Source: Candidatus Woesearchaeota archaeon | Lineage (GTDB): Archaea; Nanobdellota; Nanobdellia; Woesearchaeales; 21-14-0-10-32-9 | Direction of reading: 5' to 3' | Length of the DNA: 64,000 bases | Assembly (NCBI GenBank): GCA_020854775.1 | Contig: JAHKLZ010000005.1 | Coordinates: 49,797 to 113,796 of the forward strand | In this document: positions 1 to 64,000 of the stretch, in pieces | Layout: each line of letters begins with the position of its first letter | Numbering within the stretch: position 1 is the first letter of the stretch | Notes under the pieces: model-generated | Told to the model about the DNA's origin: nothing | Database searches by the model: none | The model's input: only the letters and a program-made list of their open reading frames with translations | Position numbers and translations under genes: made by a program

Positions 1-1042
1 TATTTTTGTTAAGTTTGATGTTTCTTTTAAGGGTAAAGATATTTCGGGTTTGCTTGCTAGTGTTTTGAAGGATAATTTCGTGTTTGATCGTGTTCGTGGT
101 TCTAGGGATTATTTTCATGTTCGTCGTGGATTAGTTTTTGAGTTGGTTCCTGTTATTGATGTTTCTCGTATTGAGGATGCTGATAATGTTATTGATATGT
201 CTCCTTTGCATGTTGATTATTTTCTTCGTAAGGGTGCTGGTTTGGAGGATGATGTTCGTTTGTTGAAGCGTTTTATGAAGTCTGCTCGTGTTTATGGTGC
301 GGAGAGTTTCATTAAGGGTTTTAGTGGGCACGTTGTTGATTTGTTGGTTATTAAATATGGTAGTTTTATGAATGTATTAAGGGCTGTTTCTAAGTGGGAG
401 CCTGTTGTTATTATTGATATTGATAAGAAATTAAAGGATCCTTTGTTGGAGCTTGATAAGGCTAAGGTTTCTGGTCCTTTAGTAGTTGTTGATCCTGTTC
501 AGAAGGATAGGAACGCGGCTACTGCTTTAAGTTTTGATTGTTTTTATGATTTTGTGAATCGTTGTAAGTCTTTTTTGGAATCTCCTTCTGAGGATTTTTT
601 TGTTTTGAGGTCTGCTAGGGACGTTGTTTCTCCTAAGAAAGGGGAGTCTTTGTTTGAATTCGTTATTGATCCTCTTAGTGGTAGTGAGGATGTTTCTGGT
701 TCTAAGGTTCTTAAGGTTTTGGATTTTTTGTTTAAGGAATTGAAGAATCGTGATTTTTTGTGTTCTGGTTTTGTTTGGGATTTTGGTTTTCCTTGTAGGG
801 CTTATTTTTGTGTTGAGGATATAAAATTGGATCCTGTTAAGGTTGTTCGTGGTCCTCCTTTGAGTTCTGAGGTTCATTGTTCTGCTTTTAGGGCTAAGCA
901 CAAAGTTGTTTTTGATGATGGTAATTTTTTGTTTGCTAAGGTTAATAGGGATTTTGTTTGTGTTTCTTCTTTGTTTGATTTTTTGATTGAGGATTCTTAT
1001 GTTTTGGAGCGTTGTGTTAGTATCTCTTATAAAAAGATTTGA
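1..1042 (+). CDS. cca: tRNA nucleotidyltransferase (archaeal CCA-adding enzyme), 5'-truncated by window edge
   Basis: Frame is open from position 2 with no upstream stop. The C-terminal body/tail region matches the archaeal class I CCA-adding enzyme (GFSGHVVDLLVIKYGSF). Stop is TGA at 1040-1042. Confidence 0.65.
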   Translation, partial: IFVKFDVSFKGKDISGLLASVLKDNFVFDRVRGSRDYFHVRRGLVFELVPVIDVSRIEDADNVIDMSPLHVDYFLRKGAGLEDDVRLLKRFMKSARVYGAESFIKGFSGHVVDLLVIKYGSFMNVLRAVSKWEPVVIIDIDKKLKDPLLELDKAKVSGPLVVVDPVQKDRNAATALSFDCFYDFVNRCKSFLESPSEDFFVLRSARDVVSPKKGESLFEFVIDPLSGSEDVSGSKVLKVLDFLFKELKNRDFLCSGFVWDFGFPCRAYFCVEDIKLDPVKVVRGPPLSSEVHCSAFRAKHKVVFDDGNFLFAKVNRDFVCVSSLFDFLIEDSYVLERCVSISYKKI

Positions 1043-1109
1043 TTTTTTTACTTCTTAGTGGTGCTTTGTGAAAAGTTTTTTATATTTGTTTGATTTTTTC
1101 GTGTTTGTC

Positions 1110-1655
1110 ATGGTTGAGTTTAATGAATATTTAATGGATGGTTTTGTTAATAGTAAGGTTTCTTTGTTAGAGCGTTTGGCTAGTAATGGTGAGTATTCTG
1201 CTTTGGTTAAGGAACTTGAGTTTGCTGAATTTTATAAGAGGGTTTGTCCTGATTATTTTTTTGTGTATTATGGTGATTTGGATTTTTTTGGTTTGGAGAG
1301 TTTTTGTATTGCTAATTTTGATATCAATTATTTAAAGGAAAAACGTGTTGATTCTTTGGAGGATTTGTTTGTTATTTTTGATGGATTGGATGATGTTCAT
1401 ATTAATAATTTTTATATTCCTGATTGTGATAGGGTTGAGCGTAGAGTTTTGGATGTGAAGCAGGAATTGCTTAATTCTTATGTTGATGTTTTAGATTCTT
1501 CTTTGAAGCGTTTTTGTTCTTTGGCTGAGAATTCTGATTCTAATAATTTTTATTCTTTGAAGAATAAGTTTAGTAAGTTGACTGTTGAGGTTAAGAGTCC
1601 TGTTTTGGTTGATTTTTTTTATAAGTTGGATTTGATTGAGGGTTGTTTTTTTTGA
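1110..1655 (+). CDS. hypothetical protein (ATG at 1110 within ORF 1068..1655)
   Basis: Listed ORF starts at GTG 1068, but the ATG at 1110 has a TATA-like TTTTTTATATTTG about 28 nt upstream. No recognisable domain. Confidence 0.35.
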   Translation: MVEFNEYLMDGFVNSKVSLLERLASNGEYSALVKELEFAEFYKRVCPDYFFVYYGDLDFFGLESFCIANFDINYLKEKRVDSLEDLFVIFDGLDDVHINNFYIPDCDRVERRVLDVKQELLNSYVDVLDSSLKRFCSLAENSDSNNFYSLKNKFSKLTVEVKSPVLVDFFYKLDLIEGCFF

Positions 1656-1659
1656 TTTT

Positions 1660-3141
1660 TTAGATTATTTTTGATATTAGTATTCCTGTGATTGTTGCTA
1701 TTATTAAGTATATGATTGCAGGCATGATTGTTTTTTTTAGTATTTTTATTTCTTGGTTTTTTAGGTTGACTGTTGTTTGTGCCGCTATTATGTTTGTTAG
1801 TGATATCATGTTTCCTATTCCTGCGCCGATTACTTGTAATGCTAATACTAGGAATGTGCTTATGCCTATTATTTGTGCTGTTTCTTGTTGGAATGCTCCG
1901 AATAATATGTTTGATACTGTTGCGCTTCCTGATAGGAATGATCCGAATGCGCCTATTGTGGGGGATATTATTAGGAAGTTTTTTGTTGTTATTGTTTGTG
2001 TTATTGTTGTTAGCATTCCTGGTATGTTTTTGTTGTTGAAGCTTGTTAGTATTAGTATTTGTATTGTTGCTGTTATGAATAGTATTGTTAAGAATGGATT
2101 TATTAATTTCTTCGTGGTTTCTTTTAGTATTGGTTTTATGTGTTTGTAGCTGTTTTTTATTATTGTTGTTAGTATCAGTATTGTTATTATGAATATTATT
2201 CCTGGGTTGTATAGTGTTAAGTTATGGGTTACTGTTGGTTGTATTGTTATTGTTTTTGATGGTAGTACATATTTTCCTAGTAGTAATAGTGTTGTTAGTA
2301 TCGCGTAGGGCATTAAGTTTTTTAGTTGTGATTTTTTTTCTTTTATTACGTTTTTTACGTTTTTTGGTACGAATAGTTTTTTCTTTGTTGTATACATTAT
2401 TATGATGAGTCCTATTATTGGTCCTAGTAGTGAGGGGAATTCTGGTCCTATGTACGTTAATAAGTAGTAGGGTATTAGGAAGCATAGTCCTGCCCATATC
2501 GCGTAGGGTATCATTTCTTTAAATTTTTGTATTGGTTGTTTTTCGTAGTAGGTTATTGTTGCTATGATTAGTACTGGTATTATGAGTCCTGCTATTAAGT
2601 TTATGAGTCCTGCTGTTTCTGCTACAAACGTTGTTTCTAGTCCTGAGTATCCTATTCTTATAGGGGTTCCTACTGCTCCAAATACTACTGCTGTTGAGTT
2701 CCCTATTAGTGCTAGTGTTACTGCTAGTATAGCAGGGAATCCTATTGCTACTAGTAGTGGCGCGGTTATTGCTGCAGGTGTTCCAAATCCCGCTGTTCCT
2801 TCTATGAAGCTTCCGAAGAACCATATTATTATTATTGCTTGTATTCTTTTGTCTGTGCTTATTTGTGTTATTTGTTGTTCTATTTTTTTTATTAGCCCTG
2901 TTTTTTTTAGGAATTCTAGGAATAGGATTGCTCCTGTTATTATTAGTATTATATCTATTGATATTAGTAGTGCTTTTGTTATTGCTGCTGTTACGTATTC
3001 TTGTTTTATTAACCAGTGAGTCGTGCTTATTATTAGTGTGTAAATAAATGTTATTGGTGCTGCTATGTACAAGGGTTTTTTTAGTATTAAGAATATTATT
3101 AGTAGTATTATAGGTGTAATTGCTATAATTACTGTGTTCAT
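1660..3141 (-). CDS. L-lactate permease (LctP) family transporter
   Basis: 493-aa polytopic membrane protein with an LctP-like motif (FIEGTAGFGTPAAITAPLLVAIGF). Confidence 0.55.
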   Translation of the reverse strand: MNTVIIAITPIILLIIFLILKKPLYIAAPITFIYTLIISTTHWLIKQEYVTAAITKALLISIDIILIITGAILFLEFLKKTGLIKKIEQQITQISTDKRIQAIIIIWFFGSFIEGTAGFGTPAAITAPLLVAIGFPAILAVTLALIGNSTAVVFGAVGTPIRIGYSGLETTFVAETAGLINLIAGLIIPVLIIATITYYEKQPIQKFKEMIPYAIWAGLCFLIPYYLLTYIGPEFPSLLGPIIGLIIIMYTTKKKLFVPKNVKNVIKEKKSQLKNLMPYAILTTLLLLGKYVLPSKTITIQPTVTHNLTLYNPGIIFIITILILTTIIKNSYKHIKPILKETTKKLINPFLTILFITATIQILILTSFNNKNIPGMLTTITQTITTKNFLIISPTIGAFGSFLSGSATVSNILFGAFQQETAQIIGISTFLVLALQVIGAGIGNMISLTNIIAAQTTVNLKNQEIKILKKTIMPAIIYLIIATITGILISKII

Positions 3142-4247
3142 TTTTGTTCAGGTTTTATTTTGAATATGGTTATTTCGTTTTTTGATCCTAGTCTCATCGG
3201 GGGTCCCCACCATCCTGTTCCCGGTGATACGTATAAATAAGAGTTTTGTTTCTTTTTTAGTCCTTTTATTTTTTTGTAAAAGAATCTTAGTATTAAGTTC
3301 AAAGGAAATATTTGGCCTGCGTGGGTGTGTCCTGTTAGCATTAAATCTATTTTTTTTCTTGCTTGTTTGAATCCTATTGGTCTGTGAAATAGTAGTACGT
3401 TGTATTCTTTTGGGTTCGTGTTTATTTTGTTTAATTCTAGAATCATTTTTCTTTTTTTGTCTGTGTCATTTATGCCTATTATGTTTATTTCTTGTTTCTT
3501 GATTTTTTGATTTTCTAGTATTTTTATGTTTGATTTTCTTAGTAGTTCTTTTACTGTTTTTATTCCTGTCATTTCTTCGTGGTTTCCTAGTACCATGTAT
3601 GTTTCTGATTTTATTTTTCTTAGTACGTCAAAATAGTTTTTTTCGTATTTGTGTTTTCCATCTATTAGGTCCCCTGTTATTACTGTTATGTCTGGTTTTT
3701 CTTCGTTTATTTTTTGTATTATTCTTTCTAGGAAGTTTTTTTTGTGTGTTGCGCCTATGTGTATGTCTGATACTTGTATTAGCGTTATTGGTTTTTTTAT
3801 TTTGTTTGTTGTTATGTTTATTGTTTTTTTGTGTGTGTATGTAGCGTTTATTAGTGCGTATATTGTTATTGCCGTTATTGTTATGAACGTTAGTATTATT
3901 CTTTGTTCAGGTATTATTATTTTTAGGAATAGTAGTAGTTCTACTAGTACTAGTATTATGAATGCTATTGCGACTATTCCTAGCCACGTTGATCCTATGA
4001 TGTTTATTGTTTTTGCTAATACATTGTTTGAGTATCTTATTGCTGCTGCTCCTAATACGTAGGAGAATGACATTATTATTAGTATTATGCTGAACCAAGT
4101 GTTTTTTGGTATTTCTAAGAAATAGTATATTTCTGATATTATAAAATAATTTAGTAATAAGTATAGGGTTATGAACATTATTAGTTTTGTTACTAAGTGT
4201 TCTTGTTTGTTTTCTGGCTGGGTTATTGTTGTTTCTTGGTGCTTCAT
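3138..4247 (-). CDS. membrane-anchored calcineurin-like metallophosphoesterase
   Basis: N-terminal transmembrane helices, then metallophosphoesterase motifs (VSDIHIG..GDLIDG..GNHE..GHTHAGQ). Overlaps the upstream gene by 4 nt. Confidence 0.6.
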   Translation of the reverse strand: MKHQETTITQPENKQEHLVTKLIMFITLYLLLNYFIISEIYYFLEIPKNTWFSIILIIMSFSYVLGAAAIRYSNNVLAKTINIIGSTWLGIVAIAFIILVLVELLLFLKIIIPEQRIILTFITITAITIYALINATYTHKKTINITTNKIKKPITLIQVSDIHIGATHKKNFLERIIQKINEEKPDITVITGDLIDGKHKYEKNYFDVLRKIKSETYMVLGNHEEMTGIKTVKELLRKSNIKILENQKIKKQEINIIGINDTDKKRKMILELNKINTNPKEYNVLLFHRPIGFKQARKKIDLMLTGHTHAGQIFPLNLILRFFYKKIKGLKKKQNSYLYVSPGTGWWGPPMRLGSKNEITIFKIKPEQK

Positions 4248-4254
4248 TTTTTGT

Positions 4255-5109
4255 TCACATCATTAAAGGTAACCAGTTTCCTAGTATTAGTATTATTATG
4301 TATGCTATTAGGAAGCTTGGTACGAATGGTATTCCTTGTTTTATTATTATGTTTTTTATTCCTTTTTGTTTTAAGTATTGTATTTCTTGTGTTGTTAGTC
4401 CTGTTTTGCTTGGTTTTATTGTTTTTTGTTTGAATTTAAATTCTTGTGGTGTCCAGTCTCCTTCTGTTACTTGGTTTATGTTTGTTTTTTTTATTAGTGC
4501 TGTTTTTTCTATTGCTTTTAATATGTTCTTTGAGTAGAGCATCATCGTTATTAGCAATATTAATATGTAGCTCATTGTTATTAGTTGAGTGTTTATTTTT
4601 AGTATTAGCCCTATTATTATCAACGTAGTTGTTATTATTAGTATTATTTTTGTTATTTTATTTTTGTTCTTGTTGTTTTTTGTTATTGTGCAGTATTCTT
4701 TTTTGAATGATTCATAATTTTTTATTGTTAAGACTATCATCCACGTTAATCCGTATATTGCTCCTACTAGTAACGAAGTTATTATGAATACTAGGAATAA
4801 TGGTATTGTTTTTGTTATTAGTAAAGGGTTTATCCCCATTATTGTTCCTATTCCTATTATTAGTTTTGCGTCTCCTCCTCCCCATTGTCCTGTGTAATAA
4901 AATAATGCACCTATTGCGTATCCTGTTATTAGTCCTGTGACTGCGTTTAATAGGTAAGTGATTGTTTGATTGTGTATTGATAATGCTATGCTTATTATTA
5001 GTCCTAGTGCTATTAACGAGAAGTTAAGAGTATCTGGTACTTCTCTTTTTTTTAGGTCCGTGATTGTTCCTAGAATTAGTGCTCCTAGTATGATTGTTTG
5101 TTGTATCAT
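4255..5109 (-). CDS. archaeal type IV prepilin/preflagellin peptidase (A24, FlaK/PibD-like)
   Basis: Polytopic membrane protein with both catalytic Asp motifs (ITDLKKREVPD and GGGDAKLIIG). Confidence 0.5.
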   Translation of the reverse strand: MIQQTIILGALILGTITDLKKREVPDTLNFSLIALGLIISIALSIHNQTITYLLNAVTGLITGYAIGALFYYTGQWGGGDAKLIIGIGTIMGINPLLITKTIPLFLVFIITSLLVGAIYGLTWMIVLTIKNYESFKKEYCTITKNNKNKNKITKIILIITTTLIIIGLILKINTQLITMSYILILLITMMLYSKNILKAIEKTALIKKTNINQVTEGDWTPQEFKFKQKTIKPSKTGLTTQEIQYLKQKGIKNIIIKQGIPFVPSFLIAYIIILILGNWLPLMM

Positions 5110-5208
5110 TATTATCTATTTTTTTGTGTGTTTATTTAAATATTTTGTTTGTTTATTTTTGTTGGGTTGGGGGAAAGATTTATTAATTATGAATTTTAAT
5201 TGTTTTTT

Positions 5209-6177
5209 ATGAGTATCTTGGATGATATTAAAGTCAGAGCTAGGGAGTCTCCTAAGAGGATTGTTTTTCCTGAGGGTGATGATGTTCGTGTTCTGAGGGC
5301 TTGTAGGATTATTCGTGATGAAAATATTGGTTTTCCTGTTATTCTTCGTGGTTCTAAGGCGAAGATTTTGTTGGAGAAAAATAATATTTCTTGTGATGGT
5401 TTAGAGTTGGTTGATGAATCTATTATTGATTTGGGTTCTTATGTTTCTTTGCTTGTTGAGAAGCGTAAGCATAAATCTTTGAGTGCTGAGGATGCTAAGT
5501 CTTTGGTTAAAGATGTTAATTATCTTGGTGTTTTGATGGTTGAGTCTGGTTTTGTTGATTGTATGATTTCTGGTGCTGTTCATCCTACTGCTTCTGTTCT
5601 TAGGCCTGCTTTGCAGATTATTAAGACTAAGCCAGGCGTTAATACTGCTTCTAGTTTTTTTATTGTTTGTAAGGATGATTTGACTTATTTTTTTAGTGAT
5701 TGTGCTTTTGTTATTAATCCTGATGAGAATGAGCTTTGTGATATTGCTTTGAGTACTGCGCGTAGTGCTGAAACTTTAGGGTTTTCGCCTAGGGTTGCTT
5801 TGCTTAGTTTTTCTACTAAGGGTAGCGCGGAGCATGAGTCTTTGATTAAGATTAGGAATGCTTTGAGTCTTATTAAGGAGAAAAATCCTGGTTTGGTTGT
5901 TGATGGCGAGTTACAGCTTGATTCTGCTATTGTTCCTGATGTTGCTAAGTTGAAATGTGGTGATTCTGTTATTAAGGGTGATGCTAACGTGTTAGTTTTT
6001 CCTGATCTTAATTCTGGTAATATTGGTTATAAGTTGGTTGAGCGTTTAGGTGGTTTCATGGCTATTGGTCCTATTGTTCAGGGTCTTAGGAAGCCCGTTA
6101 ATGATCTTAGTAGGGGTTGTGGCGTGGATGATATTGTTCGTGTCGCGATGATTACTGTTGTTGAGGTTGGTAAATGA
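5209..6177 (+). CDS. pta: phosphate acetyltransferase
   Basis: Pta family N-terminus (RIVFPEGDDVRVLRAC) and downstream conservation. ATG at 5209 is preferred over the TTG at 5200 of the listed ORF. A TATA-like TTTATTAATTA lies about 25 nt upstream. Confidence 0.85.
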   Translation: MSILDDIKVRARESPKRIVFPEGDDVRVLRACRIIRDENIGFPVILRGSKAKILLEKNNISCDGLELVDESIIDLGSYVSLLVEKRKHKSLSAEDAKSLVKDVNYLGVLMVESGFVDCMISGAVHPTASVLRPALQIIKTKPGVNTASSFFIVCKDDLTYFFSDCAFVINPDENELCDIALSTARSAETLGFSPRVALLSFSTKGSAEHESLIKIRNALSLIKEKNPGLVVDGELQLDSAIVPDVAKLKCGDSVIKGDANVLVFPDLNSGNIGYKLVERLGGFMAIGPIVQGLRKPVNDLSRGCGVDDIVRVAMITVVEVGK

Positions 6178-7319
6178 ATGTTCTTGTGATTAATTGCGGT
6201 AGTTCTAGTGTTAAGTTTAAGGTTATTAATTCTGTTTCTAGGGATGTTTTGGTTAAGGGTCATGTTGATGGTATTGGTTTGGATTCTTGTGTTTTGAAGT
6301 TAAATGGTTCTGAGACTAAGTTGTTTGTTGATACTCATGAGTCTGCTTTGAAAGAAATTTTTAAGGTTGTTGATGTTAATGTTATTGATTGTGTTGGTCA
6401 TCGAGTTGTTCATGGAGGTCAGAAGTACGTTGATTCTGTGATTATTGATGATGATGTTGTTAAAGCTATTGGGGACTTATGTGATCTTGCTCCTTTGCAT
6501 AATCCTGCTAATCTTCAAGGTATTAAAGCTTGTATGAGTCTTCTTAAGGGTAAGAAACAAGTGGCTGTTTTTGATACTTCTTTTCATCAGTCTATGGCTA
6601 AGGATGCTTTTCTTTATGGTGTTCCTTTAGAGTTGTATGAATCTTTTAGTGTTAGAAAGTATGGTTTTCATGGTATTTCTCATAGTTATTTGTATGGTGA
6701 AGTTAAAAGAGTTTTAGGTAGGGATATTAATGTTATTAGTTGTCATCTTGGTAATGGTGCTAGTGTTGCTTGTATTAATCAAGGAAGAGTTGTTGATACC
6801 AGCATGGGTTTTACTCCTCTTGATGGCTTAGTAATGGGTACTAGGAGTGGCGGTGTTGATCCTGGTTTGCTTATTTATTTGCAGAAAATTAAGGATTTAG
6901 GTCCTGATGAGCTTTGTGATTTTCTTAATAAGGAGTCTGGTTTGAAGGGTATTTGTGGTTTTTCTGATGTTCGTGTTATTCATGAGAAAGCTGAATTGGG
7001 TGATGAGCGTTGCGGGCTCGCGCTTGATGTTTTTGTGTGGCGTTTAAAGCATTTTATTGGTGCTTATCTTGGTTTGATGCGTGATAGGACTGATGTTCTC
7101 GTGTTTAGTGCGGGTATTGGTGAGGGTGCTTTTTATTTGCGTAAGAAGGTTTGTGATGAGCTTAGTCATCTTGGTTTTTGGTTGGATGATGATAAAAATA
7201 ATAGGCATGATTTGTTTATTTCTAAGGATGATTCTCCTATTAAAATCATGGTTGTTCCTACGGATGAAGAATTGATGATTGCTTTGGAAGCTTTAAAATT
7301 AGTTAAATCCACTTCTTAG
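6174..7319 (+). CDS. ackA: acetate kinase
   Basis: Classic AckA N-terminus (MNVLVINCGSSSVKFKV). The start overlaps the pta stop (ATGA). Confidence 0.9.
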   Translation: MNVLVINCGSSSVKFKVINSVSRDVLVKGHVDGIGLDSCVLKLNGSETKLFVDTHESALKEIFKVVDVNVIDCVGHRVVHGGQKYVDSVIIDDDVVKAIGDLCDLAPLHNPANLQGIKACMSLLKGKKQVAVFDTSFHQSMAKDAFLYGVPLELYESFSVRKYGFHGISHSYLYGEVKRVLGRDINVISCHLGNGASVACINQGRVVDTSMGFTPLDGLVMGTRSGGVDPGLLIYLQKIKDLGPDELCDFLNKESGLKGICGFSDVRVIHEKAELGDERCGLALDVFVWRLKHFIGAYLGLMRDRTDVLVFSAGIGEGAFYLRKKVCDELSHLGFWLDDDKNNRHDLFISKDDSPIKIMVVPTDEELMIALEALKLVKSTS

Positions 7320-7334
7320 TATTTATTAATGGTT

Positions 7335-7345
7335 ATTTTTATATA
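7335..7345 (+). promoter_or_regulatory. archaeal TATA box (TTTTATATATT) upstream of paralog A
   Basis: Consensus-like TATA about 28 nt upstream of the ATG at 7369. Confidence 0.4.
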
Positions 7346-7368
7346 TTATTGGTTATTACTTTTTTTTT

Positions 7369-7791
7369 ATGAGTGATGATTATCTTGGTGATTTATGGCG
7401 CCTTATTAAGGATCATAGGAATCTTATGATTGGTGAGTACACTGGTCTTAGGGTTTGTGATTTTGATATGCCTCGGCATGTTTTTGAGGATGTTTATAAT
7501 TCTAGGATTAATCAGCACTTAGTTAAGCATACTTTGATTTTTGGTAGTGTTGAAAAAGCGTTGGATGAATTAGTTAATGCTAATATTAGTTTTCATCATC
7601 TTACTTGTGCAGCTGATACTGATCTTTTGAGGAATAACGCGTTGTGTATTCATTATGATTTGAATGATTCTGTTAATCGTTCTTTGGCTTTACCTGGTGT
7701 TACTTATGTTCCTACTGAGAAGACCTTTGTTGTTTTTAGAACTATTTTTAAGAAATTTGATTTGAATTTTGAGGCTTACAAAAAAAAGTAG
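7369..7791 (+). CDS. hypothetical protein, paralog A of a tandem pair
   Basis: 140 aa. Shares conserved blocks with the next ORF: LW.L..H.N, YHL[TS]C, A[LV]C[IV]H and LA[LI]PG.Y. Confidence 0.5.
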   Translation: MSDDYLGDLWRLIKDHRNLMIGEYTGLRVCDFDMPRHVFEDVYNSRINQHLVKHTLIFGSVEKALDELVNANISFHHLTCAADTDLLRNNALCIHYDLNDSVNRSLALPGVTYVPTEKTFVVFRTIFKKFDLNFEAYKKK

Positions 7792-7819
7792 AATAACTAT
7801 TTTTTAGTGGTTACTAATC

Positions 7820-7830
7820 GTTATGTTTAT
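7820..7830 (+). promoter_or_regulatory. archaeal TATA box (GTTTATATATT) upstream of paralog B
   Basis: TATA-like element about 30 nt upstream of the ATG at 7857. Confidence 0.35.
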
Positions 7831-7856
7831 ATATTCTTTTTGTTCAACTGTTTTTT

Positions 7857-8213
7857 ATGAATATTAATTACGATTCTAATAAATTAAATACTCTTTGGTC
7901 TTTGTTGAGGAATCATTCTAATTATCCTGGTAAGCATGTTGGTTTAAAACAAGTTATGTTTCATTTGAACGTGGATGATTTTAGGAAGAAACATTCTAGT
8001 AAGATAATTAATGGTTGTGAAAGCATCGTGACGACTAATTTAGATGATGCTATTTCTCGTATTAGCAATAGTAGTATTAATTATTATCATCTTAGTTGCG
8101 TTGGTAATATTCTTAATGGGGCTAATTCTGCTGTTTGTGTTCATTTTAAGAATAATAAAGATAATAAGCATTATGCTTTAGCCATACCTGGTACTAATTA
8201 CATAATTAAATAA
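7857..8213 (+). CDS. hypothetical protein, paralog B of a tandem pair
   Basis: 118 aa. Same motif set as ORF 7369..7791 (YHLSC..AVCVH..LAIPGTNY). Highly diverged copy. Confidence 0.5.
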   Translation: MNINYDSNKLNTLWSLLRNHSNYPGKHVGLKQVMFHLNVDDFRKKHSSKIINGCESIVTTNLDDAISRISNSSINYYHLSCVGNILNGANSAVCVHFKNNKDNKHYALAIPGTNYIIK

Positions 8214-8249
8214 AAAAGAGAATAAAAAATAAAGAAAAATAGTTAAGCT

Positions 8250-8684
8250 TTATTTCCTAGCTTTTTGTAATTTGCCGTTTAGAAGTGCTTCTAGGCTTTG
8301 ATCGTTTACTTTGATTACTTGCCATCTTACTCCTGGTAAGTCTCCTTTTGCTCTGCCCATGTTACCACCCATGCACTCTACGACTACTTCGTCGTGTTCG
8401 TCAACCATTTTTTGAGCTCCGTCTCCTGGTAAGAAAGCTGTTATTTGTCTGCTGTTCTTAACTAGTTGTACACGGACGCATTTTCTCATTGCTGAATTTG
8501 GTTGTTTTGCTTCTCTTTGTACTTTTTCTAGTACTATTCCTGAAGCTTGACTTGAGCCTTCTAATGGGTCTGATTTCTCTTTTAAGCCGAGTTTTTTAGC
8601 GTACCATTTGTATTTCTTTTTCTGTTCAGTTCTTCTCTTAATTAGTTTTGTTCCTGCGTTTATTCCTGATGCTTTTTTACTCAT
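8250..8684 (-). CDS. rps12: 30S ribosomal protein uS12
   Basis: Strong match to archaeal S12 (...[16 protein letters not shown]...). Start taken at MSKKASG inside the listed ORF. Confidence 0.9.
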
Positions 8685-8689
8685 TGTTA

Positions 8690-9106
8690 TCACACTACTT
8701 TTATTTCTTTTATTTCCTCAAAGTATTTTTTTACTATGTCTTCATAGTTTCTAAGGTTTTGGGCTCTTGCACCAATCATTAATCCTTTTGTTTTGGTGTC
8801 TGTTCCCTTAATCGTGATTATTCCTTCAATCATGTTTATGTCTTCCATTTTTAATGGATGCATAATGTTTTTAACGAAATCTAAAACATTAGGATTAAAT
8901 TCCACTATTTTAATGTTTCTATTAGTTGCTTTGACGAGTTTTTGAACGTTTTCTTTTTTATCTCCGAGTGCTTTTCTTAGTTCTCCGTGTTGTACGATGA
9001 AATACAATTTGTCTTTGTTCGTGAAGCAGTCTTTTAGTTTTGCTCTCGTTATTTTTTCGAACATAGTCATTATTTGCAGTGTTTGCACATCGTATTTAGT
9101 CTTCAT
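8690..9106 (-). CDS. nusA: archaeal NusA-like transcription termination factor (KH domains)
   Basis: KH-domain NusA homolog in the conserved position between L30e and S12. Start moved to the internal Met (MKTKYDV), which gives a 4-nt ATGA overlap with L30e. Confidence 0.75.
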
Positions 9107-9357
9107 TTTTGGAGTCCTATTACTGCTATTGAAAATGGTTTTCTGCAAAAAGTTCCTAGTTCGTCGTTATTTATTTTTAAAACTTCTAGTTCTGTTTTGT
9201 TTAATTCAGCGTACCTAGTTATGTCTTCTTTTGTTTCTTCGTCTAAGTTCTTAGCTATGAATACTTTTTGTAGTTCTCCTTTTTTTAGGAGCTTCATTGT
9301 TCTTTCTTTTCCTATTATTAGTTTTTCTGATTCTAATAGTTTTTTTAATTCGTTCAT
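9103..9357 (-). CDS. rpl30e: 50S ribosomal protein L30e
   Basis: 84 aa, L30e family. Canonical position downstream of rpoA''. Confidence 0.85.
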   Translation of the reverse strand: MNELKKLLESEKLIIGKERTMKLLKKGELQKVFIAKNLDEETKEDITRYAELNKTELEVLKINNDELGTFCRKPFSIAVIGLQK

Positions 9358-9376
9358 TCGTTCACCTTTCTAATTA

Positions 9377-10531
<1,155 letters not shown>

Positions 10532-10543
10532 TCACCTTTTCTC

Positions 10544-13141
10544 TTATTTGGTTGATTCTATTATTGATTTAACGTTTATTTTTCCGCCTTCAGTTTTTGA
10601 TACGTCTAATCCGTCTTCTCCATAATTAAATTGTACGATTTTTCTTGATGCATCTCTTACTGTGAAATCGTATTCTATTTTTAAGTCTTGCATCGCGTTC
10701 GCTAATCTTCTGTATAAATAACCTGACTTAGGCGTTCTTAGAGCGGTATCCATTAAGCTGTCTCTTCCTGTCATTGCCATGAAGAACATCTCGTGTGGTT
10801 TTAATCCGTCTTTGAATCCTCCTTTTATGAATCCTCTTGGGACCGCGCTCAGATCTCCTTTCTTGAAGCAAGATAATGATCTGTCTTTGTAGCCTTTGTC
10901 GATTCTTCCACCTCTTAGCGCTTGTTGTCCTACGCAAGCAGCCATTTGAGCTAAGTTAATTATATTTCCTCTTGCTCCGCTTCTTATCATGTGCATAGTG
11001 TTACTGTTTTGTTTCGCTGTTTCTTCCACTATGTTTCCTGATTCATTTCTTGCTTTGCTTAGTCTCTCAATTATTCTTAGTTCTATTGTTTCTTCAACGG
11101 ATCTGCCAGGTAATAATTCTAGTGTTCCTTCACTATATTGTTTAATGAACTTATCCACGTCTTTTTGTGCTTCTGTTATTATCTGACTAACTCTTATTTG
11201 TGCTTCTTCACTTAGATCCATGTCTGATATCTTAGATGTAAATCCTCTTTTTAGTAGCATTTCTGCTCCTAATCCGTTGATTAATCTTAGTAATCTTACT
11301 ATTTCTTTCTCTCCATATTTTTGGTGCAATTTTCTTAATAATAGTCCTGATCCTTGACCAAGATTAGCAGAGTCCATCACTCCTGATATTAGTTTTCCTT
11401 TCTCAATTTTCACGACTGCGTCAGGATCCTCAGGGTTCTTTGATGCTATTTTTGATTTTCCTACGAAGTCAAAATCGTCAGGTATCACCACTGAGAATAC
11501 TTCTTTCCCTGTTACTACTTTCTTGTTTGGTAACTTAGAGAAATCTTCTATTCCCGCGCTTGCTAATAAGTCTATTGCGTCTTCGCGTTTCATTTCGTAT
11601 CCTTTTCTTGTTAGTAAATAATTACCTGTTATGCTGTCTTGGATGCACGCAATGATGCTTAAACCATACCTAGGACTTATTATTTGTGTTTGTACTTCCA
11701 TTAATGTTTCTGCTTCTGCTCTTGCTTCTTCTGTTTGAGGAATATGAATATTCATCTCGTCCCCGTCGAAGTCAGCGTTGTATGGTGCACAAACAGCAGG
11801 ATTAAGTCTTAGTGTTAGTCCCGGTAGTACTTTTACTTTATGACACATCATACTCATTCTATGCAGGCTTGGTTGCCTGTTGAATAGTGCTATGTCTCCA
11901 TCCATTAAGTGTCTTTCAACTATGAATCCTGGTTGGATTTCTTCCAGTAATTGTTCTTTTGTTTCATTAGTTATGCGTTTTCTTTTTCCGTCAGGTCTTA
12001 AAACGTAGTTAGCTCCTGGGTAATCTTCATTTCCTCTTTCTACGAATCCTTTTAAGTATTCTATGTTCCACTCAGTGACTCTTTCTGGAACTGATAATTT
12101 CTTTGCTATAATACTTGGTACTCCTACTTCGTTTATGTCTAGTTTAGGATCTGGACTGATAACTGTTCTAGCTGAGAAATTCGTTCTTTTTCCTGCTAGG
12201 TTCTTACGAATTCTTCCTTCTTTGCTTTTTATTCTTGATGATAACGTTTTTAATGGTTGATTTGATCTGTGTCTCGCAGGAGGTAGATTCGCTACTTCGT
12301 TATCGAAGAACGTTGTTACGTGATATTGTAATAAATCCCATAAGTCTTCAATGATTATTTCTGGTGCGCCCGCGTTTATGTTTTCAAATAATCTTTGGTT
12401 TATACGCACGATGTCTCCTAATTTGTGTGTTAAATCATCTTCGCTTCTTTCTCCGCTTTCTAGTGTGATGCTTGGACGCATTGTTACTGGCGGTATTGGT
12501 AACACTGTTAGTATCATCCATTCAGGTCTCGCTATATCAGGTTTTATTCCGAATACTTTTAGGTCTTCATCTGATATTCTTTCTAGTCTTGCTCTTACTT
12601 GTATTGGAGATAATCTTCTATCTTCTTCTACGAACGTTGATGGTTTTTCTAGTGATATCTTTGATTGTTTTTCTTTACAGTAAGGACATGTTTGTATTGT
12701 TCTTAGATTAGCTATGATTAATTTTATTGCGTCTCTTCTTTCTATTAGTCCTTGTTCTAATGTTATTTTGTCTAATATGTCTGAGTATTGTTTTATTTTT
12801 TCTTTTGGTATTAGTATTCTTCCGCAAGCTTTACATGTTGATCTTAATAAATCTAGTATTACTGGAACAAAAGATATGTGAACTACTGGTCTTGCTAGTT
12901 CTAAGTATCCGAAGTGCCCAAAGCTTTCTTTTAGTCTTTGTCCGTCTGTTTTACATCTTAGTCCTGGGTCTATTACGCCGAGGCGTACATCCATTAGTCC
13001 TCCGTCTACTGGGTATCCTTCTTTGTCGTATAATTCAGGAGTTACTACTTTTGCTTTTGCTACTTTTTCTATCATTTTCGGCGACATTAGGCCGAATTCG
13101 ATTGATCCGATGTATTTGTATATTGGTTTTTCGTTACTCAT
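10544..13141 (-). CDS. rpoA1: DNA-directed RNA polymerase subunit A'
   Basis: 865 aa. N-terminal clamp and Zn motifs plus the NADFDGDEM active site. Confidence 0.92.
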   Translation of the reverse strand: MSNEKPIYKYIGSIEFGLMSPKMIEKVAKAKVVTPELYDKEGYPVDGGLMDVRLGVIDPGLRCKTDGQRLKESFGHFGYLELARPVVHISFVPVILDLLRSTCKACGRILIPKEKIKQYSDILDKITLEQGLIERRDAIKLIIANLRTIQTCPYCKEKQSKISLEKPSTFVEEDRRLSPIQVRARLERISDEDLKVFGIKPDIARPEWMILTVLPIPPVTMRPSITLESGERSEDDLTHKLGDIVRINQRLFENINAGAPEIIIEDLWDLLQYHVTTFFDNEVANLPPARHRSNQPLKTLSSRIKSKEGRIRKNLAGKRTNFSARTVISPDPKLDINEVGVPSIIAKKLSVPERVTEWNIEYLKGFVERGNEDYPGANYVLRPDGKRKRITNETKEQLLEEIQPGFIVERHLMDGDIALFNRQPSLHRMSMMCHKVKVLPGLTLRLNPAVCAPYNADFDGDEMNIHIPQTEEARAEAETLMEVQTQIISPRYGLSIIACIQDSITGNYLLTRKGYEMKREDAIDLLASAGIEDFSKLPNKKVVTGKEVFSVVIPDDFDFVGKSKIASKNPEDPDAVVKIEKGKLISGVMDSANLGQGSGLLLRKLHQKYGEKEIVRLLRLINGLGAEMLLKRGFTSKISDMDLSEEAQIRVSQIITEAQKDVDKFIKQYSEGTLELLPGRSVEETIELRIIERLSKARNESGNIVEETAKQNSNTMHMIRSGARGNIINLAQMAACVGQQALRGGRIDKGYKDRSLSCFKKGDLSAVPRGFIKGGFKDGLKPHEMFFMAMTGRDSLMDTALRTPKSGYLYRRLANAMQDLKIEYDFTVRDASRKIVQFNYGEDGLDVSKTEGGKINVKSIIESTK

Positions 13142-13150
13142 TTGATCGCC

Positions 13151-14956
13151 TCAAAATTTGCTTTTTAGTTTTAGTTTAGGATATAATCCTAGGGACTTAA
13201 ATTCGTCTATTAGTAGTTTGAACGCGTAGCTAACTTCTATGTCGCTCATCTCTGAGTCCTCGTCATACATAGGCGAGATTGCTCTGTTGTTTTTTCTCGC
13301 GTCGTAATAACCTGTTAGTCCTGATTTTTCGCATATTGGTACTACTACTGTGTCTGTGTCGAATCTTTCTTTTAGTGTTAGTGATGCTCCGTGAGCGATG
13401 AAGGTGTCTTTCTCCATCTCTCCTAATCTTAGTCCTCCTTCTTTTGCTCTTCCTTCTGTAGGTTGTCTTGTTAGTAGCTGTATTGGTCCTCTTGCTCTGC
13501 TGTGTATTTTGTTTGCTACCATGTGTTTTAATTTTAAGTAATATATGTTTCCTACGAAGATTTGTACTTGGTATTGTTCCCCTGTTATTCCGTTGTATAA
13601 TGTTTCTGAGCCGTCTTCTCTGAATCCTAAGTCTTTTAGTTCTTGTCTTATGTCTCTTTCTTGTTCTGATTCGAACATTGTTCCGTCAACTAGTCTTCCG
13701 GATAGCGCAGCTGTTTTTCCTGCTAATAATTCTAGTAGGTGAGAAATAGTCATCCTGCTAGGTATTCCGTACGGACTGAATATTATGTCTGGTCTTACTC
13801 CTGTGCTTGTGAATGGAATGTCTTGTTCTGGTACTACTAAGCTTATTACTCCTTTTTGTCCGTGTCTTGATGTGAATTTATCTCCTATTTCTGGTATTCT
13901 TTGTTCTCTTAGTCTTACTTGTATTAGTTTGTTTCCTTCTTCGTTCTCTGTTAATGATACGAAGTCCACTATTCCTTTTTCTCCGTGTTTTAGTGCGAGT
14001 GATGATTCTCTGTTTGAATCAGTTGCTAAGCTGTATTCTTCCATGCTGCTTAAGAATCTTGGCGGGCTGACTTTTCCTATTATTACGTCGCCTTCGTTCA
14101 CTTTTGATTCTGGGAATATTATTCCGTCATCTTCTAAGAATCTGTAATCGTGTTCTGATCTGTATCCTCTGACTTCTTTGTCTGGTATTTTTATTTCATC
14201 CATTAATCCGCCTGAGTATCTTAGTTCTTCTGATACTATTGGTCTGAAATAACTTGTTCTTCCTAGTCCTCTGTCTATTGAGCCTTTGTTGATTACGATG
14301 GAATCCTCCATGTTGTATCCTTTGTAACTCATAACAGCTAGTACTATGTTTTGTCCTGATGGGTGTTTATCATATTTTATTACGTCGTGTAACGCTGTTT
14401 GTACTAATGGGTATTGTGGGTAATGTAGTAAGTTAACGTCCATGTCCATTCTTACTGCTAGGTTAGCCGCGTATAGTCCTACTCCTTGTTTTTGATTCTT
14501 TGCTCCTTGATTTAAACGTACTCCTTGGTTGTAGTTTCCAAATGGTACTAGTCCCGTGATTAGTCCTAGTACTGATAATGGTGTTACGTCTAAGTGGGTG
14601 TGCTCATTTGTTAAGTCTTCTTCAAAGAATGCTATTAATGAGTTTTCTTCTTCTGCTGAATCTAAGTATTCTATTACTCCTGTTTTTATTAGGTCTGACC
14701 AAGTAATCTCGTTTTTTTCTAATTGTTTTAGGTGTTTTTCTTCTAGTAATGGTTTTCCTTCTTTTACTACTATTAGTGGCCTAGTTGTTCTTCCACTAGA
14801 AGTTTCTATTATTACTTTGTCTTCGTTTGGAACGTGTAATACGTTCACATCTTCTTCTATTTTTCCTGCTCTTCTCGCGAATATTATTTGGTTCACGAAG
14901 TCTTCTGGTTCTTTTACTGTTCCTGTGAATTTTCCATCTATGAATACGTCCGTCAT
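13151..14956 (-). CDS. rpoB1: DNA-directed RNA polymerase subunit B' (C-terminal half of split RpoB)
   Basis: 601 aa with conserved Rpb2 C-terminal motifs. Confidence 0.9.
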   Translation of the reverse strand: MTDVFIDGKFTGTVKEPEDFVNQIIFARRAGKIEEDVNVLHVPNEDKVIIETSSGRTTRPLIVVKEGKPLLEEKHLKQLEKNEITWSDLIKTGVIEYLDSAEEENSLIAFFEEDLTNEHTHLDVTPLSVLGLITGLVPFGNYNQGVRLNQGAKNQKQGVGLYAANLAVRMDMDVNLLHYPQYPLVQTALHDVIKYDKHPSGQNIVLAVMSYKGYNMEDSIVINKGSIDRGLGRTSYFRPIVSEELRYSGGLMDEIKIPDKEVRGYRSEHDYRFLEDDGIIFPESKVNEGDVIIGKVSPPRFLSSMEEYSLATDSNRESSLALKHGEKGIVDFVSLTENEEGNKLIQVRLREQRIPEIGDKFTSRHGQKGVISLVVPEQDIPFTSTGVRPDIIFSPYGIPSRMTISHLLELLAGKTAALSGRLVDGTMFESEQERDIRQELKDLGFREDGSETLYNGITGEQYQVQIFVGNIYYLKLKHMVANKIHSRARGPIQLLTRQPTEGRAKEGGLRLGEMEKDTFIAHGASLTLKERFDTDTVVVPICEKSGLTGYYDARKNNRAISPMYDEDSEMSDIEVSYAFKLLIDEFKSLGLYPKLKLKSKF

Positions 14957-16467
14957 TTTACACTCACCGTTTCTAATCCTAGTTCTTTTAATTTTGGTAC
15001 TAATTCTTCTTCGTTCACTGAGCTTGTTACTTTTGTTAGTAAAGCAAAGTTTTTTCTTAGTCCTATGTTTGTTCCTTCTGGTGTTTCACTCATGCACAAT
15101 CTTCCTAGATGCGTTGGGTGTAGTGCTCTTGCTTCGAAGTTTTCTTGGCTCGCACTCAGAGGACTTACTACTCTTTGTAATACTGATAATAATTGTATGT
15201 AGTTCATTCTTTCTATTCTTTGGCTGATTCCTTTTCTTGCACCTACCCAGTTCCCTGTTGCCATGCTACTGTATATTCTTTGGGTTAATAGTTTCTCTCT
15301 GATTATTACTCTTATGCTTGGGAATTTTCCTCTTTTTACGATTCTTTGAAAGTTGTATAACATGTCTCCTATTAGGACTTTGATGTTTACTCTGAACAAG
15401 TCCGCTAATAAGTCACCTGCTAGTTTTAGTCTTTTGTTTGCGTAATGATCTTTATCAGGCATAGGTATTTCTTTGTTAGATACTCTTAAGTAGTCTTTTA
15501 CGTATTTGCACAAGTTTATTGCTTTGTTTCTTCTTGCTTCAGTTGTTAATCCAACATGAGGTAATAAGTACTTGTCCATTATTTCTTTTACTCTTTCTAT
15601 TCTGATTTCTTTTGATTGTGTTATTCCTATTTCTTTTGCTATGTAGTCTATTGCGTCTTCTTCTGTTTTTATGTCTACGAATTCATACAAGTTTATGAAT
15701 ACTTCTGAGCTAGTTGGTAAATCTATTAGTTTCATTATTTCTTCGTCTTTTAGTATTCCTAGTGCTTTTATTAGAACTGTTACTGGTATTTTTCTTACTC
15801 TCGTAAATGAAATGTAGATTATTTCATCTTTTTGTTTCTCGATTTGATGAGGAATCTTGTATGATCCTCTTTCTGAGAATATTTTCCCTGTGAATTGTAC
15901 TGTTCCTGTTTTTTGTTCTTCTACGATGAAGCGGTTCGCTGCTAAGTCCTCAACTGAAACTATTACTTTTTCTGTTCCGTTTATTATGAAGTATCCTCCT
16001 GGGTCGTCAGGGTCTTCTCCTGCTTTTATTAGTTCTTCTCTGTTTTTTCCTTTTAAGTTGCAGTACTTACTTTTTAGCATTATTGGGATGTTTCCTATTT
16101 GCGTTGTGAATGATTCTTTTTGTTGTCCGTTGACGTGAGCCGATACTTCTAAGAATGCTGGTGCTGAATATGATAGTTTTCTTAGTCTTGCTTCTGCGGG
16201 TAATAGTATTCTTTTTGAGCCGTCTGCTTCTGTTATTTCTGGTTTTTCAACGGTTATTTTTTCTAGTCTTATTTTGAATTCTTCTACGTTCGTTGGTATA
16301 ATTGTTGGTTCTACTTCTTTGTTTTCTTCTATGATTATTTGTAGTTCTTCATCCATGAATTTGTTAAAAGAATCTATGTCTGCTTGTGCTACTGAGTGTT
16401 CTTCGAAGAATTTTCTTATTAAGAGTTTTGACCTAGTCATTTTTATGTCTTGAGCTTGATTATTCAT
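14953..16467 (-). CDS. rpoB2: DNA-directed RNA polymerase subunit B'' (N-terminal half of split RpoB)
   Basis: 504 aa Rpb2 N-terminal homolog. Overlaps rpoB' by 4 nt. Confidence 0.9.
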   Translation of the reverse strand: MNNQAQDIKMTRSKLLIRKFFEEHSVAQADIDSFNKFMDEELQIIIEENKEVEPTIIPTNVEEFKIRLEKITVEKPEITEADGSKRILLPAEARLRKLSYSAPAFLEVSAHVNGQQKESFTTQIGNIPIMLKSKYCNLKGKNREELIKAGEDPDDPGGYFIINGTEKVIVSVEDLAANRFIVEEQKTGTVQFTGKIFSERGSYKIPHQIEKQKDEIIYISFTRVRKIPVTVLIKALGILKDEEIMKLIDLPTSSEVFINLYEFVDIKTEEDAIDYIAKEIGITQSKEIRIERVKEIMDKYLLPHVGLTTEARRNKAINLCKYVKDYLRVSNKEIPMPDKDHYANKRLKLAGDLLADLFRVNIKVLIGDMLYNFQRIVKRGKFPSIRVIIREKLLTQRIYSSMATGNWVGARKGISQRIERMNYIQLLSVLQRVVSPLSASQENFEARALHPTHLGRLCMSETPEGTNIGLRKNFALLTKVTSSVNEEELVPKLKELGLETVSVK

Positions 16468-16828
16468 TGATTACACCTCTGTAGAATATTGCTTTTCCCG
16501 CTGTTGAGCTTGTTCTTGTTATTTTTATTATGTCGTTTTCTTTTGCTTTTAAGTGTCTTATTGCTGGGTCGTTTCTGATTATTTTTGGTAGTTCTTTTAT
16601 TGTTATGTTATGATAATCAAAGAGTTCTTGTGCTTCTTTTTCTGTTATTTTTTCGTGCAACGGTATTAAGGAGTGTTTCACATGAGAAGTTTCTTTTGTG
16701 TCTGCTCTGGTTTTTTTCTTTGTTCTTACGACTTTTTCAGCTTTTTCTTTTTTTACAGCTGTTTTTTTCACTGTGACTTTTTTAATTGTTTTTTTAGAAT
16801 TAGTTTCTTTTTCGTTTTTTTTAGCCAT
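16460..16828 (-). CDS. rpoH: DNA-directed RNA polymerase subunit H (Rpb5 homolog)
   Basis: The C-terminal 73 aa is canonical RpoH (HSLIPLHEKITEKEAQEL...). It carries a 49-aa Lys-rich N-terminal extension. An in-frame GTG at 16681 would give a canonical 73-aa protein instead. Confidence 0.8.
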   Translation of the reverse strand: MAKKNEKETNSKKTIKKVTVKKTAVKKEKAEKVVRTKKKTRADTKETSHVKHSLIPLHEKITEKEAQELFDYHNITIKELPKIIRNDPAIRHLKAKENDIIKITRTSSTAGKAIFYRGVINE

Positions 16829-16864
16829 TTTAATTTGTTACCCCCTTAAGGTATTTGATTTTGA

Positions 16865-16938
16865 TGAGTCGGACGAGATTTGAACTCGCGACAACTTGGT
16901 TAAAAGCCAAGTGCTCTACCAGGCTGAGCTACCGACCC
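16865..16938 (-). tRNA. tRNA-Lys (anticodon UUU)
   Basis: Cloverleaf folded by hand: acceptor GGGUCGG/CCGACUC, anticodon loop CUUUUAA, T-loop UUCAAAU, discriminator A. Confidence 0.85.
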
Positions 16939-16970
16939 TTAAGCGTTTATTTTTAAAAAAAAGTACAAAC

Positions 16971-17045
16971 GCCCTGGCCGGGATTCGAACCCGGGTCGAA
17001 GCCTCGACAGGGCTTCATGATAGGCCAGACTACACCACCAAGGCA
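16971..17045 (-). tRNA. tRNA-Asp (anticodon GUC)
   Basis: Acceptor GCCUUGG/CCAGGGC, anticodon loop CUGUCGA, T-loop UUCGAAU, discriminator G. Confidence 0.8.
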
Positions 17046-17145
17046 TCTTTGTTTGTCATTTATTCGTGAATAAAGCACTCCATCTAGCATTATTTGGAAA
17101 TTTGGTCAATTTATAAACCTTACGTTTTTGTTTATTTAAGAAGAG

Positions 17146-17293
17146 TCCCTCGGGGGAGACTTTCAGAAACAAATTTTTTTTGTTTTTTTTGAACTCCCAA
17201 CCTTTCGGTTTCAGCTGACCATGTTTCATTCAACTCCGAGGAGCCGTCTCGTGGTTTCTACAGCCGAACGCTCTACCGTTGAGCTACCGAGGG
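17146..17293 (-). tRNA. tRNA-Tyr (anticodon GUA) with a canonical 37/38 intron (~48 nt) and a second ~28-nt insertion in the T-loop (59/60)
   Basis: C1:G72 acceptor pair (CCCUCGG/CCGAGGG) with discriminator A, and anticodon loop CUGUAG|A as in archaeal tRNA-Tyr. Exons total 72 nt once the two insertions are removed. The second insertion contains the hairpin AACAAA...UUUGUU. Confidence 0.6.
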
Positions 17294-17415
17294 ATACTCT
17301 TAGAGAAATAATATTTTTTATAAAGGTTTCCTTTGGTTTTTTGTTGTGTTTGTGTTTTATTCTAACCCCTAAAACGTTATAACTACTAGTAAATGACGAA
17401 AGATTTATATATTGT

Positions 17416-18738
17416 TTGTTATTATTAGTTATTATGAATAAAGTAATGCCTGAAGCTTATCTTTGTAAAGACCTTAAGAACAGGGTTGAGAATCTTAAAA
17501 GCTTAGTTAAAAGTACTATGGAGCAAGTTCATAGTAAGTATTCTTTTAAGGATGAAGATATAAGTGATAATAAGTTTCAGGACGAGGTTATTAGGCATAT
17601 TAAGAAGAGTTTGAAGAGTTCTGATTTTTATCAGCTTGATGCTATCGTTAAGGTTTGGACTGATGCTCGTGGAAGCACTATTAAGAAGTATTTTGATTCT
17701 AGAATGGAAGTTGATGAAGGCGTTAATCCTAGACGGTTCTTAAAAGTGGCTACTAAGGGTAATTCTCAGGGTTCTTTAACTCAAGTATTAGAAGAAGATC
17801 TTGAGCCTTGGGTTGATTGTGTGAGTAACGTGTTAAAGAAAGCTCATAATCGTAATTTTTTGTCAGGGACTTCTACTAAGAAGCAAGTTCTTTCTCGTTT
17901 GAAAACAATGATTGATTATCCTGTTAGCATAAAGGAAACCCCTGTTAATTCTCATGTTTCTGAGGAAGGCATAGAGACTCTTATTCTTAATGAGCCTGAT
18001 AAGTATTTGCCTAGTAGCGCCGTTAAGATTCTTTCTGAGAATCCTGGATTGGATTGGAAAGACATAGCCATAGTGACTGCTAATGTTCTTGAATATGACG
18101 TTGTTTCTAAGAAGACTTCTAAGAAAGCCAGGCTCGAAGGTAGGATTAAGTCTTCGGAAGCTATGAAGCTCGCTAAGTACGTCTCAGGTATAAGAAAGGA
18201 GCCTATGTATGATGGTATAGGCGTGATGGAGCTTTGTGAGAGTATTGATGATATTAACAAGCATGTTTCTCAGGCTCTTTTGTTGAAAAGCAACAGGAAT
18301 CATAATCTTAGTCATCGTTATCCTTTAAGTCTTGATGATAAAAGTATTAGTAAAACGCTTAGGGAGTCTTTTGATGCTTCTGAGGAAGCAGTCGTGGAGT
18401 TGCTTAGAACTTCTTACTTAATAGGTAATAACGAGTTGTCTGAGCATAGAGTAAACAAATGCAAAAGTGCTTTGGTGTATGGTACTTGGCTCGATATGAA
18501 TCTTAAAAGTAATAAGAGCCCTATAGAAGTACAGTTCAAGGATAATCTTGGTTATTTCTTGTACGTTTTTAATAGTCCTTTCGGTCATAATTCTAAGGCT
18601 TATAACTCTATGAGGACTAACGAATTGTTTAAGAAAGTGAAAATAAAAAATAAAGAATATAACGTTAACAAAATAGCTGAGTATGTCGCTAACGAGATAT
18701 TTTTGCCTGCTTTTTTATCTTCTAGGAATTATTCATAA
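17416..18738 (+). CDS. hypothetical protein (440 aa), compositionally atypical
   Basis: No recognisable domain. The sense strand is A-rich, unlike other plus-strand genes here. Lies next to the tRNA cluster. An alternative start is MNKVMPEAY at 17434. Confidence 0.4.
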   Translation: MLLLVIMNKVMPEAYLCKDLKNRVENLKSLVKSTMEQVHSKYSFKDEDISDNKFQDEVIRHIKKSLKSSDFYQLDAIVKVWTDARGSTIKKYFDSRMEVDEGVNPRRFLKVATKGNSQGSLTQVLEEDLEPWVDCVSNVLKKAHNRNFLSGTSTKKQVLSRLKTMIDYPVSIKETPVNSHVSEEGIETLILNEPDKYLPSSAVKILSENPGLDWKDIAIVTANVLEYDVVSKKTSKKARLEGRIKSSEAMKLAKYVSGIRKEPMYDGIGVMELCESIDDINKHVSQALLLKSNRNHNLSHRYPLSLDDKSISKTLRESFDASEEAVVELLRTSYLIGNNELSEHRVNKCKSALVYGTWLDMNLKSNKSPIEVQFKDNLGYFLYVFNSPFGHNSKAYNSMRTNELFKKVKIKNKEYNVNKIAEYVANEIFLPAFLSSRNYS

Positions 18739-18951
18739 GATGTCTTCAACAGGTTTCTTCTTAGGAACTTCTTGTTTTTCTTGCTTAGTTAAGTCAACGC
18801 CTAGTTCTTTTAATGCGCCTATGTGCATCTGCATTAATTGTTCAACTATGCTAAGGATTCTTGCTAGTTCTTCTCTTTCCTTAGAAAGCGTTGATAATGA
18901 TCCTTTATGAAATCCTATTTGTTCATCTTTAGACATGTTCTTCGTATCCAT
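18733..18951 (-). CDS. small coiled-coil hypothetical protein
   Basis: 72-aa ORF convergent with and slightly overlapping the previous gene. No homology recognised. Confidence 0.3.
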   Translation of the reverse strand: MDTKNMSKDEQIGFHKGSLSTLSKEREELARILSIVEQLMQMHIGALKELGVDLTKQEKQEVPKKKPVEDIL

Positions 18952-19118
18952 TAATTATCACCTTTTATTACTTCGTTGTACTTCGTATTTTATAAAGTTT
19001 ACTTTTAAGTTTTTGTTAATGTCTGAAACTTAAAAAATAAATTACGAGAAGAATTTAAGAAAAAAAAAGAAAAAAAAAGAAAAAAGGTTAAAAACTATTT
19101 TGGCTTAATCAATGCTTC

Positions 19119-21320
19119 TTAGTTAGGAGCGTTGATTGCACTAACTGAAGTTCCAGACACGATAACTTCAACTTCTTTGTTTCCAGCGAACTTAGCTTTG
19201 TTAGCTTCAAAGTCAGCTAGAGCAAGTGAAGCTGCTCTTGTGTCTTTACCTTCGTAACCAGCTACTAAGATAGCGTTCTTATCTTCGAACAACTTAATCA
19301 TAGCTTTATTAGGTTCGAACATATCTGCGATTTCTTCGCTGAATTGTTGTACGCCTAATAGGTTAGCTGCTACTGTGTTAGCGTTTGGTCCACCAACTAC
19401 TAGCATTGGTACGTTACCAATCATGTTCATAACTTCTCTGTCTAATACTCCAACGTCAGCTGGTGGTATTGCAACGATTTGGTATGCGCCGTCTGTACTT
19501 GAAACATGTGTTTGTGTGTCTCTTGTTTTTACTACAACTACTGCTTCAGCTGCTTCATGAGGTATACTCATTGTTAGTCTGTTTCTGTCTAGTTGGTATT
19601 CTGGATTATCGATTGTTACACCATATCCTAGCATTAAACCATAGTCTAATCTACCTAGTTGTGTGTTAGGACCATATATTAAATCAGTTCCTTGTGCTTC
19701 GCTTAGTTTGTCTCCGAATGTTCGGAAACCACAAATAGCTTCTTCAGTCGTGCCATTTACATTTACTACGAAACTACCCACTGTACAATTACCATTTATT
19801 GCAGCACCTGTGTATCCAGCTCCATGAGTAAGATTTACAAACAGAGATTCACTACCAAATTCAAACACTAGTCCTTCTGTATCTACACTAACATTTAATC
19901 CTTGGTTTCTCTTCATGTTTATCAAGAAACTGTCAACAGGTGTATCATCCATAAGGATTAAATCTGTACCATCGTCGTAACCCCATAAGAGTTCATCATT
20001 GTCTTGATCAATAGCATAGACATATAGTTCATTGGTTTTAACAGTTCCAATTTCGAATACATCACTGCTTGTGTCTGCTGTTAATCTCATAACATACAAG
20101 TTAGGAGTTGCTACTGTATCATTACTATTCAATACGAAACTTGTTCTTACGAAGTCGATGTTCAAATCAGTTCTTGCGTTGTCAACATATCCTGAGAATT
20201 CTACTGCTACGAATCCTCCTGGTAGTTTCCATTCTTCGCCCATTCCTAATGCAGGCCTGGTTGTTGCACTGTCTGATAATGGATCTTCTCTTAGTTTGTT
20301 GTTAACAATCCCAACAGAATTCAAATAGTTATCTGTGAATGATGTAGTCCATAACCATTCTGCTTCTGACATTCTGTCTGATTCTCCTAGTAGCTCTGCT
20401 GGTTGTCCATCTTCGATTTCAGATGTGATATCTTCGCCAAGTTTCAATACTACGCCGTTGCTTGCATGTCCTGCTTCAACGAACATTAGCTGATCTACTT
20501 TAACTGTGAACCAGTTAGCATTTCTGAATGAGTATTCGTCATTCAAGCTAATAAATCTTGATTCACCGTTTACTATTACTCTAACAGTGTCTTGTGCGAT
20601 TACATCAACTTTTACAGTTACACCATCAACAGTTACTTCGTCTCCTTGGTTGAAGTATTCTTCAACTGAAGATTCTACTGTGAAAGCACCAGTATCATTG
20701 TTGTATTCAGTCACTATGAATTCTCTTCCTAGGAATTCGAATCTTAGTTCTTTGTTTCCTGATCCAAAATCAGAATCATTAACATTTATTTTGCTTGATT
20801 CAAATTCTACTCTGTATTCTATAGCGTCTTCCTTAACAACTAAGTAAGGATTTAATCCGAAGTCTTCATTCAAATCTTTAATTGATGTTTTTACCTTCAT
20901 TTCTTTTTCTGCTAACTCAACTACTTCTTTTACTTTAACGTTGCCACTTCCCCATCTGATTGTTCTATCGTACAATCCTGAAAGGTCTGACTGGTCCAAT
21001 GGTTCAGCTACTTCTGGGAAAGGTGTGTTTAGACCGTATTCGTCATACCAACCACCTTCTACGGTGATTACTCCGCCGCCTACGCTTACAGGTACTTTAG
21101 AATAAGTTTGTAAGCTTGCACCTAGAGCTGCTGCTCCAGCGATGTCTTCAGCTGCTGCTACTGCGCCCACAACTACTTTACCGTTCCATGCGCCGTTCTC
21201 GATTAATGGTGCTGGGTAGTTTCCTAAATCAGCCGCCATTGCTCCCATTACAGTTGCACCAAGCATTGTTGCTCCTGTAAGAACAGCGGTTATTTTTTTT
21301 ACTGTTTTCTTTATGTTCAT
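19119..21320 (-). CDS. S-layer (surface-layer) protein precursor
   Basis: Signal peptide, then a methanogen-type S-layer N-terminal motif (NGKVVVGAVAAAEDIAGAAALGASLQ) and a C-terminal block (ILVAGYEGKDTRAASLALADF). Strong GGAGGTG ribosome-binding site, a ~440-bp leader, and an A/T-tract terminator downstream. Confidence 0.7.
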   Translation of the reverse strand: MNIKKTVKKITAVLTGATMLGATVMGAMAADLGNYPAPLIENGAWNGKVVVGAVAAAEDIAGAAALGASLQTYSKVPVSVGGGVITVEGGWYDEYGLNTPFPEVAEPLDQSDLSGLYDRTIRWGSGNVKVKEVVELAEKEMKVKTSIKDLNEDFGLNPYLVVKEDAIEYRVEFESSKINVNDSDFGSGNKELRFEFLGREFIVTEYNNDTGAFTVESSVEEYFNQGDEVTVDGVTVKVDVIAQDTVRVIVNGESRFISLNDEYSFRNANWFTVKVDQLMFVEAGHASNGVVLKLGEDITSEIEDGQPAELLGESDRMSEAEWLWTTSFTDNYLNSVGIVNNKLREDPLSDSATTRPALGMGEEWKLPGGFVAVEFSGYVDNARTDLNIDFVRTSFVLNSNDTVATPNLYVMRLTADTSSDVFEIGTVKTNELYVYAIDQDNDELLWGYDDGTDLILMDDTPVDSFLINMKRNQGLNVSVDTEGLVFEFGSESLFVNLTHGAGYTGAAINGNCTVGSFVVNVNGTTEEAICGFRTFGDKLSEAQGTDLIYGPNTQLGRLDYGLMLGYGVTIDNPEYQLDRNRLTMSIPHEAAEAVVVVKTRDTQTHVSSTDGAYQIVAIPPADVGVLDREVMNMIGNVPMLVVGGPNANTVAANLLGVQQFSEEIADMFEPNKAMIKLFEDKNAILVAGYEGKDTRAASLALADFEANKAKFAGNKEVEVIVSGTSVSAINAPN

Positions 21321-21780
21321 TTAAACACCTCCGTGTTAAAACATTAACTTTCGTTTTTTGTTTTCAACCGGTATTCTTTTTTTATTTTTTTTTCGCTCAT
21401 TGTCACCGACGATTTTCTTTTGTCACCCGTGGTTTGCGCTAACCAACAATTGCTTACTGGTTAATTTAAGCCCACGAGCACCAACTTACTCTAGTCGATA
21501 ATTCGCTGAACGTACAACTCTAGTATCTTATTTTCTTTATAAAGTTTTCGTACAAATAAGGTTTTTTAGAAACAAAAAATCCGTATTACGCCTTAATTCC
21601 TAAGAATTCCTAAGAATTAAGCTATTATCACTCTCTAGTTACACTCAGCATTTCAGGGTTTTTTCTTTGTGTTCTCGTCTTTGCTTCGTCGAGGCTTTTT
21701 TTAGTGGTTCCTATTAATATATAAGAGCTTGTTTTTTTTGTTTTTTTTACGCAGAATTATTTCATCGATAGGTGTTAAAA

Positions 21781-22260
21781 TTATTCTTTTTTTATTTCTT
21801 TTTTGAGTTTATGTCTTAATTCATTAATTTTTTTTTCGTTTAATTTAATAAGAATAGATTTACATTTCACTAAGAACTCCGGTGATTTTTGAATCATCTT
21901 ATTGTATTGTTCGTCTGGAACAGTTCTGTCTACGTAGTACTGAGAATCAACTCTCGCTTTTAAAGAATCTTCAATAAATCCTAATTCATCTTCTTCAAAG
22001 TACTCTTTTAAGAATCTTTTTGCGAATTCGATAGTGCATGAATGAATTTCACATTTCACACCTAATTTCATCAGAACAGCATATAATGAAAAATAAATCG
22101 TGTAATACGCCGTGGATATTCTCCAATCTTTAATTATGTTTAGCCTCATCGATTCGAGTGCTTCTTCTGATTTTTTAATGTAAGCTTTTGCCAAATCAGA
22201 ATTTGGATCGATTAAGTTCAACCCTTCTTTTTTTTCAATACACCACTTTATTTTATTCAT
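21781..22260 (-). CDS. HEPN domain protein (partner of the upstream nucleotidyltransferase)
   Basis: Helical HEPN-like fold (PF05168-type). Overlaps the minimal nucleotidyltransferase gene by 8 nt, as in HEPN/MNT toxin-antitoxin pairs. Confidence 0.55.
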   Translation of the reverse strand: MNKIKWCIEKKEGLNLIDPNSDLAKAYIKKSEEALESMRLNIIKDWRISTAYYTIYFSLYAVLMKLGVKCEIHSCTIEFAKRFLKEYFEEDELGFIEDSLKARVDSQYYVDRTVPDEQYNKMIQKSPEFLVKCKSILIKLNEKKINELRHKLKKEIKKE

Positions 22261-22906
22261 CTTTAAAAACCACTTCTATAAATTGTTCTGCATTTAAAAA
22301 AACCACGTGGTTTTTTAAAACTTCTTTTATGAGAACGTCTTTCATCATATTTTTCTCAAAATTATTTAAAGGATAACACTTAACACTTATTTCTAAACCT
22401 AAATTCTTTGAAACTTTTTTTATTTCTTCATTATTATGACTTCCTACAATAAAGATATCCAAATCAGAACCTTTTTTTTCTAATCCTTTAACGTAACTTC
22501 CAAAAATTATACCTATTCCTTTAATATGAGGCGTTATTTTTTCTATTATTTCTTTAATTAAAAGTTTTTTTTCTAAAAAAGCAATTAATTTATATTGTTC
22601 TACAAAAACAAGATATCTCTTAGTGAATTCACTCACATTTAATTTAAATATCTTAATTTTACCTTTTGTTTTTGATTCCACAATTCCTTTTTCTTCTAAA
22701 TCTTCAAGGACGAGTTGCGCCGTTCTCGGACTAATTTTTAACAATTTTCCAACTTCTCTAACATAATACTCTCTTTTAAAATCATTAGTGAATAAAGCTA
22801 ATACTCTCAAAGTATTCTCCGTGAATCTTAATTTTTCATACATACGTATACTTAATAATACAACCATTATATAAATTTTTTTATTATTTTCATAATTTAT
22901 CATCAT
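22253..22906 (-). CDS. winged-HTH fused minimal nucleotidyltransferase (MNT)
   Basis: N-terminal wHTH (LKISPRTAQLVLEDLEEKGIV) plus the nucleotidyltransferase motif GSYVKGLEKKGSDLDIFIVG. The real start may be MYEKLRF at 22843. Confidence 0.6.
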   Translation of the reverse strand: MMINYENNKKIYIMVVLLSIRMYEKLRFTENTLRVLALFTNDFKREYYVREVGKLLKISPRTAQLVLEDLEEKGIVESKTKGKIKIFKLNVSEFTKRYLVFVEQYKLIAFLEKKLLIKEIIEKITPHIKGIGIIFGSYVKGLEKKGSDLDIFIVGSHNNEEIKKVSKNLGLEISVKCYPLNNFEKNMMKDVLIKEVLKNHVVFLNAEQFIEVVFKDE

Positions 22907-23005
22907 ACTTTTTTTAGTCGCGCACTCAATGTTTTTCTGTTTTTTATCCTCAATTTGTTTTCCAAAAAATTTTTAAAACAATCATTATACCTTTTAGATT
23001 TGTGT

Positions 23006-23078
23006 GGGCCCATGGTCTAGCGGCTATGATATCTCCCTTACACGGAGAGGATCCCCGGTTCGAGTCCGGGTGGGCCCA
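23006..23078 (+). tRNA. tRNA-Val (anticodon UAC)
   Basis: 73 nt. Acceptor GGGCCCA/UGGGCCC, anticodon loop CUUACAC, T-loop UUCGAGU, discriminator A. Confidence 0.85.
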
Positions 23079-23145
23079 TATATCTTTTTTTGTTATTTCT
23101 TTTTTTTGAGGGATTGCAAAAAATTGGTTAAGGGGTGTTTTTTGG

Positions 23146-23414
23146 TGGCAAGGCTTACTAGGCGTGAAGAAACTTCTCCTCGAGCTATCAAGGTCGGTGG
23201 AGAAACTAAGTGGATTTGTATGTGTGGTTTAACTAAGAATGAACCATTCTGTGATAACTCTCACGAATTCTGTACTGGGGAAGATGAAGATTCTTTGTAT
23301 GAATACACTGAGACTGGTGAAAGAATTCTTATCAGTAAGAAAGAAGATGTTAAGATTAGTAACGAAGGTGATCTTCTTAAAAAATTAGAAGATAAAACCA
23401 AGAAAGATAATTAA
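23146..23414 (+). CDS. CDGSH-type iron-sulfur domain protein
   Basis: Motif CMCGLTKNEPFCDNSH fits CxCxxSxxxPFCDGSH. The listed ORF (23004..) overlaps tRNA-Val, so the start was moved to the GTG at 23146. Confidence 0.5.
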
Positions 23415-23626
23415 TTCTTTTTAATCTTTTTCTTAGTTTTTTTCTTCTCAGAAAAAAAGTGTATGTATATTATTGGTAGTATTCCTGCTGTGTTTAGCAC
23501 TAGTAAACAAATAAACCATGTTAGTTCTTCGTTTCTCGCGGATTTCCAGAGAGCGATTCCTTTCCAGATTAGCTCCCACACTGCCAACAATAGCACTATT
23601 ACGTAAAATGTTTGTGTTTCAATCAT
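23411..23626 (-). CDS. small integral membrane protein (2 TM)
   Basis: 71 aa with two hydrophobic helices and a Lys-rich tail. Overlaps the end of the CDGSH gene by 4 nt. Confidence 0.35.
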   Translation of the reverse strand: MIETQTFYVIVLLLAVWELIWKGIALWKSARNEELTWFICLLVLNTAGILPIIYIHFFSEKKKTKKKIKKN

Positions 23627-23752
23627 TCATAACTAATTTTTTTTAGTAGTTAATAAATGTTTTTAAAATAAAGACAAAAAAAGAAAGAAAGGTTATCAAT
23701 TAATCTACGCGGTAAACATAACCTATCGGGTATGTTGTACTAATTATAAGCC

Positions 23753-24844
23753 TTATAAATTATATAAATGTTTCTGTTTTTCTTTCGGAGATTTTGCAAC
23801 CATTAGATTTAAATCAAAAAGTTTTAATTTCTTCCCTAATACTATGTAATTATTTATTAAAGATTTGCCTTCTTCATTTATAAATACGCCATAATCCCCT
23901 ACTTTAAAATTGTCAGAGTCTTTATTTTTATTAAACATTTTAACTACTGCACAATTTGATGATGCTAAATCTATAAGATTTCTATAAGCAGGAGATCTTT
24001 TCATAATTCCTGAGTTGAGTAATTCATCACCTTTAAAAACCCAGTAGACAGGGTGTCTCGCGTAAGAAATTGTATTAATTGATTTTTTTTCTAAAGGAGT
24101 TATAAATGGAAGATGTTTATTTGAAATAGGATAAACAAGTACTTTTTCTTTGAATTCCGGCATCAACGGCCTGATATTTTCAAATATTAAAAATTTTTTT
24201 TCTTTTTCTAAACGCATATCTAATAAACTTAATAATAAATCCGCTGTTGATATGACTGGATTACAACAATCGCCTGAAGGATATGTTAAAAAATTAAATC
24301 CTAATTTTTTTAATCTTTCATAGCCCTCAAAATTACGTCCTTCAAAAAAGTCTAAATGAAAATTAACTGTTTCTGAAGAAAGATAATCGCTTAATCTCCA
24401 CGCGCAAACAATCGGAAAACAATGAGTTAAATGTTTATTTAACAATTCTTCATAATTCATTGTTGGTTTATTTAATTTAATTTTTTTATCTTTTGAAAGT
24501 CTACCATATACTTTTATTTCAGGCACTCTTTTTTTTGAAAAAAGAGTGTAAAACACATGAATCTTTTCTATATGTTTAACTATTTGTTTAGAAAATTCAT
24601 CAAGTATTTCAAAAGCATTTTCAAAATCTTTAATATCATTATAACAATAATATTGATAATCAGGAATTTTATTAACTTTTTTAAAAGCTTTATTCAAAGC
24701 TATTTTGTATGCTTCATCAAATTTAAAAAAATCATCTACTTTTACAGCCACTCCCAATACTGAGTCAAAATATCCTGGTTCACCATTATTTTTAATAACT
24801 TGTCTTTTAAATAATCTTGAATCGATACCGATTATACTTACCAT
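23753..24844 (-). CDS. hypothetical protein (363 aa)
   Basis: No confident homology. The N-terminus IIGIDSR is reminiscent of the first motif of RNase H-like or RuvC-like nucleases. Lies between two tRNA genes. Confidence 0.4.
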   Translation of the reverse strand: MVSIIGIDSRLFKRQVIKNNGEPGYFDSVLGVAVKVDDFFKFDEAYKIALNKAFKKVNKIPDYQYYCYNDIKDFENAFEILDEFSKQIVKHIEKIHVFYTLFSKKRVPEIKVYGRLSKDKKIKLNKPTMNYEELLNKHLTHCFPIVCAWRLSDYLSSETVNFHLDFFEGRNFEGYERLKKLGFNFLTYPSGDCCNPVISTADLLLSLLDMRLEKEKKFLIFENIRPLMPEFKEKVLVYPISNKHLPFITPLEKKSINTISYARHPVYWVFKGDELLNSGIMKRSPAYRNLIDLASSNCAVVKMFNKNKDSDNFKVGDYGVFINEEGKSLINNYIVLGKKLKLFDLNLMVAKSPKEKQKHLYNL

Positions 24845-24935
24845 TTTATTTCCTTCTTTATAAATTAATAAGTTTTTAATTAATAAATTTTATTGAAAAT
24901 TATCCACATGTTTTTCGAGAAAATTGTTTTTTTTA

Positions 24936-25009
24936 TGAGCCCGCGAGGATTTGAACCCCGGTTTACCGGTCCGAAGCCGGTCGTACTATCCAGACTATAC
25001 TACGAGCCC
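24936..25009 (-). tRNA. tRNA-Arg (anticodon UCG)
   Basis: 74 nt. Anticodon arm ACCGG-CUUCGGA-CCGGU, T-loop UUCAAAU, discriminator A. Confidence 0.8.
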
Positions 25010-25101
25010 TTGTTCTTGTTGTTACGTTGTTTTTTTTAATAAAAGTTTCTAAAATATTAGAAAAAAATTAAAAAAAAAATTAAAAAAAATGAGTTGAAGA
25101 A

Positions 25102-25383
25102 TTATATTTTTGATAAGATTATTTCGATTGTGGATACTCTTACTTCTCTGTCTTCTTGGTTCTTGAATTCTTCTGAGCTTATCCTTATGTCTTTCACAGT
25201 TATTTTGTCTTTTAAGAATCTGTTTTGTGCTACTTCTGCGACGTCGACTGCTCTAGCAATGAATTTTCCTCGTGCTTTAATAGTTACTTCTTCTGCGCCT
25301 TTAGTCGTGAATTGCACGACTACGCTTGTTACGTAATTCATAAATGGTTTTTGTCCTATGTATATGGAGTGTTCGTCTTCCAT
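25102..25383 (-). CDS. albA: chromatin protein Alba
   Basis: Strong match to Alba (IYIGQKPFMNYV..IKARGKFIARAVDVAEV..VSTIEI). Confidence 0.85.
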   Translation of the reverse strand: MEDEHSIYIGQKPFMNYVTSVVVQFTTKGAEEVTIKARGKFIARAVDVAEVAQNRFLKDKITVKDIRISSEEFKNQEDREVRVSTIEIILSKI

Positions 25384-25395
25384 AGTTATCACCTT

Positions 25396-25590
25396 TTAGT
25401 TCTTTGTTTCTCTTTTTTTCAACCTAGTTGCGTATCCAGCTATTACGTTTCTTAATTTTTTAGACTTCACGTCTAGTGCGTCTGACGTTGCTTTTTTGTT
25501 GGTTGAAAAGTCCGTTGTGAATGTTTCTCCTCTTTCTGAGAACACGCTCTCGGTCGCTGCTTTTAATCTTCTTGGTTTTATTCTCCCCAT
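25396..25590 (-). CDS. rps17e: 30S ribosomal protein S17e
   Basis: eS17 hallmark (MGRIKPRRLK..FTTDFSTNKK..LRNVIAGYATRL). Confidence 0.8.
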   Translation of the reverse strand: MGRIKPRRLKAATESVFSERGETFTTDFSTNKKATSDALDVKSKKLRNVIAGYATRLKKRETKN

Positions 25591-25676
25591 ATTTGTATGC
25601 CTCTTCTCAACGTGAAACATTGTTTTGTTTATAAAATTTTTGCAAAAAAACTTTTTTTTAGGGATTATTCTTTTTT

Positions 25677-27542
25677 TTAGAATAGGTTTGAGAAGAATCT
25701 CTCTATTCCGCGAATCATTCTTCTTAAGAAATTAGTTTCTTTTTCTTGGTCTTTTATTTCTCTTTCTATTTTTTCTTTTTCTTCTTCTATTATTTCTTGT
25801 TCTTCTTCTAGTATTTCTTGTTCTTCTTCTTCGTGTTCGTCTTCGTATATTTGTCCGTCTACTTTTAATCTTGATGTTTGTTGTACTTCGTAGTCTAAGT
25901 CAGGGATTCTCGCCGTCGTCGTTATTATTAGTTCGTTTCTTGTTGGTCTTTCTGGCATTTTTATTTTGTATAAGTATGCTTGTTCGTTTTGTTTTCCTAG
26001 CATATTAGTTGTTTTTGATGTTTGTCCAGCTATCATTGTTACTTTTTGGGAGAACGTATCTTTTATTTCTACGTTTCTTAATTGGTTGTCTGCTAAGTTT
26101 TGAATTGTTGTTTCTATTATTATTTCTTCTTCTGCTTTAGTTGTTGATCTCGGCGTTAGTTTATGACTTATTTTTAGTAATGGTCCTTTTCCTATTACTT
26201 TTAGTGAATCTGTTAGTATCACTGTTTCTTTTTGTCCTGCTTCGTTAGAGAAAGTAATTGTTGCTTTTACTTCGTATGTTTTATCTTCTTCTAGTTGCGG
26301 AGGAATAATTTTTTGGTTTAGTAAAGTTATTATGCTTCCTGGCGCGATGTTACTCAGTGTTTCTGTTCCGTTATACAGTGCTGATTCTATTTTTGCTTCT
26401 ATGTTTCTGAATGATAATGATGCGTGCTCGTTTTTTAGTATTATTTGTAAGTCTGATTCCGAGTTTAGTGATATTTCTTTTCTTGTGAATTGTAGTGATG
26501 TTGCTAATCCATCATTTAGTACTTCTATTTTTTCTTCGAAGTTTTCTTCGTATTCATAGTTGTGACTTAGTTGCGTTACTAAATTAAATGTGTATGATCC
26601 CGCGAAGAAAGGTCTGTATCTAACTGAGAATACGCGTTCCGTTCTTGCAGGTATTACTACGTTAGTCGCGGAGTGTACTCCGAATCCTGTTCTTGTTAGT
26701 CTTTGCATTGGTACGTATTGAAAATTCACAGGTCCTGTTAATATTAATTCTTTTATTTCTAAGTCGTTGGACATGTGTATGTTCTTTACTAGTATCTCAA
26801 AAGTTTTTAGTTCCCTGATGTACATGTCTTTTGGATTAGTAATTTTTATTTCGTAAGGTAGTAATCCTTTCACTGTGAAGCTTCCTTTCCTGATGGATAC
26901 TCCTTCCTTGGTTAAGTCATAGTCTACTCTTTTGTTTCCTTCTGTTTTTATTTCGTAATTGAAAACGTATTCTTTTTCTTCGTTCGGTGATAATGATACT
27001 GGTATTGTTAATTTGTTTCCTAAGTAAACAAAGTTCTTTCTGTTAGTTATGTTTATTCCTTCTGGAATCGTGATTTCTAGTTGTGCTCCGCTTAGATGAA
27101 TGGTTGCGGTGTTCTTAATTGTTATTTTTGCTTCTTGTTCATAATTAGTGAATTTGCTTCCTGTCTCTGATGATTTTATCGTGGCTGAATGTCCTGATGC
27201 CGCGTCTGCTTGCGTTATTTTTATGTGTATTCCCGGCATCAATTGTCCTTTATCGTCTATGTTTGGTTTTTTTTCGAAGCTGTAATTTTGATAGCAAAAA
27301 GTGTATGATTCGTGGTCTCTGCAACTTCCTAAGCTTATTAAGTTTCTGTACTCATTTTGTCTGAATAAAACGTTTTTGTAGTCTTGGCTTAGTTTTACTT
27401 CGTAAATGTCACTTCCTATAATGAATGTTTCGTAGTGTTCGAACCAGTCTTCTTTTATTGTTTTTTGTGCTGATGCTAAGCTCATGCTTAATATTATTAA
27501 AGAAATTATTAATAGTATTGTTCCTCTTTTTTTGTTAATCAT
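25677..27542 (-). CDS. secreted or cell-surface protein with a poly-Glu C-terminal tail
   Basis: Signal peptide (ILLIISLIILSMSLASA), beta-rich repeats, and a C-terminal EEEQEILEEEQEIIEEEKEK stretch. No TM anchor. Confidence 0.45.
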   Translation of the reverse strand: MINKKRGTILLIISLIILSMSLASAQKTIKEDWFEHYETFIIGSDIYEVKLSQDYKNVLFRQNEYRNLISLGSCRDHESYTFCYQNYSFEKKPNIDDKGQLMPGIHIKITQADAASGHSATIKSSETGSKFTNYEQEAKITIKNTATIHLSGAQLEITIPEGINITNRKNFVYLGNKLTIPVSLSPNEEKEYVFNYEIKTEGNKRVDYDLTKEGVSIRKGSFTVKGLLPYEIKITNPKDMYIRELKTFEILVKNIHMSNDLEIKELILTGPVNFQYVPMQRLTRTGFGVHSATNVVIPARTERVFSVRYRPFFAGSYTFNLVTQLSHNYEYEENFEEKIEVLNDGLATSLQFTRKEISLNSESDLQIILKNEHASLSFRNIEAKIESALYNGTETLSNIAPGSIITLLNQKIIPPQLEEDKTYEVKATITFSNEAGQKETVILTDSLKVIGKGPLLKISHKLTPRSTTKAEEEIIIETTIQNLADNQLRNVEIKDTFSQKVTMIAGQTSKTTNMLGKQNEQAYLYKIKMPERPTRNELIITTTARIPDLDYEVQQTSRLKVDGQIYEDEHEEEEQEILEEEQEIIEEEKEKIEREIKDQEKETNFLRRMIRGIERFFSNLF

Positions 27543-27578
27543 GTTTTTTTATTTGTTTTTGTTTTTATTTAAATCTTT

Positions 27579-28760
27579 TCATGTTGCTAAGTATATATTG
27601 TGTTTATCTCTTAGTATTTTTATGCTTACTACTCCGTTAATTTTCTTAGGGTTTATCACTGTTATTGTTCTTTCTTGCGCGGTCGCGTAGTACTCGTTTT
27701 TGTTTCTCGCATTAGTTATTATTGTTGCTTTGATTATTTGTCCTTTTTTGAATGGCTTAGGAAGTGTTTCGTCGTAATCTATTTGAAAATCTGTTTCTTT
27801 TAGCATTAATGGAATTTTTAGTTCTTGTTCTTTTTTTCTTAGGTAATCGTAGAAAGTGTTCCATTCTGCTTGTTGCGTTATGTTTCTTCCTTGTTTGTAG
27901 TTCAAATAATTTTGTACTCCTAGGATCGGCGAGTTTTTGTTTTTTATGTTTTTCGCGAATAAGAATAATTCTTCTAAGTCTTCGTTGTGACTTGGTATGT
28001 ATAACGGGGTGAGCATGATGTCTATTTTTCCTTCGCAGTACTTTATGATTCTTTTTATTTTTTCCACGTCGTAATAAGCGTTTGCTAGCTTTGTTGCTTG
28101 TTCAGTGCTTAATGAATGTAATGAAAGATTTATTCTTGTGAGTCCTGCTTCTTTTAATTTATCTATTAATTCTTCATTTAGTAATGTTCCGTTAGTGTTT
28201 ATGGATACTGTTTCTACGTTGTTTATTTTTTTTATTTCTCTTACTAGTTCTATTATTCTTGGGTACAATAAAGGTTCTCCTTGTGGTCCTATGTTTGCTT
28301 CTATTGGTTTCTTTTTTATGCTTGCTAATCTTTTGAACTCTTGTATTAAATAGTTTAGTTCTACTACTAAGTCTTTTTTGTTGTTTATTCCTTCGCTTAT
28401 TGAGCAAAAAACGCAGTTTAAGTTACACCCTGTTACTGGTTTTACTTCTATTATGTTTGTTCCTCTGTCTATTAATCCGAATTCGTTGCTTCCTATTAGT
28501 GGCAGTCCTAGTTCTTCGTTTATTAGTAATGTTTCTTTGTTTCTTAATTTGTTTCTTAATTTTTTTAGTCCTTGATTTATTATTATGCTTAGTTTTTTTT
28601 CTGCTTTCTTTTCGTTGTTCACGTACAAGTTCTTGGTTTTTATTTCGTATTCGAATCCTAGTTCTTCTTCTACGTCAAAGTAATAATTATCGTAATACCA
28701 TATTCTTATTCCCGTATTGGTTTCTTGAAACGTTATGTCTTCGAATTTTATTTCTATCAT
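27579..28760 (-). CDS. radical SAM enzyme with an N-terminal extension and a TRAM/OB-like C-terminus
   Basis: CxxxCxxC (GCNLNCVFC) plus GQGEPLL-type motifs. Lies 36 bp upstream of the secreted-protein gene on the same strand. Confidence 0.65.
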   Translation of the reverse strand: MIEIKFEDITFQETNTGIRIWYYDNYYFDVEEELGFEYEIKTKNLYVNNEKKAEKKLSIIINQGLKKLRNKLRNKETLLINEELGLPLIGSNEFGLIDRGTNIIEVKPVTGCNLNCVFCSISEGINNKKDLVVELNYLIQEFKRLASIKKKPIEANIGPQGEPLLYPRIIELVREIKKINNVETVSINTNGTLLNEELIDKLKEAGLTRINLSLHSLSTEQATKLANAYYDVEKIKRIIKYCEGKIDIMLTPLYIPSHNEDLEELFLFAKNIKNKNSPILGVQNYLNYKQGRNITQQAEWNTFYDYLRKKEQELKIPLMLKETDFQIDYDETLPKPFKKGQIIKATIITNARNKNEYYATAQERTITVINPKKINGVVSIKILRDKHNIYLAT

Positions 28761-28881
28761 TTTTATTAGGATTTTTGTGTTGTTTATATTTTTTTACGAT
28801 TATTAATTAATCTTTAAGCTAATTAAGCGCAGTAAATTAACATATTGCATATATTGATTATACTGAATATACTGAATATGA

Positions 28882-29634
28882 TTGAGTATATTTTTAAATT
28901 GTGAGTTATTTCTTTTTTTTATGGTTAAAGTTAGGGTTCAGAAGATTATTTGTAATAATTCTAGTGTTTCTAGGAGGAAAGCTGAGGATTTGATTAGGGA
29001 AGGTCGTGTTTTTGTTAATGGTGAAGTAGCTGTTCTGGGTTCTGTTGCTGATCCTTTAGTTGATGAAGTCAGGGTTGATAAAGACGTTGTGCGCGTTGTT
29101 AAAAAAGTTTATTTGTTGATGAATAAGCCTGCTGGATTAGTGACTAGTGTTTTTGATCCTAATGAGCGAACCATTATGAGTGTTTTACCTGATAAGTTTA
29201 AGGATCTTAATGTGTATCCTGTTGGTAGACTTGATAAGGATACTACTGGTTTGTTAATTCTTACTAATGATGGTGACTTCGCGAATTACGTTATGCATCC
29301 GTCTAATAATATTAAGAAGACTTATGATGGGGTGTGTCTTGGTAATTTGTCTAAGAATGACATCGTCGCGTTAAGAACAGGTATTAAATTAGATGAAGGT
29401 ATTGCTAAATGTGACATCAAGATTATTCCTAGTGTTGAGCAAACTGTTTTTGAAATCGTTCTTGAGACTGGCTGGAACAGGCAGATTCGTAGGATGTTTG
29501 ATGCTTTGAATCATGAAGTTGTGAGTCTTCGTAGGATTAAGATTGGTGGTTTGTCTTTGGATATTCTTGGTAATAACGTTGTTAAAGAATTTTCTAAGGA
29601 AGAGCTTGAGAAAAGATTAAACAATAAGAAATAA
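28882..29634 (+). CDS. RsuA/RluB-family pseudouridine synthase (S4 domain + PseudoU_synth_2)
   Basis: S4-like N-terminus and catalytic block VGRLDKDTTGLLILTNDG. An alternative start is at 28921. Confidence 0.75.
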   Translation: MSIFLNCELFLFFMVKVRVQKIICNNSSVSRRKAEDLIREGRVFVNGEVAVLGSVADPLVDEVRVDKDVVRVVKKVYLLMNKPAGLVTSVFDPNERTIMSVLPDKFKDLNVYPVGRLDKDTTGLLILTNDGDFANYVMHPSNNIKKTYDGVCLGNLSKNDIVALRTGIKLDEGIAKCDIKIIPSVEQTVFEIVLETGWNRQIRRMFDALNHEVVSLRRIKIGGLSLDILGNNVVKEFSKEELEKRLNNKK

Positions 29635-29636
29635 AT

Positions 29637-29664
29637 AAAAAAAAAAAAAAAAAAAAAAAAAAAA
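29637..29664 (-). terminator. T28 homopolymer (A28 on top strand), intrinsic terminator for the minus-strand HAD gene
   Basis: A 28-nt A run lies between two convergent genes. Archaeal termination uses oligo-T on the sense strand. Confidence 0.5.
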
Positions 29665-29680
29665 TGAAATTATTAGGTGC

Positions 29681-30328
29681 TTATTTTTTTAGTTGTTCTT
29701 CTAATTCTGTTAATAACAATATCTTGTTATCGTATTCTCTGTTGTCTTTTCTGTCTAATAGCAATCCTTGTATTCCTGCTTTCTCAGCTGCTTCCATGTC
29801 GCTATGCACCGAGTCCCCTATCATTAGTATTTCTTCTTTTTCTACTTTTAGATCCTTAGCTATTTTTTCGAATGACTCAGAATTTATTTTTAATAGTCCT
29901 GTTTCGAATGATGGGTAAACAGCGTCGAATAACTCTGATAATTGGTGTTTGTGTTCTAATTGTTCGTATGCGAATTGATCTATGTTTGCTAGTAGCACTG
30001 TTTTGTATTTCTTTTTTCTTAGTTCTTCTAGTACTGGTTTTACGTCTTCGTACATCTCTGATAATATAACGTTTTTGTTCCACATCCCTATCATTTTTTC
30101 ATAGACAAAATCAGGTATTCTTAAGTTAAAATCTTTAACTACGTGTTCGAATCCTTGTTTTAATGATTCGAATTTTCGAGTCATGAAGCTATGCTCAAAC
30201 GCTAACACGAAGTCTGAGAATGACTCTCTCACTCTTAAGAAATATTTTATTTGTCGGCTCGGACTTGGTTTCACTCCTGTTTCGACTATGGTTCCCCATA
30301 AATCAAAAACTAATACTTTTTTCTTCAT
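29681..30328 (-). CDS. HAD-superfamily hydrolase
   Basis: Motif I VFDLWGTI and motif IV IGDSVHSDMEAAEKAGI. Confidence 0.65.
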   Translation of the reverse strand: MKKKVLVFDLWGTIVETGVKPSPSRQIKYFLRVRESFSDFVLAFEHSFMTRKFESLKQGFEHVVKDFNLRIPDFVYEKMIGMWNKNVILSEMYEDVKPVLEELRKKKYKTVLLANIDQFAYEQLEHKHQLSELFDAVYPSFETGLLKINSESFEKIAKDLKVEKEEILMIGDSVHSDMEAAEKAGIQGLLLDRKDNREYDNKILLLTELEEQLKK

Positions 30329-30427
30329 TTCTTTTTCCTCCTTGAAAAAAAGCGTTATGCTTCTTTTTGAACATGAATCCTTTTAAGGATTAACGAATAA
30401 CTTTTTTTTATTAATTATTTTTATTAA

Positions 30428-30778
30428 TTATTTATCTCTGTGTTCCACTTCGTATTGGTACGCTTTTAACTCTATCTTGTTTTCATCCCTTATTATGTAT
30501 AATTCTTCCAAGTCATTTATAACAGTGTGTTCACCCGCTAAATAATAAGAAACATTCAATCTTCTTATTCTAACTTTCTCTATGTTTGTAAACTCGTAAA
30601 TCGTGTGTGGAAAAACACTTGGTGACTTATGCGGATTATTAACGTCAAATAATTTTATTACGAGCACAGGATAATCATCGTTTTGTGAGCCGTACTTCTT
30701 ACACGGCTTACTGCATATTAATACACTGGTTGTTTTGACTCTTATGTTCTTTTCTTTAGGGTCAATATGCGTCTTCAT
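30428..30778 (-). CDS. hypothetical protein (116 aa)
   Basis: ORF only. No motif recognised. Confidence 0.3.
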   Translation of the reverse strand: MKTHIDPKEKNIRVKTTSVLICSKPCKKYGSQNDDYPVLVIKLFDVNNPHKSPSVFPHTIYEFTNIEKVRIRRLNVSYYLAGEHTVINDLEELYIIRDENKIELKAYQYEVEHRDK

Positions 30779-30835
30779 TCCTTGAAGTATTGTTATTAAT
30801 TATAAAAAGTTTGTGAATAACTCGTTTTCCTCTAA

Positions 30836-30897
30836 GATGGACTCTGCGATATCCTCAACACTTGTTTCAGGACCGCAAACTCCTGATGGACTCTGCG
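30836..30897. repeat. 13-bp direct repeat (GATGGACTCTGCG) copying the tRNA-Ala 3' end, copies at 30836-30848 and 30885-30897
   Basis: Exact duplicate of the acceptor-3'/discriminator region about 50 bp downstream of the tRNA. A hairpin (CAGGA...UCCUG) lies between the copies. Confidence 0.5.
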
Positions 30898-30995
30898 GGA
30901 TTTGAACCCGCGGCCTCACGATCTTTGGACAAAAAAAATTTTTTTTATTCTTTTGTGTGCCAACCGAGCGCTCTACCAGACTGAGCTAAGAGCCC
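30887..30995 (-). tRNA. tRNA-Ala (anticodon GGC) with a ~35-nt intron at 37/38
   Basis: G3:U70 identity pair (GGGCUCU/AGAGUCC), discriminator A, anticodon loop UUGGCA|A, T-loop UUCAAAU. The anticodon stem has one U:U mismatch. The intron carries A8/U8 self-complementarity. Confidence 0.55.
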
Positions 30996-31225
30996 CTACT
31001 TATTGCTTAACTTCGGGCTCGACCGAAGGAAGACCCACTCGGCATCAACGGACGAAACCGTTGGAGCTAAGAGCCCCTACTTATTGCTTAACTTCGGGCT
31101 CGACCGAAGGAAGACCCACTCGGCATCAACGGACGAAACCGTTGGAGCTAAGAGCCCCTACTTATTGCTTAACTTTGGGCTCGACCGAAGGAAGACCCAC
31201 TCGGCATCAACGGACGAAACCGTTG
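30983..31225. repeat. 3 x 81-bp perfect tandem repeat (one C>T difference in copy 3)
   Basis: Each unit ends with the first 13 nt of the tRNA-Ala gene (GGGCUCUUAGCUC in tRNA sense). It also holds the upstream leader, with two 6-bp stem hairpins (CAACGG..CCGUUG and CUUCGG..CCGAAG) and a GAGCCC block complementary to the tRNA 5' acceptor strand. Confidence 0.8.
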
Positions 31226-31274
31226 GTTGTAAAAGTCGAAGTTTTTATAAAGATTTCTCACTCACTATTGTTTT

Positions 31275-32957
31275 ATGGTTTTTAGTATTGAGCAAAGGGA
31301 TTTGATGTTTAAGCTCGCGTTGAAGAATGCTGTTAAGCATGATGGTTCTGCTAATCCTAAGGCTTTGATTGGTGGTTTTCTTGGTGAGTTTCCTGATGCG
31401 CGTAAGGATATGAAGTCTTTGGTTGTTGAGTTAGGTGTTGTTGCAGGCGAAGTTAATAGTCTTGGTTTGGATGTTCAAAAGGAGAAGCTTCTTGAATTGG
31501 AACCTGATGTTTTTGTTAAGAAGGAGAGGAATATTTTTGATTTTCTAGGCATTTCAGAGGGTGAGTTTGTTAAGACCGCGTTTCCTCCTGGTCCTGAGAA
31601 GCATCCTCATATTGGTCATGCTAAATCTTTATTATTGAATTATTTGCTTGCTAAACAATACAACGGCGAATTTTGTTTGCGTTTTGAGGATACTAATCCT
31701 GATTTGGTTAGGGCTGAGTTTTATGATATTATGTTGAAGGATTTTGGTTGGCTCGGTGTGTCTTGGGATGAGTTGGTTTTTGCTTCTGATTTTATGGATT
31801 TGTATTATGAGCATTGTGAATCTTTGTTAAAGGATGATAAGGCGTATGTTTGTTCTTGTAAATCTGAGGATATTAAGGTTCAAAGGGAAACTGGTGTTCC
31901 TTGTTCTTGTCGTGGTAATTCGTCTGTTAAGAATCTTGAGTTATGGGATTTGATGAAGACTTCTATGAGTCCTGGTGATGCTACTGTTCGTTTGAAAATT
32001 GATTTGTTGCATAAGAATAGTACTATGCGTGATCCTAGTATTTTTCGTGTTAATTTGAATGAACATGCTCGTCATGGTTCTAAGTATAGGGTGTGGCCTA
32101 ATTATGATTTTCAAAATAGCATCATGGATGGTTATTTTAAGATTACTCATCGTATTAGGAGTAAGGAGTTTGAGATGAGGAATGAGCTTCAAAGATTTAT
32201 TCAGCGTTTGTTTGGTTATGATGAAACTAAGATTTTTGAGATGGCGAGGTTTAATATTGAGGGTGCTGAAGCGTCTGGTAGGGTTATTCGTGAGATGATT
32301 AAGAATAATGAGTTGATTGGTTGGGATGATCCTTCTCTTATTACTCTTTGTGCTCTTCGTCGTAGGGGTTTTCTTCCTAGGGCTATTGAGAATTTCGTTG
32401 TTAGTACTGGTATTTCTAAGAGTGAATCTGTTTTGACTTGGGATGATTTGATTGTTCAGAATCGTAGATTATTGGATGAGTCTTCTGATAGGTTTTTCTT
32501 TGTTTCTGATCCTGTTAAGTTAGAAGTTGTGGGTGCTCCGAGTAAGAGTTTTGAGTTGAATCTTCATCCTATGCACAGGAAGGGTGGTCGTTTGTTTAAT
32601 ACAAAGGATGTGTTCTTTGTTTCGCGTAAAGATTTTGATTCTTTTAAGAGTGGTGTTTACAGGTTTATTGAATTGTTTAATTTTGAGTTTGACTTTGAAA
32701 GTAAGGTGGCTAAGTTCTTGGATGAAGATGTTAAAACGTTTAAGGAAAAAGGTAAGAGTATGCTTCATTATTTGCCTGTTTCAAGCGGTGTTGAAGCTGA
32801 GGTTTTAATGCCTGATAAAGAAGTTGTTAAGGGTTTGTGTGAAGAAAACGTAAAGAAAGCGAGAGTTGGTGATGTTGTTCAGTTCGAGCGTTTCGGGTTT
32901 TGTCGCTTGGATAAAGTTGAAGGTAATAAATACTTTTTTTGGTTTACTCATTCTTAG
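31275..32957 (+). CDS. gltX: glutamyl-tRNA synthetase (archaeal/eukaryotic type)
   Basis: HIGH motif (HPHIGHAKS) and RFEDTNP. The N-terminal extension is like methanogen GluRS. Confidence 0.85.
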   Translation: MVFSIEQRDLMFKLALKNAVKHDGSANPKALIGGFLGEFPDARKDMKSLVVELGVVAGEVNSLGLDVQKEKLLELEPDVFVKKERNIFDFLGISEGEFVKTAFPPGPEKHPHIGHAKSLLLNYLLAKQYNGEFCLRFEDTNPDLVRAEFYDIMLKDFGWLGVSWDELVFASDFMDLYYEHCESLLKDDKAYVCSCKSEDIKVQRETGVPCSCRGNSSVKNLELWDLMKTSMSPGDATVRLKIDLLHKNSTMRDPSIFRVNLNEHARHGSKYRVWPNYDFQNSIMDGYFKITHRIRSKEFEMRNELQRFIQRLFGYDETKIFEMARFNIEGAEASGRVIREMIKNNELIGWDDPSLITLCALRRRGFLPRAIENFVVSTGISKSESVLTWDDLIVQNRRLLDESSDRFFFVSDPVKLEVVGAPSKSFELNLHPMHRKGGRLFNTKDVFFVSRKDFDSFKSGVYRFIELFNFEFDFESKVAKFLDEDVKTFKEKGKSMLHYLPVSSGVEAEVLMPDKEVVKGLCEENVKKARVGDVVQFERFGFCRLDKVEGNKYFFWFTHS

Positions 32958-33025
32958 GTTTTCGTTTGTTTTTCCGGTTTTTTACTCGTAATCATTATTA
33001 AAATAAGACCTGTTCTTTTCAGTGT

Positions 33026-33574
33026 ATGAATGAAGTAGAAATATCTATTAAACAAAAGATTCGCAATATTCGTGGTAAGCAAGTAATGCTTGATTCTGAT
33101 TTAGCAGAGCTTTATGGTGTGTCCACAACTAGATTAAATGAGCAAGTTAAAAGGAACATTGAGCGTTTTCCAGAGGATTTCATGTTTCAATTAAGTGAAT
33201 CTGATTTTGAGATTTTGCGGTCGCAAATTGCGACAGCAAATATTAGTTGGATTAAAAAAAGATTTTTACCTTTTGCTTTCACAGAGCAGGGCGTGGCTAT
33301 GCTTTCTAGTGTTTTGCGTAGTAAAAAAGCTGTTGAGGTTAATGTTAAGATTATGCGTGCTTTTATTGATATGCGTCGTTTTTTATTTCAAAATGTTGAT
33401 GTTTTTGAGAAATTTCATAGGATTAATCAAAAATTTTTAGCTTATGATGATAATTTTAATAAGATTTTTGAGGCGATGGAACAAAAAAGATTTCCTGTGC
33501 GGGGTATTTTTTTTGATGGTCAGGTTTTTGATGCTTTTTTGTTTGTTTCTGATTTGATTAAAAAAGCGAAGTGA
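33026..33574 (+). CDS. ORF6N-domain (phage/ICE-associated) DNA-binding protein
   Basis: Near-consensus ORF6N block (IRGKQVMLDSDLAELYGV..LNEQVKRNIERFPEDFMFQLS). Ends at a single TGA. Composition is A-rich and atypical for a plus-strand gene. Confidence 0.7.
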   Translation: MNEVEISIKQKIRNIRGKQVMLDSDLAELYGVSTTRLNEQVKRNIERFPEDFMFQLSESDFEILRSQIATANISWIKKRFLPFAFTEQGVAMLSSVLRSKKAVEVNVKIMRAFIDMRRFLFQNVDVFEKFHRINQKFLAYDDNFNKIFEAMEQKRFPVRGIFFDGQVFDAFLFVSDLIKKAK

Positions 33575-33598
33575 GAAATTATTCTTATTGATAATTAT

Positions 33599-33883
33599 GT
33601 GGATGAGAACACTTTGAAGTTATTTTCTGATAAAGCAAAGGGTGTTTCAGTGAAGATTTATACTAAGAATTTGTCTAGTAAATTGTTGTTTGCGAAAGAT
33701 AAATTTAATGAACAATTTGGTGGTTGGGAAATTGTTGAATTTGGTTTAAGTCATGATCGTTTTTTGATTATTAATGGTGATTTGTTTCATTTCGGGGCGA
33801 GTTTGAAAGACCTCGGCAAAAAATGGTTTGCTTTCTCTAAGCTTGGTATTGGTTCTGATTTTGTTTTGTCAAGAATTAATTAA
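33599..33883 (+). CDS. hypothetical 94-aa ORF in the same frame as the ORF6N gene, separated by one TGA (possible C-terminal part)
   Basis: Both ORFs are in frame 2. The only stop between 33026 and 33883 is the TGA at 33572-33574. The intervening codons read EIILIDNYV. Confidence 0.35.
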   Translation: MDENTLKLFSDKAKGVSVKIYTKNLSSKLLFAKDKFNEQFGGWEIVEFGLSHDRFLIINGDLFHFGASLKDLGKKWFAFSKLGIGSDFVLSRIN

Positions 33884-33951
33884 CTTGATTTTAGTTTTTT
33901 TGTAGTTTTTTTTTGAATTGATTTTAGATTGGTTTTTTGTTAGTTTGTTTT

Positions 33952-35037
33952 TCATCGTAGGTGTATTTCGAGTATGTCTTTGTCTTTTAGGATGTGTTTT
34001 AGGCTTTGTTTTTGTCCTGGGAACTTCGCGGATTCTCCCCATATCCTGCAGAATTTGAATTTGCTTATGAAGTCTTTGTGTAGTTTGCTGCATACGTCTC
34101 TTACTGTGCTTTTTTTTGCTATTATTAGTGGTATGTCTAGGTCTGGTTCTTTTCCTGGTTCTTTCATGTATATCCTGATGAGGTTTAGTTTTGTGTAGAT
34201 TAGGTCTTTTAGTTCTTCTATGTGATATTTTTTTTCTGCGCTTATTTTTAGGTCCGCTTTTATTTTTTTTGCGACGCGTTCTGCTTCTTCTTTTGTTACC
34301 ATGTCTACTTTGTTTAGGATCGTGATTGAGGGTACGAATATTTTGTTTGCTTCTATGCAGTCTATTAGTTGGTCTACGTTTATTTGGCTTCTTATGACTA
34401 CGTCTGCGTTGTTTATTCTGAATGTTTTTAGTACTTCTTTTATTGTGTCATCGTCTAGTTCTAGTTTCACTGTTTTGCTTATTTTTATTCCGTCTTTGCT
34501 GGTTTTTTTTATTTTTACGTCTGGTTTTTCTTGGTTTATTCTGATTCCTGAATCGTTTATTTCTTTTAGGATGGCTTCGTAGTGGTTCGGGTTGTTCACA
34601 TCTATTAATATTAGGATTAGATCTGCGCTTCTTAGTACTGAGAATACTTCTGTTCCTCTTCCTCGCCCCGTGGCTGCGCCGTGTACGATTCCTGGTACGT
34701 CTAGGATTTGTATTTTTGCGTGTTCGTAATCTAGCATTCCTGGTACTGTTGTTAAAGTGGTGAATGCGTATGCGCCTACTTCTGAGTCCGCGTCTGTTAA
34801 GTTGTTTAGTAATGTGCTTTTTCCTACGCTTGGGAATCCTAGTAGTACTACTGTGCCGTCGCCTGTTTTTCTTACTGCGAAGCCTTCTCCTCCGCCTCCT
34901 CCGCTTCTGCTTGCTTCTTTTTCTTTTAGCTTTGCGAGTTGTGCTTTGTAGATTCCTATGGCTTTTTGGGTTCTTTTGTTGTATTGTGAATTAGCTATTA
35001 AGTCTTCTAGTTCTTTTATCTTGTCTTCGTTTCCCAC
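33952..35037 (-). CDS. DRG/Obg-like GTPase with TGS domain
   Basis: G1 motif GFPSVGKSTLL and G3 motif DVPGIV. Gly-rich linker and C-terminal TGS-like region. Confidence 0.8.
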   Translation of the reverse strand: MGNEDKIKELEDLIANSQYNKRTQKAIGIYKAQLAKLKEKEASRSGGGGGEGFAVRKTGDGTVVLLGFPSVGKSTLLNNLTDADSEVGAYAFTTLTTVPGMLDYEHAKIQILDVPGIVHGAATGRGRGTEVFSVLRSADLILILIDVNNPNHYEAILKEINDSGIRINQEKPDVKIKKTSKDGIKISKTVKLELDDDTIKEVLKTFRINNADVVIRSQINVDQLIDCIEANKIFVPSITILNKVDMVTKEEAERVAKKIKADLKISAEKKYHIEELKDLIYTKLNLIRIYMKEPGKEPDLDIPLIIAKKSTVRDVCSKLHKDFISKFKFCRIWGESAKFPGQKQSLKHILKDKDILEIHLR

Positions 35038-35161
35038 AGTACTTGTGATTTAGAAGTATTATTTAAATCTTGATGTTTATATTCTTTAAAACGTGGTTCG
35101 TTATTTTTCTTAAAATATTTGTTTATGAATATTTAAATATTGTTCGGGTTTTCTTTTTTTT

Positions 35162-35911
35162 ATGAAGAAGATGTTTATGTTTTTTATTGGTTTATTTGTT
35201 GCTTTGAGTGCTTTCTTCGTTGTTTTACTTGATTATCAGAGTAGTTATGTTTTGATTTCTACTTTGTTCATGGTTGTTTTGGCTATTCCTTGTTATTGTT
35301 ATTTTGTTAAAGCAACTAAGCGTAAGGGATTAGTTGTTTTGTTGTTGCTTTCTTTTTTTTCTATGTTCATTGAGACTCTTGGTGTTGTTACTGGTTTTCC
35401 TTATGGTTTTTTTAATTACACTGATAAGCTTGGTTTTTTTGTTGGTGTTATTCCTTGGACTGTTAGTTTTGGTTGGGTTCCTTTGGTTATTGCTTCTTGG
35501 TTTTTGACTGAGGATTTTTTTAATAATAAGTCTTGGATTAATAAGAATAATCGTGATTGGTTTTTGTTGTTAAAAAAAGTCGTTGTTGGTGGTTTTGTTT
35601 TAATGGTTTTTGATTTGGTTCTTGATCCTGGTTCTATTAGTATTAATTTTTGGGAGTGGGGTATTAATGGTTTTTATTATGGTATTCCTTTTAGTAATTT
35701 CCTTGGATGGATTTTTTCTGGTGCTATAGGTGTTTTAATTATTTATTTGTTTGTTAAAGATAAATTCGGGATGAGTAGTAATGTTTTGTTTAGTGCTTTT
35801 TTTGGTAATTTGTTTTGGACCGTGATTGTTATTATGCAAGGCTTTGTTGTTCCTTCAATTATTGGTGTTTCGTTATTGTTTTACTTAGGTCATAAGTTAA
35901 TGAAGAAATAA
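35162..35911 (+). CDS. polytopic membrane protein, function unknown
   Basis: 249 aa with about 7 TM helices and Trp-rich loops. No confident family. Confidence 0.35.
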   Translation: MKKMFMFFIGLFVALSAFFVVLLDYQSSYVLISTLFMVVLAIPCYCYFVKATKRKGLVVLLLLSFFSMFIETLGVVTGFPYGFFNYTDKLGFFVGVIPWTVSFGWVPLVIASWFLTEDFFNNKSWINKNNRDWFLLLKKVVVGGFVLMVFDLVLDPGSISINFWEWGINGFYYGIPFSNFLGWIFSGAIGVLIIYLFVKDKFGMSSNVLFSAFFGNLFWTVIVIMQGFVVPSIIGVSLLFYLGHKLMKK

Positions 35912-35923
35912 TTTTTGTGTTAG

Positions 35924-37549
35924 TCATAGTTCTTTTGGTTCGTTTCTTGTTTTTTGTTTTTCTGATAGTATGACGTCGTCTATTCTTAGTATCATCGTGG
36001 CTACTTCTGTTGCGCTGTTTATTGCTTGTGATTTTATTTTTAGTGGTTCTATTACTCCTTCTTGCCAAGAATTCATTAATTCTCCGTTAAATACGTTTAT
36101 TCCTTCTTCGTTTTTGTTTGCGTCGTGTGCATGTTTTAATTCTGTTAGCACATTTATAGGGTCTAGTCCCGCGTTTTCTGCTAGTGTTTTTGGTATTATT
36201 TCGAATGCTTCTGCGAAGCTTTGTACTGCTAGTTGTTCTCTTCCTTTTAAGGTGTGTGCATAAATTTTAAGTTTTTTTGACAGCAGGATCTCTGTGCTTC
36301 CTGCGCCTGGTACTGCTTTTTTTGATTGTATCACTGTTGCTACGTCTCCTATTGCGTCTTCAACTGCGCGAGCGGTTTCGTCTGCTACGTGACTCGTTGA
36401 TCCTTTTATTAGGATTGATAGTGTTCTTGGATTCTTACATTCTTTTACTAGCGTTATGTAATCTTCGCCTGTTCTTACTTGTTCTACTATTCCAGCAGTT
36501 CCTATCGTGTTTTCTGCGTCGTCTAAATCACTGATTATTTTTGCGCCTGTTGCTTGGCTTAATTTTTTCATGTCGCTTCTTTTTACTCGTCTAATCGCGT
36601 ATATTCCTTGTTTTGCTAGGAAGTATTGTGCTAAGTCATCTATTCCTTTTTGGCAAAATAACGTATTTGCTCCTGTTTTTTTTACTTTTTCTACTAGGTT
36701 CTTCAGGGTTTTTTCTTCTATGTCTATGAATGATTGCATCATTTCCGGCGTGTTTATTGATATTTTTGTTTCGGAAGCGGTGCTTTTTATTTCTAAAGGC
36801 GTATCTAGTAATAGTATTTTCGCGTTTGTTATTTTTGTTGGCATGTCAGGATGTGTTTTTTCTTTATCTATTATTACGCCTCTTATGAGTTCTGATTCTG
36901 ACGCGTTATTTCCTATTTTTCTTTTTACTGATATGTTGCTTCTTAGATTTGTTTCGTCGCGTGTTGCTAGTTCTAGTAATCCTTCTACTATTATTAGTGA
37001 TAATTTTTCTTTGTTTTCTTCTGCGCCTTTGCCAGTCATAGCTGTTTCTGCTATTTTTATTAGTGTTTCTTTATCTTCTTTGTTTATTGGTTTTGCTGTT
37101 TTTTCTAGTATTCTTAGTGCTTCTTGGTTTGCTAATCTGTATCCTTTCACTATGATTGTTGGATGTATTCCTGAATCTAGTAATTCTTCTGCTTTTTTTA
37201 GTAATTCTCCTGCTAGTACCACCGCCGTTGTGGTTCCGTCGCCTACTTCTTCTTCTTGTGTCTTCGCGATTTCTATTACCATCTTCGCTGATGGGTGATC
37301 TATGTTCATTTCTTTTAGTATTGTGACTCCGTCGTTTGTTACTGTTATGTTTCCTTCTTCGTCTACTAGCATTTTATCCATGCCTTTTGGTCCTAGTGTT
37401 GAGCGCACTGTTTCTGCTATTAATCTCGCTGCTAATATGTTCATTCTTTGTGCGTTTCTTCCTGTGTTTCTTTGTGTGCCTTCTGGTAATATGTATTGTT
37501 CGTGATCTTTTTTGTTTGTCATTTTGATTCTTCCTTTTTTTGAGTTCAT
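35924..37549 (-). CDS. ths: thermosome subunit (group II chaperonin)
   Basis: N-terminal block [44 protein letters not shown] and [15 protein letters not shown]. The true start may be the internal Met at 37522. Confidence 0.92.
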
Positions 37550-37690
37550 AATGTTGTATTAGTTTTGGTAATGTATCTTTATATAAAAGCTTTTTTACGA
37601 GTTCTTTTTTTTGTTATAATCCAAAAGTATTTAATTGAGTTTTTATTATCTTTTTTTTATTATTTTAAAAAAATTGTTTGAGGTATCTTT

Positions 37691-38032
37691 ATGCATGGTA
37701 AATTTTTTTTGGGTAAGTGGGCTTTTATTACTGGTTTAGTTTTGGCTATTATGAGTGGTTTCTTGGTTATTCCTGGTTTGTCTTTGATTCTTTTTCTTTT
37801 GGGTATTAGTGTTGGTTTTATGAATATTAAGAAATCTGAGATTACGCAGTACCTGGTTTCTATTATTGCTTTAATAGTGGTTAGTTCAGGTATTATATTG
37901 ATTGAGCCTTACCTTGGCACTATGGCTACTGGTTTGCTTAAGGGTGTGTTGATGAATTTTAGTGCTTTCGTGTCCGCGTCTGGTTTGGTTATTGCTATTA
38001 GGTCTATTTTGATGCTGGGTAGCGAGGAATAA
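37691..38032 (+). CDS. small membrane protein (3-4 TM)
   Basis: 113-aa hydrophobic ORF. Confidence 0.35.
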   Translation: MHGKFFLGKWAFITGLVLAIMSGFLVIPGLSLILFLLGISVGFMNIKKSEITQYLVSIIALIVVSSGIILIEPYLGTMATGLLKGVLMNFSAFVSASGLVIAIRSILMLGSEE

Positions 38033-38053
38033 TTTTTTTTTGGGGTTCAGGAG

Positions 38054-38719
38054 TTGTTTATTTTGCTTAAGGAAATTGTTACTGAGGATGGTTCTGTTAC
38101 TTTTTTTAATGAATTAGTTCAGGATTCTTATCATTCTGTTAGTGGCGCGGAGGAAGAGTCTAGGAAGAAATATGCTGAGTTGGTTGCGAGGTTTCTTCCT
38201 GTTAAGGATGAAGTCGTTGTTTATGATGTTTGTTTTGGTCTTGGTTATAATTCCGCTGCTGTTATTGATTTGGTTAAATATAAAGAGTTGAGGTTTTTTT
38301 GTTTTGAGAATGATAAAAGTATTCTTGGTAAGGTTGCTTTGTTAAATCCTGGTTTTAGTAGTTATGTTTTTGTTAAGGAGTTTGTTAATAATTTTTTGTT
38401 AAGGGAACAAGATTCTTTGGTTAGGGAAGGTTTGTTTTTGAATATGGTTTTTGGTGATTTTACTACTAGGATTCATGATGTTTTGGAGATGGCTGATTTT
38501 GTTTTGTTTGATGCTTTTTCTCCTAGTAAGGTTCCTGATTTGTGGTCTTTAAGTGTTTTTAGTTCTTTGTTTGGTAAAATGAATCCTGGTGCGTTGTTGT
38601 TTACTTATTCTTGTGCTAAGTTTGTTAGGAATAATCTTGTTAGTGCGGGCTTCGAGGTTTTTGATGGTCCTGTTGTTGGTAGGAAGAGTCCTGGTACTAT
38701 TGCTAGGAAGCCTTTTTAG
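38054..38719 (+). CDS. MnmC-like SAM-dependent methyltransferase (DUF752/Methyltransf_30)
   Basis: FDAFSPSKVPDLWS..LFTYSCAKFVRNNLVSAGFEV matches the MnmC N-terminal methyltransferase signature (DGFAP..NP.LW). Confidence 0.6.
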   Translation: MFILLKEIVTEDGSVTFFNELVQDSYHSVSGAEEESRKKYAELVARFLPVKDEVVVYDVCFGLGYNSAAVIDLVKYKELRFFCFENDKSILGKVALLNPGFSSYVFVKEFVNNFLLREQDSLVREGLFLNMVFGDFTTRIHDVLEMADFVLFDAFSPSKVPDLWSLSVFSSLFGKMNPGALLFTYSCAKFVRNNLVSAGFEVFDGPVVGRKSPGTIARKPF

Positions 38720-38726
38720 TTTTTTT

Positions 38727-38939
38727 TTATAATGTGAAGTTATTGTTTGTGTATTCTTCTATGTTTTGTGTTTTTATTTTTATTATTTGCATTGATTCTT
38801 CGCAGTAGTATTCTTCTTTGTTTATTCTTTGTAGTAGTGGTTGTTCTTCTAGAATTCGTTGTATGTTTTTTTTGATTAGTAGTCTTTTTCTTAGTAGTTT
38901 GTTTGTGTCTTGAACTGTATTGTTTATTTCGAAGAACAT
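38727..38939 (-). CDS. small hypothetical protein
   Basis: 70-aa ORF with weak support. Confidence 0.2.
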   Translation of the reverse strand: MFFEINNTVQDTNKLLRKRLLIKKNIQRILEEQPLLQRINKEEYYCEESMQIIKIKTQNIEEYTNNNFTL

Positions 38940-38995
38940 AAAAAAATAAGAAAATGGTTTGTTTAAAAAGTTCTGCGCGCGTATTTGTCCAGTGT

Positions 38996-39199
38996 TTATT
39001 GGTCTATTTTTACGTCTTCTACGCTTTCGCTTTCTTCTATTACGGCATCTAGTTTATCTTTGAATTCTTGTTCACTGATTATGCCTTTTTCTATTAGTAT
39101 GTCTAGTAACGTGTTTAGTGCATGATGATTCCCATATACTAAGTCTTCTGTTGCTAGCTCTTCGTATTGTTCGTCCATTGGGTTTTTTTCTTCAGTCAT
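38996..39199 (-). CDS. small acidic hypothetical protein
   Basis: 67 aa, Glu/Asp-rich. Confidence 0.3.
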   Translation of the reverse strand: MTEEKNPMDEQYEELATEDLVYGNHHALNTLLDILIEKGIISEQEFKDKLDAVIEESESVEDVKIDQ

Positions 39200-39383
39200 T
39201 ATTAATCACCTATTTTTTTGGTTTATTGTTTAGCATATAAATTTATCGGATGAAATACTTAGAATTTTCAGTTACTAGGGCAGGACTTTTTTTGAGGTCC
39301 TGCTCCGTAGCTGGCAGCAAAAATAATTTTTTTTGAATAGGAAAACCTAGATTAGTTGCTTTTAGCTCCTCTTTGTTTTTTTT

Positions 39384-39536
39384 TTAATTTTCTTCTTCCC
39401 AGAGTTTATCTTTGAAGTATTGTCCTTGTCTTTCTTCGTCGTCTTCGAATACTGTTTCTCTGAATCTTGTCACTGTGGCTCCGCAACCTAGTTTCTTCTG
39501 GAACCTTTCTACGTAGATATTCTTCAAACCCCTCAC
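39384..39536 (-). CDS. small ORF (47-50 aa) with a SUI1/eIF1-like C-terminal motif
   Basis: FQKKLGCGATV resembles the aSUI1 block LKSKLACGGTV. Below the ORF-track size cutoff. GGTGAGG ribosome-binding site before a TTG/GTG start. No room upstream for a full SUI1 N-terminal domain. Confidence 0.25.
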   Translation of the reverse strand: MRGLKNIYVERFQKKLGCGATVTRFRETVFEDDEERQGQYFKDKLWEEEN

Positions 39537-39591
39537 CTTATTATTAGTAATGAGTCTTTGTTTATATTTTTTAATGAAAATAATTATAGAA

Positions 39592-40152
39592 TTATCTTGA
39601 TACGAATAAGTTGTATTTTTCTTTTCCTTCTAGTTCTTGAACTATTCTTTTTACTATGAGTTTTTCTGGGTCTTGTATTAGTTTTACGCGTTGTTTTAAG
39701 TCTTTGAAGTCGCTGAATGGTTTGTCTCTTCTTTCTTCTATTATTTCCATCATGTGTTTTTTTCCTACTCCTGGTAAGAATTCTAGGGTGTGTATCCTCG
39801 TGTTTAGTGGTTTTGCTTCGTTGAAGAATTCTATGAATCTTTTTTCTTCTTTATGCACTATGTCTTTCACTGCGTGTTCTAGTTCTGCTTTCGCTGTGCT
39901 GGTTAGTTTCGTGTAGGGTATTCTTCCGTTTATGTGGTGTATTTTGTCTCTTTTTGATTGTCCTACGTACACTGTTTCGAATGGTTGTAAGAATATTCCT
40001 TTTCTTGGTACTAATTCTAGGATTGTGAAGTTGTTAATCCCAAGAGCTTGAACTATAGGGGTTTTCAAATGGCTCGGACTGTTGTCGTATGAATAGCCGT
40101 TTAGCAAAAAGTCTAGAACTATCGCTGTTTCTTCTCTTCTGTTTTGCATCAT
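39592..40152 (-). CDS. DUF655/COG1491-family protein with a C-terminal helix-hairpin-helix
   Basis: HhH motif LEFLPGVGKKHMMEIIE. N-terminal OB-like region typical of this archaeal family. Confidence 0.5.
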   Translation of the reverse strand: MMQNRREETAIVLDFLLNGYSYDNSPSHLKTPIVQALGINNFTILELVPRKGIFLQPFETVYVGQSKRDKIHHINGRIPYTKLTSTAKAELEHAVKDIVHKEEKRFIEFFNEAKPLNTRIHTLEFLPGVGKKHMMEIIEERRDKPFSDFKDLKQRVKLIQDPEKLIVKRIVQELEGKEKYNLFVSR

Positions 40153-40217
40153 TTACATCCCCCAATTTACTCATTAGTGATTAGTGAATTTGTTCACATA
40201 TTTATATATTTTGCCTT

Positions 40218-40412
40218 TCATGCTTGTATTTGGTAAGAATACGTGTTTCGTTTGCCTGCTGTTTTAAATTTTACTAGATTGGCTTTTCTTAATTTTTTTA
40301 AGGACATAGTTACTGATCCTATGCTTGCGTTTATTGATTCGCTTATTTCTTTAGATGTGTACCATCCTTTTTTGTTTTTTACGAGGAAATCGTATACTTC
40401 TTGTTGTCCCAT
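40218..40412 (-). CDS. small winged-HTH transcriptional regulator
   Basis: 64 aa with a wHTH (SKEISESINASIGSVTMSLKKLRKANLV). Divergent from the large gene at 40530. Confidence 0.5.
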   Translation of the reverse strand: MGQQEVYDFLVKNKKGWYTSKEISESINASIGSVTMSLKKLRKANLVKFKTAGKRNTYSYQIQA

Positions 40413-40529
40413 ATTTTGTTACATTGTGTTATCAATATATAAAGCTTTGCTTGTTTTTCTTGGTTTGGAATGAAAAAATTAATAAAAATCATTATAAATA
40501 AGTGTTACAATTAGTTTTTTCATGGTTGT

Positions 40530-42182
40530 TTGGTGGTTTTTATGAATAAGATTGAGCAGAGAATTATTCAAGCATTGACTTTGAGTAAGAATTCTGATAT
40601 TTCTACGACTGTTTTGGTTAAGAGTGTTTTTCCTTCTGAGTATGAGGAGTTGGTTTCTTTGATGAATAATCCTCAGCGTGATTTTGAGTTGGTTAAGATT
40701 GGTAAGCGGAATAAGGCTCGTCTTCATAGGAAGTTGTTGTATCATTTGAATAAGTTATCTGAGGATGATTTTATTAAGATTACTAGGGTTGTTGGTAAGG
40801 GTGAAAAGTTTTTTTGTTTGAATCATGAAAAAATTGTTCTTGATAAGAAGGATTTCGCGGTTAGGCGCGTGGTTGAGAGTATTTCTTCTTTAAAGGATGA
40901 TGTTCCTTTTTTGTCTGGTATTGAGGAGTACGAGGATGATAGGGTTGTGAAGCGTTTTGATTCTCAGAATTGGCTTACTAAGATTAATTCTTTTGTGTTG
41001 GAGTGTTCTCGTTTTCAAAGTATTAAGAAGTTGTATGAAACTCTTAGTGAGTCATATCCTATTTTTAATGACGTTGTTGGTTTGTTGGATTTTCAGGACG
41101 TGGTTGATAAGAGTTCTGTTGAGGAGCAGACTAATTTTTTGCGTAAGATTAATATTGATACTAAGGATTATAATAAGTATGTTAATCTTGTTTTTGATTT
41201 GACTAAGGTTAGGAATTATGTTAGGTTGAGTGATTTTTTTGATGTTTTTTCTGAGGTTAATCCTGATAAGGTCTTTGTGATTTTTCAGACTAATTCTAAG
41301 ACTTTGTCTGGTCAGAATCGTTTGATTAGTAGCGTGGTTAAGAATTTTTCTGAGAAGAAGATAAGGGTTAATGTTCAGAATGTTGATTTGCATAAGGCTC
41401 CTTATATGATTGGTAGGGCTGGTGCTTATACTTTTGATGAGCAGGATTGGGAGCTTTATTGTTCTAAGGTTCGTGGGAAAACGATTGGTGTTTGTTGTTC
41501 TGAGACTAGTATTTATATTGATATTTATCGTTCTTTTAAGGATAAGGTTAATTATTCTGCGTTTCGTGAGTTGATTATGAAGATTGCTCGTGCTTTGTTG
41601 TTGGCTACTTCTACTCAGCGTAAGAAATCTGATTCTTTGTTTAGGCCTGTGAATAAGCTTAATCAGGGTTTTCAGAGTAAGTTTTTTAGTTTTTCTTATA
41701 ATTATATTAGGTTGTGGAATTATGATTTGTTGTTTAGTCAGGAGCAGGATAAGGATTCTGGTTTCGTGATTTTTAATGATTTGTTGATGAGCGCGGTTGA
41801 TGAGTTGGATGAATTCTGTAAGTCTGAGGAGACTATTTTTAGATCTTGTGGTATTCCTATTCGTTTTAAGATTGTTTTGTCTAGTGCGTTTAGGCGTTTT
41901 GATAAGGATTTTTTGAGTCCTAGGATTTATAAGAAGGTTTTGATTAAGAGTTTGTCTGATTATTATTCTGATATTATTGTTAGGGACATTCGTAGGAGAG
42001 AGTCTTTGTATAAGGTTTTTAGGGGCGGGGATAGGGTTCGTTTTTTTAGGGATTCTAGGTCTTTGCCTGAGGAGATAATTTCTGAGTTTCATTTTTTGTT
42101 AACTAATCATTATTTGCCTTTTTTTACTTATGATTTTAGGTCTTTGAGTGGCGAGGTTACTTTGGATAGTTTTTTTAGGTGA
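40530..42182 (+). CDS. large hypothetical protein (550 aa) with an N-terminal wHTH
   Basis: The N-terminus resembles a wHTH (IEQRIIQALTLSKNSDISTTVLVKSV). The remaining ~470 aa has no recognisable domain. 4-nt overlap with the downstream thyA-like gene. Confidence 0.4.
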   Translation: MVVFMNKIEQRIIQALTLSKNSDISTTVLVKSVFPSEYEELVSLMNNPQRDFELVKIGKRNKARLHRKLLYHLNKLSEDDFIKITRVVGKGEKFFCLNHEKIVLDKKDFAVRRVVESISSLKDDVPFLSGIEEYEDDRVVKRFDSQNWLTKINSFVLECSRFQSIKKLYETLSESYPIFNDVVGLLDFQDVVDKSSVEEQTNFLRKINIDTKDYNKYVNLVFDLTKVRNYVRLSDFFDVFSEVNPDKVFVIFQTNSKTLSGQNRLISSVVKNFSEKKIRVNVQNVDLHKAPYMIGRAGAYTFDEQDWELYCSKVRGKTIGVCCSETSIYIDIYRSFKDKVNYSAFRELIMKIARALLLATSTQRKKSDSLFRPVNKLNQGFQSKFFSFSYNYIRLWNYDLLFSQEQDKDSGFVIFNDLLMSAVDELDEFCKSEETIFRSCGIPIRFKIVLSSAFRRFDKDFLSPRIYKKVLIKSLSDYYSDIIVRDIRRRESLYKVFRGGDRVRFFRDSRSLPEEIISEFHFLLTNHYLPFFTYDFRSLSGEVTLDSFFR

Positions 42183-42841
42183 TGTTTATGGAGCTTACGA
42201 GTAATAGTGCTTTGGATTTGTGGAAGCGCGCGGTTTTGCTTATTAGGGATAATGGTAGAGATTTTACTGATAATGATAGTAGGGTTTGTCGTGAGTTATT
42301 TAATCTTGTTTTGAATCTTGAGTGTGTTGATGATTCTGGTGTTGATGAACCTATTAAGACCATGATTGAGTCTAAGAAATGGGTTTATCCTTCTAAGGAG
42401 GAGTTGTCTGGTATTATGTTTAAGGAGTTTCAGGCTCCTATTTATGAGTATACTTATGGTGGTAGAATTTTTGGTTTTGGTAATGAGCTTGATCAGATTA
42501 ATTCTTTTATTATTCCTTTGCTTTCTAGGGATCCTAGTTCTAGGCGCGCAGTTCTTGTTTTTTATGATCCTTGTGAGGATTCTAAGATTGATAATAAGAA
42601 TACTCCTGGTATTATTTATGTTCAGTTCAGGGTCGTTGATGATAAGCTTAATATGAATTGTCATATTCGTAGTAATGATTTGTTTTTTGGTTGGCCTGCT
42701 AATATTTATCAGTTGTTTTGTTTGATGAGCTTTGTTTCTAAGAAGCTTGATTTGAAGAATGGTACTATTACTACTTTTAGTAATTCGGCTCATGTTTTTG
42801 TTGATGATTTTTCTGAGGCTGAGGATGTTTTGGGTGTTTGA
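42179..42841 (+). CDS. thyA: thymidylate synthase ThyA family (short archaeal form), atypical active-site loop
   Basis: Conserved ThyA blocks DPSSRRAVLVFYDP, IRSNDLFFGWPANI and FSNSAHVFVDD. The position of the catalytic P-C-H aligns to T-P-G-I. Confidence 0.7.
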   Translation: MMFMELTSNSALDLWKRAVLLIRDNGRDFTDNDSRVCRELFNLVLNLECVDDSGVDEPIKTMIESKKWVYPSKEELSGIMFKEFQAPIYEYTYGGRIFGFGNELDQINSFIIPLLSRDPSSRRAVLVFYDPCEDSKIDNKNTPGIIYVQFRVVDDKLNMNCHIRSNDLFFGWPANIYQLFCLMSFVSKKLDLKNGTITTFSNSAHVFVDDFSEAEDVLGV

Positions 42842-42850
42842 GGTGGTTTT

Positions 42851-43033
42851 GTGAAAGTTCCTAAGGAAAAGCCTTTATCGAAGGATGCTGTCATTAAGTT
42901 GTTGAGGGAAGAGATTGTTCGGAAGGATGGAGAGATTGAGCGTTTGAGGAAGGAGAATTCTTTGTTGTTGAATGTTACTTATAAGAATGCGAAGCGTAGA
43001 GTTGAGGAAATTCACGAGGTTGAGGATGATTAG
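42851..43033 (+). CDS. small coiled-coil protein
   Basis: 60 aa. Last gene of the putative 40530-43033 operon. Confidence 0.25.
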   Translation: MKVPKEKPLSKDAVIKLLREEIVRKDGEIERLRKENSLLLNVTYKNAKRRVEEIHEVEDD

Positions 43034-43641
43034 TTTTGGTTGTTTATTTTTTGTTTGAGTTTTTCGAAGTCTTTTTCTAGTGTTTCTTTTAAGTCGGGGT
43101 TGTATAGTGTTGCTGCAGGGTGGTACATAGGCATTATTATTAGTTCGTTTATTTTTTGTGTTTCTCCGTGTAGCTTTGTTATTCCTTGTATTTTGTTCAT
43201 TCCGTTCGTTGTGAATCCTGCTAGTACGAATTTTGTTGCGTAATTTCCTAGGGTGCAGATTATTTGTGGGTTTATTATTTTTATTTGTTTTATTAGGTAA
43301 GGTGTATGATTTTTTATTTCTTCTGTGGTTGGGTTTCTGTTTTTTGGTGGTCTGTATTTTAGGATGTTGGCGATGTACACGTCTTCCATGGTTAGGTCTA
43401 TTTTTTTTAGTAGTTCGTCTAGTTTTTTTCCTGCGGATCCTACGAAGGGTATTCCTTGTTGGTCTTCTTTTTCTCCAGGTGCTTCTCCTATGAATAATAT
43501 CTTAGCGTCGGGGTTTCCTTTTCCGAATACTAAGTTAGTGGCTGTTTTTTTTAGTGGGCAGTTCAGGTTTTCTTTTATTTCTTGTTCTATTATTTTTAGT
43601 TGTTCTTGTTTTGAATCTTCTCTTAATGTTGTTTGTGTCAT
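43030..43641 (-). CDS. udg: uracil-DNA glycosylase, family 4-like
   Basis: GEAPGEKEDQQGIPFVGSAGKKL motif. Only one Cys lies where the family 4 Fe-S cluster usually sits. Confidence 0.7.
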   Translation of the reverse strand: MTQTTLREDSKQEQLKIIEQEIKENLNCPLKKTATNLVFGKGNPDAKILFIGEAPGEKEDQQGIPFVGSAGKKLDELLKKIDLTMEDVYIANILKYRPPKNRNPTTEEIKNHTPYLIKQIKIINPQIICTLGNYATKFVLAGFTTNGMNKIQGITKLHGETQKINELIIMPMYHPAATLYNPDLKETLEKDFEKLKQKINNQN

Positions 43642-43762
43642 TTATTTGTTTTTAGTTGTTGTTATTTTTATTTTTTTGTGTTTTTTAGCTCATTTTAAGT
43701 TTTGTAATAATTATTTTGTATGATAGAAAAGTATTTAAACAACTTCGAGAAAGAATTAGTTT

Positions 43763-43969
43763 ATGGATGAAGACCGTGATGATTTCGAGGAAGTGTATGA
43801 CGATGAGTCTCGTGAGGAATTAGTTGATAATGATCAGATTTCTCCTGAGGAAGAGGCGTTCATGGCTGGTTATGACGAAGTTAAAGAAAAAGTGAAAAAG
43901 AACTTTGAGGGCGATGATGCTTACGAGCAGGCTTTTGAAGAGAAAAATGTTAAGGGTAAGCGTAAATAA
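43763..43969 (+). CDS. small acidic hypothetical protein
   Basis: 68 aa, Asp/Glu-rich. Confidence 0.25.
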   Translation: MDEDRDDFEEVYDDESREELVDNDQISPEEEAFMAGYDEVKEKVKKNFEGDDAYEQAFEEKNVKGKRK

Positions 43970-44018
43970 CTTTTTTTTGGGTTCTTTTATGATTCTTTGT
44001 TAAATAATACTTTTTTGA

Positions 44019-45941
44019 TTATTGTTTTTCTTTGATTTCTTGTATTATTTGTTCTGTGAATTTGTCTAGTTTTGCTTCTCCGTGTATTACTCCGTCGCGA
44101 GTTCTTACGTTGATTGTTTCGTTTTGTTGTTCTTTTTCTCCTAGTACTATTATGTATTTTACTTGTTCTAATTGTGCGTTCCTGATTTTTTTACCCATTG
44201 TTTCTGGTTTGTAATCTTTTTCTGTGCGTATTCCTTTTTGTTCTAGGTATTCTATTATTTTATCTGCGTAAATGTTTTGTTTGTCCGTTATTGTTAATAC
44301 TTTTACTTGTACTGGGCTGAGCCATAGTGGTAGTTTTCCTGCGTAGTGTTCTATTAGTACGCCGATGAATCGTTCTAGTGATCCTAGGATTGCTCTGTGC
44401 ACCATGATGGGGTAGTGTTTGGTTCCGTCTTCTCCTTCGTATGTTGCTTTGAATCGTTCTGGCATTTGGAAGTCTAGTTGTATTGTTGAGCATTGCCAGT
44501 CTCGTCCTAATGCGTCTTTTATGTCGAAGTCTATTTTTGGTCCGTAGAATGCGCCTTCTCCTTCTTTTATTTCATAAATCATGTTTTTGTGGTCTAGTGC
44601 TAATTTTAGTGCGCGTTCTGCTTCAGTCCATAATTCTGAGGAGCCCATTGCTTTTTCTGGTTTCGTGCTTAGTTTTATTTTGTATTCGAATTTGAATATT
44701 TTTTTGTATATGTACTCTGTGAAGTCTAGTAAGTCTAGTATTTCTTGTTGTAGTTGTTCTTTAGTACAGAAGATGTGTGCGTCGTCTTGTGAGAATCTTC
44801 TTACTCTGGTTAGTCCTCCTAGGACTCCTTTTAGTTCGTTTCTGTGTAGGGGTGCGAAGTCAGCTATTTTTAGTGGTAGGTCTCTGTAGCTTCTTGTTAT
44901 GTTTTTAAATAATATTAGGTGGCTTGGACAATTCATTGGTTTTAATGAGAATTCTCTTTCATCTATGTTTAGTAAAAACATGTTTTCTTTGTAGTGTTCC
45001 CAGTGCCCTGAGGTTTCCCATAGTGATTTGTCATATATTAATGGTGTTATGACTTCGTGGTATTTTCTTTTTTTGTATTCTTCTCTTAAAAAGGTTAGTA
45101 ATTCGTTGTATATGATTGTTCCTTTTGGGTGGAAGAATGCTGCGCCTGGGCTTACGTCATTAAAAAAATATAGGTCTAGGGCTTTTCCTATTTTTCTATG
45201 GTCTCTTTTTTCTGCTTCTTCTATTAAGTGTAAGTGTTCTTGTAGTTGTTTTTTTTCTGGGAAGCTTATTCCGTATAATCTTTGTAGTTGTTTGTTTTTT
45301 GCGTCTGCTCTCCAGTATGCTCCTGCTATTTTAGTGATTTTGAATGCTTTTATCATTCCTGTTCTGGGAACGTGTGGTCCTCTGCATAAATCTGAGAATT
45401 CTCCTTGTTCGTAAACAGTGATTTTATCTTTGTAGTTTTCTTCGTCTAATCCTATGCCTTTTAGTAATTCGAGTTTGTATTTGTTGTCTTTGAATAGTTC
45501 TTGTGCTTGTTCTTGTGTTAGTTCTTTTCTTTTCACTGGTAAGTTTTCTTTTACTATTTTGTTCATTTCTTGTTCTATTTTTTCTAGGTCTTCTTGTTTG
45601 AATGGTGCGTGATCAATATCGTAGTAGTATCCTTCTTTTACTACTGGTCCTATTGTTAGTTTTGCTTCTGGGAATACGCGTAGTATTGCTTGTGCCATTA
45701 AGTGAGCAGACGAGTGTCTGAATACGTCTTGTCCTTCTTCGTCTTCAAAGGTTAAGAATTTGATTGTTCCATTAGTTCGTATTGGTTCATACAAGTCTTT
45801 TAGTTCTTCGTTTATTGAGTAACAAATGGTTTTTCTTGCTAGTCCTTCTGATATGTTTTTTACTATTTCTTCTCCTGTTATTCCTTCTTCGTATTTTTTC
45901 TTTAATCCATCTGGGAATTCTAGAGTTATTTCTTTAGTCAT
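44019..45941 (-). CDS. thrS: threonyl-tRNA synthetase
   Basis: TGS domain, class II motifs, and a Zn-binding editing/catalytic region (HRDLK...). Confidence 0.9.
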   Translation of the reverse strand: MTKEITLEFPDGLKKKYEEGITGEEIVKNISEGLARKTICYSINEELKDLYEPIRTNGTIKFLTFEDEEGQDVFRHSSAHLMAQAILRVFPEAKLTIGPVVKEGYYYDIDHAPFKQEDLEKIEQEMNKIVKENLPVKRKELTQEQAQELFKDNKYKLELLKGIGLDEENYKDKITVYEQGEFSDLCRGPHVPRTGMIKAFKITKIAGAYWRADAKNKQLQRLYGISFPEKKQLQEHLHLIEEAEKRDHRKIGKALDLYFFNDVSPGAAFFHPKGTIIYNELLTFLREEYKKRKYHEVITPLIYDKSLWETSGHWEHYKENMFLLNIDEREFSLKPMNCPSHLILFKNITRSYRDLPLKIADFAPLHRNELKGVLGGLTRVRRFSQDDAHIFCTKEQLQQEILDLLDFTEYIYKKIFKFEYKIKLSTKPEKAMGSSELWTEAERALKLALDHKNMIYEIKEGEGAFYGPKIDFDIKDALGRDWQCSTIQLDFQMPERFKATYEGEDGTKHYPIMVHRAILGSLERFIGVLIEHYAGKLPLWLSPVQVKVLTITDKQNIYADKIIEYLEQKGIRTEKDYKPETMGKKIRNAQLEQVKYIIVLGEKEQQNETINVRTRDGVIHGEAKLDKFTEQIIQEIKEKQ

Positions 45942-46096
45942 TTTTTACCTCTTGAAAATATTATTTGTTTTTGATTAATTCGTGTGTTTCTTTTTTTTAT
46001 AAAGTTTTTTGATTAATCCACACAATAATGTTTTATAACTACTACTAGATGACACAACATTTATATGTTTTTGTTGTTTTACTTTATTAGTTAAAT

Positions 46097-47011
46097 ATGT
46101 TTTTTTCAAAAAATTATTTAGAGGATTTAGTATTAGTGCCTGTTAGTTCTAATAATAGAGTTGATAATTTTTGTGTTCGTGATGTTTTGTTTTTTTCTGA
46201 TATTTCTGAAAAAGATTCTTTTAATAAAGAGTCTGTTTACAAAAGTTACGTTAAGGGTTTGTCTCTTGAGCAATATAAGAATCAGGGAAGAATTGTTTCT
46301 CTTGATAACAAAGATTATTTTTTGGAATCTGATAGTTTAGTTGAGAGATTAGTTCTTAATAATTTTAGGAAATTCTTTGAAAATACTTGGAATAAAGGTT
46401 TTTCTACTGTTGATTCTGATTTTATTAGTTCTAGAAAAAATTTTTATGAAGAATCAAGTGTTTCTTCTTTGCCTGTTTTAAATCTTGTTCTTGATTTAAG
46501 CACTGATGAATTATTGGTTTTTGAAGCTAAGCCCGACATGGTTAATTTAGCTAAGTATCTTAGTGATGAACGGCCTGATTTTGAAAAAGTTAAAGCTCTT
46601 AATGAGTTATTTGGTTCTCTTAGTGTTATGCATGAGCATAATTACGTTGTTGGTGATCCTACTGCTTTCATCGTTGAGTATTCTGAAGGTAAAGCGTATT
46701 TTACTAATCTTAGGTTTGCTAAGAAAACTATTGCTAACGAGGATTTTGCGCGTGATGCTTCTCAATTCATTATTTCTGGTTCTTATAATTCTGGTTTGCC
46801 TTTAAAGGATTTTGTTGAGTGTTTTTCTAATAATTATGTTGTTTCTGATGATTTCGTTAGGGGTTTGAGAAGTGTTTCTTATAATGATAGTAAGCCTGTT
46901 AATTATTTTTCTGGTTTGGCAAGGAATGTTTTTAGTGGTTTTGTTTTTGGTAAATCTTTTGACGAAGTTAAAAATGAGCGAAGAGAAATCTTGGATTTGC
47001 TTTTTGATTAA
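46097..47011 (+). CDS. hypothetical protein, possibly an atypical (RIO/Bud32/Kdo-like) kinase fold
   Basis: The block MHEHNYVVGDPTAFIVEY resembles a catalytic loop (hH..ihgDl...Nfi). Weak call. Confidence 0.3.
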   Translation: MFFSKNYLEDLVLVPVSSNNRVDNFCVRDVLFFSDISEKDSFNKESVYKSYVKGLSLEQYKNQGRIVSLDNKDYFLESDSLVERLVLNNFRKFFENTWNKGFSTVDSDFISSRKNFYEESSVSSLPVLNLVLDLSTDELLVFEAKPDMVNLAKYLSDERPDFEKVKALNELFGSLSVMHEHNYVVGDPTAFIVEYSEGKAYFTNLRFAKKTIANEDFARDASQFIISGSYNSGLPLKDFVECFSNNYVVSDDFVRGLRSVSYNDSKPVNYFSGLARNVFSGFVFGKSFDEVKNERREILDLLFD

Positions 47012-47136
47012 ATTTTTTTAATAGGAATGCCCACGCGGGGACTTGGACTTTTCAGGTTCAAATCACTCTATCAAATCAATCAATCATATAATTTCGCGTT
47101 TATTTTATATACTTTGATAAATTTTTTATCAATAGT

Positions 47137-47892
47137 ATGAAAGATATTGATTTAATAAATGAATGGAAAAAAGAAGAAAAAAAGAGCTTCGAAGGATGGG
47201 ATTTTTCGTATTTAGGTAATCGTTACGATGAAGGATATCCTGATTGGGATTATGAAGGAAATGCGAAGAATTTTATTAAAAATTCTGAATCTGTTTTAGA
47301 TATGTGCACAGGAGGCGCAGAAGTTTATTGTAAAATTTTATCAACTTTTAAACCGTTTAATGTTAAAGCTATTGAGAAATATGAACCAAATGTTTCTGTT
47401 GCGCAAAAGGCTTTAGATGCTTTCGGAGGAAAAGTTATGTTTGTCACAAATAATGAAAATCTTCCTTTTGAAACAGGTGAGTTTGATTTGGTGCTTAATA
47501 GACATGGTGCTTTTAATGTTAAAGAACTTAGCAGGATCATTCGCAAAGACGGTATTTTTTTCACGCAACAAGTTGAAGCAAATAATTGGTCTGATTTAAT
47601 GTCTGAATTTGGCGATACTCCTAATTGGCCTGATAACACTTTATCAATCGTTGTTGAAAAATTAAAAAAAGAAGGTTTTAAAATTGAAAGGGCAGAGGAA
47701 TGGGAAGGTAAAACTTTTTTTAAAGATATTAAAGCCTTAGTTTTTGTTCTTAAAGTCATTCCTTGGACAATAAATAATTTTGGTGTTGAGAAATACAAAG
47801 AAGTTTTATTGAGACTCCATAAAAAAATAGAAAAAGAAGGAAAATTAGAGTTTTCTTCTAAAAGATATCTTATTTTAGCAAGAAAAAAATAG
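47137..47892 (+). CDS. class I SAM-dependent methyltransferase
   Basis: Motif I VLDMCTGGAEV plus an acidic post-I residue and FDLVLN. A-rich composition, atypical for the top strand. Confidence 0.55.
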   Translation: MKDIDLINEWKKEEKKSFEGWDFSYLGNRYDEGYPDWDYEGNAKNFIKNSESVLDMCTGGAEVYCKILSTFKPFNVKAIEKYEPNVSVAQKALDAFGGKVMFVTNNENLPFETGEFDLVLNRHGAFNVKELSRIIRKDGIFFTQQVEANNWSDLMSEFGDTPNWPDNTLSIVVEKLKKEGFKIERAEEWEGKTFFKDIKALVFVLKVIPWTINNFGVEKYKEVLLRLHKKIEKEGKLEFSSKRYLILARKK

Positions 47893-47905
47893 TTTTTCGC
47901 ACTTA

Positions 47906-49066
47906 TTATTTATTTATTTCTTCGTGAACAAGTATGTTCCAGAAAAATTGTGTTAGTTCATCATCATCTCGTTTCTTTGAGAGTTTTGTTAAATTCATGT
48001 ATTCATCGAAAGAACCCATTTTCAAAATTATTAAAGGGAAACCGTTTTGCATCATTATCCAATTTAAAATCATCCTAGTTGTTCTACTGTTACCATCAGC
48101 AAAAGGGTGTATTCTTTGAAATTCGTTGTGAATCCAACCTAATTTATCTAAACAATTAGCAGAATTTATTTTTTTTATTTCAGAGCAAAAAGAATTCATG
48201 TGCTCAGGAACTTTGCTAGGAATAACTGTTTTAAAATCAGGATTTCCTTGAATTTTGTTTTGAGTTATTTTATATTTGCCTGCGTGCCTGTGCATACTAA
48301 ACATTATCAAGTAATTGATTTTTTTTATTTGTTTTTCAGTTATTTCTTCATCAATATTTTCTAGAACATAAATTAGTGCTTCATTAAGGTTTTTTACCAT
48401 TTGAATATCTTTTTGAGGCTTTTCAGGATAAATATCCTTAACTAATAAATCTCTTGTTTCCCCAATTGAAATAGTCGCGCCTTCAAGTTGAGCGCTACCA
48501 GCGAGAAAAGAAAAAATTTCTTCATCAAAAGGATTTACAGGCTTTCCCTTTATTTTTTTAACTTTTAATTTAACATCCTTAAAATCTATGTTAGGTTTAG
48601 GAACTTTTATTTTAATATCAAAGACACCTAGAATATAATCAAATAATTGATGTCTTAGCATTATCCCTATGTAAGGTTTTTTTTTATGAACAAGGATGAA
48701 TTGATTGTTTTCTAAGTAAGATAAAATATTTAAAATGTCTTTGTTATTTTTTAATTTACGTGGACGTAAATTTGGCAAGTTTTTGATTAAATCTGTTAAA
48801 ATTAAAGGCATATTTTTTGAAAAAAATAAATTATAATCTAAATTATTTTTCAAACAATATTTAATTGTTTTAAATGCATAAAATGTTTTGTTATTTTTAA
48901 TTGGAACATAAAATTTATTTTGTTCTTTTACCCAACCAATTTTTACTAAATTTTTTAATTGAACATATACTTCTGATTTAAAACCCAGTTCCGATTCTCT
49001 GCAAGGGCTTTTTTCAATTAACTTAGCAAAAACATCGTATTTTGTTGGCATAAGCAAAAGAAACAC
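47906..49066 (-). CDS. Fic/DOC family protein (AMPylase-like)
   Basis: Fic motif HPFADGNSRTTR matches HPFx[DE]GNGRxxR. Long N-terminal helical region. Confidence 0.7.
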   Translation of the reverse strand: MFLLLMPTKYDVFAKLIEKSPCRESELGFKSEVYVQLKNLVKIGWVKEQNKFYVPIKNNKTFYAFKTIKYCLKNNLDYNLFFSKNMPLILTDLIKNLPNLRPRKLKNNKDILNILSYLENNQFILVHKKKPYIGIMLRHQLFDYILGVFDIKIKVPKPNIDFKDVKLKVKKIKGKPVNPFDEEIFSFLAGSAQLEGATISIGETRDLLVKDIYPEKPQKDIQMVKNLNEALIYVLENIDEEITEKQIKKINYLIMFSMHRHAGKYKITQNKIQGNPDFKTVIPSKVPEHMNSFCSEIKKINSANCLDKLGWIHNEFQRIHPFADGNSRTTRMILNWIMMQNGFPLIILKMGSFDEYMNLTKLSKKRDDDELTQFFWNILVHEEINK

Positions 49067-49079
49067 TTAAAACTATATA

Positions 49080-49232
49080 AAATTAACTAATTTTAGGAAA
49101 TAAACTAAAAAAACTTAATTTAAGAAATGTATTCGCGCAAACTCTCAATTCAAAAACACCAAACCAAAAAAAATTAAACAGCACTAAATTAACTAATTTT
49201 AGGAAATAAACTAAAAAAACTTAATTTAAGAA
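49080..49232. repeat. two perfect 47-bp direct repeats (49080-49126 and 49186-49232)
   Basis: AAATTAACTAATTTTAGGAAATAAACTAAAAAAACTTAATTTAAGAA occurs twice, 106 bp apart. Lies between the fic start and the tRNA-Arg 3' end. Confidence 0.8.
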
Positions 49233-49244
49233 GGTGCCCACGCG

Positions 49245-49317
49245 GGGATTTGAACCCCGGTCTCAAGCTCCGCAAGCTCGTGTTCTGTCCAACTATACTA
49301 CGCAGGCATTGTTCTTG
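49245..49317 (-). tRNA. tRNA-Arg (anticodon GCG)
   Basis: 73 nt. Anticodon arm CGAGC-UUGCGGA-GCUUG, T-loop UUCAAAU, discriminator A. Confidence 0.75.
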
Positions 49318-49426
49318 AGAATGTTGTTTTATTAAAAAAGGTTTTCTTTGGTTTTTAATTTTTAATTCACTTGTTTGTTGTTTGTTGTTTGTCCTGAAAG
49401 ATTTATAAATACTTGTTCGTTTCATA

Positions 49427-50551
49427 TTGTTTATGGCTAAGTTAGTTAAGATTAATGAGAAGCAAAAGTTTAAGCTTAAGAAATTCATTAAGGAAGTTGA
49501 GAATCATCGTGGTCGAGGCACGGAATTGGTTTCTGTGTATGTTCCTGCTGGTTATGATTTGAATAAGATTGTTAGTCATATTTCTCAAGAGCAAGGTACT
49601 GCTTCTAATATTAAGAGTAAGCAAACTCGTGATAACGTGATTTCTTCTTTGGAGAAAATTATTCAACATTTGAAGCTTTTTTCTAGGACTCCTAATAATG
49701 GCTTGGTGATTTTTGCTGGTAACGTCGCGGAGCGCGAGGGTCAGCAAGATTTTCAAGTTTGGAGTTTTGAACCTCCTATTCCTTTGAATCAGCGTTTGTA
49801 TAGATGTGATAAAGAATTCGTTTTGGAGCCTCTTCGTGAAATGTTGGCTGATGAGGATTCTTTTGGTTTAATTGCTATGGATCGTAGGGAGGCTACGATT
49901 GCTATTCTTCGTGGTAAGTCCATAGTTGTTGTTGCTAGTGCTGAGAGTATGGTTCCTGGTAAGTTTAAGGCTGGTGGTCAGTCTTCTGTTCGTTTTGCTA
50001 GGAATCGTGAGTTGGCTGCTAAGGAGTTTTATCAGCGTGTTGGTTCTTTGGTTAAGGATCAGTTTTTTGAGTTGAAGGAGCTTCGTGGTTTGATTGTTGG
50101 GGGTCCCGGTCCTACTAAGTATGAATTCGTTGAAGGTAGTTTTTTACCTACTGAGTTAAAGAATAAAGTTATTGGTGTTAAGGATCTTAGTTATACTGAT
50201 GAGTTTGGTTTGCAAGAGTTGTTGGAGCGTAGTCAGGACTTGTTAGCTGAAGAATCAGTGGTTGAGGAAAAGAAGTTAATGCAGCGTTTCTTTGAGAAAT
50301 TATCTAAGAATAGCGGTACCGTAACTTATGGTTTGGCTGATTGTAAGCGTTTGCTCGATATGGGTGCCGTTGATATTTTGTTGATTTCTGATATTGTTGA
50401 TGAAGCCATTATTGATGATTTGATTGAGAAAGCTGAACAGTTTGGTTCTAACGTTGAGATTATTAGTACTGAAACAAGAGAAGGTTCTCAGCTTCGTGAC
50501 ATGGGTGGTTTTGCTGCTATTCTTCGTTATGACGTAGGAGATAATGCTTAG
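49427..50551 (+). CDS. prf1: peptide chain release factor aRF1
   Basis: NIKS motif (TASNIKSKQTRDNV) and GGQ motif (KAGGQSSVRFARNRE). Confidence 0.88.
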   Translation: MFMAKLVKINEKQKFKLKKFIKEVENHRGRGTELVSVYVPAGYDLNKIVSHISQEQGTASNIKSKQTRDNVISSLEKIIQHLKLFSRTPNNGLVIFAGNVAEREGQQDFQVWSFEPPIPLNQRLYRCDKEFVLEPLREMLADEDSFGLIAMDRREATIAILRGKSIVVVASAESMVPGKFKAGGQSSVRFARNRELAAKEFYQRVGSLVKDQFFELKELRGLIVGGPGPTKYEFVEGSFLPTELKNKVIGVKDLSYTDEFGLQELLERSQDLLAEESVVEEKKLMQRFFEKLSKNSGTVTYGLADCKRLLDMGAVDILLISDIVDEAIIDDLIEKAEQFGSNVEIISTETREGSQLRDMGGFAAILRYDVGDNA

Positions 50552-52233
50552 ATTTTCTTAGTCATGTATGGTCCTTCATGTTGGTATCCTAGTTTTTCGT
50601 AGTATTTTCTGACTCCTATTCCTGATATTATTACTATTTTGTTTTTTCCTTGTTCTTTAGTTATTTGTTCTGCTTTTTTCATGAGTTGTTTGCCTATTCC
50701 TCTGTGTTGTGTTATTCCTGTCTTTTGTGGAGCTGTTGCCTCTCCGTATACGTGTAATTCTCGTATTAGCGCGGTTTTATTTGTTATTTCTTTTCTAAGT
50801 TGTGTGCTTGGAAATCTTAATCTTAGGAAGCCTAGTAGTTTTTGGTTTGCGTCTTCTACGTTTATGAAGTATTCTTTTCCTTTGCTTGCTTCGTATTCTG
50901 TTACGTTTAGTGTTGTTGGTTCTTTTATTTCTTGATTTTTTATTTCTCTTACTCTTATTTCTTTTATTTTTTTTCCTTGTTTTTGTATTTCTTGGTCTAT
51001 TGCTTGTCTTAAGTTGCTCATGTTTACGCCGGCTTCTGCTTGCGTTGGTGGTATGTCTCTTTGTACTCTCATTACTCTGCAATATTCTGGTATTTCTGGG
51101 ATAATTTCTGCTAATATTTTTATTGCGTCTTCTGTGTTTAAGGGTTTGTATAATCCTTTTTTGTAATCTTCGTGCAAAGGTGTTCCTGGCATCACCATTA
51201 GTGGATAAATTTTGAGCATGTCTGGTTTGTAATCTTCGTTGTTGAAGAGTTCTTTGAATATTTGTTTTTCTTCTTCTTTACTTGTATCAGGCAGTCCTGG
51301 CATCATGTGAAAATTTAGTTTGAATCCTAGGTCTTTTAGTTCTTGTATGCTTTTCTTTGTATCTTCTAAGGTGTGTCCTCTTTTTACTTTTTTTAATACG
51401 TCATCTTTCAGTGTTTGTACTCCTAGTTCTATTCTTGTGCATCCTAGTTCTAGCATTTGATTTCCGTGTTCCTTAAAGCCTTGGTCTGGTTTGGTTTCTA
51501 TTGTTAGGCCCACGCATTTTATTTTTGAGTCTTCGTTCTTTTTTTGTGCTTCTTTTAGTGTGTCTTTATTTTTTTGTTTGTGTTCTAGGATTTTTTTTCT
51601 TATTCTATTTCCTCTTTCCTCGTTTTTTATGCTTCCTGGTAATTCGAAGAATTCTTTGAATTTTTTAGCATTAAATTCTTCTTCGTAGAATAATTGTGAG
51701 AAATCATTTAATGCGTTGAATACTTGTGTTATGTATTGTTCTCTGTATTCTTTGTTTGTTGCTATGAATGTTCCTCCCATGATTATTATTTCTGCTTTTT
51801 CTGGGTTTTGTCCTATTGCTATGTATTGTTCTAGTCTGTTAAATACTTGTAAGTATGGATCGTAGTTGTTTCTGATTCCTCTCATTGTTGCTGGTTCGTT
51901 TCCTGTGTATGATTGTGGTACGTCTCCGAAGTAGCTTTGTTGTCCTCCCGGGCAGTATGTGCATTTTCCGTGCGGGCACTTAGCTGGGTGAGTCATTATT
52001 GCTATGGTTGCTACGCCTGATATTGTTCTTACTGGTTTGGTTTGTAGTGTTTTTTTTAGTTCAGGTGTTTCTTCTAAATTCAAGTATAATTCTATGTCTG
52101 TTGGTATTTTTTTTAAGCCGTATTTTCTACAGAGTTCTATTTTTTTCTTTGCTATTTGGTTTTTGTTTGGTTTTTGTTTTAAGTATGTTAATATTTCTGA
52201 TAAGAATCCTTGGTCCAGTATTGCTTCGTTCAT
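50548..52233 (-). CDS. elp3: Elp3-like tRNA U34 carboxymethyl-modification enzyme (radical SAM + GNAT)
   Basis: Radical SAM cluster CPHGKCTYCPGG and a C-terminal GNAT block. Typical of archaeal Elp3. Confidence 0.85.
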   Translation of the reverse strand: MNEAILDQGFLSEILTYLKQKPNKNQIAKKKIELCRKYGLKKIPTDIELYLNLEETPELKKTLQTKPVRTISGVATIAIMTHPAKCPHGKCTYCPGGQQSYFGDVPQSYTGNEPATMRGIRNNYDPYLQVFNRLEQYIAIGQNPEKAEIIIMGGTFIATNKEYREQYITQVFNALNDFSQLFYEEEFNAKKFKEFFELPGSIKNEERGNRIRKKILEHKQKNKDTLKEAQKKNEDSKIKCVGLTIETKPDQGFKEHGNQMLELGCTRIELGVQTLKDDVLKKVKRGHTLEDTKKSIQELKDLGFKLNFHMMPGLPDTSKEEEKQIFKELFNNEDYKPDMLKIYPLMVMPGTPLHEDYKKGLYKPLNTEDAIKILAEIIPEIPEYCRVMRVQRDIPPTQAEAGVNMSNLRQAIDQEIQKQGKKIKEIRVREIKNQEIKEPTTLNVTEYEASKGKEYFINVEDANQKLLGFLRLRFPSTQLRKEITNKTALIRELHVYGEATAPQKTGITQHRGIGKQLMKKAEQITKEQGKNKIVIISGIGVRKYYEKLGYQHEGPYMTKKI

Positions 52234-52332
52234 GTTGTTTAGTAATTTTGTTTATTATAATAATGTTTAGGCTTTTTTGTTGTTTTTTGTAGTAAATTAT
52301 TTAAATAATCTTTGTATTAAATTTTAAGGAGG

Positions 52333-52596
52333 TTGATATTTATGGCGAAGAATGATTTTTGGGGAGATTTTTTCTTCATGACGAGTTTGGTTACGCCTAG
52401 GATTATTAAAATTATTAATATGGTTGTAATAATTTTTCTTGGTTTGGGCGTGATTGCGTCTATTTTTGGAGGATTTGTTTCTTTCATTATGGGCGTTGTG
52501 GGAGCTGTTGCTGCTTATGTATTCTTGAGGATATGGTTAGAAGTGGCTCTGGTTTTGTTTAGAATTGAGGAAAATACTCGTTCTAAGAAGAAATAA
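52333..52596 (+). CDS. small membrane protein
   Basis: 87 aa with 2 TM helices. Confidence 0.3.
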   Translation: MIFMAKNDFWGDFFFMTSLVTPRIIKIINMVVIIFLGLGVIASIFGGFVSFIMGVVGAVAAYVFLRIWLEVALVLFRIEENTRSKKK

Positions 52597-52681
52597 TTAT
52601 TTTTTTCTTTTTTTATTTAATACTACTTAATAGTGATTATTTAGCGATAGTTTTATATATTTTTGTTTATTCTTTAGTTTT

Positions 52682-53347
52682 ATGAAAGTCGTCGCGACCA
52701 ATATTCCTAGTCCTTTTGATAAGGCCGCGTTAAATATGTACGCTGAAGAATTTAGTTTAGGCATTAATGGATTAGTTGTTTTTCCTGAGAATTCTTTTAA
52801 CGAGCAAGATTTAGAAAAATTGTTTGAATTAAGTAATCATTACGACGTTGGTTTAGTTGGTACTTTGAGAGAGCAGAATTATCAGAAAGTTATTTGTGTT
52901 TCTAATCAGTCTTTAAGTGTTGGTTCGTCTAGTTACACCGGTTATTTTATTCCGCGTATTGATTCTGATTCTTTGTTAATTACTAATTTGGATAAGGCTC
53001 TTTTTGATTTTTATTCTGATGATAAACTTTTAAATTTCTGTATTGGCGATAAATCATTTAGTGCTATAACTAGGATCTGTTCAGATATTGGTTTGCCTTA
53101 TCTTCATGATGATGTTTGTGATTTTTTGATTGTTCCTTCTGAAATAGAGCATCCTAAGGATTGGTTTAAGAAGAATATTGGTTTATTTTCTAATAATTTT
53201 AAGGATGATTCTTTAATTATTTATTCTCCTTTGAAAACTAATGATTTTAATGATTGTAATTTTCGAGAAGTTGGAATTTATAATTCTGAACTTAAGAATT
53301 TAGGCGTTCAAAAAAAAGATTATGCTGTTTTTGATTTTGGTAATTAG
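52682..53347 (+). CDS. hypothetical protein (possible nitrilase/CN-hydrolase-like fold)
   Basis: LVVFPENSF is reminiscent of the CN-hydrolase catalytic Glu region. No clear Lys/Cys triad. Weak. Confidence 0.25.
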   Translation: MKVVATNIPSPFDKAALNMYAEEFSLGINGLVVFPENSFNEQDLEKLFELSNHYDVGLVGTLREQNYQKVICVSNQSLSVGSSSYTGYFIPRIDSDSLLITNLDKALFDFYSDDKLLNFCIGDKSFSAITRICSDIGLPYLHDDVCDFLIVPSEIEHPKDWFKKNIGLFSNNFKDDSLIIYSPLKTNDFNDCNFREVGIYNSELKNLGVQKKDYAVFDFGN

Positions 53348-53386
53348 TAGAAATTTATTTTAAGTAATTAGTAATTCTTTGTTTTT

Positions 53387-54010
53387 ATGAAGCAAGATTT
53401 CTTGGATCATTATAGGAACGTTGAAGTGGAAGCTTTATCTAGATTAAAGGATTTTGAGCGTTTTCGTGATGCGTCTCACGACGATTTATTTGAGGAATTG
53501 GCGTTTTGTGTTTTTGCTGCTAATTCTAGTGCTGAGATGGGTTTGTTAGCTGTTGAATTATTAAGGCCTGTTCTTCATCATGGTTCTTTGGATGATTATA
53601 AGCGTAGTGTTCATAAGAAAGTTAGGTTTTATAATAAGCGATCAGAGTATTTATTTTTTAATCGTGAAAAACTTAAAGAATTAGGTATTGATTTGAAGCA
53701 TGTTGTTTCTGATGAAGATATTCATGTTAAAAGGTTGTTTATTAAGAATAATCTTAAGGGTTTTGGTTTGAAGGAATCTAGTCATTTTCTTAGGAACATA
53801 GGTGTTAAAGGATTATGTATTGTTGATAAGCATGTTCTTAGTGTGATGAAGGAATTAGGAGTTCTCGAGGTTGATGAGTTTCCTTTTAAGGACTCTGATT
53901 ATTTTAGGATTGAGTCGAAAATTAAAGAGTTTGCTGATGAACACAATCTTGATGTTGATGTTCTTGATTTGGCCATGTGGAGTTTTCGTACTGGGAAAAT
54001 CATTAAGTGA
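53387..54010 (+). CDS. ogg: 8-oxoguanine DNA glycosylase, archaeal Ogg2 family (HhH-GPD)
   Basis: FEELAFCVFAANSSAEMG and GFGLKESSHFLRNIGVKGLCIVDKHVL match MjOgg-type enzymes. Confidence 0.7.
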   Translation: MKQDFLDHYRNVEVEALSRLKDFERFRDASHDDLFEELAFCVFAANSSAEMGLLAVELLRPVLHHGSLDDYKRSVHKKVRFYNKRSEYLFFNREKLKELGIDLKHVVSDEDIHVKRLFIKNNLKGFGLKESSHFLRNIGVKGLCIVDKHVLSVMKELGVLEVDEFPFKDSDYFRIESKIKEFADEHNLDVDVLDLAMWSFRTGKIIK

Positions 54011-54652
54011 TTAATTTTTTTCTTTGAGTTTTTCTAGGAATTTTTCAGGATTTTTTCCTTTTACTTCTTGCCCCCACAATACGAATATCCTGTTGATTTT
54101 GTTCCTATACTTCTTTGGCACTATTTTTTTTAGTTCTTTCTCTGTTTGTTCTGGTGTTTTTGTTTTTACTAGTTCGAATACGTTTGCGATTCTGTGTACG
54201 TGTGTATCTACGCATATTTCTTGTTCGTCGTAGAGCTCTGCTAATACTAGGTTCGCTGTTTTTATTCCTATTCCAGGCATTTTTATTAATTCTTCTTTAG
54301 TTCTTGGCACTTTTCCTTTATGTTTTTCTAGGAGTATTTGCGTTGTTTGTTTTATGTGTTTGGCTTTGGTTTCGTTGTAATTTATTTTTTTTATATCTTC
54401 TTTTAATTCTTCTTTTGTCGCGTTCGCTATTTCATTTAAGGTTTTATATTTTTTAAATAATGCTTCTGCGACTGGTATCGTTATTTCGTCTCTTGATTGT
54501 GCTGATAGCATCGTCGTTATTAATAATTGCCAGTCTTTTTTCCATCCTTCTCCCGCTAATCTTTTTTTGTTTTTTCCATATTTCTTGTTTGCTTGTTTCC
54601 ATATTTCTAAGAATTCTTTTTGTTTTTCTTTAATACTCAGGTTTTTATTCAT
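54011..54652 (-). CDS. nth: endonuclease III-like HhH-GPD glycosylase
   Basis: HhH-GPD block MPGIGIKTANLVLAEL..VDTHVHRIANV. No C-terminal Fe-S Cys cluster is apparent. Confidence 0.7.
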   Translation of the reverse strand: MNKNLSIKEKQKEFLEIWKQANKKYGKNKKRLAGEGWKKDWQLLITTMLSAQSRDEITIPVAEALFKKYKTLNEIANATKEELKEDIKKINYNETKAKHIKQTTQILLEKHKGKVPRTKEELIKMPGIGIKTANLVLAELYDEQEICVDTHVHRIANVFELVKTKTPEQTEKELKKIVPKKYRNKINRIFVLWGQEVKGKNPEKFLEKLKEKN

Positions 54653-54714
54653 TTTATTAGTGAATAGTTATTTATTTAAAGGTTTTTTTAATTCTTTCTT
54701 TTTAATAATTATTT

Positions 54715-55431
54715 TTGGGTGATATTATGAGTAAGGCTTTGTATATGGATGATTCTTATTTGAAAGAATTTGAGAGTGTTGTTGAAAAAGTTGTTGGCGA
54801 TTCTGTTGTTTTAAAAGAAACCGCTTTTTATCCTAGTAGTGGTGGTCAGCCTCATGATACTGGCTTCATTGTTAGAGGAGTTGACGAATTCAAAGTTGTT
54901 GATGTTCGAAAAGAGAGTGGTGAAATTATTCATGTTCTTGAAGCTAATGGTTTAGTTGCGGGTGATGTTGTTAAAGGTTTTATTGATTGGAATCGTCGTT
55001 ATAATTTGATGAAAGCACATACAGCGACTCATGTTCTTTGTAGTATTCTTCATAATGAAACTGGTGCTTTGATTACTGGTAATCAATTGTATGAAGATAA
55101 ATTAAGAATTGATTTCAATCTTGATAATTACGATAAAGAGTTATTAAAAGAATTAGTTAATAAAGCTAATGGTGTTCTTGTTCAAGATCATTCAATTTCT
55201 TCTTATTATTTATCTAGGGAAAAAGCTTTTAAGTTGCCTGGAGCTTTGAAGCTCGCTAATATTTTACCTCCTAATATTAAGACTTTGAGGATTGTTGAGA
55301 TTGAAGGTGTTGATGTTCAGGTTGATGGAGGCACTCATGTTAAGAGCACTTCTGAAGTTAAGAATTTGAAATTGTTAAAAACTGAGAATAAAGGTAAGAA
55401 TAATCGTAGATTAGTTGTTGGTTTTGAATGA
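54715..55431 (+). CDS. alaX: AlaX-type alanyl-tRNA editing protein
   Basis: Zn-binding HxxxH editing motif (AHTATHVLCSILH) and the AlaRS second additional domain. Confidence 0.75.
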   Translation: MGDIMSKALYMDDSYLKEFESVVEKVVGDSVVLKETAFYPSSGGQPHDTGFIVRGVDEFKVVDVRKESGEIIHVLEANGLVAGDVVKGFIDWNRRYNLMKAHTATHVLCSILHNETGALITGNQLYEDKLRIDFNLDNYDKELLKELVNKANGVLVQDHSISSYYLSREKAFKLPGALKLANILPPNIKTLRIVEIEGVDVQVDGGTHVKSTSEVKNLKLLKTENKGKNNRRLVVGFE

Positions 55432-55466
55432 AAATTTTATAAATAAAGGTTTGTTTCAATAATAAA

Positions 55467-55622
55467 ATGAAGTGTCATGTTTGTAATTTGAAAGTTGAAC
55501 AAGGTATTCTTGGTAAAGTTTTTGGTACTTACGTTAAGAATACTAAAGGCAAGAAAAGATTAGTTTGTAGTTCTTGTCAGTCTAAGCTGTCTCTTGATGA
55601 ACTTAAAGAAAAAATTGAATAG
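55467..55622 (+). CDS. small Zn-ribbon protein (51 aa)
   Basis: CHVC...CSSC pair. Below the ORF-track cutoff. Its stop abuts the tRNA-Thr 5' end. Confidence 0.3.
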   Translation: MKCHVCNLKVEQGILGKVFGTYVKNTKGKKRLVCSSCQSKLSLDELKEKIE

Positions 55623-55623
55623 T

Positions 55624-55738
55624 GCCTTTGTAGCTCAGTGGTAGAGCGTCTGCCTCGTATCCTCTAAACGAGTTTTTTAGGACTCGATTAAGGGGTGGAG
55701 TAAGCAGAAGGTCGCGAGTTCAAATCTCGCCAGAGGCT
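55624..55738 (+). tRNA. tRNA-Thr (anticodon CGU) with a 43-nt intron at 37/38 (55660-55702)
   Basis: Acceptor GCCUUUG/CAGAGGC with discriminator U, anticodon stem UCUGC/GCAGA, loop CUCGUA|A, T-loop UUCAAAU. Mature length is 72 nt. Confidence 0.7.
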
Positions 55739-55826
55739 CTTTTAATTTTAAAAAAAAAATTGTTTTTCAAACAAAGAATTATTTACATTTGAAATCCAAA
55801 TTTTTTTAAATCTTTGATTTTGAGAA

Positions 55827-58367
55827 TTAATTCATTAGTATTTCTTTTATTTTTTCGTATATCTCAGGGTACTTAGTAGGTTTTATCATATCTCTATGAA
55901 AATTATCCACTAAATCACAAGTTCCTTCGAAGTAATAATTCGTGGTGAAGTTTAATTCTGCGCTTCTTGTTTGCACTATGCCGTCTCCGTCTGCTCCGAA
56001 TGTGTTACAACCCGTTCCTATTAGTAAGTGTATTTGTTTTTTTGGAGGCGATATTTCTTTATTTATGTAATTCATAAACCCGCTTTCTTGGTACATATCG
56101 TCGCATTCTGTTTGTCCTCCGAAGAATCTGCACAGATATGCTAGTCTTTGTGGTACTCCTTGGTTAGGTGTTCCTACTAATATTATTGTTCCTAGTGAGT
56201 TTTCTCCGTATTTTTCTATGTATGTTCTTGTTACTAATCCCCCCATTGAATGCGCGATTATATCCACTTCTTGTTTTTTGGTTATTTTTTTTATGTATTC
56301 TATTATTTCATGAAGTTTCTCTGCGTGTTCTGTTATGCTTTGAATTCTTATTGATAATTCTCCCGGTGTTATTTCTCCGAATCTTAGTACTTCGTAATAT
56401 GTCGCTTTAAATATTGGTGTTGCAAAGTTTCTTGTTAATTCATTCTCTTCATATTCAGGATAATAAGATGGTCCTATTATTCCTGCAGGATAATATTTAT
56501 GTTCTTGAGTTATTTGTTTTACGAAGTCGTTAAAAGCGTTCGTGGAATGTAATGCTGAATTAAAGCTATAAAACGAGTATCCATGTAATACTATTAAAGG
56601 ATTTTTTTGTTGTTGTATGCATTCTTCATAGTCACAGCATGATTCGCATTTGTTTTTGAAACAACACGTCGCTGATACGTCTTCTATTATCTTTATGTTA
56701 GGAGTCATTATTTTTATTTCTTTTATTAGTTCTTTTTGTTTAGTTATTATTGGAAATTCTAATTCTGATGTGCATGTTAAGAAATATTTTTGGGTTTCAT
56801 TTTCTAAATAAGTTAATGGTAAGAAGTATTCTTGTTTTGATTCATTATGATTATTTAAATAATAGTTTTGGTTACTTGTTTCATTTACTCTTTGAGCATA
56901 ATTCATTAACAAGTTTATTAATTTTGTTGCATTAGTATCATTTATTTGTTGTATTTGCCATTGTAACATCGATTGTTCCACTAATCTTTTTTCTGTATCT
57001 ATTTCTAGTATTTCTTGTTTTGTTAGATTTTGTCTTTTTGTTTCTTGTTGTTCTTTTAGTTCTTTTTTTAGTTCTTGTATTATTTGTGTTTCTTCACATA
57101 ATAATGTTGGTTCTTGTATGTTTGTTTCGTTACTTATTATTTTTATTTTTTCATTGCAGTTTTCTTTGTTTTGTAGTAAGCATAAATCATTATTCATTAG
57201 TTGAATCCAAGTATTTATTTCATAAAATGATGATTCTTTTAATTCATCATGTGTTTTCTTTAATTGTAAAGATTTGTTTTGTATATCTATTATTAAATTT
57301 TTTAATTCTTGATAGTTGTTGAATTTTTTTTCATTTAACGCAGTTAATAATTTGAGATTTAAATGGTGTATTTCTTGTAAATTAGTTTCTGGTTCTTTGT
57401 CAGATAATATTATTATTTTGTTTATTTGATTTAACAAGTTTATTTCTTCTCTAAAAGTTGTTAATGTTTGTATTGCTTCATTGTATATTTCTTGTTCTTT
57501 TTCTATTATGTATATTAAGTGATTGGCTTTTTCTTTGAAATTTAATGATTTTTCAATCACATTATGTTTTTTTATTTCTTGTTCTACATATGAATAATTC
57601 TGTGTTTTCCAATCTTCATTTATTTTATCTAAGTCTTTTTCTAATATGTTTTGAAAAAATATTAATTCAATTATTTCTTTTTCTAAGTGATCTTTTTTCA
57701 TTTGAGAAATATTGTTAACAATAGCTTGCGCCATTAACGTGTTTGTTTGACCAGCCATTATTAGTTCAGTTATTTCATTTATTATTGTTTGTACTTCTTC
57801 TTTTTTTAGTTGTTGTTCTTTGCTTGGTTCGTAATTCATAGTTATTAAAGCAGTTCTTATAACTGGTAAAGTCATTGCTTTACACATATTTGATTCATAA
57901 TTTATACAACTTATTTCGAACAAATACATTATTTGTCCCGATCCCAATTTATTTGTTGATAATATTGATTCATATTCATGTTTTTTATAGTTTGAAAAAT
58001 AAAATTCGCCTTTATCTAATATTTTGTTTTCACTTAAATCTTTTAATTCGTATTCACAAGTAGTTTTACAGAAAAGATTTGTTCTTATCTCTGTTTCTAT
58101 TAATATTTGTTCTTTTTCATTTTGTTTTGTGTTAATATTTATGTTTTGTGGACTTGTTTCCATTATTATTTGTTCTGCGTAGTTTGATCTTATGTTTATC
58201 ATCATAGCTGATGAAAAATAAAGAATTATTAGGATTGTTAATACAATCAATATTCTAATTAGTTCTTTTTTGTGCTTTTTTAAGTTATCAACAAGGCTTG
58301 ATTTCTCTTTTTTTATTTTTTTAGAGATTTTTTTGTTTGTTCTCTTTTTTTTATCTTTTTTAGACAT
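55827..58367 (-). CDS. membrane-anchored giant coiled-coil protein with a C-terminal alpha/beta-hydrolase (lipase/esterase) domain
   Basis: N-terminal TM helix and about 500 aa of coiled coil. The C-terminus carries a GxSxG nucleophile elbow (IIAHSMGGLVTRTY) and a Cys-rich segment. Confidence 0.5.
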   Translation of the reverse strand: MSKKDKKKRTNKKISKKIKKEKSSLVDNLKKHKKELIRILIVLTILIILYFSSAMMINIRSNYAEQIIMETSPQNININTKQNEKEQILIETEIRTNLFCKTTCEYELKDLSENKILDKGEFYFSNYKKHEYESILSTNKLGSGQIMYLFEISCINYESNMCKAMTLPVIRTALITMNYEPSKEQQLKKEEVQTIINEITELIMAGQTNTLMAQAIVNNISQMKKDHLEKEIIELIFFQNILEKDLDKINEDWKTQNYSYVEQEIKKHNVIEKSLNFKEKANHLIYIIEKEQEIYNEAIQTLTTFREEINLLNQINKIIILSDKEPETNLQEIHHLNLKLLTALNEKKFNNYQELKNLIIDIQNKSLQLKKTHDELKESSFYEINTWIQLMNNDLCLLQNKENCNEKIKIISNETNIQEPTLLCEETQIIQELKKELKEQQETKRQNLTKQEILEIDTEKRLVEQSMLQWQIQQINDTNATKLINLLMNYAQRVNETSNQNYYLNNHNESKQEYFLPLTYLENETQKYFLTCTSELEFPIITKQKELIKEIKIMTPNIKIIEDVSATCCFKNKCESCCDYEECIQQQKNPLIVLHGYSFYSFNSALHSTNAFNDFVKQITQEHKYYPAGIIGPSYYPEYEENELTRNFATPIFKATYYEVLRFGEITPGELSIRIQSITEHAEKLHEIIEYIKKITKKQEVDIIAHSMGGLVTRTYIEKYGENSLGTIILVGTPNQGVPQRLAYLCRFFGGQTECDDMYQESGFMNYINKEISPPKKQIHLLIGTGCNTFGADGDGIVQTRSAELNFTTNYYFEGTCDLVDNFHRDMIKPTKYPEIYEKIKEILMN

Positions 58368-58555
58368 TTTTATCTTTTTTAGGATTATGCGTGAAAGTAT
58401 AAAAATGTATCTTTTAAATCTTTTTTGTTGTGCACTAACAGTTTTTCTGGACTTATTTTAGAAACGAAAGTTTTATATATGTTCTTGATAATCATTTTTT
58501 TGTTGCTTTACTAATATTTCAAGCAATAATTATGATTTATAGGAGGGAAGGTTAA

Positions 58556-58951
58556 ATGACGAATTTTTTTTCGATGAGGAGATTTAAAAAGAAGAATTAT
58601 GATGATGACGACATGTTAGATTCTGAGGATGAATATGTTGAGCTTGATACTAGTGTTGGTTCAAGGAGTGGTTCTTCTAAGGTTATTGTGAGGCCGTTCG
58701 TACTTGATGATTTTGCTGACATTAAGTCTATTCTTGAGTGTTTACGTGAAGGAAATACTATTTGTTTAGTTAATATTAGTCCTTTGCGTGAGAAGGATAT
58801 GATTGAGCTTAAACGCGCCGTTAACAAGTTAAAGAAAACAGTTGAAGCTATTGATGGTGAAATTGCTGGTTTCGGCGAGGATTACGTAGTCGTCGTACCT
58901 AGTTTCGCTGAGATTCATAAATCAGCCAGCCCCGCTCAGTTTGAAGATTAA
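58556..58951 (+). CDS. sepF: cell division protein SepF
   Basis: SepF/DUF552 core (VIVRPFVLDDFADIKSILECLREGNTICLVNISPL...DGEIAGFGEDYVVVVP). Confidence 0.7.
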   Translation: MTNFFSMRRFKKKNYDDDDMLDSEDEYVELDTSVGSRSGSSKVIVRPFVLDDFADIKSILECLREGNTICLVNISPLREKDMIELKRAVNKLKKTVEAIDGEIAGFGEDYVVVVPSFAEIHKSASPAQFED

Positions 58952-59024
58952 TTATTATTTTTTTCTTTTTTTTATATGTTTTCTTACAACAAATTTTTTA
59001 AATAGATAAAGAAACTGTTTTTTT

Positions 59025-59555
59025 ATGAATGACGATTTTAATATTGATGTTTTAGAAGGAGAGCAGTGTCCTTTTTGTAAGAAGAATACTTTGACTCTTA
59101 GAGAAGCTGAACGAGAGATTCCTTTTTTTGGTCGAGTAGTTGTTTTTTCTATGGATTGTGAGAATGAAGAATGTGGTTATCATAAAGCTGACGTTGAAGC
59201 ATTAGATAATAAGCCCGCTGTTAAGTGTTCTTTAGTCGTTTCTTCTAAGGATGATTTGAAAGTGCGTGTTATTAAGTCTTCTTTTGCCACTATTGTTATT
59301 CCTAGGATTGGCAGTATTGAGCCTGGTGAAGCCAGTAATGGATACGTTACTAACGTGGAAGGAATTATTAATAGGATTAAACGTCAAGTCGAATTTTTAA
59401 GGGATAATGCCGAGGATGATTCTGAGCGGAAGAAAGCTAAAAACATGGTTAAAAAGCTTACAAAGGTTCTTATGGGTCAAGAAGAAATCACTATTAATCT
59501 AAATGATCCTAGCGGTAATTCTGCTATTATTAGTGATAAAACTGTTAAGAAATAA
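59025..59555 (+). CDS. ZPR1-type zinc-finger protein (COG1779)
   Basis: CPFCKK...CENEECGY zinc-ribbon plus the ZPR1 beta-domain. Confidence 0.55.
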   Translation: MNDDFNIDVLEGEQCPFCKKNTLTLREAEREIPFFGRVVVFSMDCENEECGYHKADVEALDNKPAVKCSLVVSSKDDLKVRVIKSSFATIVIPRIGSIEPGEASNGYVTNVEGIINRIKRQVEFLRDNAEDDSERKKAKNMVKKLTKVLMGQEEITINLNDPSGNSAIISDKTVKK

Positions 59556-59558
59556 TAT

Positions 59559-60623
59559 TTATATTATTTTTTTTAAGGACACGTAGTCTTTTTTTGCTGT
59601 TATTTCTATTTGGTCTTCTGATTTTATTTTTGATATTACTGAAGTCATTTCAGGCAATAATATTCTTGATCCTCTAAAATCCAGATTAGTTATTATTGTA
59701 CTTTCGTTGTTTATGTCAGCCATTGCTTCTTTTTTAATTTTATTATTATAATTGTCTTTTCTATGCTTAGTTTGTTCATATAAATATTTGGCTATTTTGT
59801 CAGCTATATCCACTTTTGTTGCTTTTGTTATTCCTTGCAATCCTGGACTAATATTTGCTTCTATTACTAGGGGTCCTTTGTATCCTTGTAATATATCTAC
59901 CCCGCATATTTCTGCACCTATTGCTTTTGCTGCTTTTATCGCGATTTGTTTTGTGTGTTCATCTATTTCTATCACTTCTCCTGTTCCACCTGTATGTATA
60001 TTTGATCTTACTTCGTCTTTTGCTCCTTTTCTTATCATACTAGCTACGACTTTTTCTCCCACTACGAATGCCCTTAAATCAGTCGAGCCTGTATCTATGT
60101 ATTCTTGTATTATGAATGATTGTTTTAATGCGGATAACGCATCTAGAATAGATGATGCTGAGCTGTATGAATCCGCAAACATCACTCCTTTTCCTTGTGT
60201 TCCTTGTGGGAACTTCATGATTATAGGATAATTAAGACTTGATAATAATTGTCTTGCTGAATCTATGGTTGAACTTATGTATGTTTTTGGCATAGGTATG
60301 CTGTGTTGTTGCATCATTAATTGAGTTAATAATTTGTCGTGTGCTATTGTGAACGCGCTAGGTATTATTGGCATATAACATTCTTTGTGTAATATAGACG
60401 TTAATGATCTTAATATTTGGCTATATCTAAATGAGCCTTTTGCGTATATGCAATCATATTTTTTTAGAGGTTCTCCTTTATGTAAGATTTGTGCTGTGCT
60501 TCCTGATATGCTTAGTTCTAGGTTTTTTACGTTTATTTCATCTACTTCTTCAAAGTATTTCTTCATTGCCTCATATGTCCATTTTGAACTTTCGCTTCCT
60601 TGGCTTATTATTGCTGCTTTCAT
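59559..60623 (-). CDS. RimK-like ATP-grasp ligase
   Basis: ATP-grasp motifs (LRAFVVGEKVVASMIRKGAKDEVRSNIHTGG...EICGVDIL). Operon partner of the downstream aspartic-protease-like gene. Confidence 0.7.
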   Translation of the reverse strand: MKAAIISQGSESSKWTYEAMKKYFEEVDEINVKNLELSISGSTAQILHKGEPLKKYDCIYAKGSFRYSQILRSLTSILHKECYMPIIPSAFTIAHDKLLTQLMMQQHSIPMPKTYISSTIDSARQLLSSLNYPIIMKFPQGTQGKGVMFADSYSSASSILDALSALKQSFIIQEYIDTGSTDLRAFVVGEKVVASMIRKGAKDEVRSNIHTGGTGEVIEIDEHTKQIAIKAAKAIGAEICGVDILQGYKGPLVIEANISPGLQGITKATKVDIADKIAKYLYEQTKHRKDNYNNKIKKEAMADINNESTIITNLDFRGSRILLPEMTSVISKIKSEDQIEITAKKDYVSLKKII

Positions 60624-60976
60624 TTTGTCACATCTATTAAGAATCCTTGTTTTAATATGTTTCTTCCTATTAGGACTTTGTATTTCATTCTGCTTCTATC
60701 CGCGACTGTGAATATAGTCGTCATTTTTTTCTTTTTTAACACTATTTCTGCTTCTACTACAGGCCTTAATGTTTCTCCATGCGCATTTCTTACTGTTTTT
60801 ACACTCAGTACTGGTCCGAGTTTTAAATCAGCCACTATTCTGGCGTCTATTGAGCTACTGGCGGCTCCCGTGTCTACTCTACCTTCGTATTTTCCTTTTT
60901 TTTCTTTAGCATTAATAGTTATGTTTTCAACAGGACCTATTATGATTTTTTGCTCTTCCTTGGTTCTTTTTGTCAT
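60620..60976 (-). CDS. retropepsin-like aspartic protease domain protein (DUF785/COG4067), RimK-associated
   Basis: D-T-G-A motif (RVDTGAASSSIDA). 4-nt overlap with the RimK-like gene. Confidence 0.55.
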   Translation of the reverse strand: MTKRTKEEQKIIIGPVENITINAKEKKGKYEGRVDTGAASSSIDARIVADLKLGPVLSVKTVRNAHGETLRPVVEAEIVLKKKKMTTIFTVADRSRMKYKVLIGRNILKQGFLIDVTK

Positions 60977-61088
60977 GTTTTTAGTTATTTTTGTTTCATT
61001 TAAAAATTATTTGGTTTAATTATTTTTTTATTTGTTTTCTTTGTTAGACCCGTAATGTTTATAAATTGATTGTGTTTTCGTGGTTTTT

Positions 61089-61259
61089 ATGGTTGAAAAG
61101 AAATGTTTATCATTGAATATTAGTGTAACGAATGATAGGGGCTCTGTTTCTTTTATGTGTCCTAATTGTGGTGATTATGAAATAGTTAGGTCTTCAAAAG
61201 CTAGAAAAATAGCTTCTAAGTATACTTGTCCTAAGTGTGGCTTTGTAGGTCCTAATTAA
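61089..61259 (+). CDS. Zn-ribbon RNA-binding protein (COG2888), EF-1beta-associated
   Basis: Two CxxC pairs (CPNCG and CPKCG) in 56 aa. Conserved archaeal neighbourhood immediately upstream of aEF-1beta. Confidence 0.45.
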   Translation: MVEKKCLSLNISVTNDRGSVSFMCPNCGDYEIVRSSKARKIASKYTCPKCGFVGPN

Positions 61260-61288
61260 GTAAATAAAAGGAATAAGAGGTATGTATA

Positions 61289-61567
61289 ATGGCTAATGCA
61301 ATTGTTACTGTAAAAATTATGCCTGAGTCTCCAGAAGTTGATTTAGCTTCTTTGACTGAGGAAGTTAAAAAGAAGATCGCTGATTTCGCTGGTGAAGGTG
61401 ATACTCGTGAAGAGATTGAACCTGTAGCTTTTGGTCTTAAGGCTTTAAAAATTACTTTCGTTATGGATGAATCCATGGGTAGTCCTGAACCTGTTGAGAA
61501 AGAAATTGAAGCTCTTAAAGGTGTTAATTCCGTTGAAGTTATTGATGTTAGACGAGCTATCGGATAA
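61289..61567 (+). CDS. ef1b: elongation factor 1-beta
   Basis: aEF-1beta family (VKIMPESPEVDL...GLKALKITFVMDE...VEVIDVRRA). Confidence 0.85.
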   Translation: MANAIVTVKIMPESPEVDLASLTEEVKKKIADFAGEGDTREEIEPVAFGLKALKITFVMDESMGSPEPVEKEIEALKGVNSVEVIDVRRAIG

Positions 61568-62606
61568 TTTTTTTAAATTTTTTTATTAATTCTTTTTTTG
61601 ACGCATTTGTTTTTATTGCGTTTTCGTTGAAATGAGTTCTTGTTGCTTCGTATCCTGTTTTTTGTAGTTCTTGTATTAGTTGTTCTTTTCGCGGTATTGT
61701 TTTGGTTTTTTGTTGACTCGCAATTTCATGTAAATCATAGAAGAAAGGTTCTTGTATTGTTGATTCTTCTTCTAGTATTTTTAATAGTTTAAGGGTTTTT
61801 TTGTTTATCTCTAAGTTTTGATTAAGCATTTTTTTTATGAATTCATGATTATTTATTATGCCTGTCCATATAGGTCCTTTTTCTTTGTATAATTCATGTT
61901 TTTTTAGTATTTCATCTGTTTTTGTTTTGTTGTTTTGTGATTCGAAGAATATTTTTATGTAGTGATCAGTTGCATATGAAACTAATGGAGTGAGTGCTTT
62001 TTCGTGTTGTGCACCTATTAGTTGTACTTTGCGTATTAGTATTCTAGTTGCGAATTCATGCATTAACTCGTTTCTTAAGGGTTCTGCCCAGTATTTTCTT
62101 TTGCACGCGCTCGAGTAGCTTCCGCATAGTGCAGAAGTATCTGTGGCTGTTACTCCTAGGATCGCGTTTCTGTTTAAGGCTCTTATTGCTGAATCTAGAA
62201 AAGGATTGGGTGTTCCGAAAGGGTCTATGTCTACGTAATCAAAGTGTCCTTCTGTGTTTAGAACTTTATTTGCGTCTTCATTTCTTATTATTATTTTTTC
62301 TTTACTTAATTTGTTTAATTCTAAGTTTTGTTCTAGTTTCTCTTTGAATCCTTTTTTTATGTCATTTATCACTATTTTTTTTGTTTTTTCTGGTTTTAGT
62401 TCTTTTAGTATTCTTAGTGATCTTATTCCAGTTCCTGCTAGGGGATCTATTATTGTTAGTTCTTTTTTTTCTAACGCGTTTAGAACTAATAAAGTGAAGT
62501 CTCTGTTAGTAGTCATGACTGGGTTGTAGAACGAGGGCATTTTTTTATTTACTACTTGTTGTGTTTCCACACATATCTTGGTTTTTCCCTCGGTTACTTT
62601 TTTCAT
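61557..62606 (-). CDS. trm1: tRNA (guanine26-N2)-dimethyltransferase Trm1
   Basis: Trm1 N-terminus (FYNPVMTTNRDFTLLVL...DPLAGTGIRSLR). Confidence 0.85.
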   Translation of the reverse strand: MKKVTEGKTKICVETQQVVNKKMPSFYNPVMTTNRDFTLLVLNALEKKELTIIDPLAGTGIRSLRILKELKPEKTKKIVINDIKKGFKEKLEQNLELNKLSKEKIIIRNEDANKVLNTEGHFDYVDIDPFGTPNPFLDSAIRALNRNAILGVTATDTSALCGSYSSACKRKYWAEPLRNELMHEFATRILIRKVQLIGAQHEKALTPLVSYATDHYIKIFFESQNNKTKTDEILKKHELYKEKGPIWTGIINNHEFIKKMLNQNLEINKKTLKLLKILEEESTIQEPFFYDLHEIASQQKTKTIPRKEQLIQELQKTGYEATRTHFNENAIKTNASKKELIKKFKKIIR

Positions 62607-62650
62607 AGTGCTACCTGAGTTAAAAAAAAGAAAAATAAAAATAAAAAAAG

Positions 62651-63214
62651 TTAGTGTTTGTTTGCTTTTCTGCTTGGTCTTGTTTTCTCTGAGCCTATTC
62701 CTTTTTTTCTTAAGCCTCGAGATTTTCTTCCTGCACTAGTTAGTCCTCTTAAGACTTTGTTTTTTGTGTCTAGTGCCCAAGCTGTTTCTTTATTTAAGAA
62801 TACTGATGGATTATCTCTTTCTATTAGTATTACTTCGTACCATATATTTTTTCCGTCTTTTCCTACGTAGTAGCTGTTTAGTACTTCGCAGTTAACGTAT
62901 TTTTTAGCTGCTCTTTCTTCGCATACTAATTGATAATTCTTTGATACGTCTTTTCTTTGACTGGAGTGAGCTGTTCTTCTTCCTCCTTTTATGTCTGGTC
63001 TTTGTCTTCCTCCTCTTGTTGCTTTTTGTCTTACGAGGATGAATCCTTTTTTAGCTTTGTATCCTAAGCTTCTTGCTCTATCTAATCTTGTTGGTCTGTG
63101 AATCCTGACTGTTACTGGTTCTCTTCTCCACTGCATTAGTCTTTCTTTGTTTAGTTCTTTGGATTCTTGAGTATTAGAATTCCAGTTTTGTTTGAAATAT
63201 TTTAGGTATCCCAT
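62651..63214 (-). CDS. rpl15e: 50S ribosomal protein L15e
   Basis: Strong L15e match (MGYLKYFKQNW...WRREPVTVRIHRPTRLDRARSLGYKAKKGF). Confidence 0.9.
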   Translation of the reverse strand: MGYLKYFKQNWNSNTQESKELNKERLMQWRREPVTVRIHRPTRLDRARSLGYKAKKGFILVRQKATRGGRQRPDIKGGRRTAHSSQRKDVSKNYQLVCEERAAKKYVNCEVLNSYYVGKDGKNIWYEVILIERDNPSVFLNKETAWALDTKNKVLRGLTSAGRKSRGLRKKGIGSEKTRPSRKANKH

Positions 63215-63346
63215 TTTTTTTTAGCCTCCGTTGTTTTGTTTTTTTATTTGGTTTTCAGCGAAGCTACTCGCCACATTAACCTTGTTTTTAGAAATAACAC
63301 TTGATTTATAAAGGTTTTTGATTAATGTTTTCGTTGTTTAGACTGT

Positions 63347-63736
63347 TTATTTTTTGTTTATGTTAAATTTTTTGAAGGTTTCTATTAAGTCTATCATGTA
63401 TTTTCCGTCTTCTAATTTGTATATTAATGGTTGTTTCTTTTTGAATAGGTTAACTAAGTCTAATTCGTATTTTCCTGGCGCTATTATGTTTATGCTTTCA
63501 AAGTCTAGAACTACTGGTAATTCTTTGTCTACGTCTGATCCTATTATGTCATATACGTCTTTTTCTATTTGGTCTTTGTCTTTTTTTGTTAAGTCAAATG
63601 TTCTTTCTTTTGCTCTTTTTAAGTCCGTGTCTTTAACGAAGAAGAATAGTTTGCCTCCGCAACTAGTACAGCCTTTCAGTATCGCGCTTGACGCATCTCC
63701 ATGTAGAACACCGCATTTAACACATTGATGAGGCAT
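63347..63736 (-). CDS. Zn-ribbon protein (SSSCA1/COG1645-like)
   Basis: CVKCG...CTSCGGKLFF zinc ribbon. The remainder is uncharacterised. Confidence 0.4.
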   Translation of the reverse strand: MPHQCVKCGVLHGDASSAILKGCTSCGGKLFFFVKDTDLKRAKERTFDLTKKDKDQIEKDVYDIIGSDVDKELPVVLDFESINIIAPGKYELDLVNLFKKKQPLIYKLEDGKYMIDLIETFKKFNINKK

Positions 63737-63748
63737 TTTTATTCACCT

Positions 63749-64000
63749 CTATTTCTTGGACAAGTCTTCTGTGAAGAGTTGTATCTTGTCCGGATCTTGT
63801 TTTATTTCCTTTATTATCTTTGCCGGACCTATTATTGTTAATCCGTGTCTATTTCCTAGAAGTAAGTTTACTAATTTTGTTTTTAATTTTTTTATGAATC
63901 CTTCTGATAAGTTAGTTGTGTTTACCGCACTTAATTCTATTCCTTTGAAGTTATCATTTATTTGTTCCATTGTTTTTTGTATTAGTTCCGCTTCTTCTTC
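63749..64000 (-). CDS. hypothetical protein, possibly 5'-truncated by window edge
   Basis: The frame stays open upstream of the Met at 63970 to the window end (…EEEAELIQKT M…). Confidence 0.3.
   Translation of the reverse strand, partial: EEEAELIQKTMEQINDNFKGIELSAVNTTNLSEGFIKKLKTKLVNLLLGNRHGLTIIGPAKIIKEIKQDPDKIQLFTEDLSKK

Follow-up and report, generated by a model that had tools for sequence, protein, structure and literature searches.

The window, by which we mean the whole 64-kb stretch of woesearchaeal (DPANN) chromosome that was analysed, contains an intact tRNA-Arg(GCG) gene and, downstream of it, a second copy of the tRNA 3' end. These two repeats enclose ∼2.2 kb of DNA with a class I methyltransferase gene, a Fic gene and two perfect 47-bp repeats. 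We refer to positions 47042-49232 as the islet, and to the units carrying fic and the methyltransferase gene as cassettes F and M. The features of the locus are:

47028-47048, no strand assigned: attR repeat, the displaced copy of the tRNA 3' end (14 of 14 nt matching, then 5 of 7)
47049-47064, no strand assigned: cassette-side arm next to attR, TTTTCAGGTTCAAATC
47137-47892, plus strand: class I SAM-dependent methyltransferase, 251 aa, cassette M (Pfam Methyltransf_11)
47906-49051, minus strand: class II Fic protein, 381 aa, cassette F (Pfam Fic, 2.6e-15)
49074-49081, minus strand: archaeal TATA box of fic, TTTATATA, located 22 nt before the ATG start, read from the sequence
49080-49126, no strand assigned: inner copy of the 47-bp repeat, adjoining the TATA box, proposed fic operator
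49127-49185, no strand assigned: 59-bp spacer between the palindrome copies, ∼75-80% conserved in the related loci L094 and L095 (estimated from the sequences)
49186-49232, no strand assigned: outer palindrome copy, abutting the tRNA 3' end and forming the new tRNA trailer, contains T7
49233-49307, minus strand: intact tRNA-Arg(GCG) gene, target of integration, with attL formed by its 3' end (ARAGORN; Rfam RF00005)
49235-49255, no strand assigned: attL repeat (exact core of 14 nt, 49235-49248; the next 7 nt, from the T-loop, match at 5 positions)

The tRNA-Arg(GCG) gene scored 56.8 bits with Rfam RF00005 against a gathering score of 29. The attL core, TGCCCACGCGGGGA, corresponds to the 3' strand of the T-stem, the 3' strand of the acceptor and the discriminator, and it recurs 2.2 kb away, as the earlier note had claimed; the match is exact at 47028-47041 and amounts to 19 of 21 nt when extended (47028-47048 versus 49235-49255). 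There are exactly two copies of TGCCCACGCGGGGA in the 64-kb window, the count stays at two with two mismatches permitted, and shuffled sequences predict 0.01 matches; chance copies elsewhere in the window were not seen, the 14-mer being restricted to both ends of the islet. Both copies point the same way, and the distal one lies downstream of the tRNA 3' end. An intact tRNA gene with a same-orientation repeat of its 3' end downstream is the classic attL/attR geometry. No ORF overlaps either copy, the tRNA being the sole gene there; the host-like ORF p304 has its stop codon 16 nt before attR, and of the two border sequences one consists of the palindrome and spacer, the other of an AT-rich leader of 95 nt.

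The repeats also mark a compositional boundary. Host genes show an extreme third-position strand skew (AT/GC skew of -0.66/+0.59 for genes on the plus strand and -0.62/+0.33 for genes on the minus strand), which is lost exactly between the two repeats: the values are -0.10/+0.22 for the methyltransferase gene and -0.02/+0.07 for fic, offsets of +3.6 and +2.4 SD from host genes by our own calculation. Just outside the repeats the skew is host-like (p304, -0.58/+0.45; aRF1, -0.65/+0.64). The bracketed genes had been said to depart in composition from their neighbors, and they do so sharply on both flanks, with the switch falling exactly at the repeats. The flanking ORF p304 had no homologue besides itself among 5.8 billion proteins. 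By Pfam profiles, the island ORFs comprise only Fic and the methyltransferase, with no recombinase gene; the non-coding gaps of the islet, none longer than 181 nt, hold no integrase fragments and could not accommodate an integrase pseudogene; and no recombinase was found among 20 other window ORFs of 200-450 aa that were scanned. The claim that no integrase is present thus held for the island ORFs, the gaps and the mid-sized ORFs of the window.

Two side observations concern other tRNA-like sequences. Positions 46016-46029 may hold a third att copy that has decayed: a model of GC-to-AT decay fits 13 of the 14 nt there; the background rate gives an estimated ∼0.02 expected matches in the 155-nt spacer, and we regard this copy as a post hoc lead. 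A second tRNA in the window (30887-30995) has its last 13 nt repeated 49 nt downstream, beside an unskewed ORF.

We compared the locus with related genomes. In the closest syntenic relative, L008 (aRF1 83% and ThrRS 73% identical to those of the window), the order is ThrRS, 138 bp, tRNA-Arg(GCG), aRF1 and ELP3, with no Fic and no methyltransferase at the tRNA. L008 is a different species that is also without p304, and it represents a near-empty rather than an exact empty site. Neither gene was found near aRF1 in any of 80 Woesearchaeota aRF1 loci. Contigs from the same population as the window, retrieved by exact-protein look-up of p304 and aRF1, were 99.97-100% identical and all carried the islet; none of them showed an empty site or a circular junction, and their ends were scattered without pattern. 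Three outcomes had been named beforehand as refuting insertion (the same genes in syntenic core context in orthologous genomes, chance occurrence of the 14-mer at many loci, and composition indistinguishable from the flanks), and the results on all three came out in favor of insertion.

The Fic/DOC identity of the larger gene product was upheld by its Pfam match and by the presence of the catalytic motif HPFADGNSRTTR. Its start had to be revised: instead of the 386 aa previously read from an upstream GTG, the conserved start is the ATG at 49051, giving 381 aa that begin MPTKYDVF in all homologues. A tandem winged-helix-like N-terminal region (aa 1-150) precedes an FICD/CdFic-like Fic domain; sequence matches to FICD and CdFic in the PDB span aa 156-362, and the AF2 model (pLDDT 94) matched FICD in Foldseek (3e-11). 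Support for the N-terminal winged helices was sub-threshold (best Foldseek E 0.05; Pfam TrmB/MCM_C E ∼0.07). Among 46 homologues, the His, Phe, Asp, Gly, Asn and both Arg of the catalytic motif were invariant, and the second Gly of HxFx(D/E)GNGRxxR was replaced by Ser in all 46, giving HPFxDGNSRxxR; this Ser may alter which co-substrate the enzyme uses. At aa 186-191 lies the inhibitory motif SAQLEG, which aligns with TVAIEGN of FICD; L189, E190 and G191 are invariant in the family, and S186, A187 and Q188 are at least 90% conserved. The protein is therefore a class II Fic that carries its own inhibitory motif in cis, N-terminal to the Fic core. It shares the Fic fold, the catalytic His loop and an (S/T)xxxE(G/N) inhibitory helix, on the same chain and N-terminal to the active site, with the class II AMPylases human FICD/HYPE and Clostridium difficile Fic; it differs in its invariant active-site Ser, where the canonical loop has Gly, and in having tandem winged-helix-like domains where FICD has TPRs. 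From these features we predict a cis-autoinhibited enzyme of the AMPylase type, which would AMPylate a target. The Fic domain also matched the PADLOC profiles PDC-S04 (1.8e-30) and SoFic (9e-21); SoFic, a single-gene defence protein, has a C-terminal wHTH, whereas the islet Fic does not. On the strength of these profile matches, a defence-like role for Fic by itself is possible.

The second gene product, proposed as a 251-aa class I methyltransferase, matched Methyltransf_11 above its cutoff (23.1 versus 21.2 bits); its match to Methyltransf_25 fell under the cutoff, and a search of the PDB gave no sequence match. Its homologues are distributed patchily among Woesearchaeota, Aenigmarchaeota and Patescibacteria. 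The earlier note had suggested that the two genes might act together in a toxin-antitoxin-like manner, an idea we abandoned. Because the inhibitory motif of Fic is in cis, the methyltransferase is not its antitoxin; moreover, of the eight other distinct contexts in which fic was examined, seven lack the methyltransferase, and in the one where it adjoins fic an att copy lies between them. In pairs of the VbhT/VbhA type, a separate small co-transcribed antitoxin gene supplies the inhibitory motif. We rejected such a class I pair here: the neighboring gene is convergent, encodes 251 aa and, by reading, is without an (S/T)xxxE(G/N) motif. We take the methyltransferase to be independent cargo and the islet as a whole to be, probably, a small mobile unit that is non-autonomous rather than a toxin-antitoxin system of two genes.

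The two perfect 47-bp direct repeats 106 bp apart were confirmed as identical copies spaced by ∼10 helical turns; we correct their reading in that they are copies of a conserved palindrome of the fic promoter. The repeat core is an imperfect palindrome of 40-42 bp with arms of ∼17 nt and an asymmetric spacer of 6-8 nt, and its dyad pairs 12-15 of 17 positions in 11 copies compared with 6.0 ± 2.0 at random. All fic homologues examined have it upstream, next to the TATA box and regardless of their surroundings, and it is 89-98% conserved versus 73-85% for the fic coding sequence; the position of the TATA box is likewise kept in all fic homologues examined. Two palindrome copies followed by a tRNA-3'-like att also occur in L094 and L095, and the short contig L100, orthologous to L094, has the outer copy and att only. 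No palindrome copies were found in viral_contigs; the search of metagenome_contigs gave eight matches, of which seven were chance matches inside coding sequence and only L100 was real. The palindrome is probably an operator for the N-terminal winged-helix-like domains of Fic.

In L095, from a second woesearchaeote, fic and the methyltransferase are 86% and 80% identical in amino acid sequence to those of the islet. The three-cassette array there reads fic, two palindromes, att, methyltransferase, att, peptidase C25, a palindrome-like element and an intron-containing tRNA; it has the window's cassette set in permuted order, at a different tRNA gene. It contains three exact copies of the 3' 13 nt of its tRNA (0.01 expected); att1 and att2 are tRNA fragments, and the real tRNA is the intron-containing gene at 5313-5444. 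ARAGORN misses intron-containing tRNAs in these genomes, and integration sites may therefore be overlooked. The arm TTTTCAGGTTCAAATC is conserved there too, beside the att copy in front of the methyltransferase homologue, and matches to this att-side arm pattern were confined to the window population and L095; the boundary of the methyltransferase cassette has only a degenerate palindrome-like stretch. The islet had been taken as a single element; by the L095 comparison it is instead made of two single-gene cassettes, each mobile on its own, that have fused. In the window, fic and the methyltransferase gene are convergent, with stop codons 13 nt apart, and their junction shows no att remnant, which is why the two-cassette reading rests on L095.

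Homologues of fic with 54-87% identity occur in eight further distinct, unrelated contexts, and DNA homology of the fic cassette is limited to ∼1.24 kb, bounded by the stop codon and the outer edge of the palindrome. A tRNA 3' fragment lies 9 nt past the fic stop codon in L090, and in L093 a tRNA precedes fic by ∼270 nt. Outside the window, there are also fic cassettes whose flanking direct repeats are not of tRNA origin (67 nt in L093, 79 nt in L112), and some cassettes stand between attC-like hairpins. Since the flanks differ in this way, the route of mobility is not uniform. IMG/VR viruses contained no relatives of either protein, and neither an autonomous parent element nor a cognate integrase was seen in the 64-kb window, the related loci or viral_contigs.

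On balance, we consider it probable that 47042-49232 is a recently acquired, non-autonomous islet made of two fused cassettes. A circular molecule bearing the tRNA 3' end sequence would have recombined at the 3' end of tRNA-Arg(GCG) by Campbell-type insertion, restoring an intact tRNA, with element DNA now as its trailer, and leaving the displaced 3' fragment 2.2 kb off, beside p304. The empty site is predicted to read ...TTTTTAATAGGAATGCCCACGCGGGGATTTGAACCCCGG... and the circle junction ...CTTAATTTAAGAAGGTGCCCACGCGGGGACTTGGACTTTTCAGG.... The two single-gene cassettes would be fused tail to tail, the att once between them having been lost: cassette F (∼1.24 kb) would comprise the palindromic operator, the TATA box and fic, and cassette M the methyltransferase gene with its conserved att-side arm. 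As neither encodes a recombinase, both would be mobilised by one encoded elsewhere, most likely the tyrosine integrase of a related element and less likely by host short-homology recombination. The winged-helix-like domains of Fic probably bind the palindrome, which overlaps BRE/TATA, so that fic would be self-repressed and form a self-contained module, possibly with a defence- or abortive-infection-like function. Where the earlier note had offered a decayed or a trans-mobilised element, we favor the latter, given that the cassettes are reordered at another tRNA and bounded by copies of its 3' end.

A different history, which we regard as rather unlikely, is that the islet is the dead remnant of a larger integrative plasmid or provirus that lost its own integrase and the rest by deletion and is now immobile. 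The missing integrase agrees with this, as does the fic/methyltransferase junction, whose 13 nt between convergent stop codons, free of att, resemble a deletion scar, and no islet-free variant was seen in the population. However, both genes occur in L095 as separate att-bounded units in another order, fic travels into many contexts as a sharply bounded 1.24-kb unit, and the short non-coding stretches of the islet lack integrase fragments. The att copies are still identical at 14 of 14 positions and the skew is unameliorated, so the event is young, which argues further against a dead remnant.

Less likely again is that no dedicated integrase is involved, and that circularised cassettes insert by host homologous or short-homology recombination at any common sequence, tRNA 3' ends being used merely because they are conserved across species. 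From genome to genome, the direct repeats flanking fic have wholly different sequences and lengths (window, 14-21 nt; L095, 13-43 nt; L090, ∼10 nt; L093, 67 nt with 79% identity; L112, 79 nt with 96% identity), and no recombinase was found in the island or the scanned window ORFs, as this explanation would expect. Yet 13-14 nt is very short for RadA-type recombination, and the tRNA 3' end is used repeatedly, with three instances in L095 and two tRNAs affected in the window. In addition, similar att-side arms (TTAGGAC..TTCAGG) and a tRNA-proximal palindrome-like arm are common to cassettes with different cargo, which argues for common protein-binding sites.

We also doubt that the palindrome itself is the recombination site, of a lox-, dif- or attC-like kind, with fic an ORF-plus-site cassette and the tRNA repeat secondary; this we think improbable. 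Its dyad symmetry surrounds an asymmetric spacer of 6-7 nt, and cassette homology stops at its outer edge; the element is flipped in L091, inverted copies (32 nt, 97% complementary) flank fic in L104, a fic-less copy adjoins the tRNA in L095, and more distant homologues of both genes stand in attC-like cassette arrays. Each of these suits a recombination site, but the palindrome keeps a fixed distance to the fic TATA box even in 54%-identical homologues, as an operator would, it is missing at the other end of most fic cassettes, it leaves the 14-nt tRNA duplication unexplained, and hairpin folding of the window's non-coding DNA is not significant (z -1.6 and -1.9). Finally, vertical inheritance of native genes, with the 14-mer a chance match or a tRNA pseudogene fragment that has nothing to do with gene acquisition, is extremely improbable: the Fic family is common in Woesearchaeota (>120 full-length homologues), but 0.01 copies of the 14-mer are expected by chance, the genes are absent from L008 and the 80 aRF1 loci, their skew lies +3.6 SD (methyltransferase) and +2.4 SD (fic) from host genes, and their homologues are found in unrelated surroundings.

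Little is understood of how DPANN archaea, with their tiny genomes and reliance on hosts, acquire and swap genes. Read as a recently acquired islet of two cassettes, this locus and its relatives point to a concrete route of gene exchange, in which very small recombinase-less cassettes enter at conserved tRNA 3' ends, accumulate in tandem and are ordered differently from one species to another. The absence of host skew in the insert serves as an internal clock that could reveal other recent acquisitions in such genomes, and the fic cassette, which appears to travel with its own palindromic promoter element, would be a compact example of a self-regulated archaeal Fic. More speculatively, Woesearchaeota may possess an integron-like gene-capture platform, with the tRNA 3' end in the role of attI and the recombinase encoded elsewhere or on a helper element; we put this forward only as a tentative possibility. 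Such a platform would capture, stack and reshuffle single-gene, self-promoted cassettes downstream of tRNA genes, the cargo seen being fic with its own operator, the methyltransferase, a C25 peptidase and HEPN-MNT pairs, and the same cargo families would shuttle between it and true attC-type arrays in related DPANN archaea.

Several known systems resemble the islet in part. Like tRNA-integrated islands (bacterial P4-type; archaeal pNOB8- and SSV-type), it combines an intact tRNA and a 3' direct repeat with foreign composition and absence from a related genome. Those islands use tyrosine integrases, whose gene lies inside the island, usually next to att, and SSV-type elements leave int(N) and int(C) halves at their borders. 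The islet, in contrast, has no integrase, whole or split, spans only 2.2 kb and carries two cargo genes with no replication, transfer or virion genes; an SSV-type element was rejected, neither border having int(N) or int(C).

In integrons, toxin-antitoxin and defence-type cargo is typical of the cassettes, attC is a structured imperfect hairpin with the base R''(RYYYAAC)...R'(GTTRRRY), and the IntI gene and attI adjoin the array. Distant homologues of fic and the methyltransferase gene lie between attC-like hairpins, with neighbors that vary between samples, and the attC-like elements beside them fold with z scores of -6.6 and -6.7. We rejected attC boundaries in the window, where the non-coding parts fold like shuffled sequences (z -1.9 and -1.6). 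The boundary repeats of the islet are instead copies of a tRNA 3' end, with no attC-like structured site, and no IntI or other recombinase was found among the window ORFs scanned. Integron cassettes and CALINs have been reported in Archaea, Nanoarchaeota included (PMC9668308), and, like the cassettes described here, they are single-gene, promoter-bearing or promoterless, stacked and reshuffled.

Tycheposons of Prochlorococcus integrate at tRNA genes in a streamlined genome, where new arrivals push older ones inward, partial tRNA copies lie between neighbors and degenerate remnants leave cargo behind (bioRxiv 10.1101/2020.12.28.424599). They share tRNA integration and partial tRNA copies with our cassettes; Tycheposons carry a tyrosine recombinase and replication genes, whereas the islet units have no recombinase and are much smaller. 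CIMEs, as exemplified by Streptococcus ICESt1/CIME, accrete in tandem at att sites (reviewed in PMC5704250). The present host is archaeal and the units are single genes of 1-3 kb, but CIMEs, like the islet, are flanked by att and lack genes for recombination and transfer, and their units are stacked at one att site with att copies between them, as in L095.

The DNA between the two copies of the tRNA-Arg(GCG) 3' end is an insertion, on which three independent tests (synteny, composition and related elements) agree. The host contig, up to 541 kb long, belongs to a metagenome-assembled genome of the Woesearchaeota (DPANN), and the two proteins of the insertion are Fic (NCBI MCC7574165.1) and a methyltransferase (MCC7574164.1). 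The layout is as follows.

44019-45941, minus strand, ThrRS
46097-47011, plus strand, p304, an ORFan
47028-47041, 14-mer TGCCCACGCGGGGA
47137-47892, plus strand, class I methyltransferase
47906-49051, minus strand, Fic
49080-49126, 47-bp repeat, inner copy
49186-49232, 47-bp repeat, outer copy
49233-49307, minus strand, tRNA-Arg(GCG)
49433-50551, plus strand, aRF1
50548-52233, minus strand, ELP3

The 14-mer is the tRNA-Arg 3' end (T-stem 3' strand, acceptor 3' strand and discriminator). Its exact recurrence beyond the tRNA, reported in the earlier note, was confirmed: the window contains just two copies even when up to two mismatches are permitted (0.01 expected), and similarity beyond the 14-mer reaches 19 of 21 nt. 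Two other claims of that note also held, namely two perfect 47-bp direct repeats between the fic start and the tRNA (identical to each other and 106 bp apart) and the absence of an integrase, since no recombinase was found among the island ORFs or 20 other window ORFs examined.

A synteny scan with aRF1 as query, taking one genome per species, returned 80 Woesearchaeota and Pacearchaeota loci, and Fic or the methyltransferase lay near aRF1 in 0/80. The closest relative retaining local synteny, L008 (aRF1 83%, ThrRS 73%), has the order ThrRS, 138 bp, tRNA-Arg(GCG) with its 3' end toward ThrRS, a 101-aa ORF, aRF1 and ELP3. Compared with L008, the window holds ~3.15 kb of additional DNA downstream of the tRNA 3' end, made up of p304 and the bracketed 2.2 kb. 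The proposed integration at tRNA-Arg thus stood up to comparison with related genomes, L008 and the 80 aRF1 loci all being without either gene. No empty site was found in the same population, where all contigs with the exact p304 or aRF1 protein are 99.97-100% identical to the window.

Strand asymmetry at third codon positions is extreme across the whole window, whichever way a gene points: plus-strand T greatly exceeds A (AT skew ~-0.65) and G exceeds C (GC skew +0.3 to +0.6).

Skew at third codon positions, in plus-strand letters
Host genes, plus strand: AT -0.66, GC +0.59
Host genes, minus strand: AT -0.62, GC +0.33
Methyltransferase: AT -0.10, GC +0.22
fic: AT -0.02, GC +0.07
p304: AT -0.58, GC +0.45
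aRF1: AT -0.65, GC +0.64

Because p304 and aRF1, directly outside the repeats, have host-like skew, the unskewed DNA coincides exactly with the DNA between the repeats. The compositional departure from the neighbors' strand bias noted earlier is therefore real, and the inter-repeat DNA is too recent to have taken on the host bias. The asymmetry, which may reflect a replication- or repair-linked mutational bias, is usable as a marker of recently acquired DNA.

Another Woesearchaeote, L095, carries the same genes (fic 86% and methyltransferase 80% at the amino acid level) in permuted arrangement: fic (minus strand), two palindromes, att1, ATTTCAGGTTCAAATC... methyltransferase (plus strand), att2, peptidase C25, a palindrome-like element and att3. 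The last is the 3' end of an intron-containing tRNA (5313-5444; Rfam 43.4 bits). The three att copies share an identical 13 nt (CGCCCAGGGTGGG; 0.01 expected) that correspond to the tRNA of L095 itself and not to tRNA-Arg; the methyltransferase-side arm TTTCAGGTTCAAATC is common to L095 and the window. Shared cassettes and arm, combined with an att from L095's own tRNA, indicate that the same cassettes were inserted at different tRNAs and in different orders, singly and with the newest closest to the tRNA. Tandem accretion of this pattern is known for tycheposons (bioRxiv 10.1101/2020.12.28.424599) and CIMEs (PMC5704250). In the window, fic adjoins tRNA-Arg, the methyltransferase lies further out, and there is no att between them, which we read as a probable small deletion fusing two cassettes.

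The Fic protein is 381 aa long from its conserved start (ATG at 49051), not 386 aa as first given. It belongs to a large family of ~380-aa proteins conserved over their full length, with >120 homologues at 48-87% identity, and those with a name are from Woesearchaeota or Nanoarchaeota. Alignment to FICD/HYPE and C. difficile Fic covers residues 156-362; the AlphaFold model (pLDDT 94) matches FICD in Foldseek (E 3e-11), and the domain hits the PADLOC candidate-defence profiles PDC-S04 (1.8e-30) and SoFic (9e-21). Fic carries an inhibitory-helix motif, (S/T)xxxE(G/N), in cis, with the sequence SAQLEG; of its residues, L189, E190 and G191 do not vary among 46 homologues, and S186, A187 and Q188 show conservation of at least 90%. 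In the active-site loop, HPFxDGNSRxxR, the canonical second Gly is replaced by a Ser invariant in the same 46. Fic is thus of class II and self-inhibited, so that no separate antitoxin is required, and the suggestion that the methyltransferase is its antitoxin-like partner loses its ground. The methyltransferase is a generic class I enzyme (Methyltransf_11 score barely over cutoff) with no match in the PDB (by sequence), PADLOC or PHROG, and its homologues are scattered over Woesearchaeota, Aenigmarchaeota and Patescibacteria. The N-terminal 150 residues of Fic are modeled with confidence (pLDDT 93) as two helix-helix-helix-hairpin units, whose structure matches are all winged-helix (MarR, Sso10a, TrmBL2, SelB, Stn1, Vps25) and all sub-significant (best E 0.05); Pfam hints at TrmB and MCM_C wHTH domains only weakly (E ~0.07).

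The 47-bp element lies directly upstream of every fic homologue examined, whatever the genomic context. Between fic loci, DNA similarity covers ~1.22-1.24 kb, with the stop codon at one end and the outer edge of the element at the other, and goes no further. The element is an imperfect palindrome of 40-42 bp, with arms of ~17 nt (AATTAAsTTwwTTTTAGG) and an asymmetric spacer of 6-7 nt, and it abuts the fic TATA box (TTTATATA; 22 nt ahead of the ATG). In eleven copies, 12-15 of the 17 dyad positions pair, where this composition predicts 6.0 +/- 2.0 (P = 2e-4 for at least 14). Covariation is seen at the inner pairs, which are AGG/CCT in the window type and GTA/TAC in L112, another fic locus. Conservation is 89-98% in the palindrome versus 73-85% in the fic coding sequence. 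In overlapping BRE/TATA, this palindrome resembles an archaeal repressor site. Since Fic itself bears winged-helix-like domains, autorepression by Fic would be the most economical reading. An outer copy occurs only in the window, L094 and L095, 105-106 bp from the inner one (about ten helical turns) and always next to a tRNA-3'-like att; in L100, an L094 orthologue on a short contig, the outer copy alone is visible. In the window it forms the new trailer of tRNA-Arg, with a T7 run. Separately, the fic gene of L104 has inverted copies on both sides (4941-4972 and 6137-6168; 32 nt, 97% complementary), the downstream one beginning at the stop codon, and p304 holds a 14-nt exact match to the palindrome (TAATTTTAGGAAAT, 46360-46373).

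The other fic loci have varied surroundings.

L090: ~10-nt tRNA 3' fragment 9 nt past the fic stop, then the native trailer of that tRNA
L091: fic between rpl11 and rps6e, no repeat seen
L092: fic between mgtE and metK, no repeat seen
L093: a tRNA of the L090 kind, with fic ~270 nt downstream and flanked by 67-nt direct repeats
L094: fic beside an att fragment and a wHTH-MNT/HepT-like pair
L112: 1.24-kb fic cassette between 79-nt direct repeats, 96% identity

The repeats of L112 (4834-6228, spacing 1316) and L093 (1541-3150, 79% over the 67 nt) are not tRNA-derived and, as target duplications, are unusually long; the one in L093 corresponds to a small gene's 5' end (MVKKTIIRKP...). Ahead of its fic, L093 has an intron-containing tRNA-like gene, and a LAGLIDADG_3 homing-endonuclease-like ORF (826-1167) sits immediately upstream of that gene. 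The wHTH-MNT nucleotidyltransferase and HepT-like (HEPN) protein of L094 span 2-882; the att-side arm of this module resembles that of the L095 peptidase C25 cassette, so differing cargo stands behind a like arm.

A second window tRNA has a 3' duplication. The last 13 nt of an intron-containing tRNA (30887-30995, minus strand; Rfam 53.2 bits), CGCAGAGTCCATC, recur exactly 49 nt downstream (30836-30848; 0.02 expected), followed by an unskewed 116-aa ORF (30428-30778). The whole, 30836-30995, resembles a further insertion, or scar, at a tRNA 3' end of this genome. Rfam finds this tRNA and another with an intron (55624-55738, plus strand), giving the window seven tRNAs, not five; ARAGORN misses both, and likewise the L095 target tRNA. 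Neither program finds the L093 tRNA-like gene (~1196-1350), recognized solely by its similarity to L095. p304 has no homologues among 5.8 billion proteins, has host-like skew and is not in L008. In the ThrRS-p304 gap, ATCCACACAATAAT (46016-46029) fits a GC-to-AT-decayed tRNA 3' end at 13 of 14 positions (~0.02 expected, a post hoc estimate), and p304 could be an older member of the same cassette array. Weakly skewed or unskewed genes form a second block at 19119-24844.

19119-21320, S-layer-like protein
21781-22260, HEPN, toxin-antitoxin pair with MNT, beside tRNA-Val
22253-22906, MNT nucleotidyltransferase, paired with HEPN
23753-24844, 363-aa ORF, no family match, directly downstream of the tRNA-Arg(TCG) 3' end

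Neither tRNA-Val nor tRNA-Arg(TCG) has an att-like repeat at up to three mismatches in 14 nt.

We consider it reasonably probable that this is a young, non-autonomous islet: a circular intermediate sharing a 14-21-nt core would have inserted at the tRNA-Arg 3' end, mobilized in trans, with two cassettes fused into one islet and fic a self-contained, probably self-repressed unit. That the islet is the dead remnant of a larger element seems rather unlikely. Host short-homology recombination not involving an integrase would suit the very different flanking repeats of other fic loci, but att-side arms are conserved and tRNA 3' ends were used repeatedly, both of which speak against it, and we judge it unlikely. 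It is quite improbable that the palindrome itself is the recombination site, and native genes with a repeat arisen by chance can virtually be dismissed. Viral and metagenome scans, the search for p304 homologues, same-population look-ups, a bacterial promoter scan and a Fic N-terminal fold search gave nothing decisive.

Distant homologues of fic (54% identity; L104-L111) and of the methyltransferase (60%; L118-L122) are flanked in other genomes by attC-like hairpins, 80-140 nt long, that have a TAAC...GTTA base, paired L boxes and fold z of -6.6 and -6.7. Neighboring sequence diverges among samples exactly at the hairpin edge, 'TAACAT', where many contigs stop. By sequence, these arrangements resemble CALINs, cassette arrays of integron type, in DPANN archaea, and they fit the integron-like arrays reported previously in Nanoarchaeota (PMC9668308). 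The window, in contrast, is without attC-like structured sites (fold z -1.9 and -1.6), and structured hairpin boundaries set such arrays apart from the islet. A tRNA-anchored, integron-like capture platform in Woesearchaeota is a tentative idea that we hold doubtful. As a tRNA-integrated genomic islet the element is of a kind already known; it differs from known examples in having no recombinase and very small single-gene modular units, in the way those units change order, at different tRNAs, from one genome to another, and in a fic cassette that brings its own conserved palindromic promoter element.
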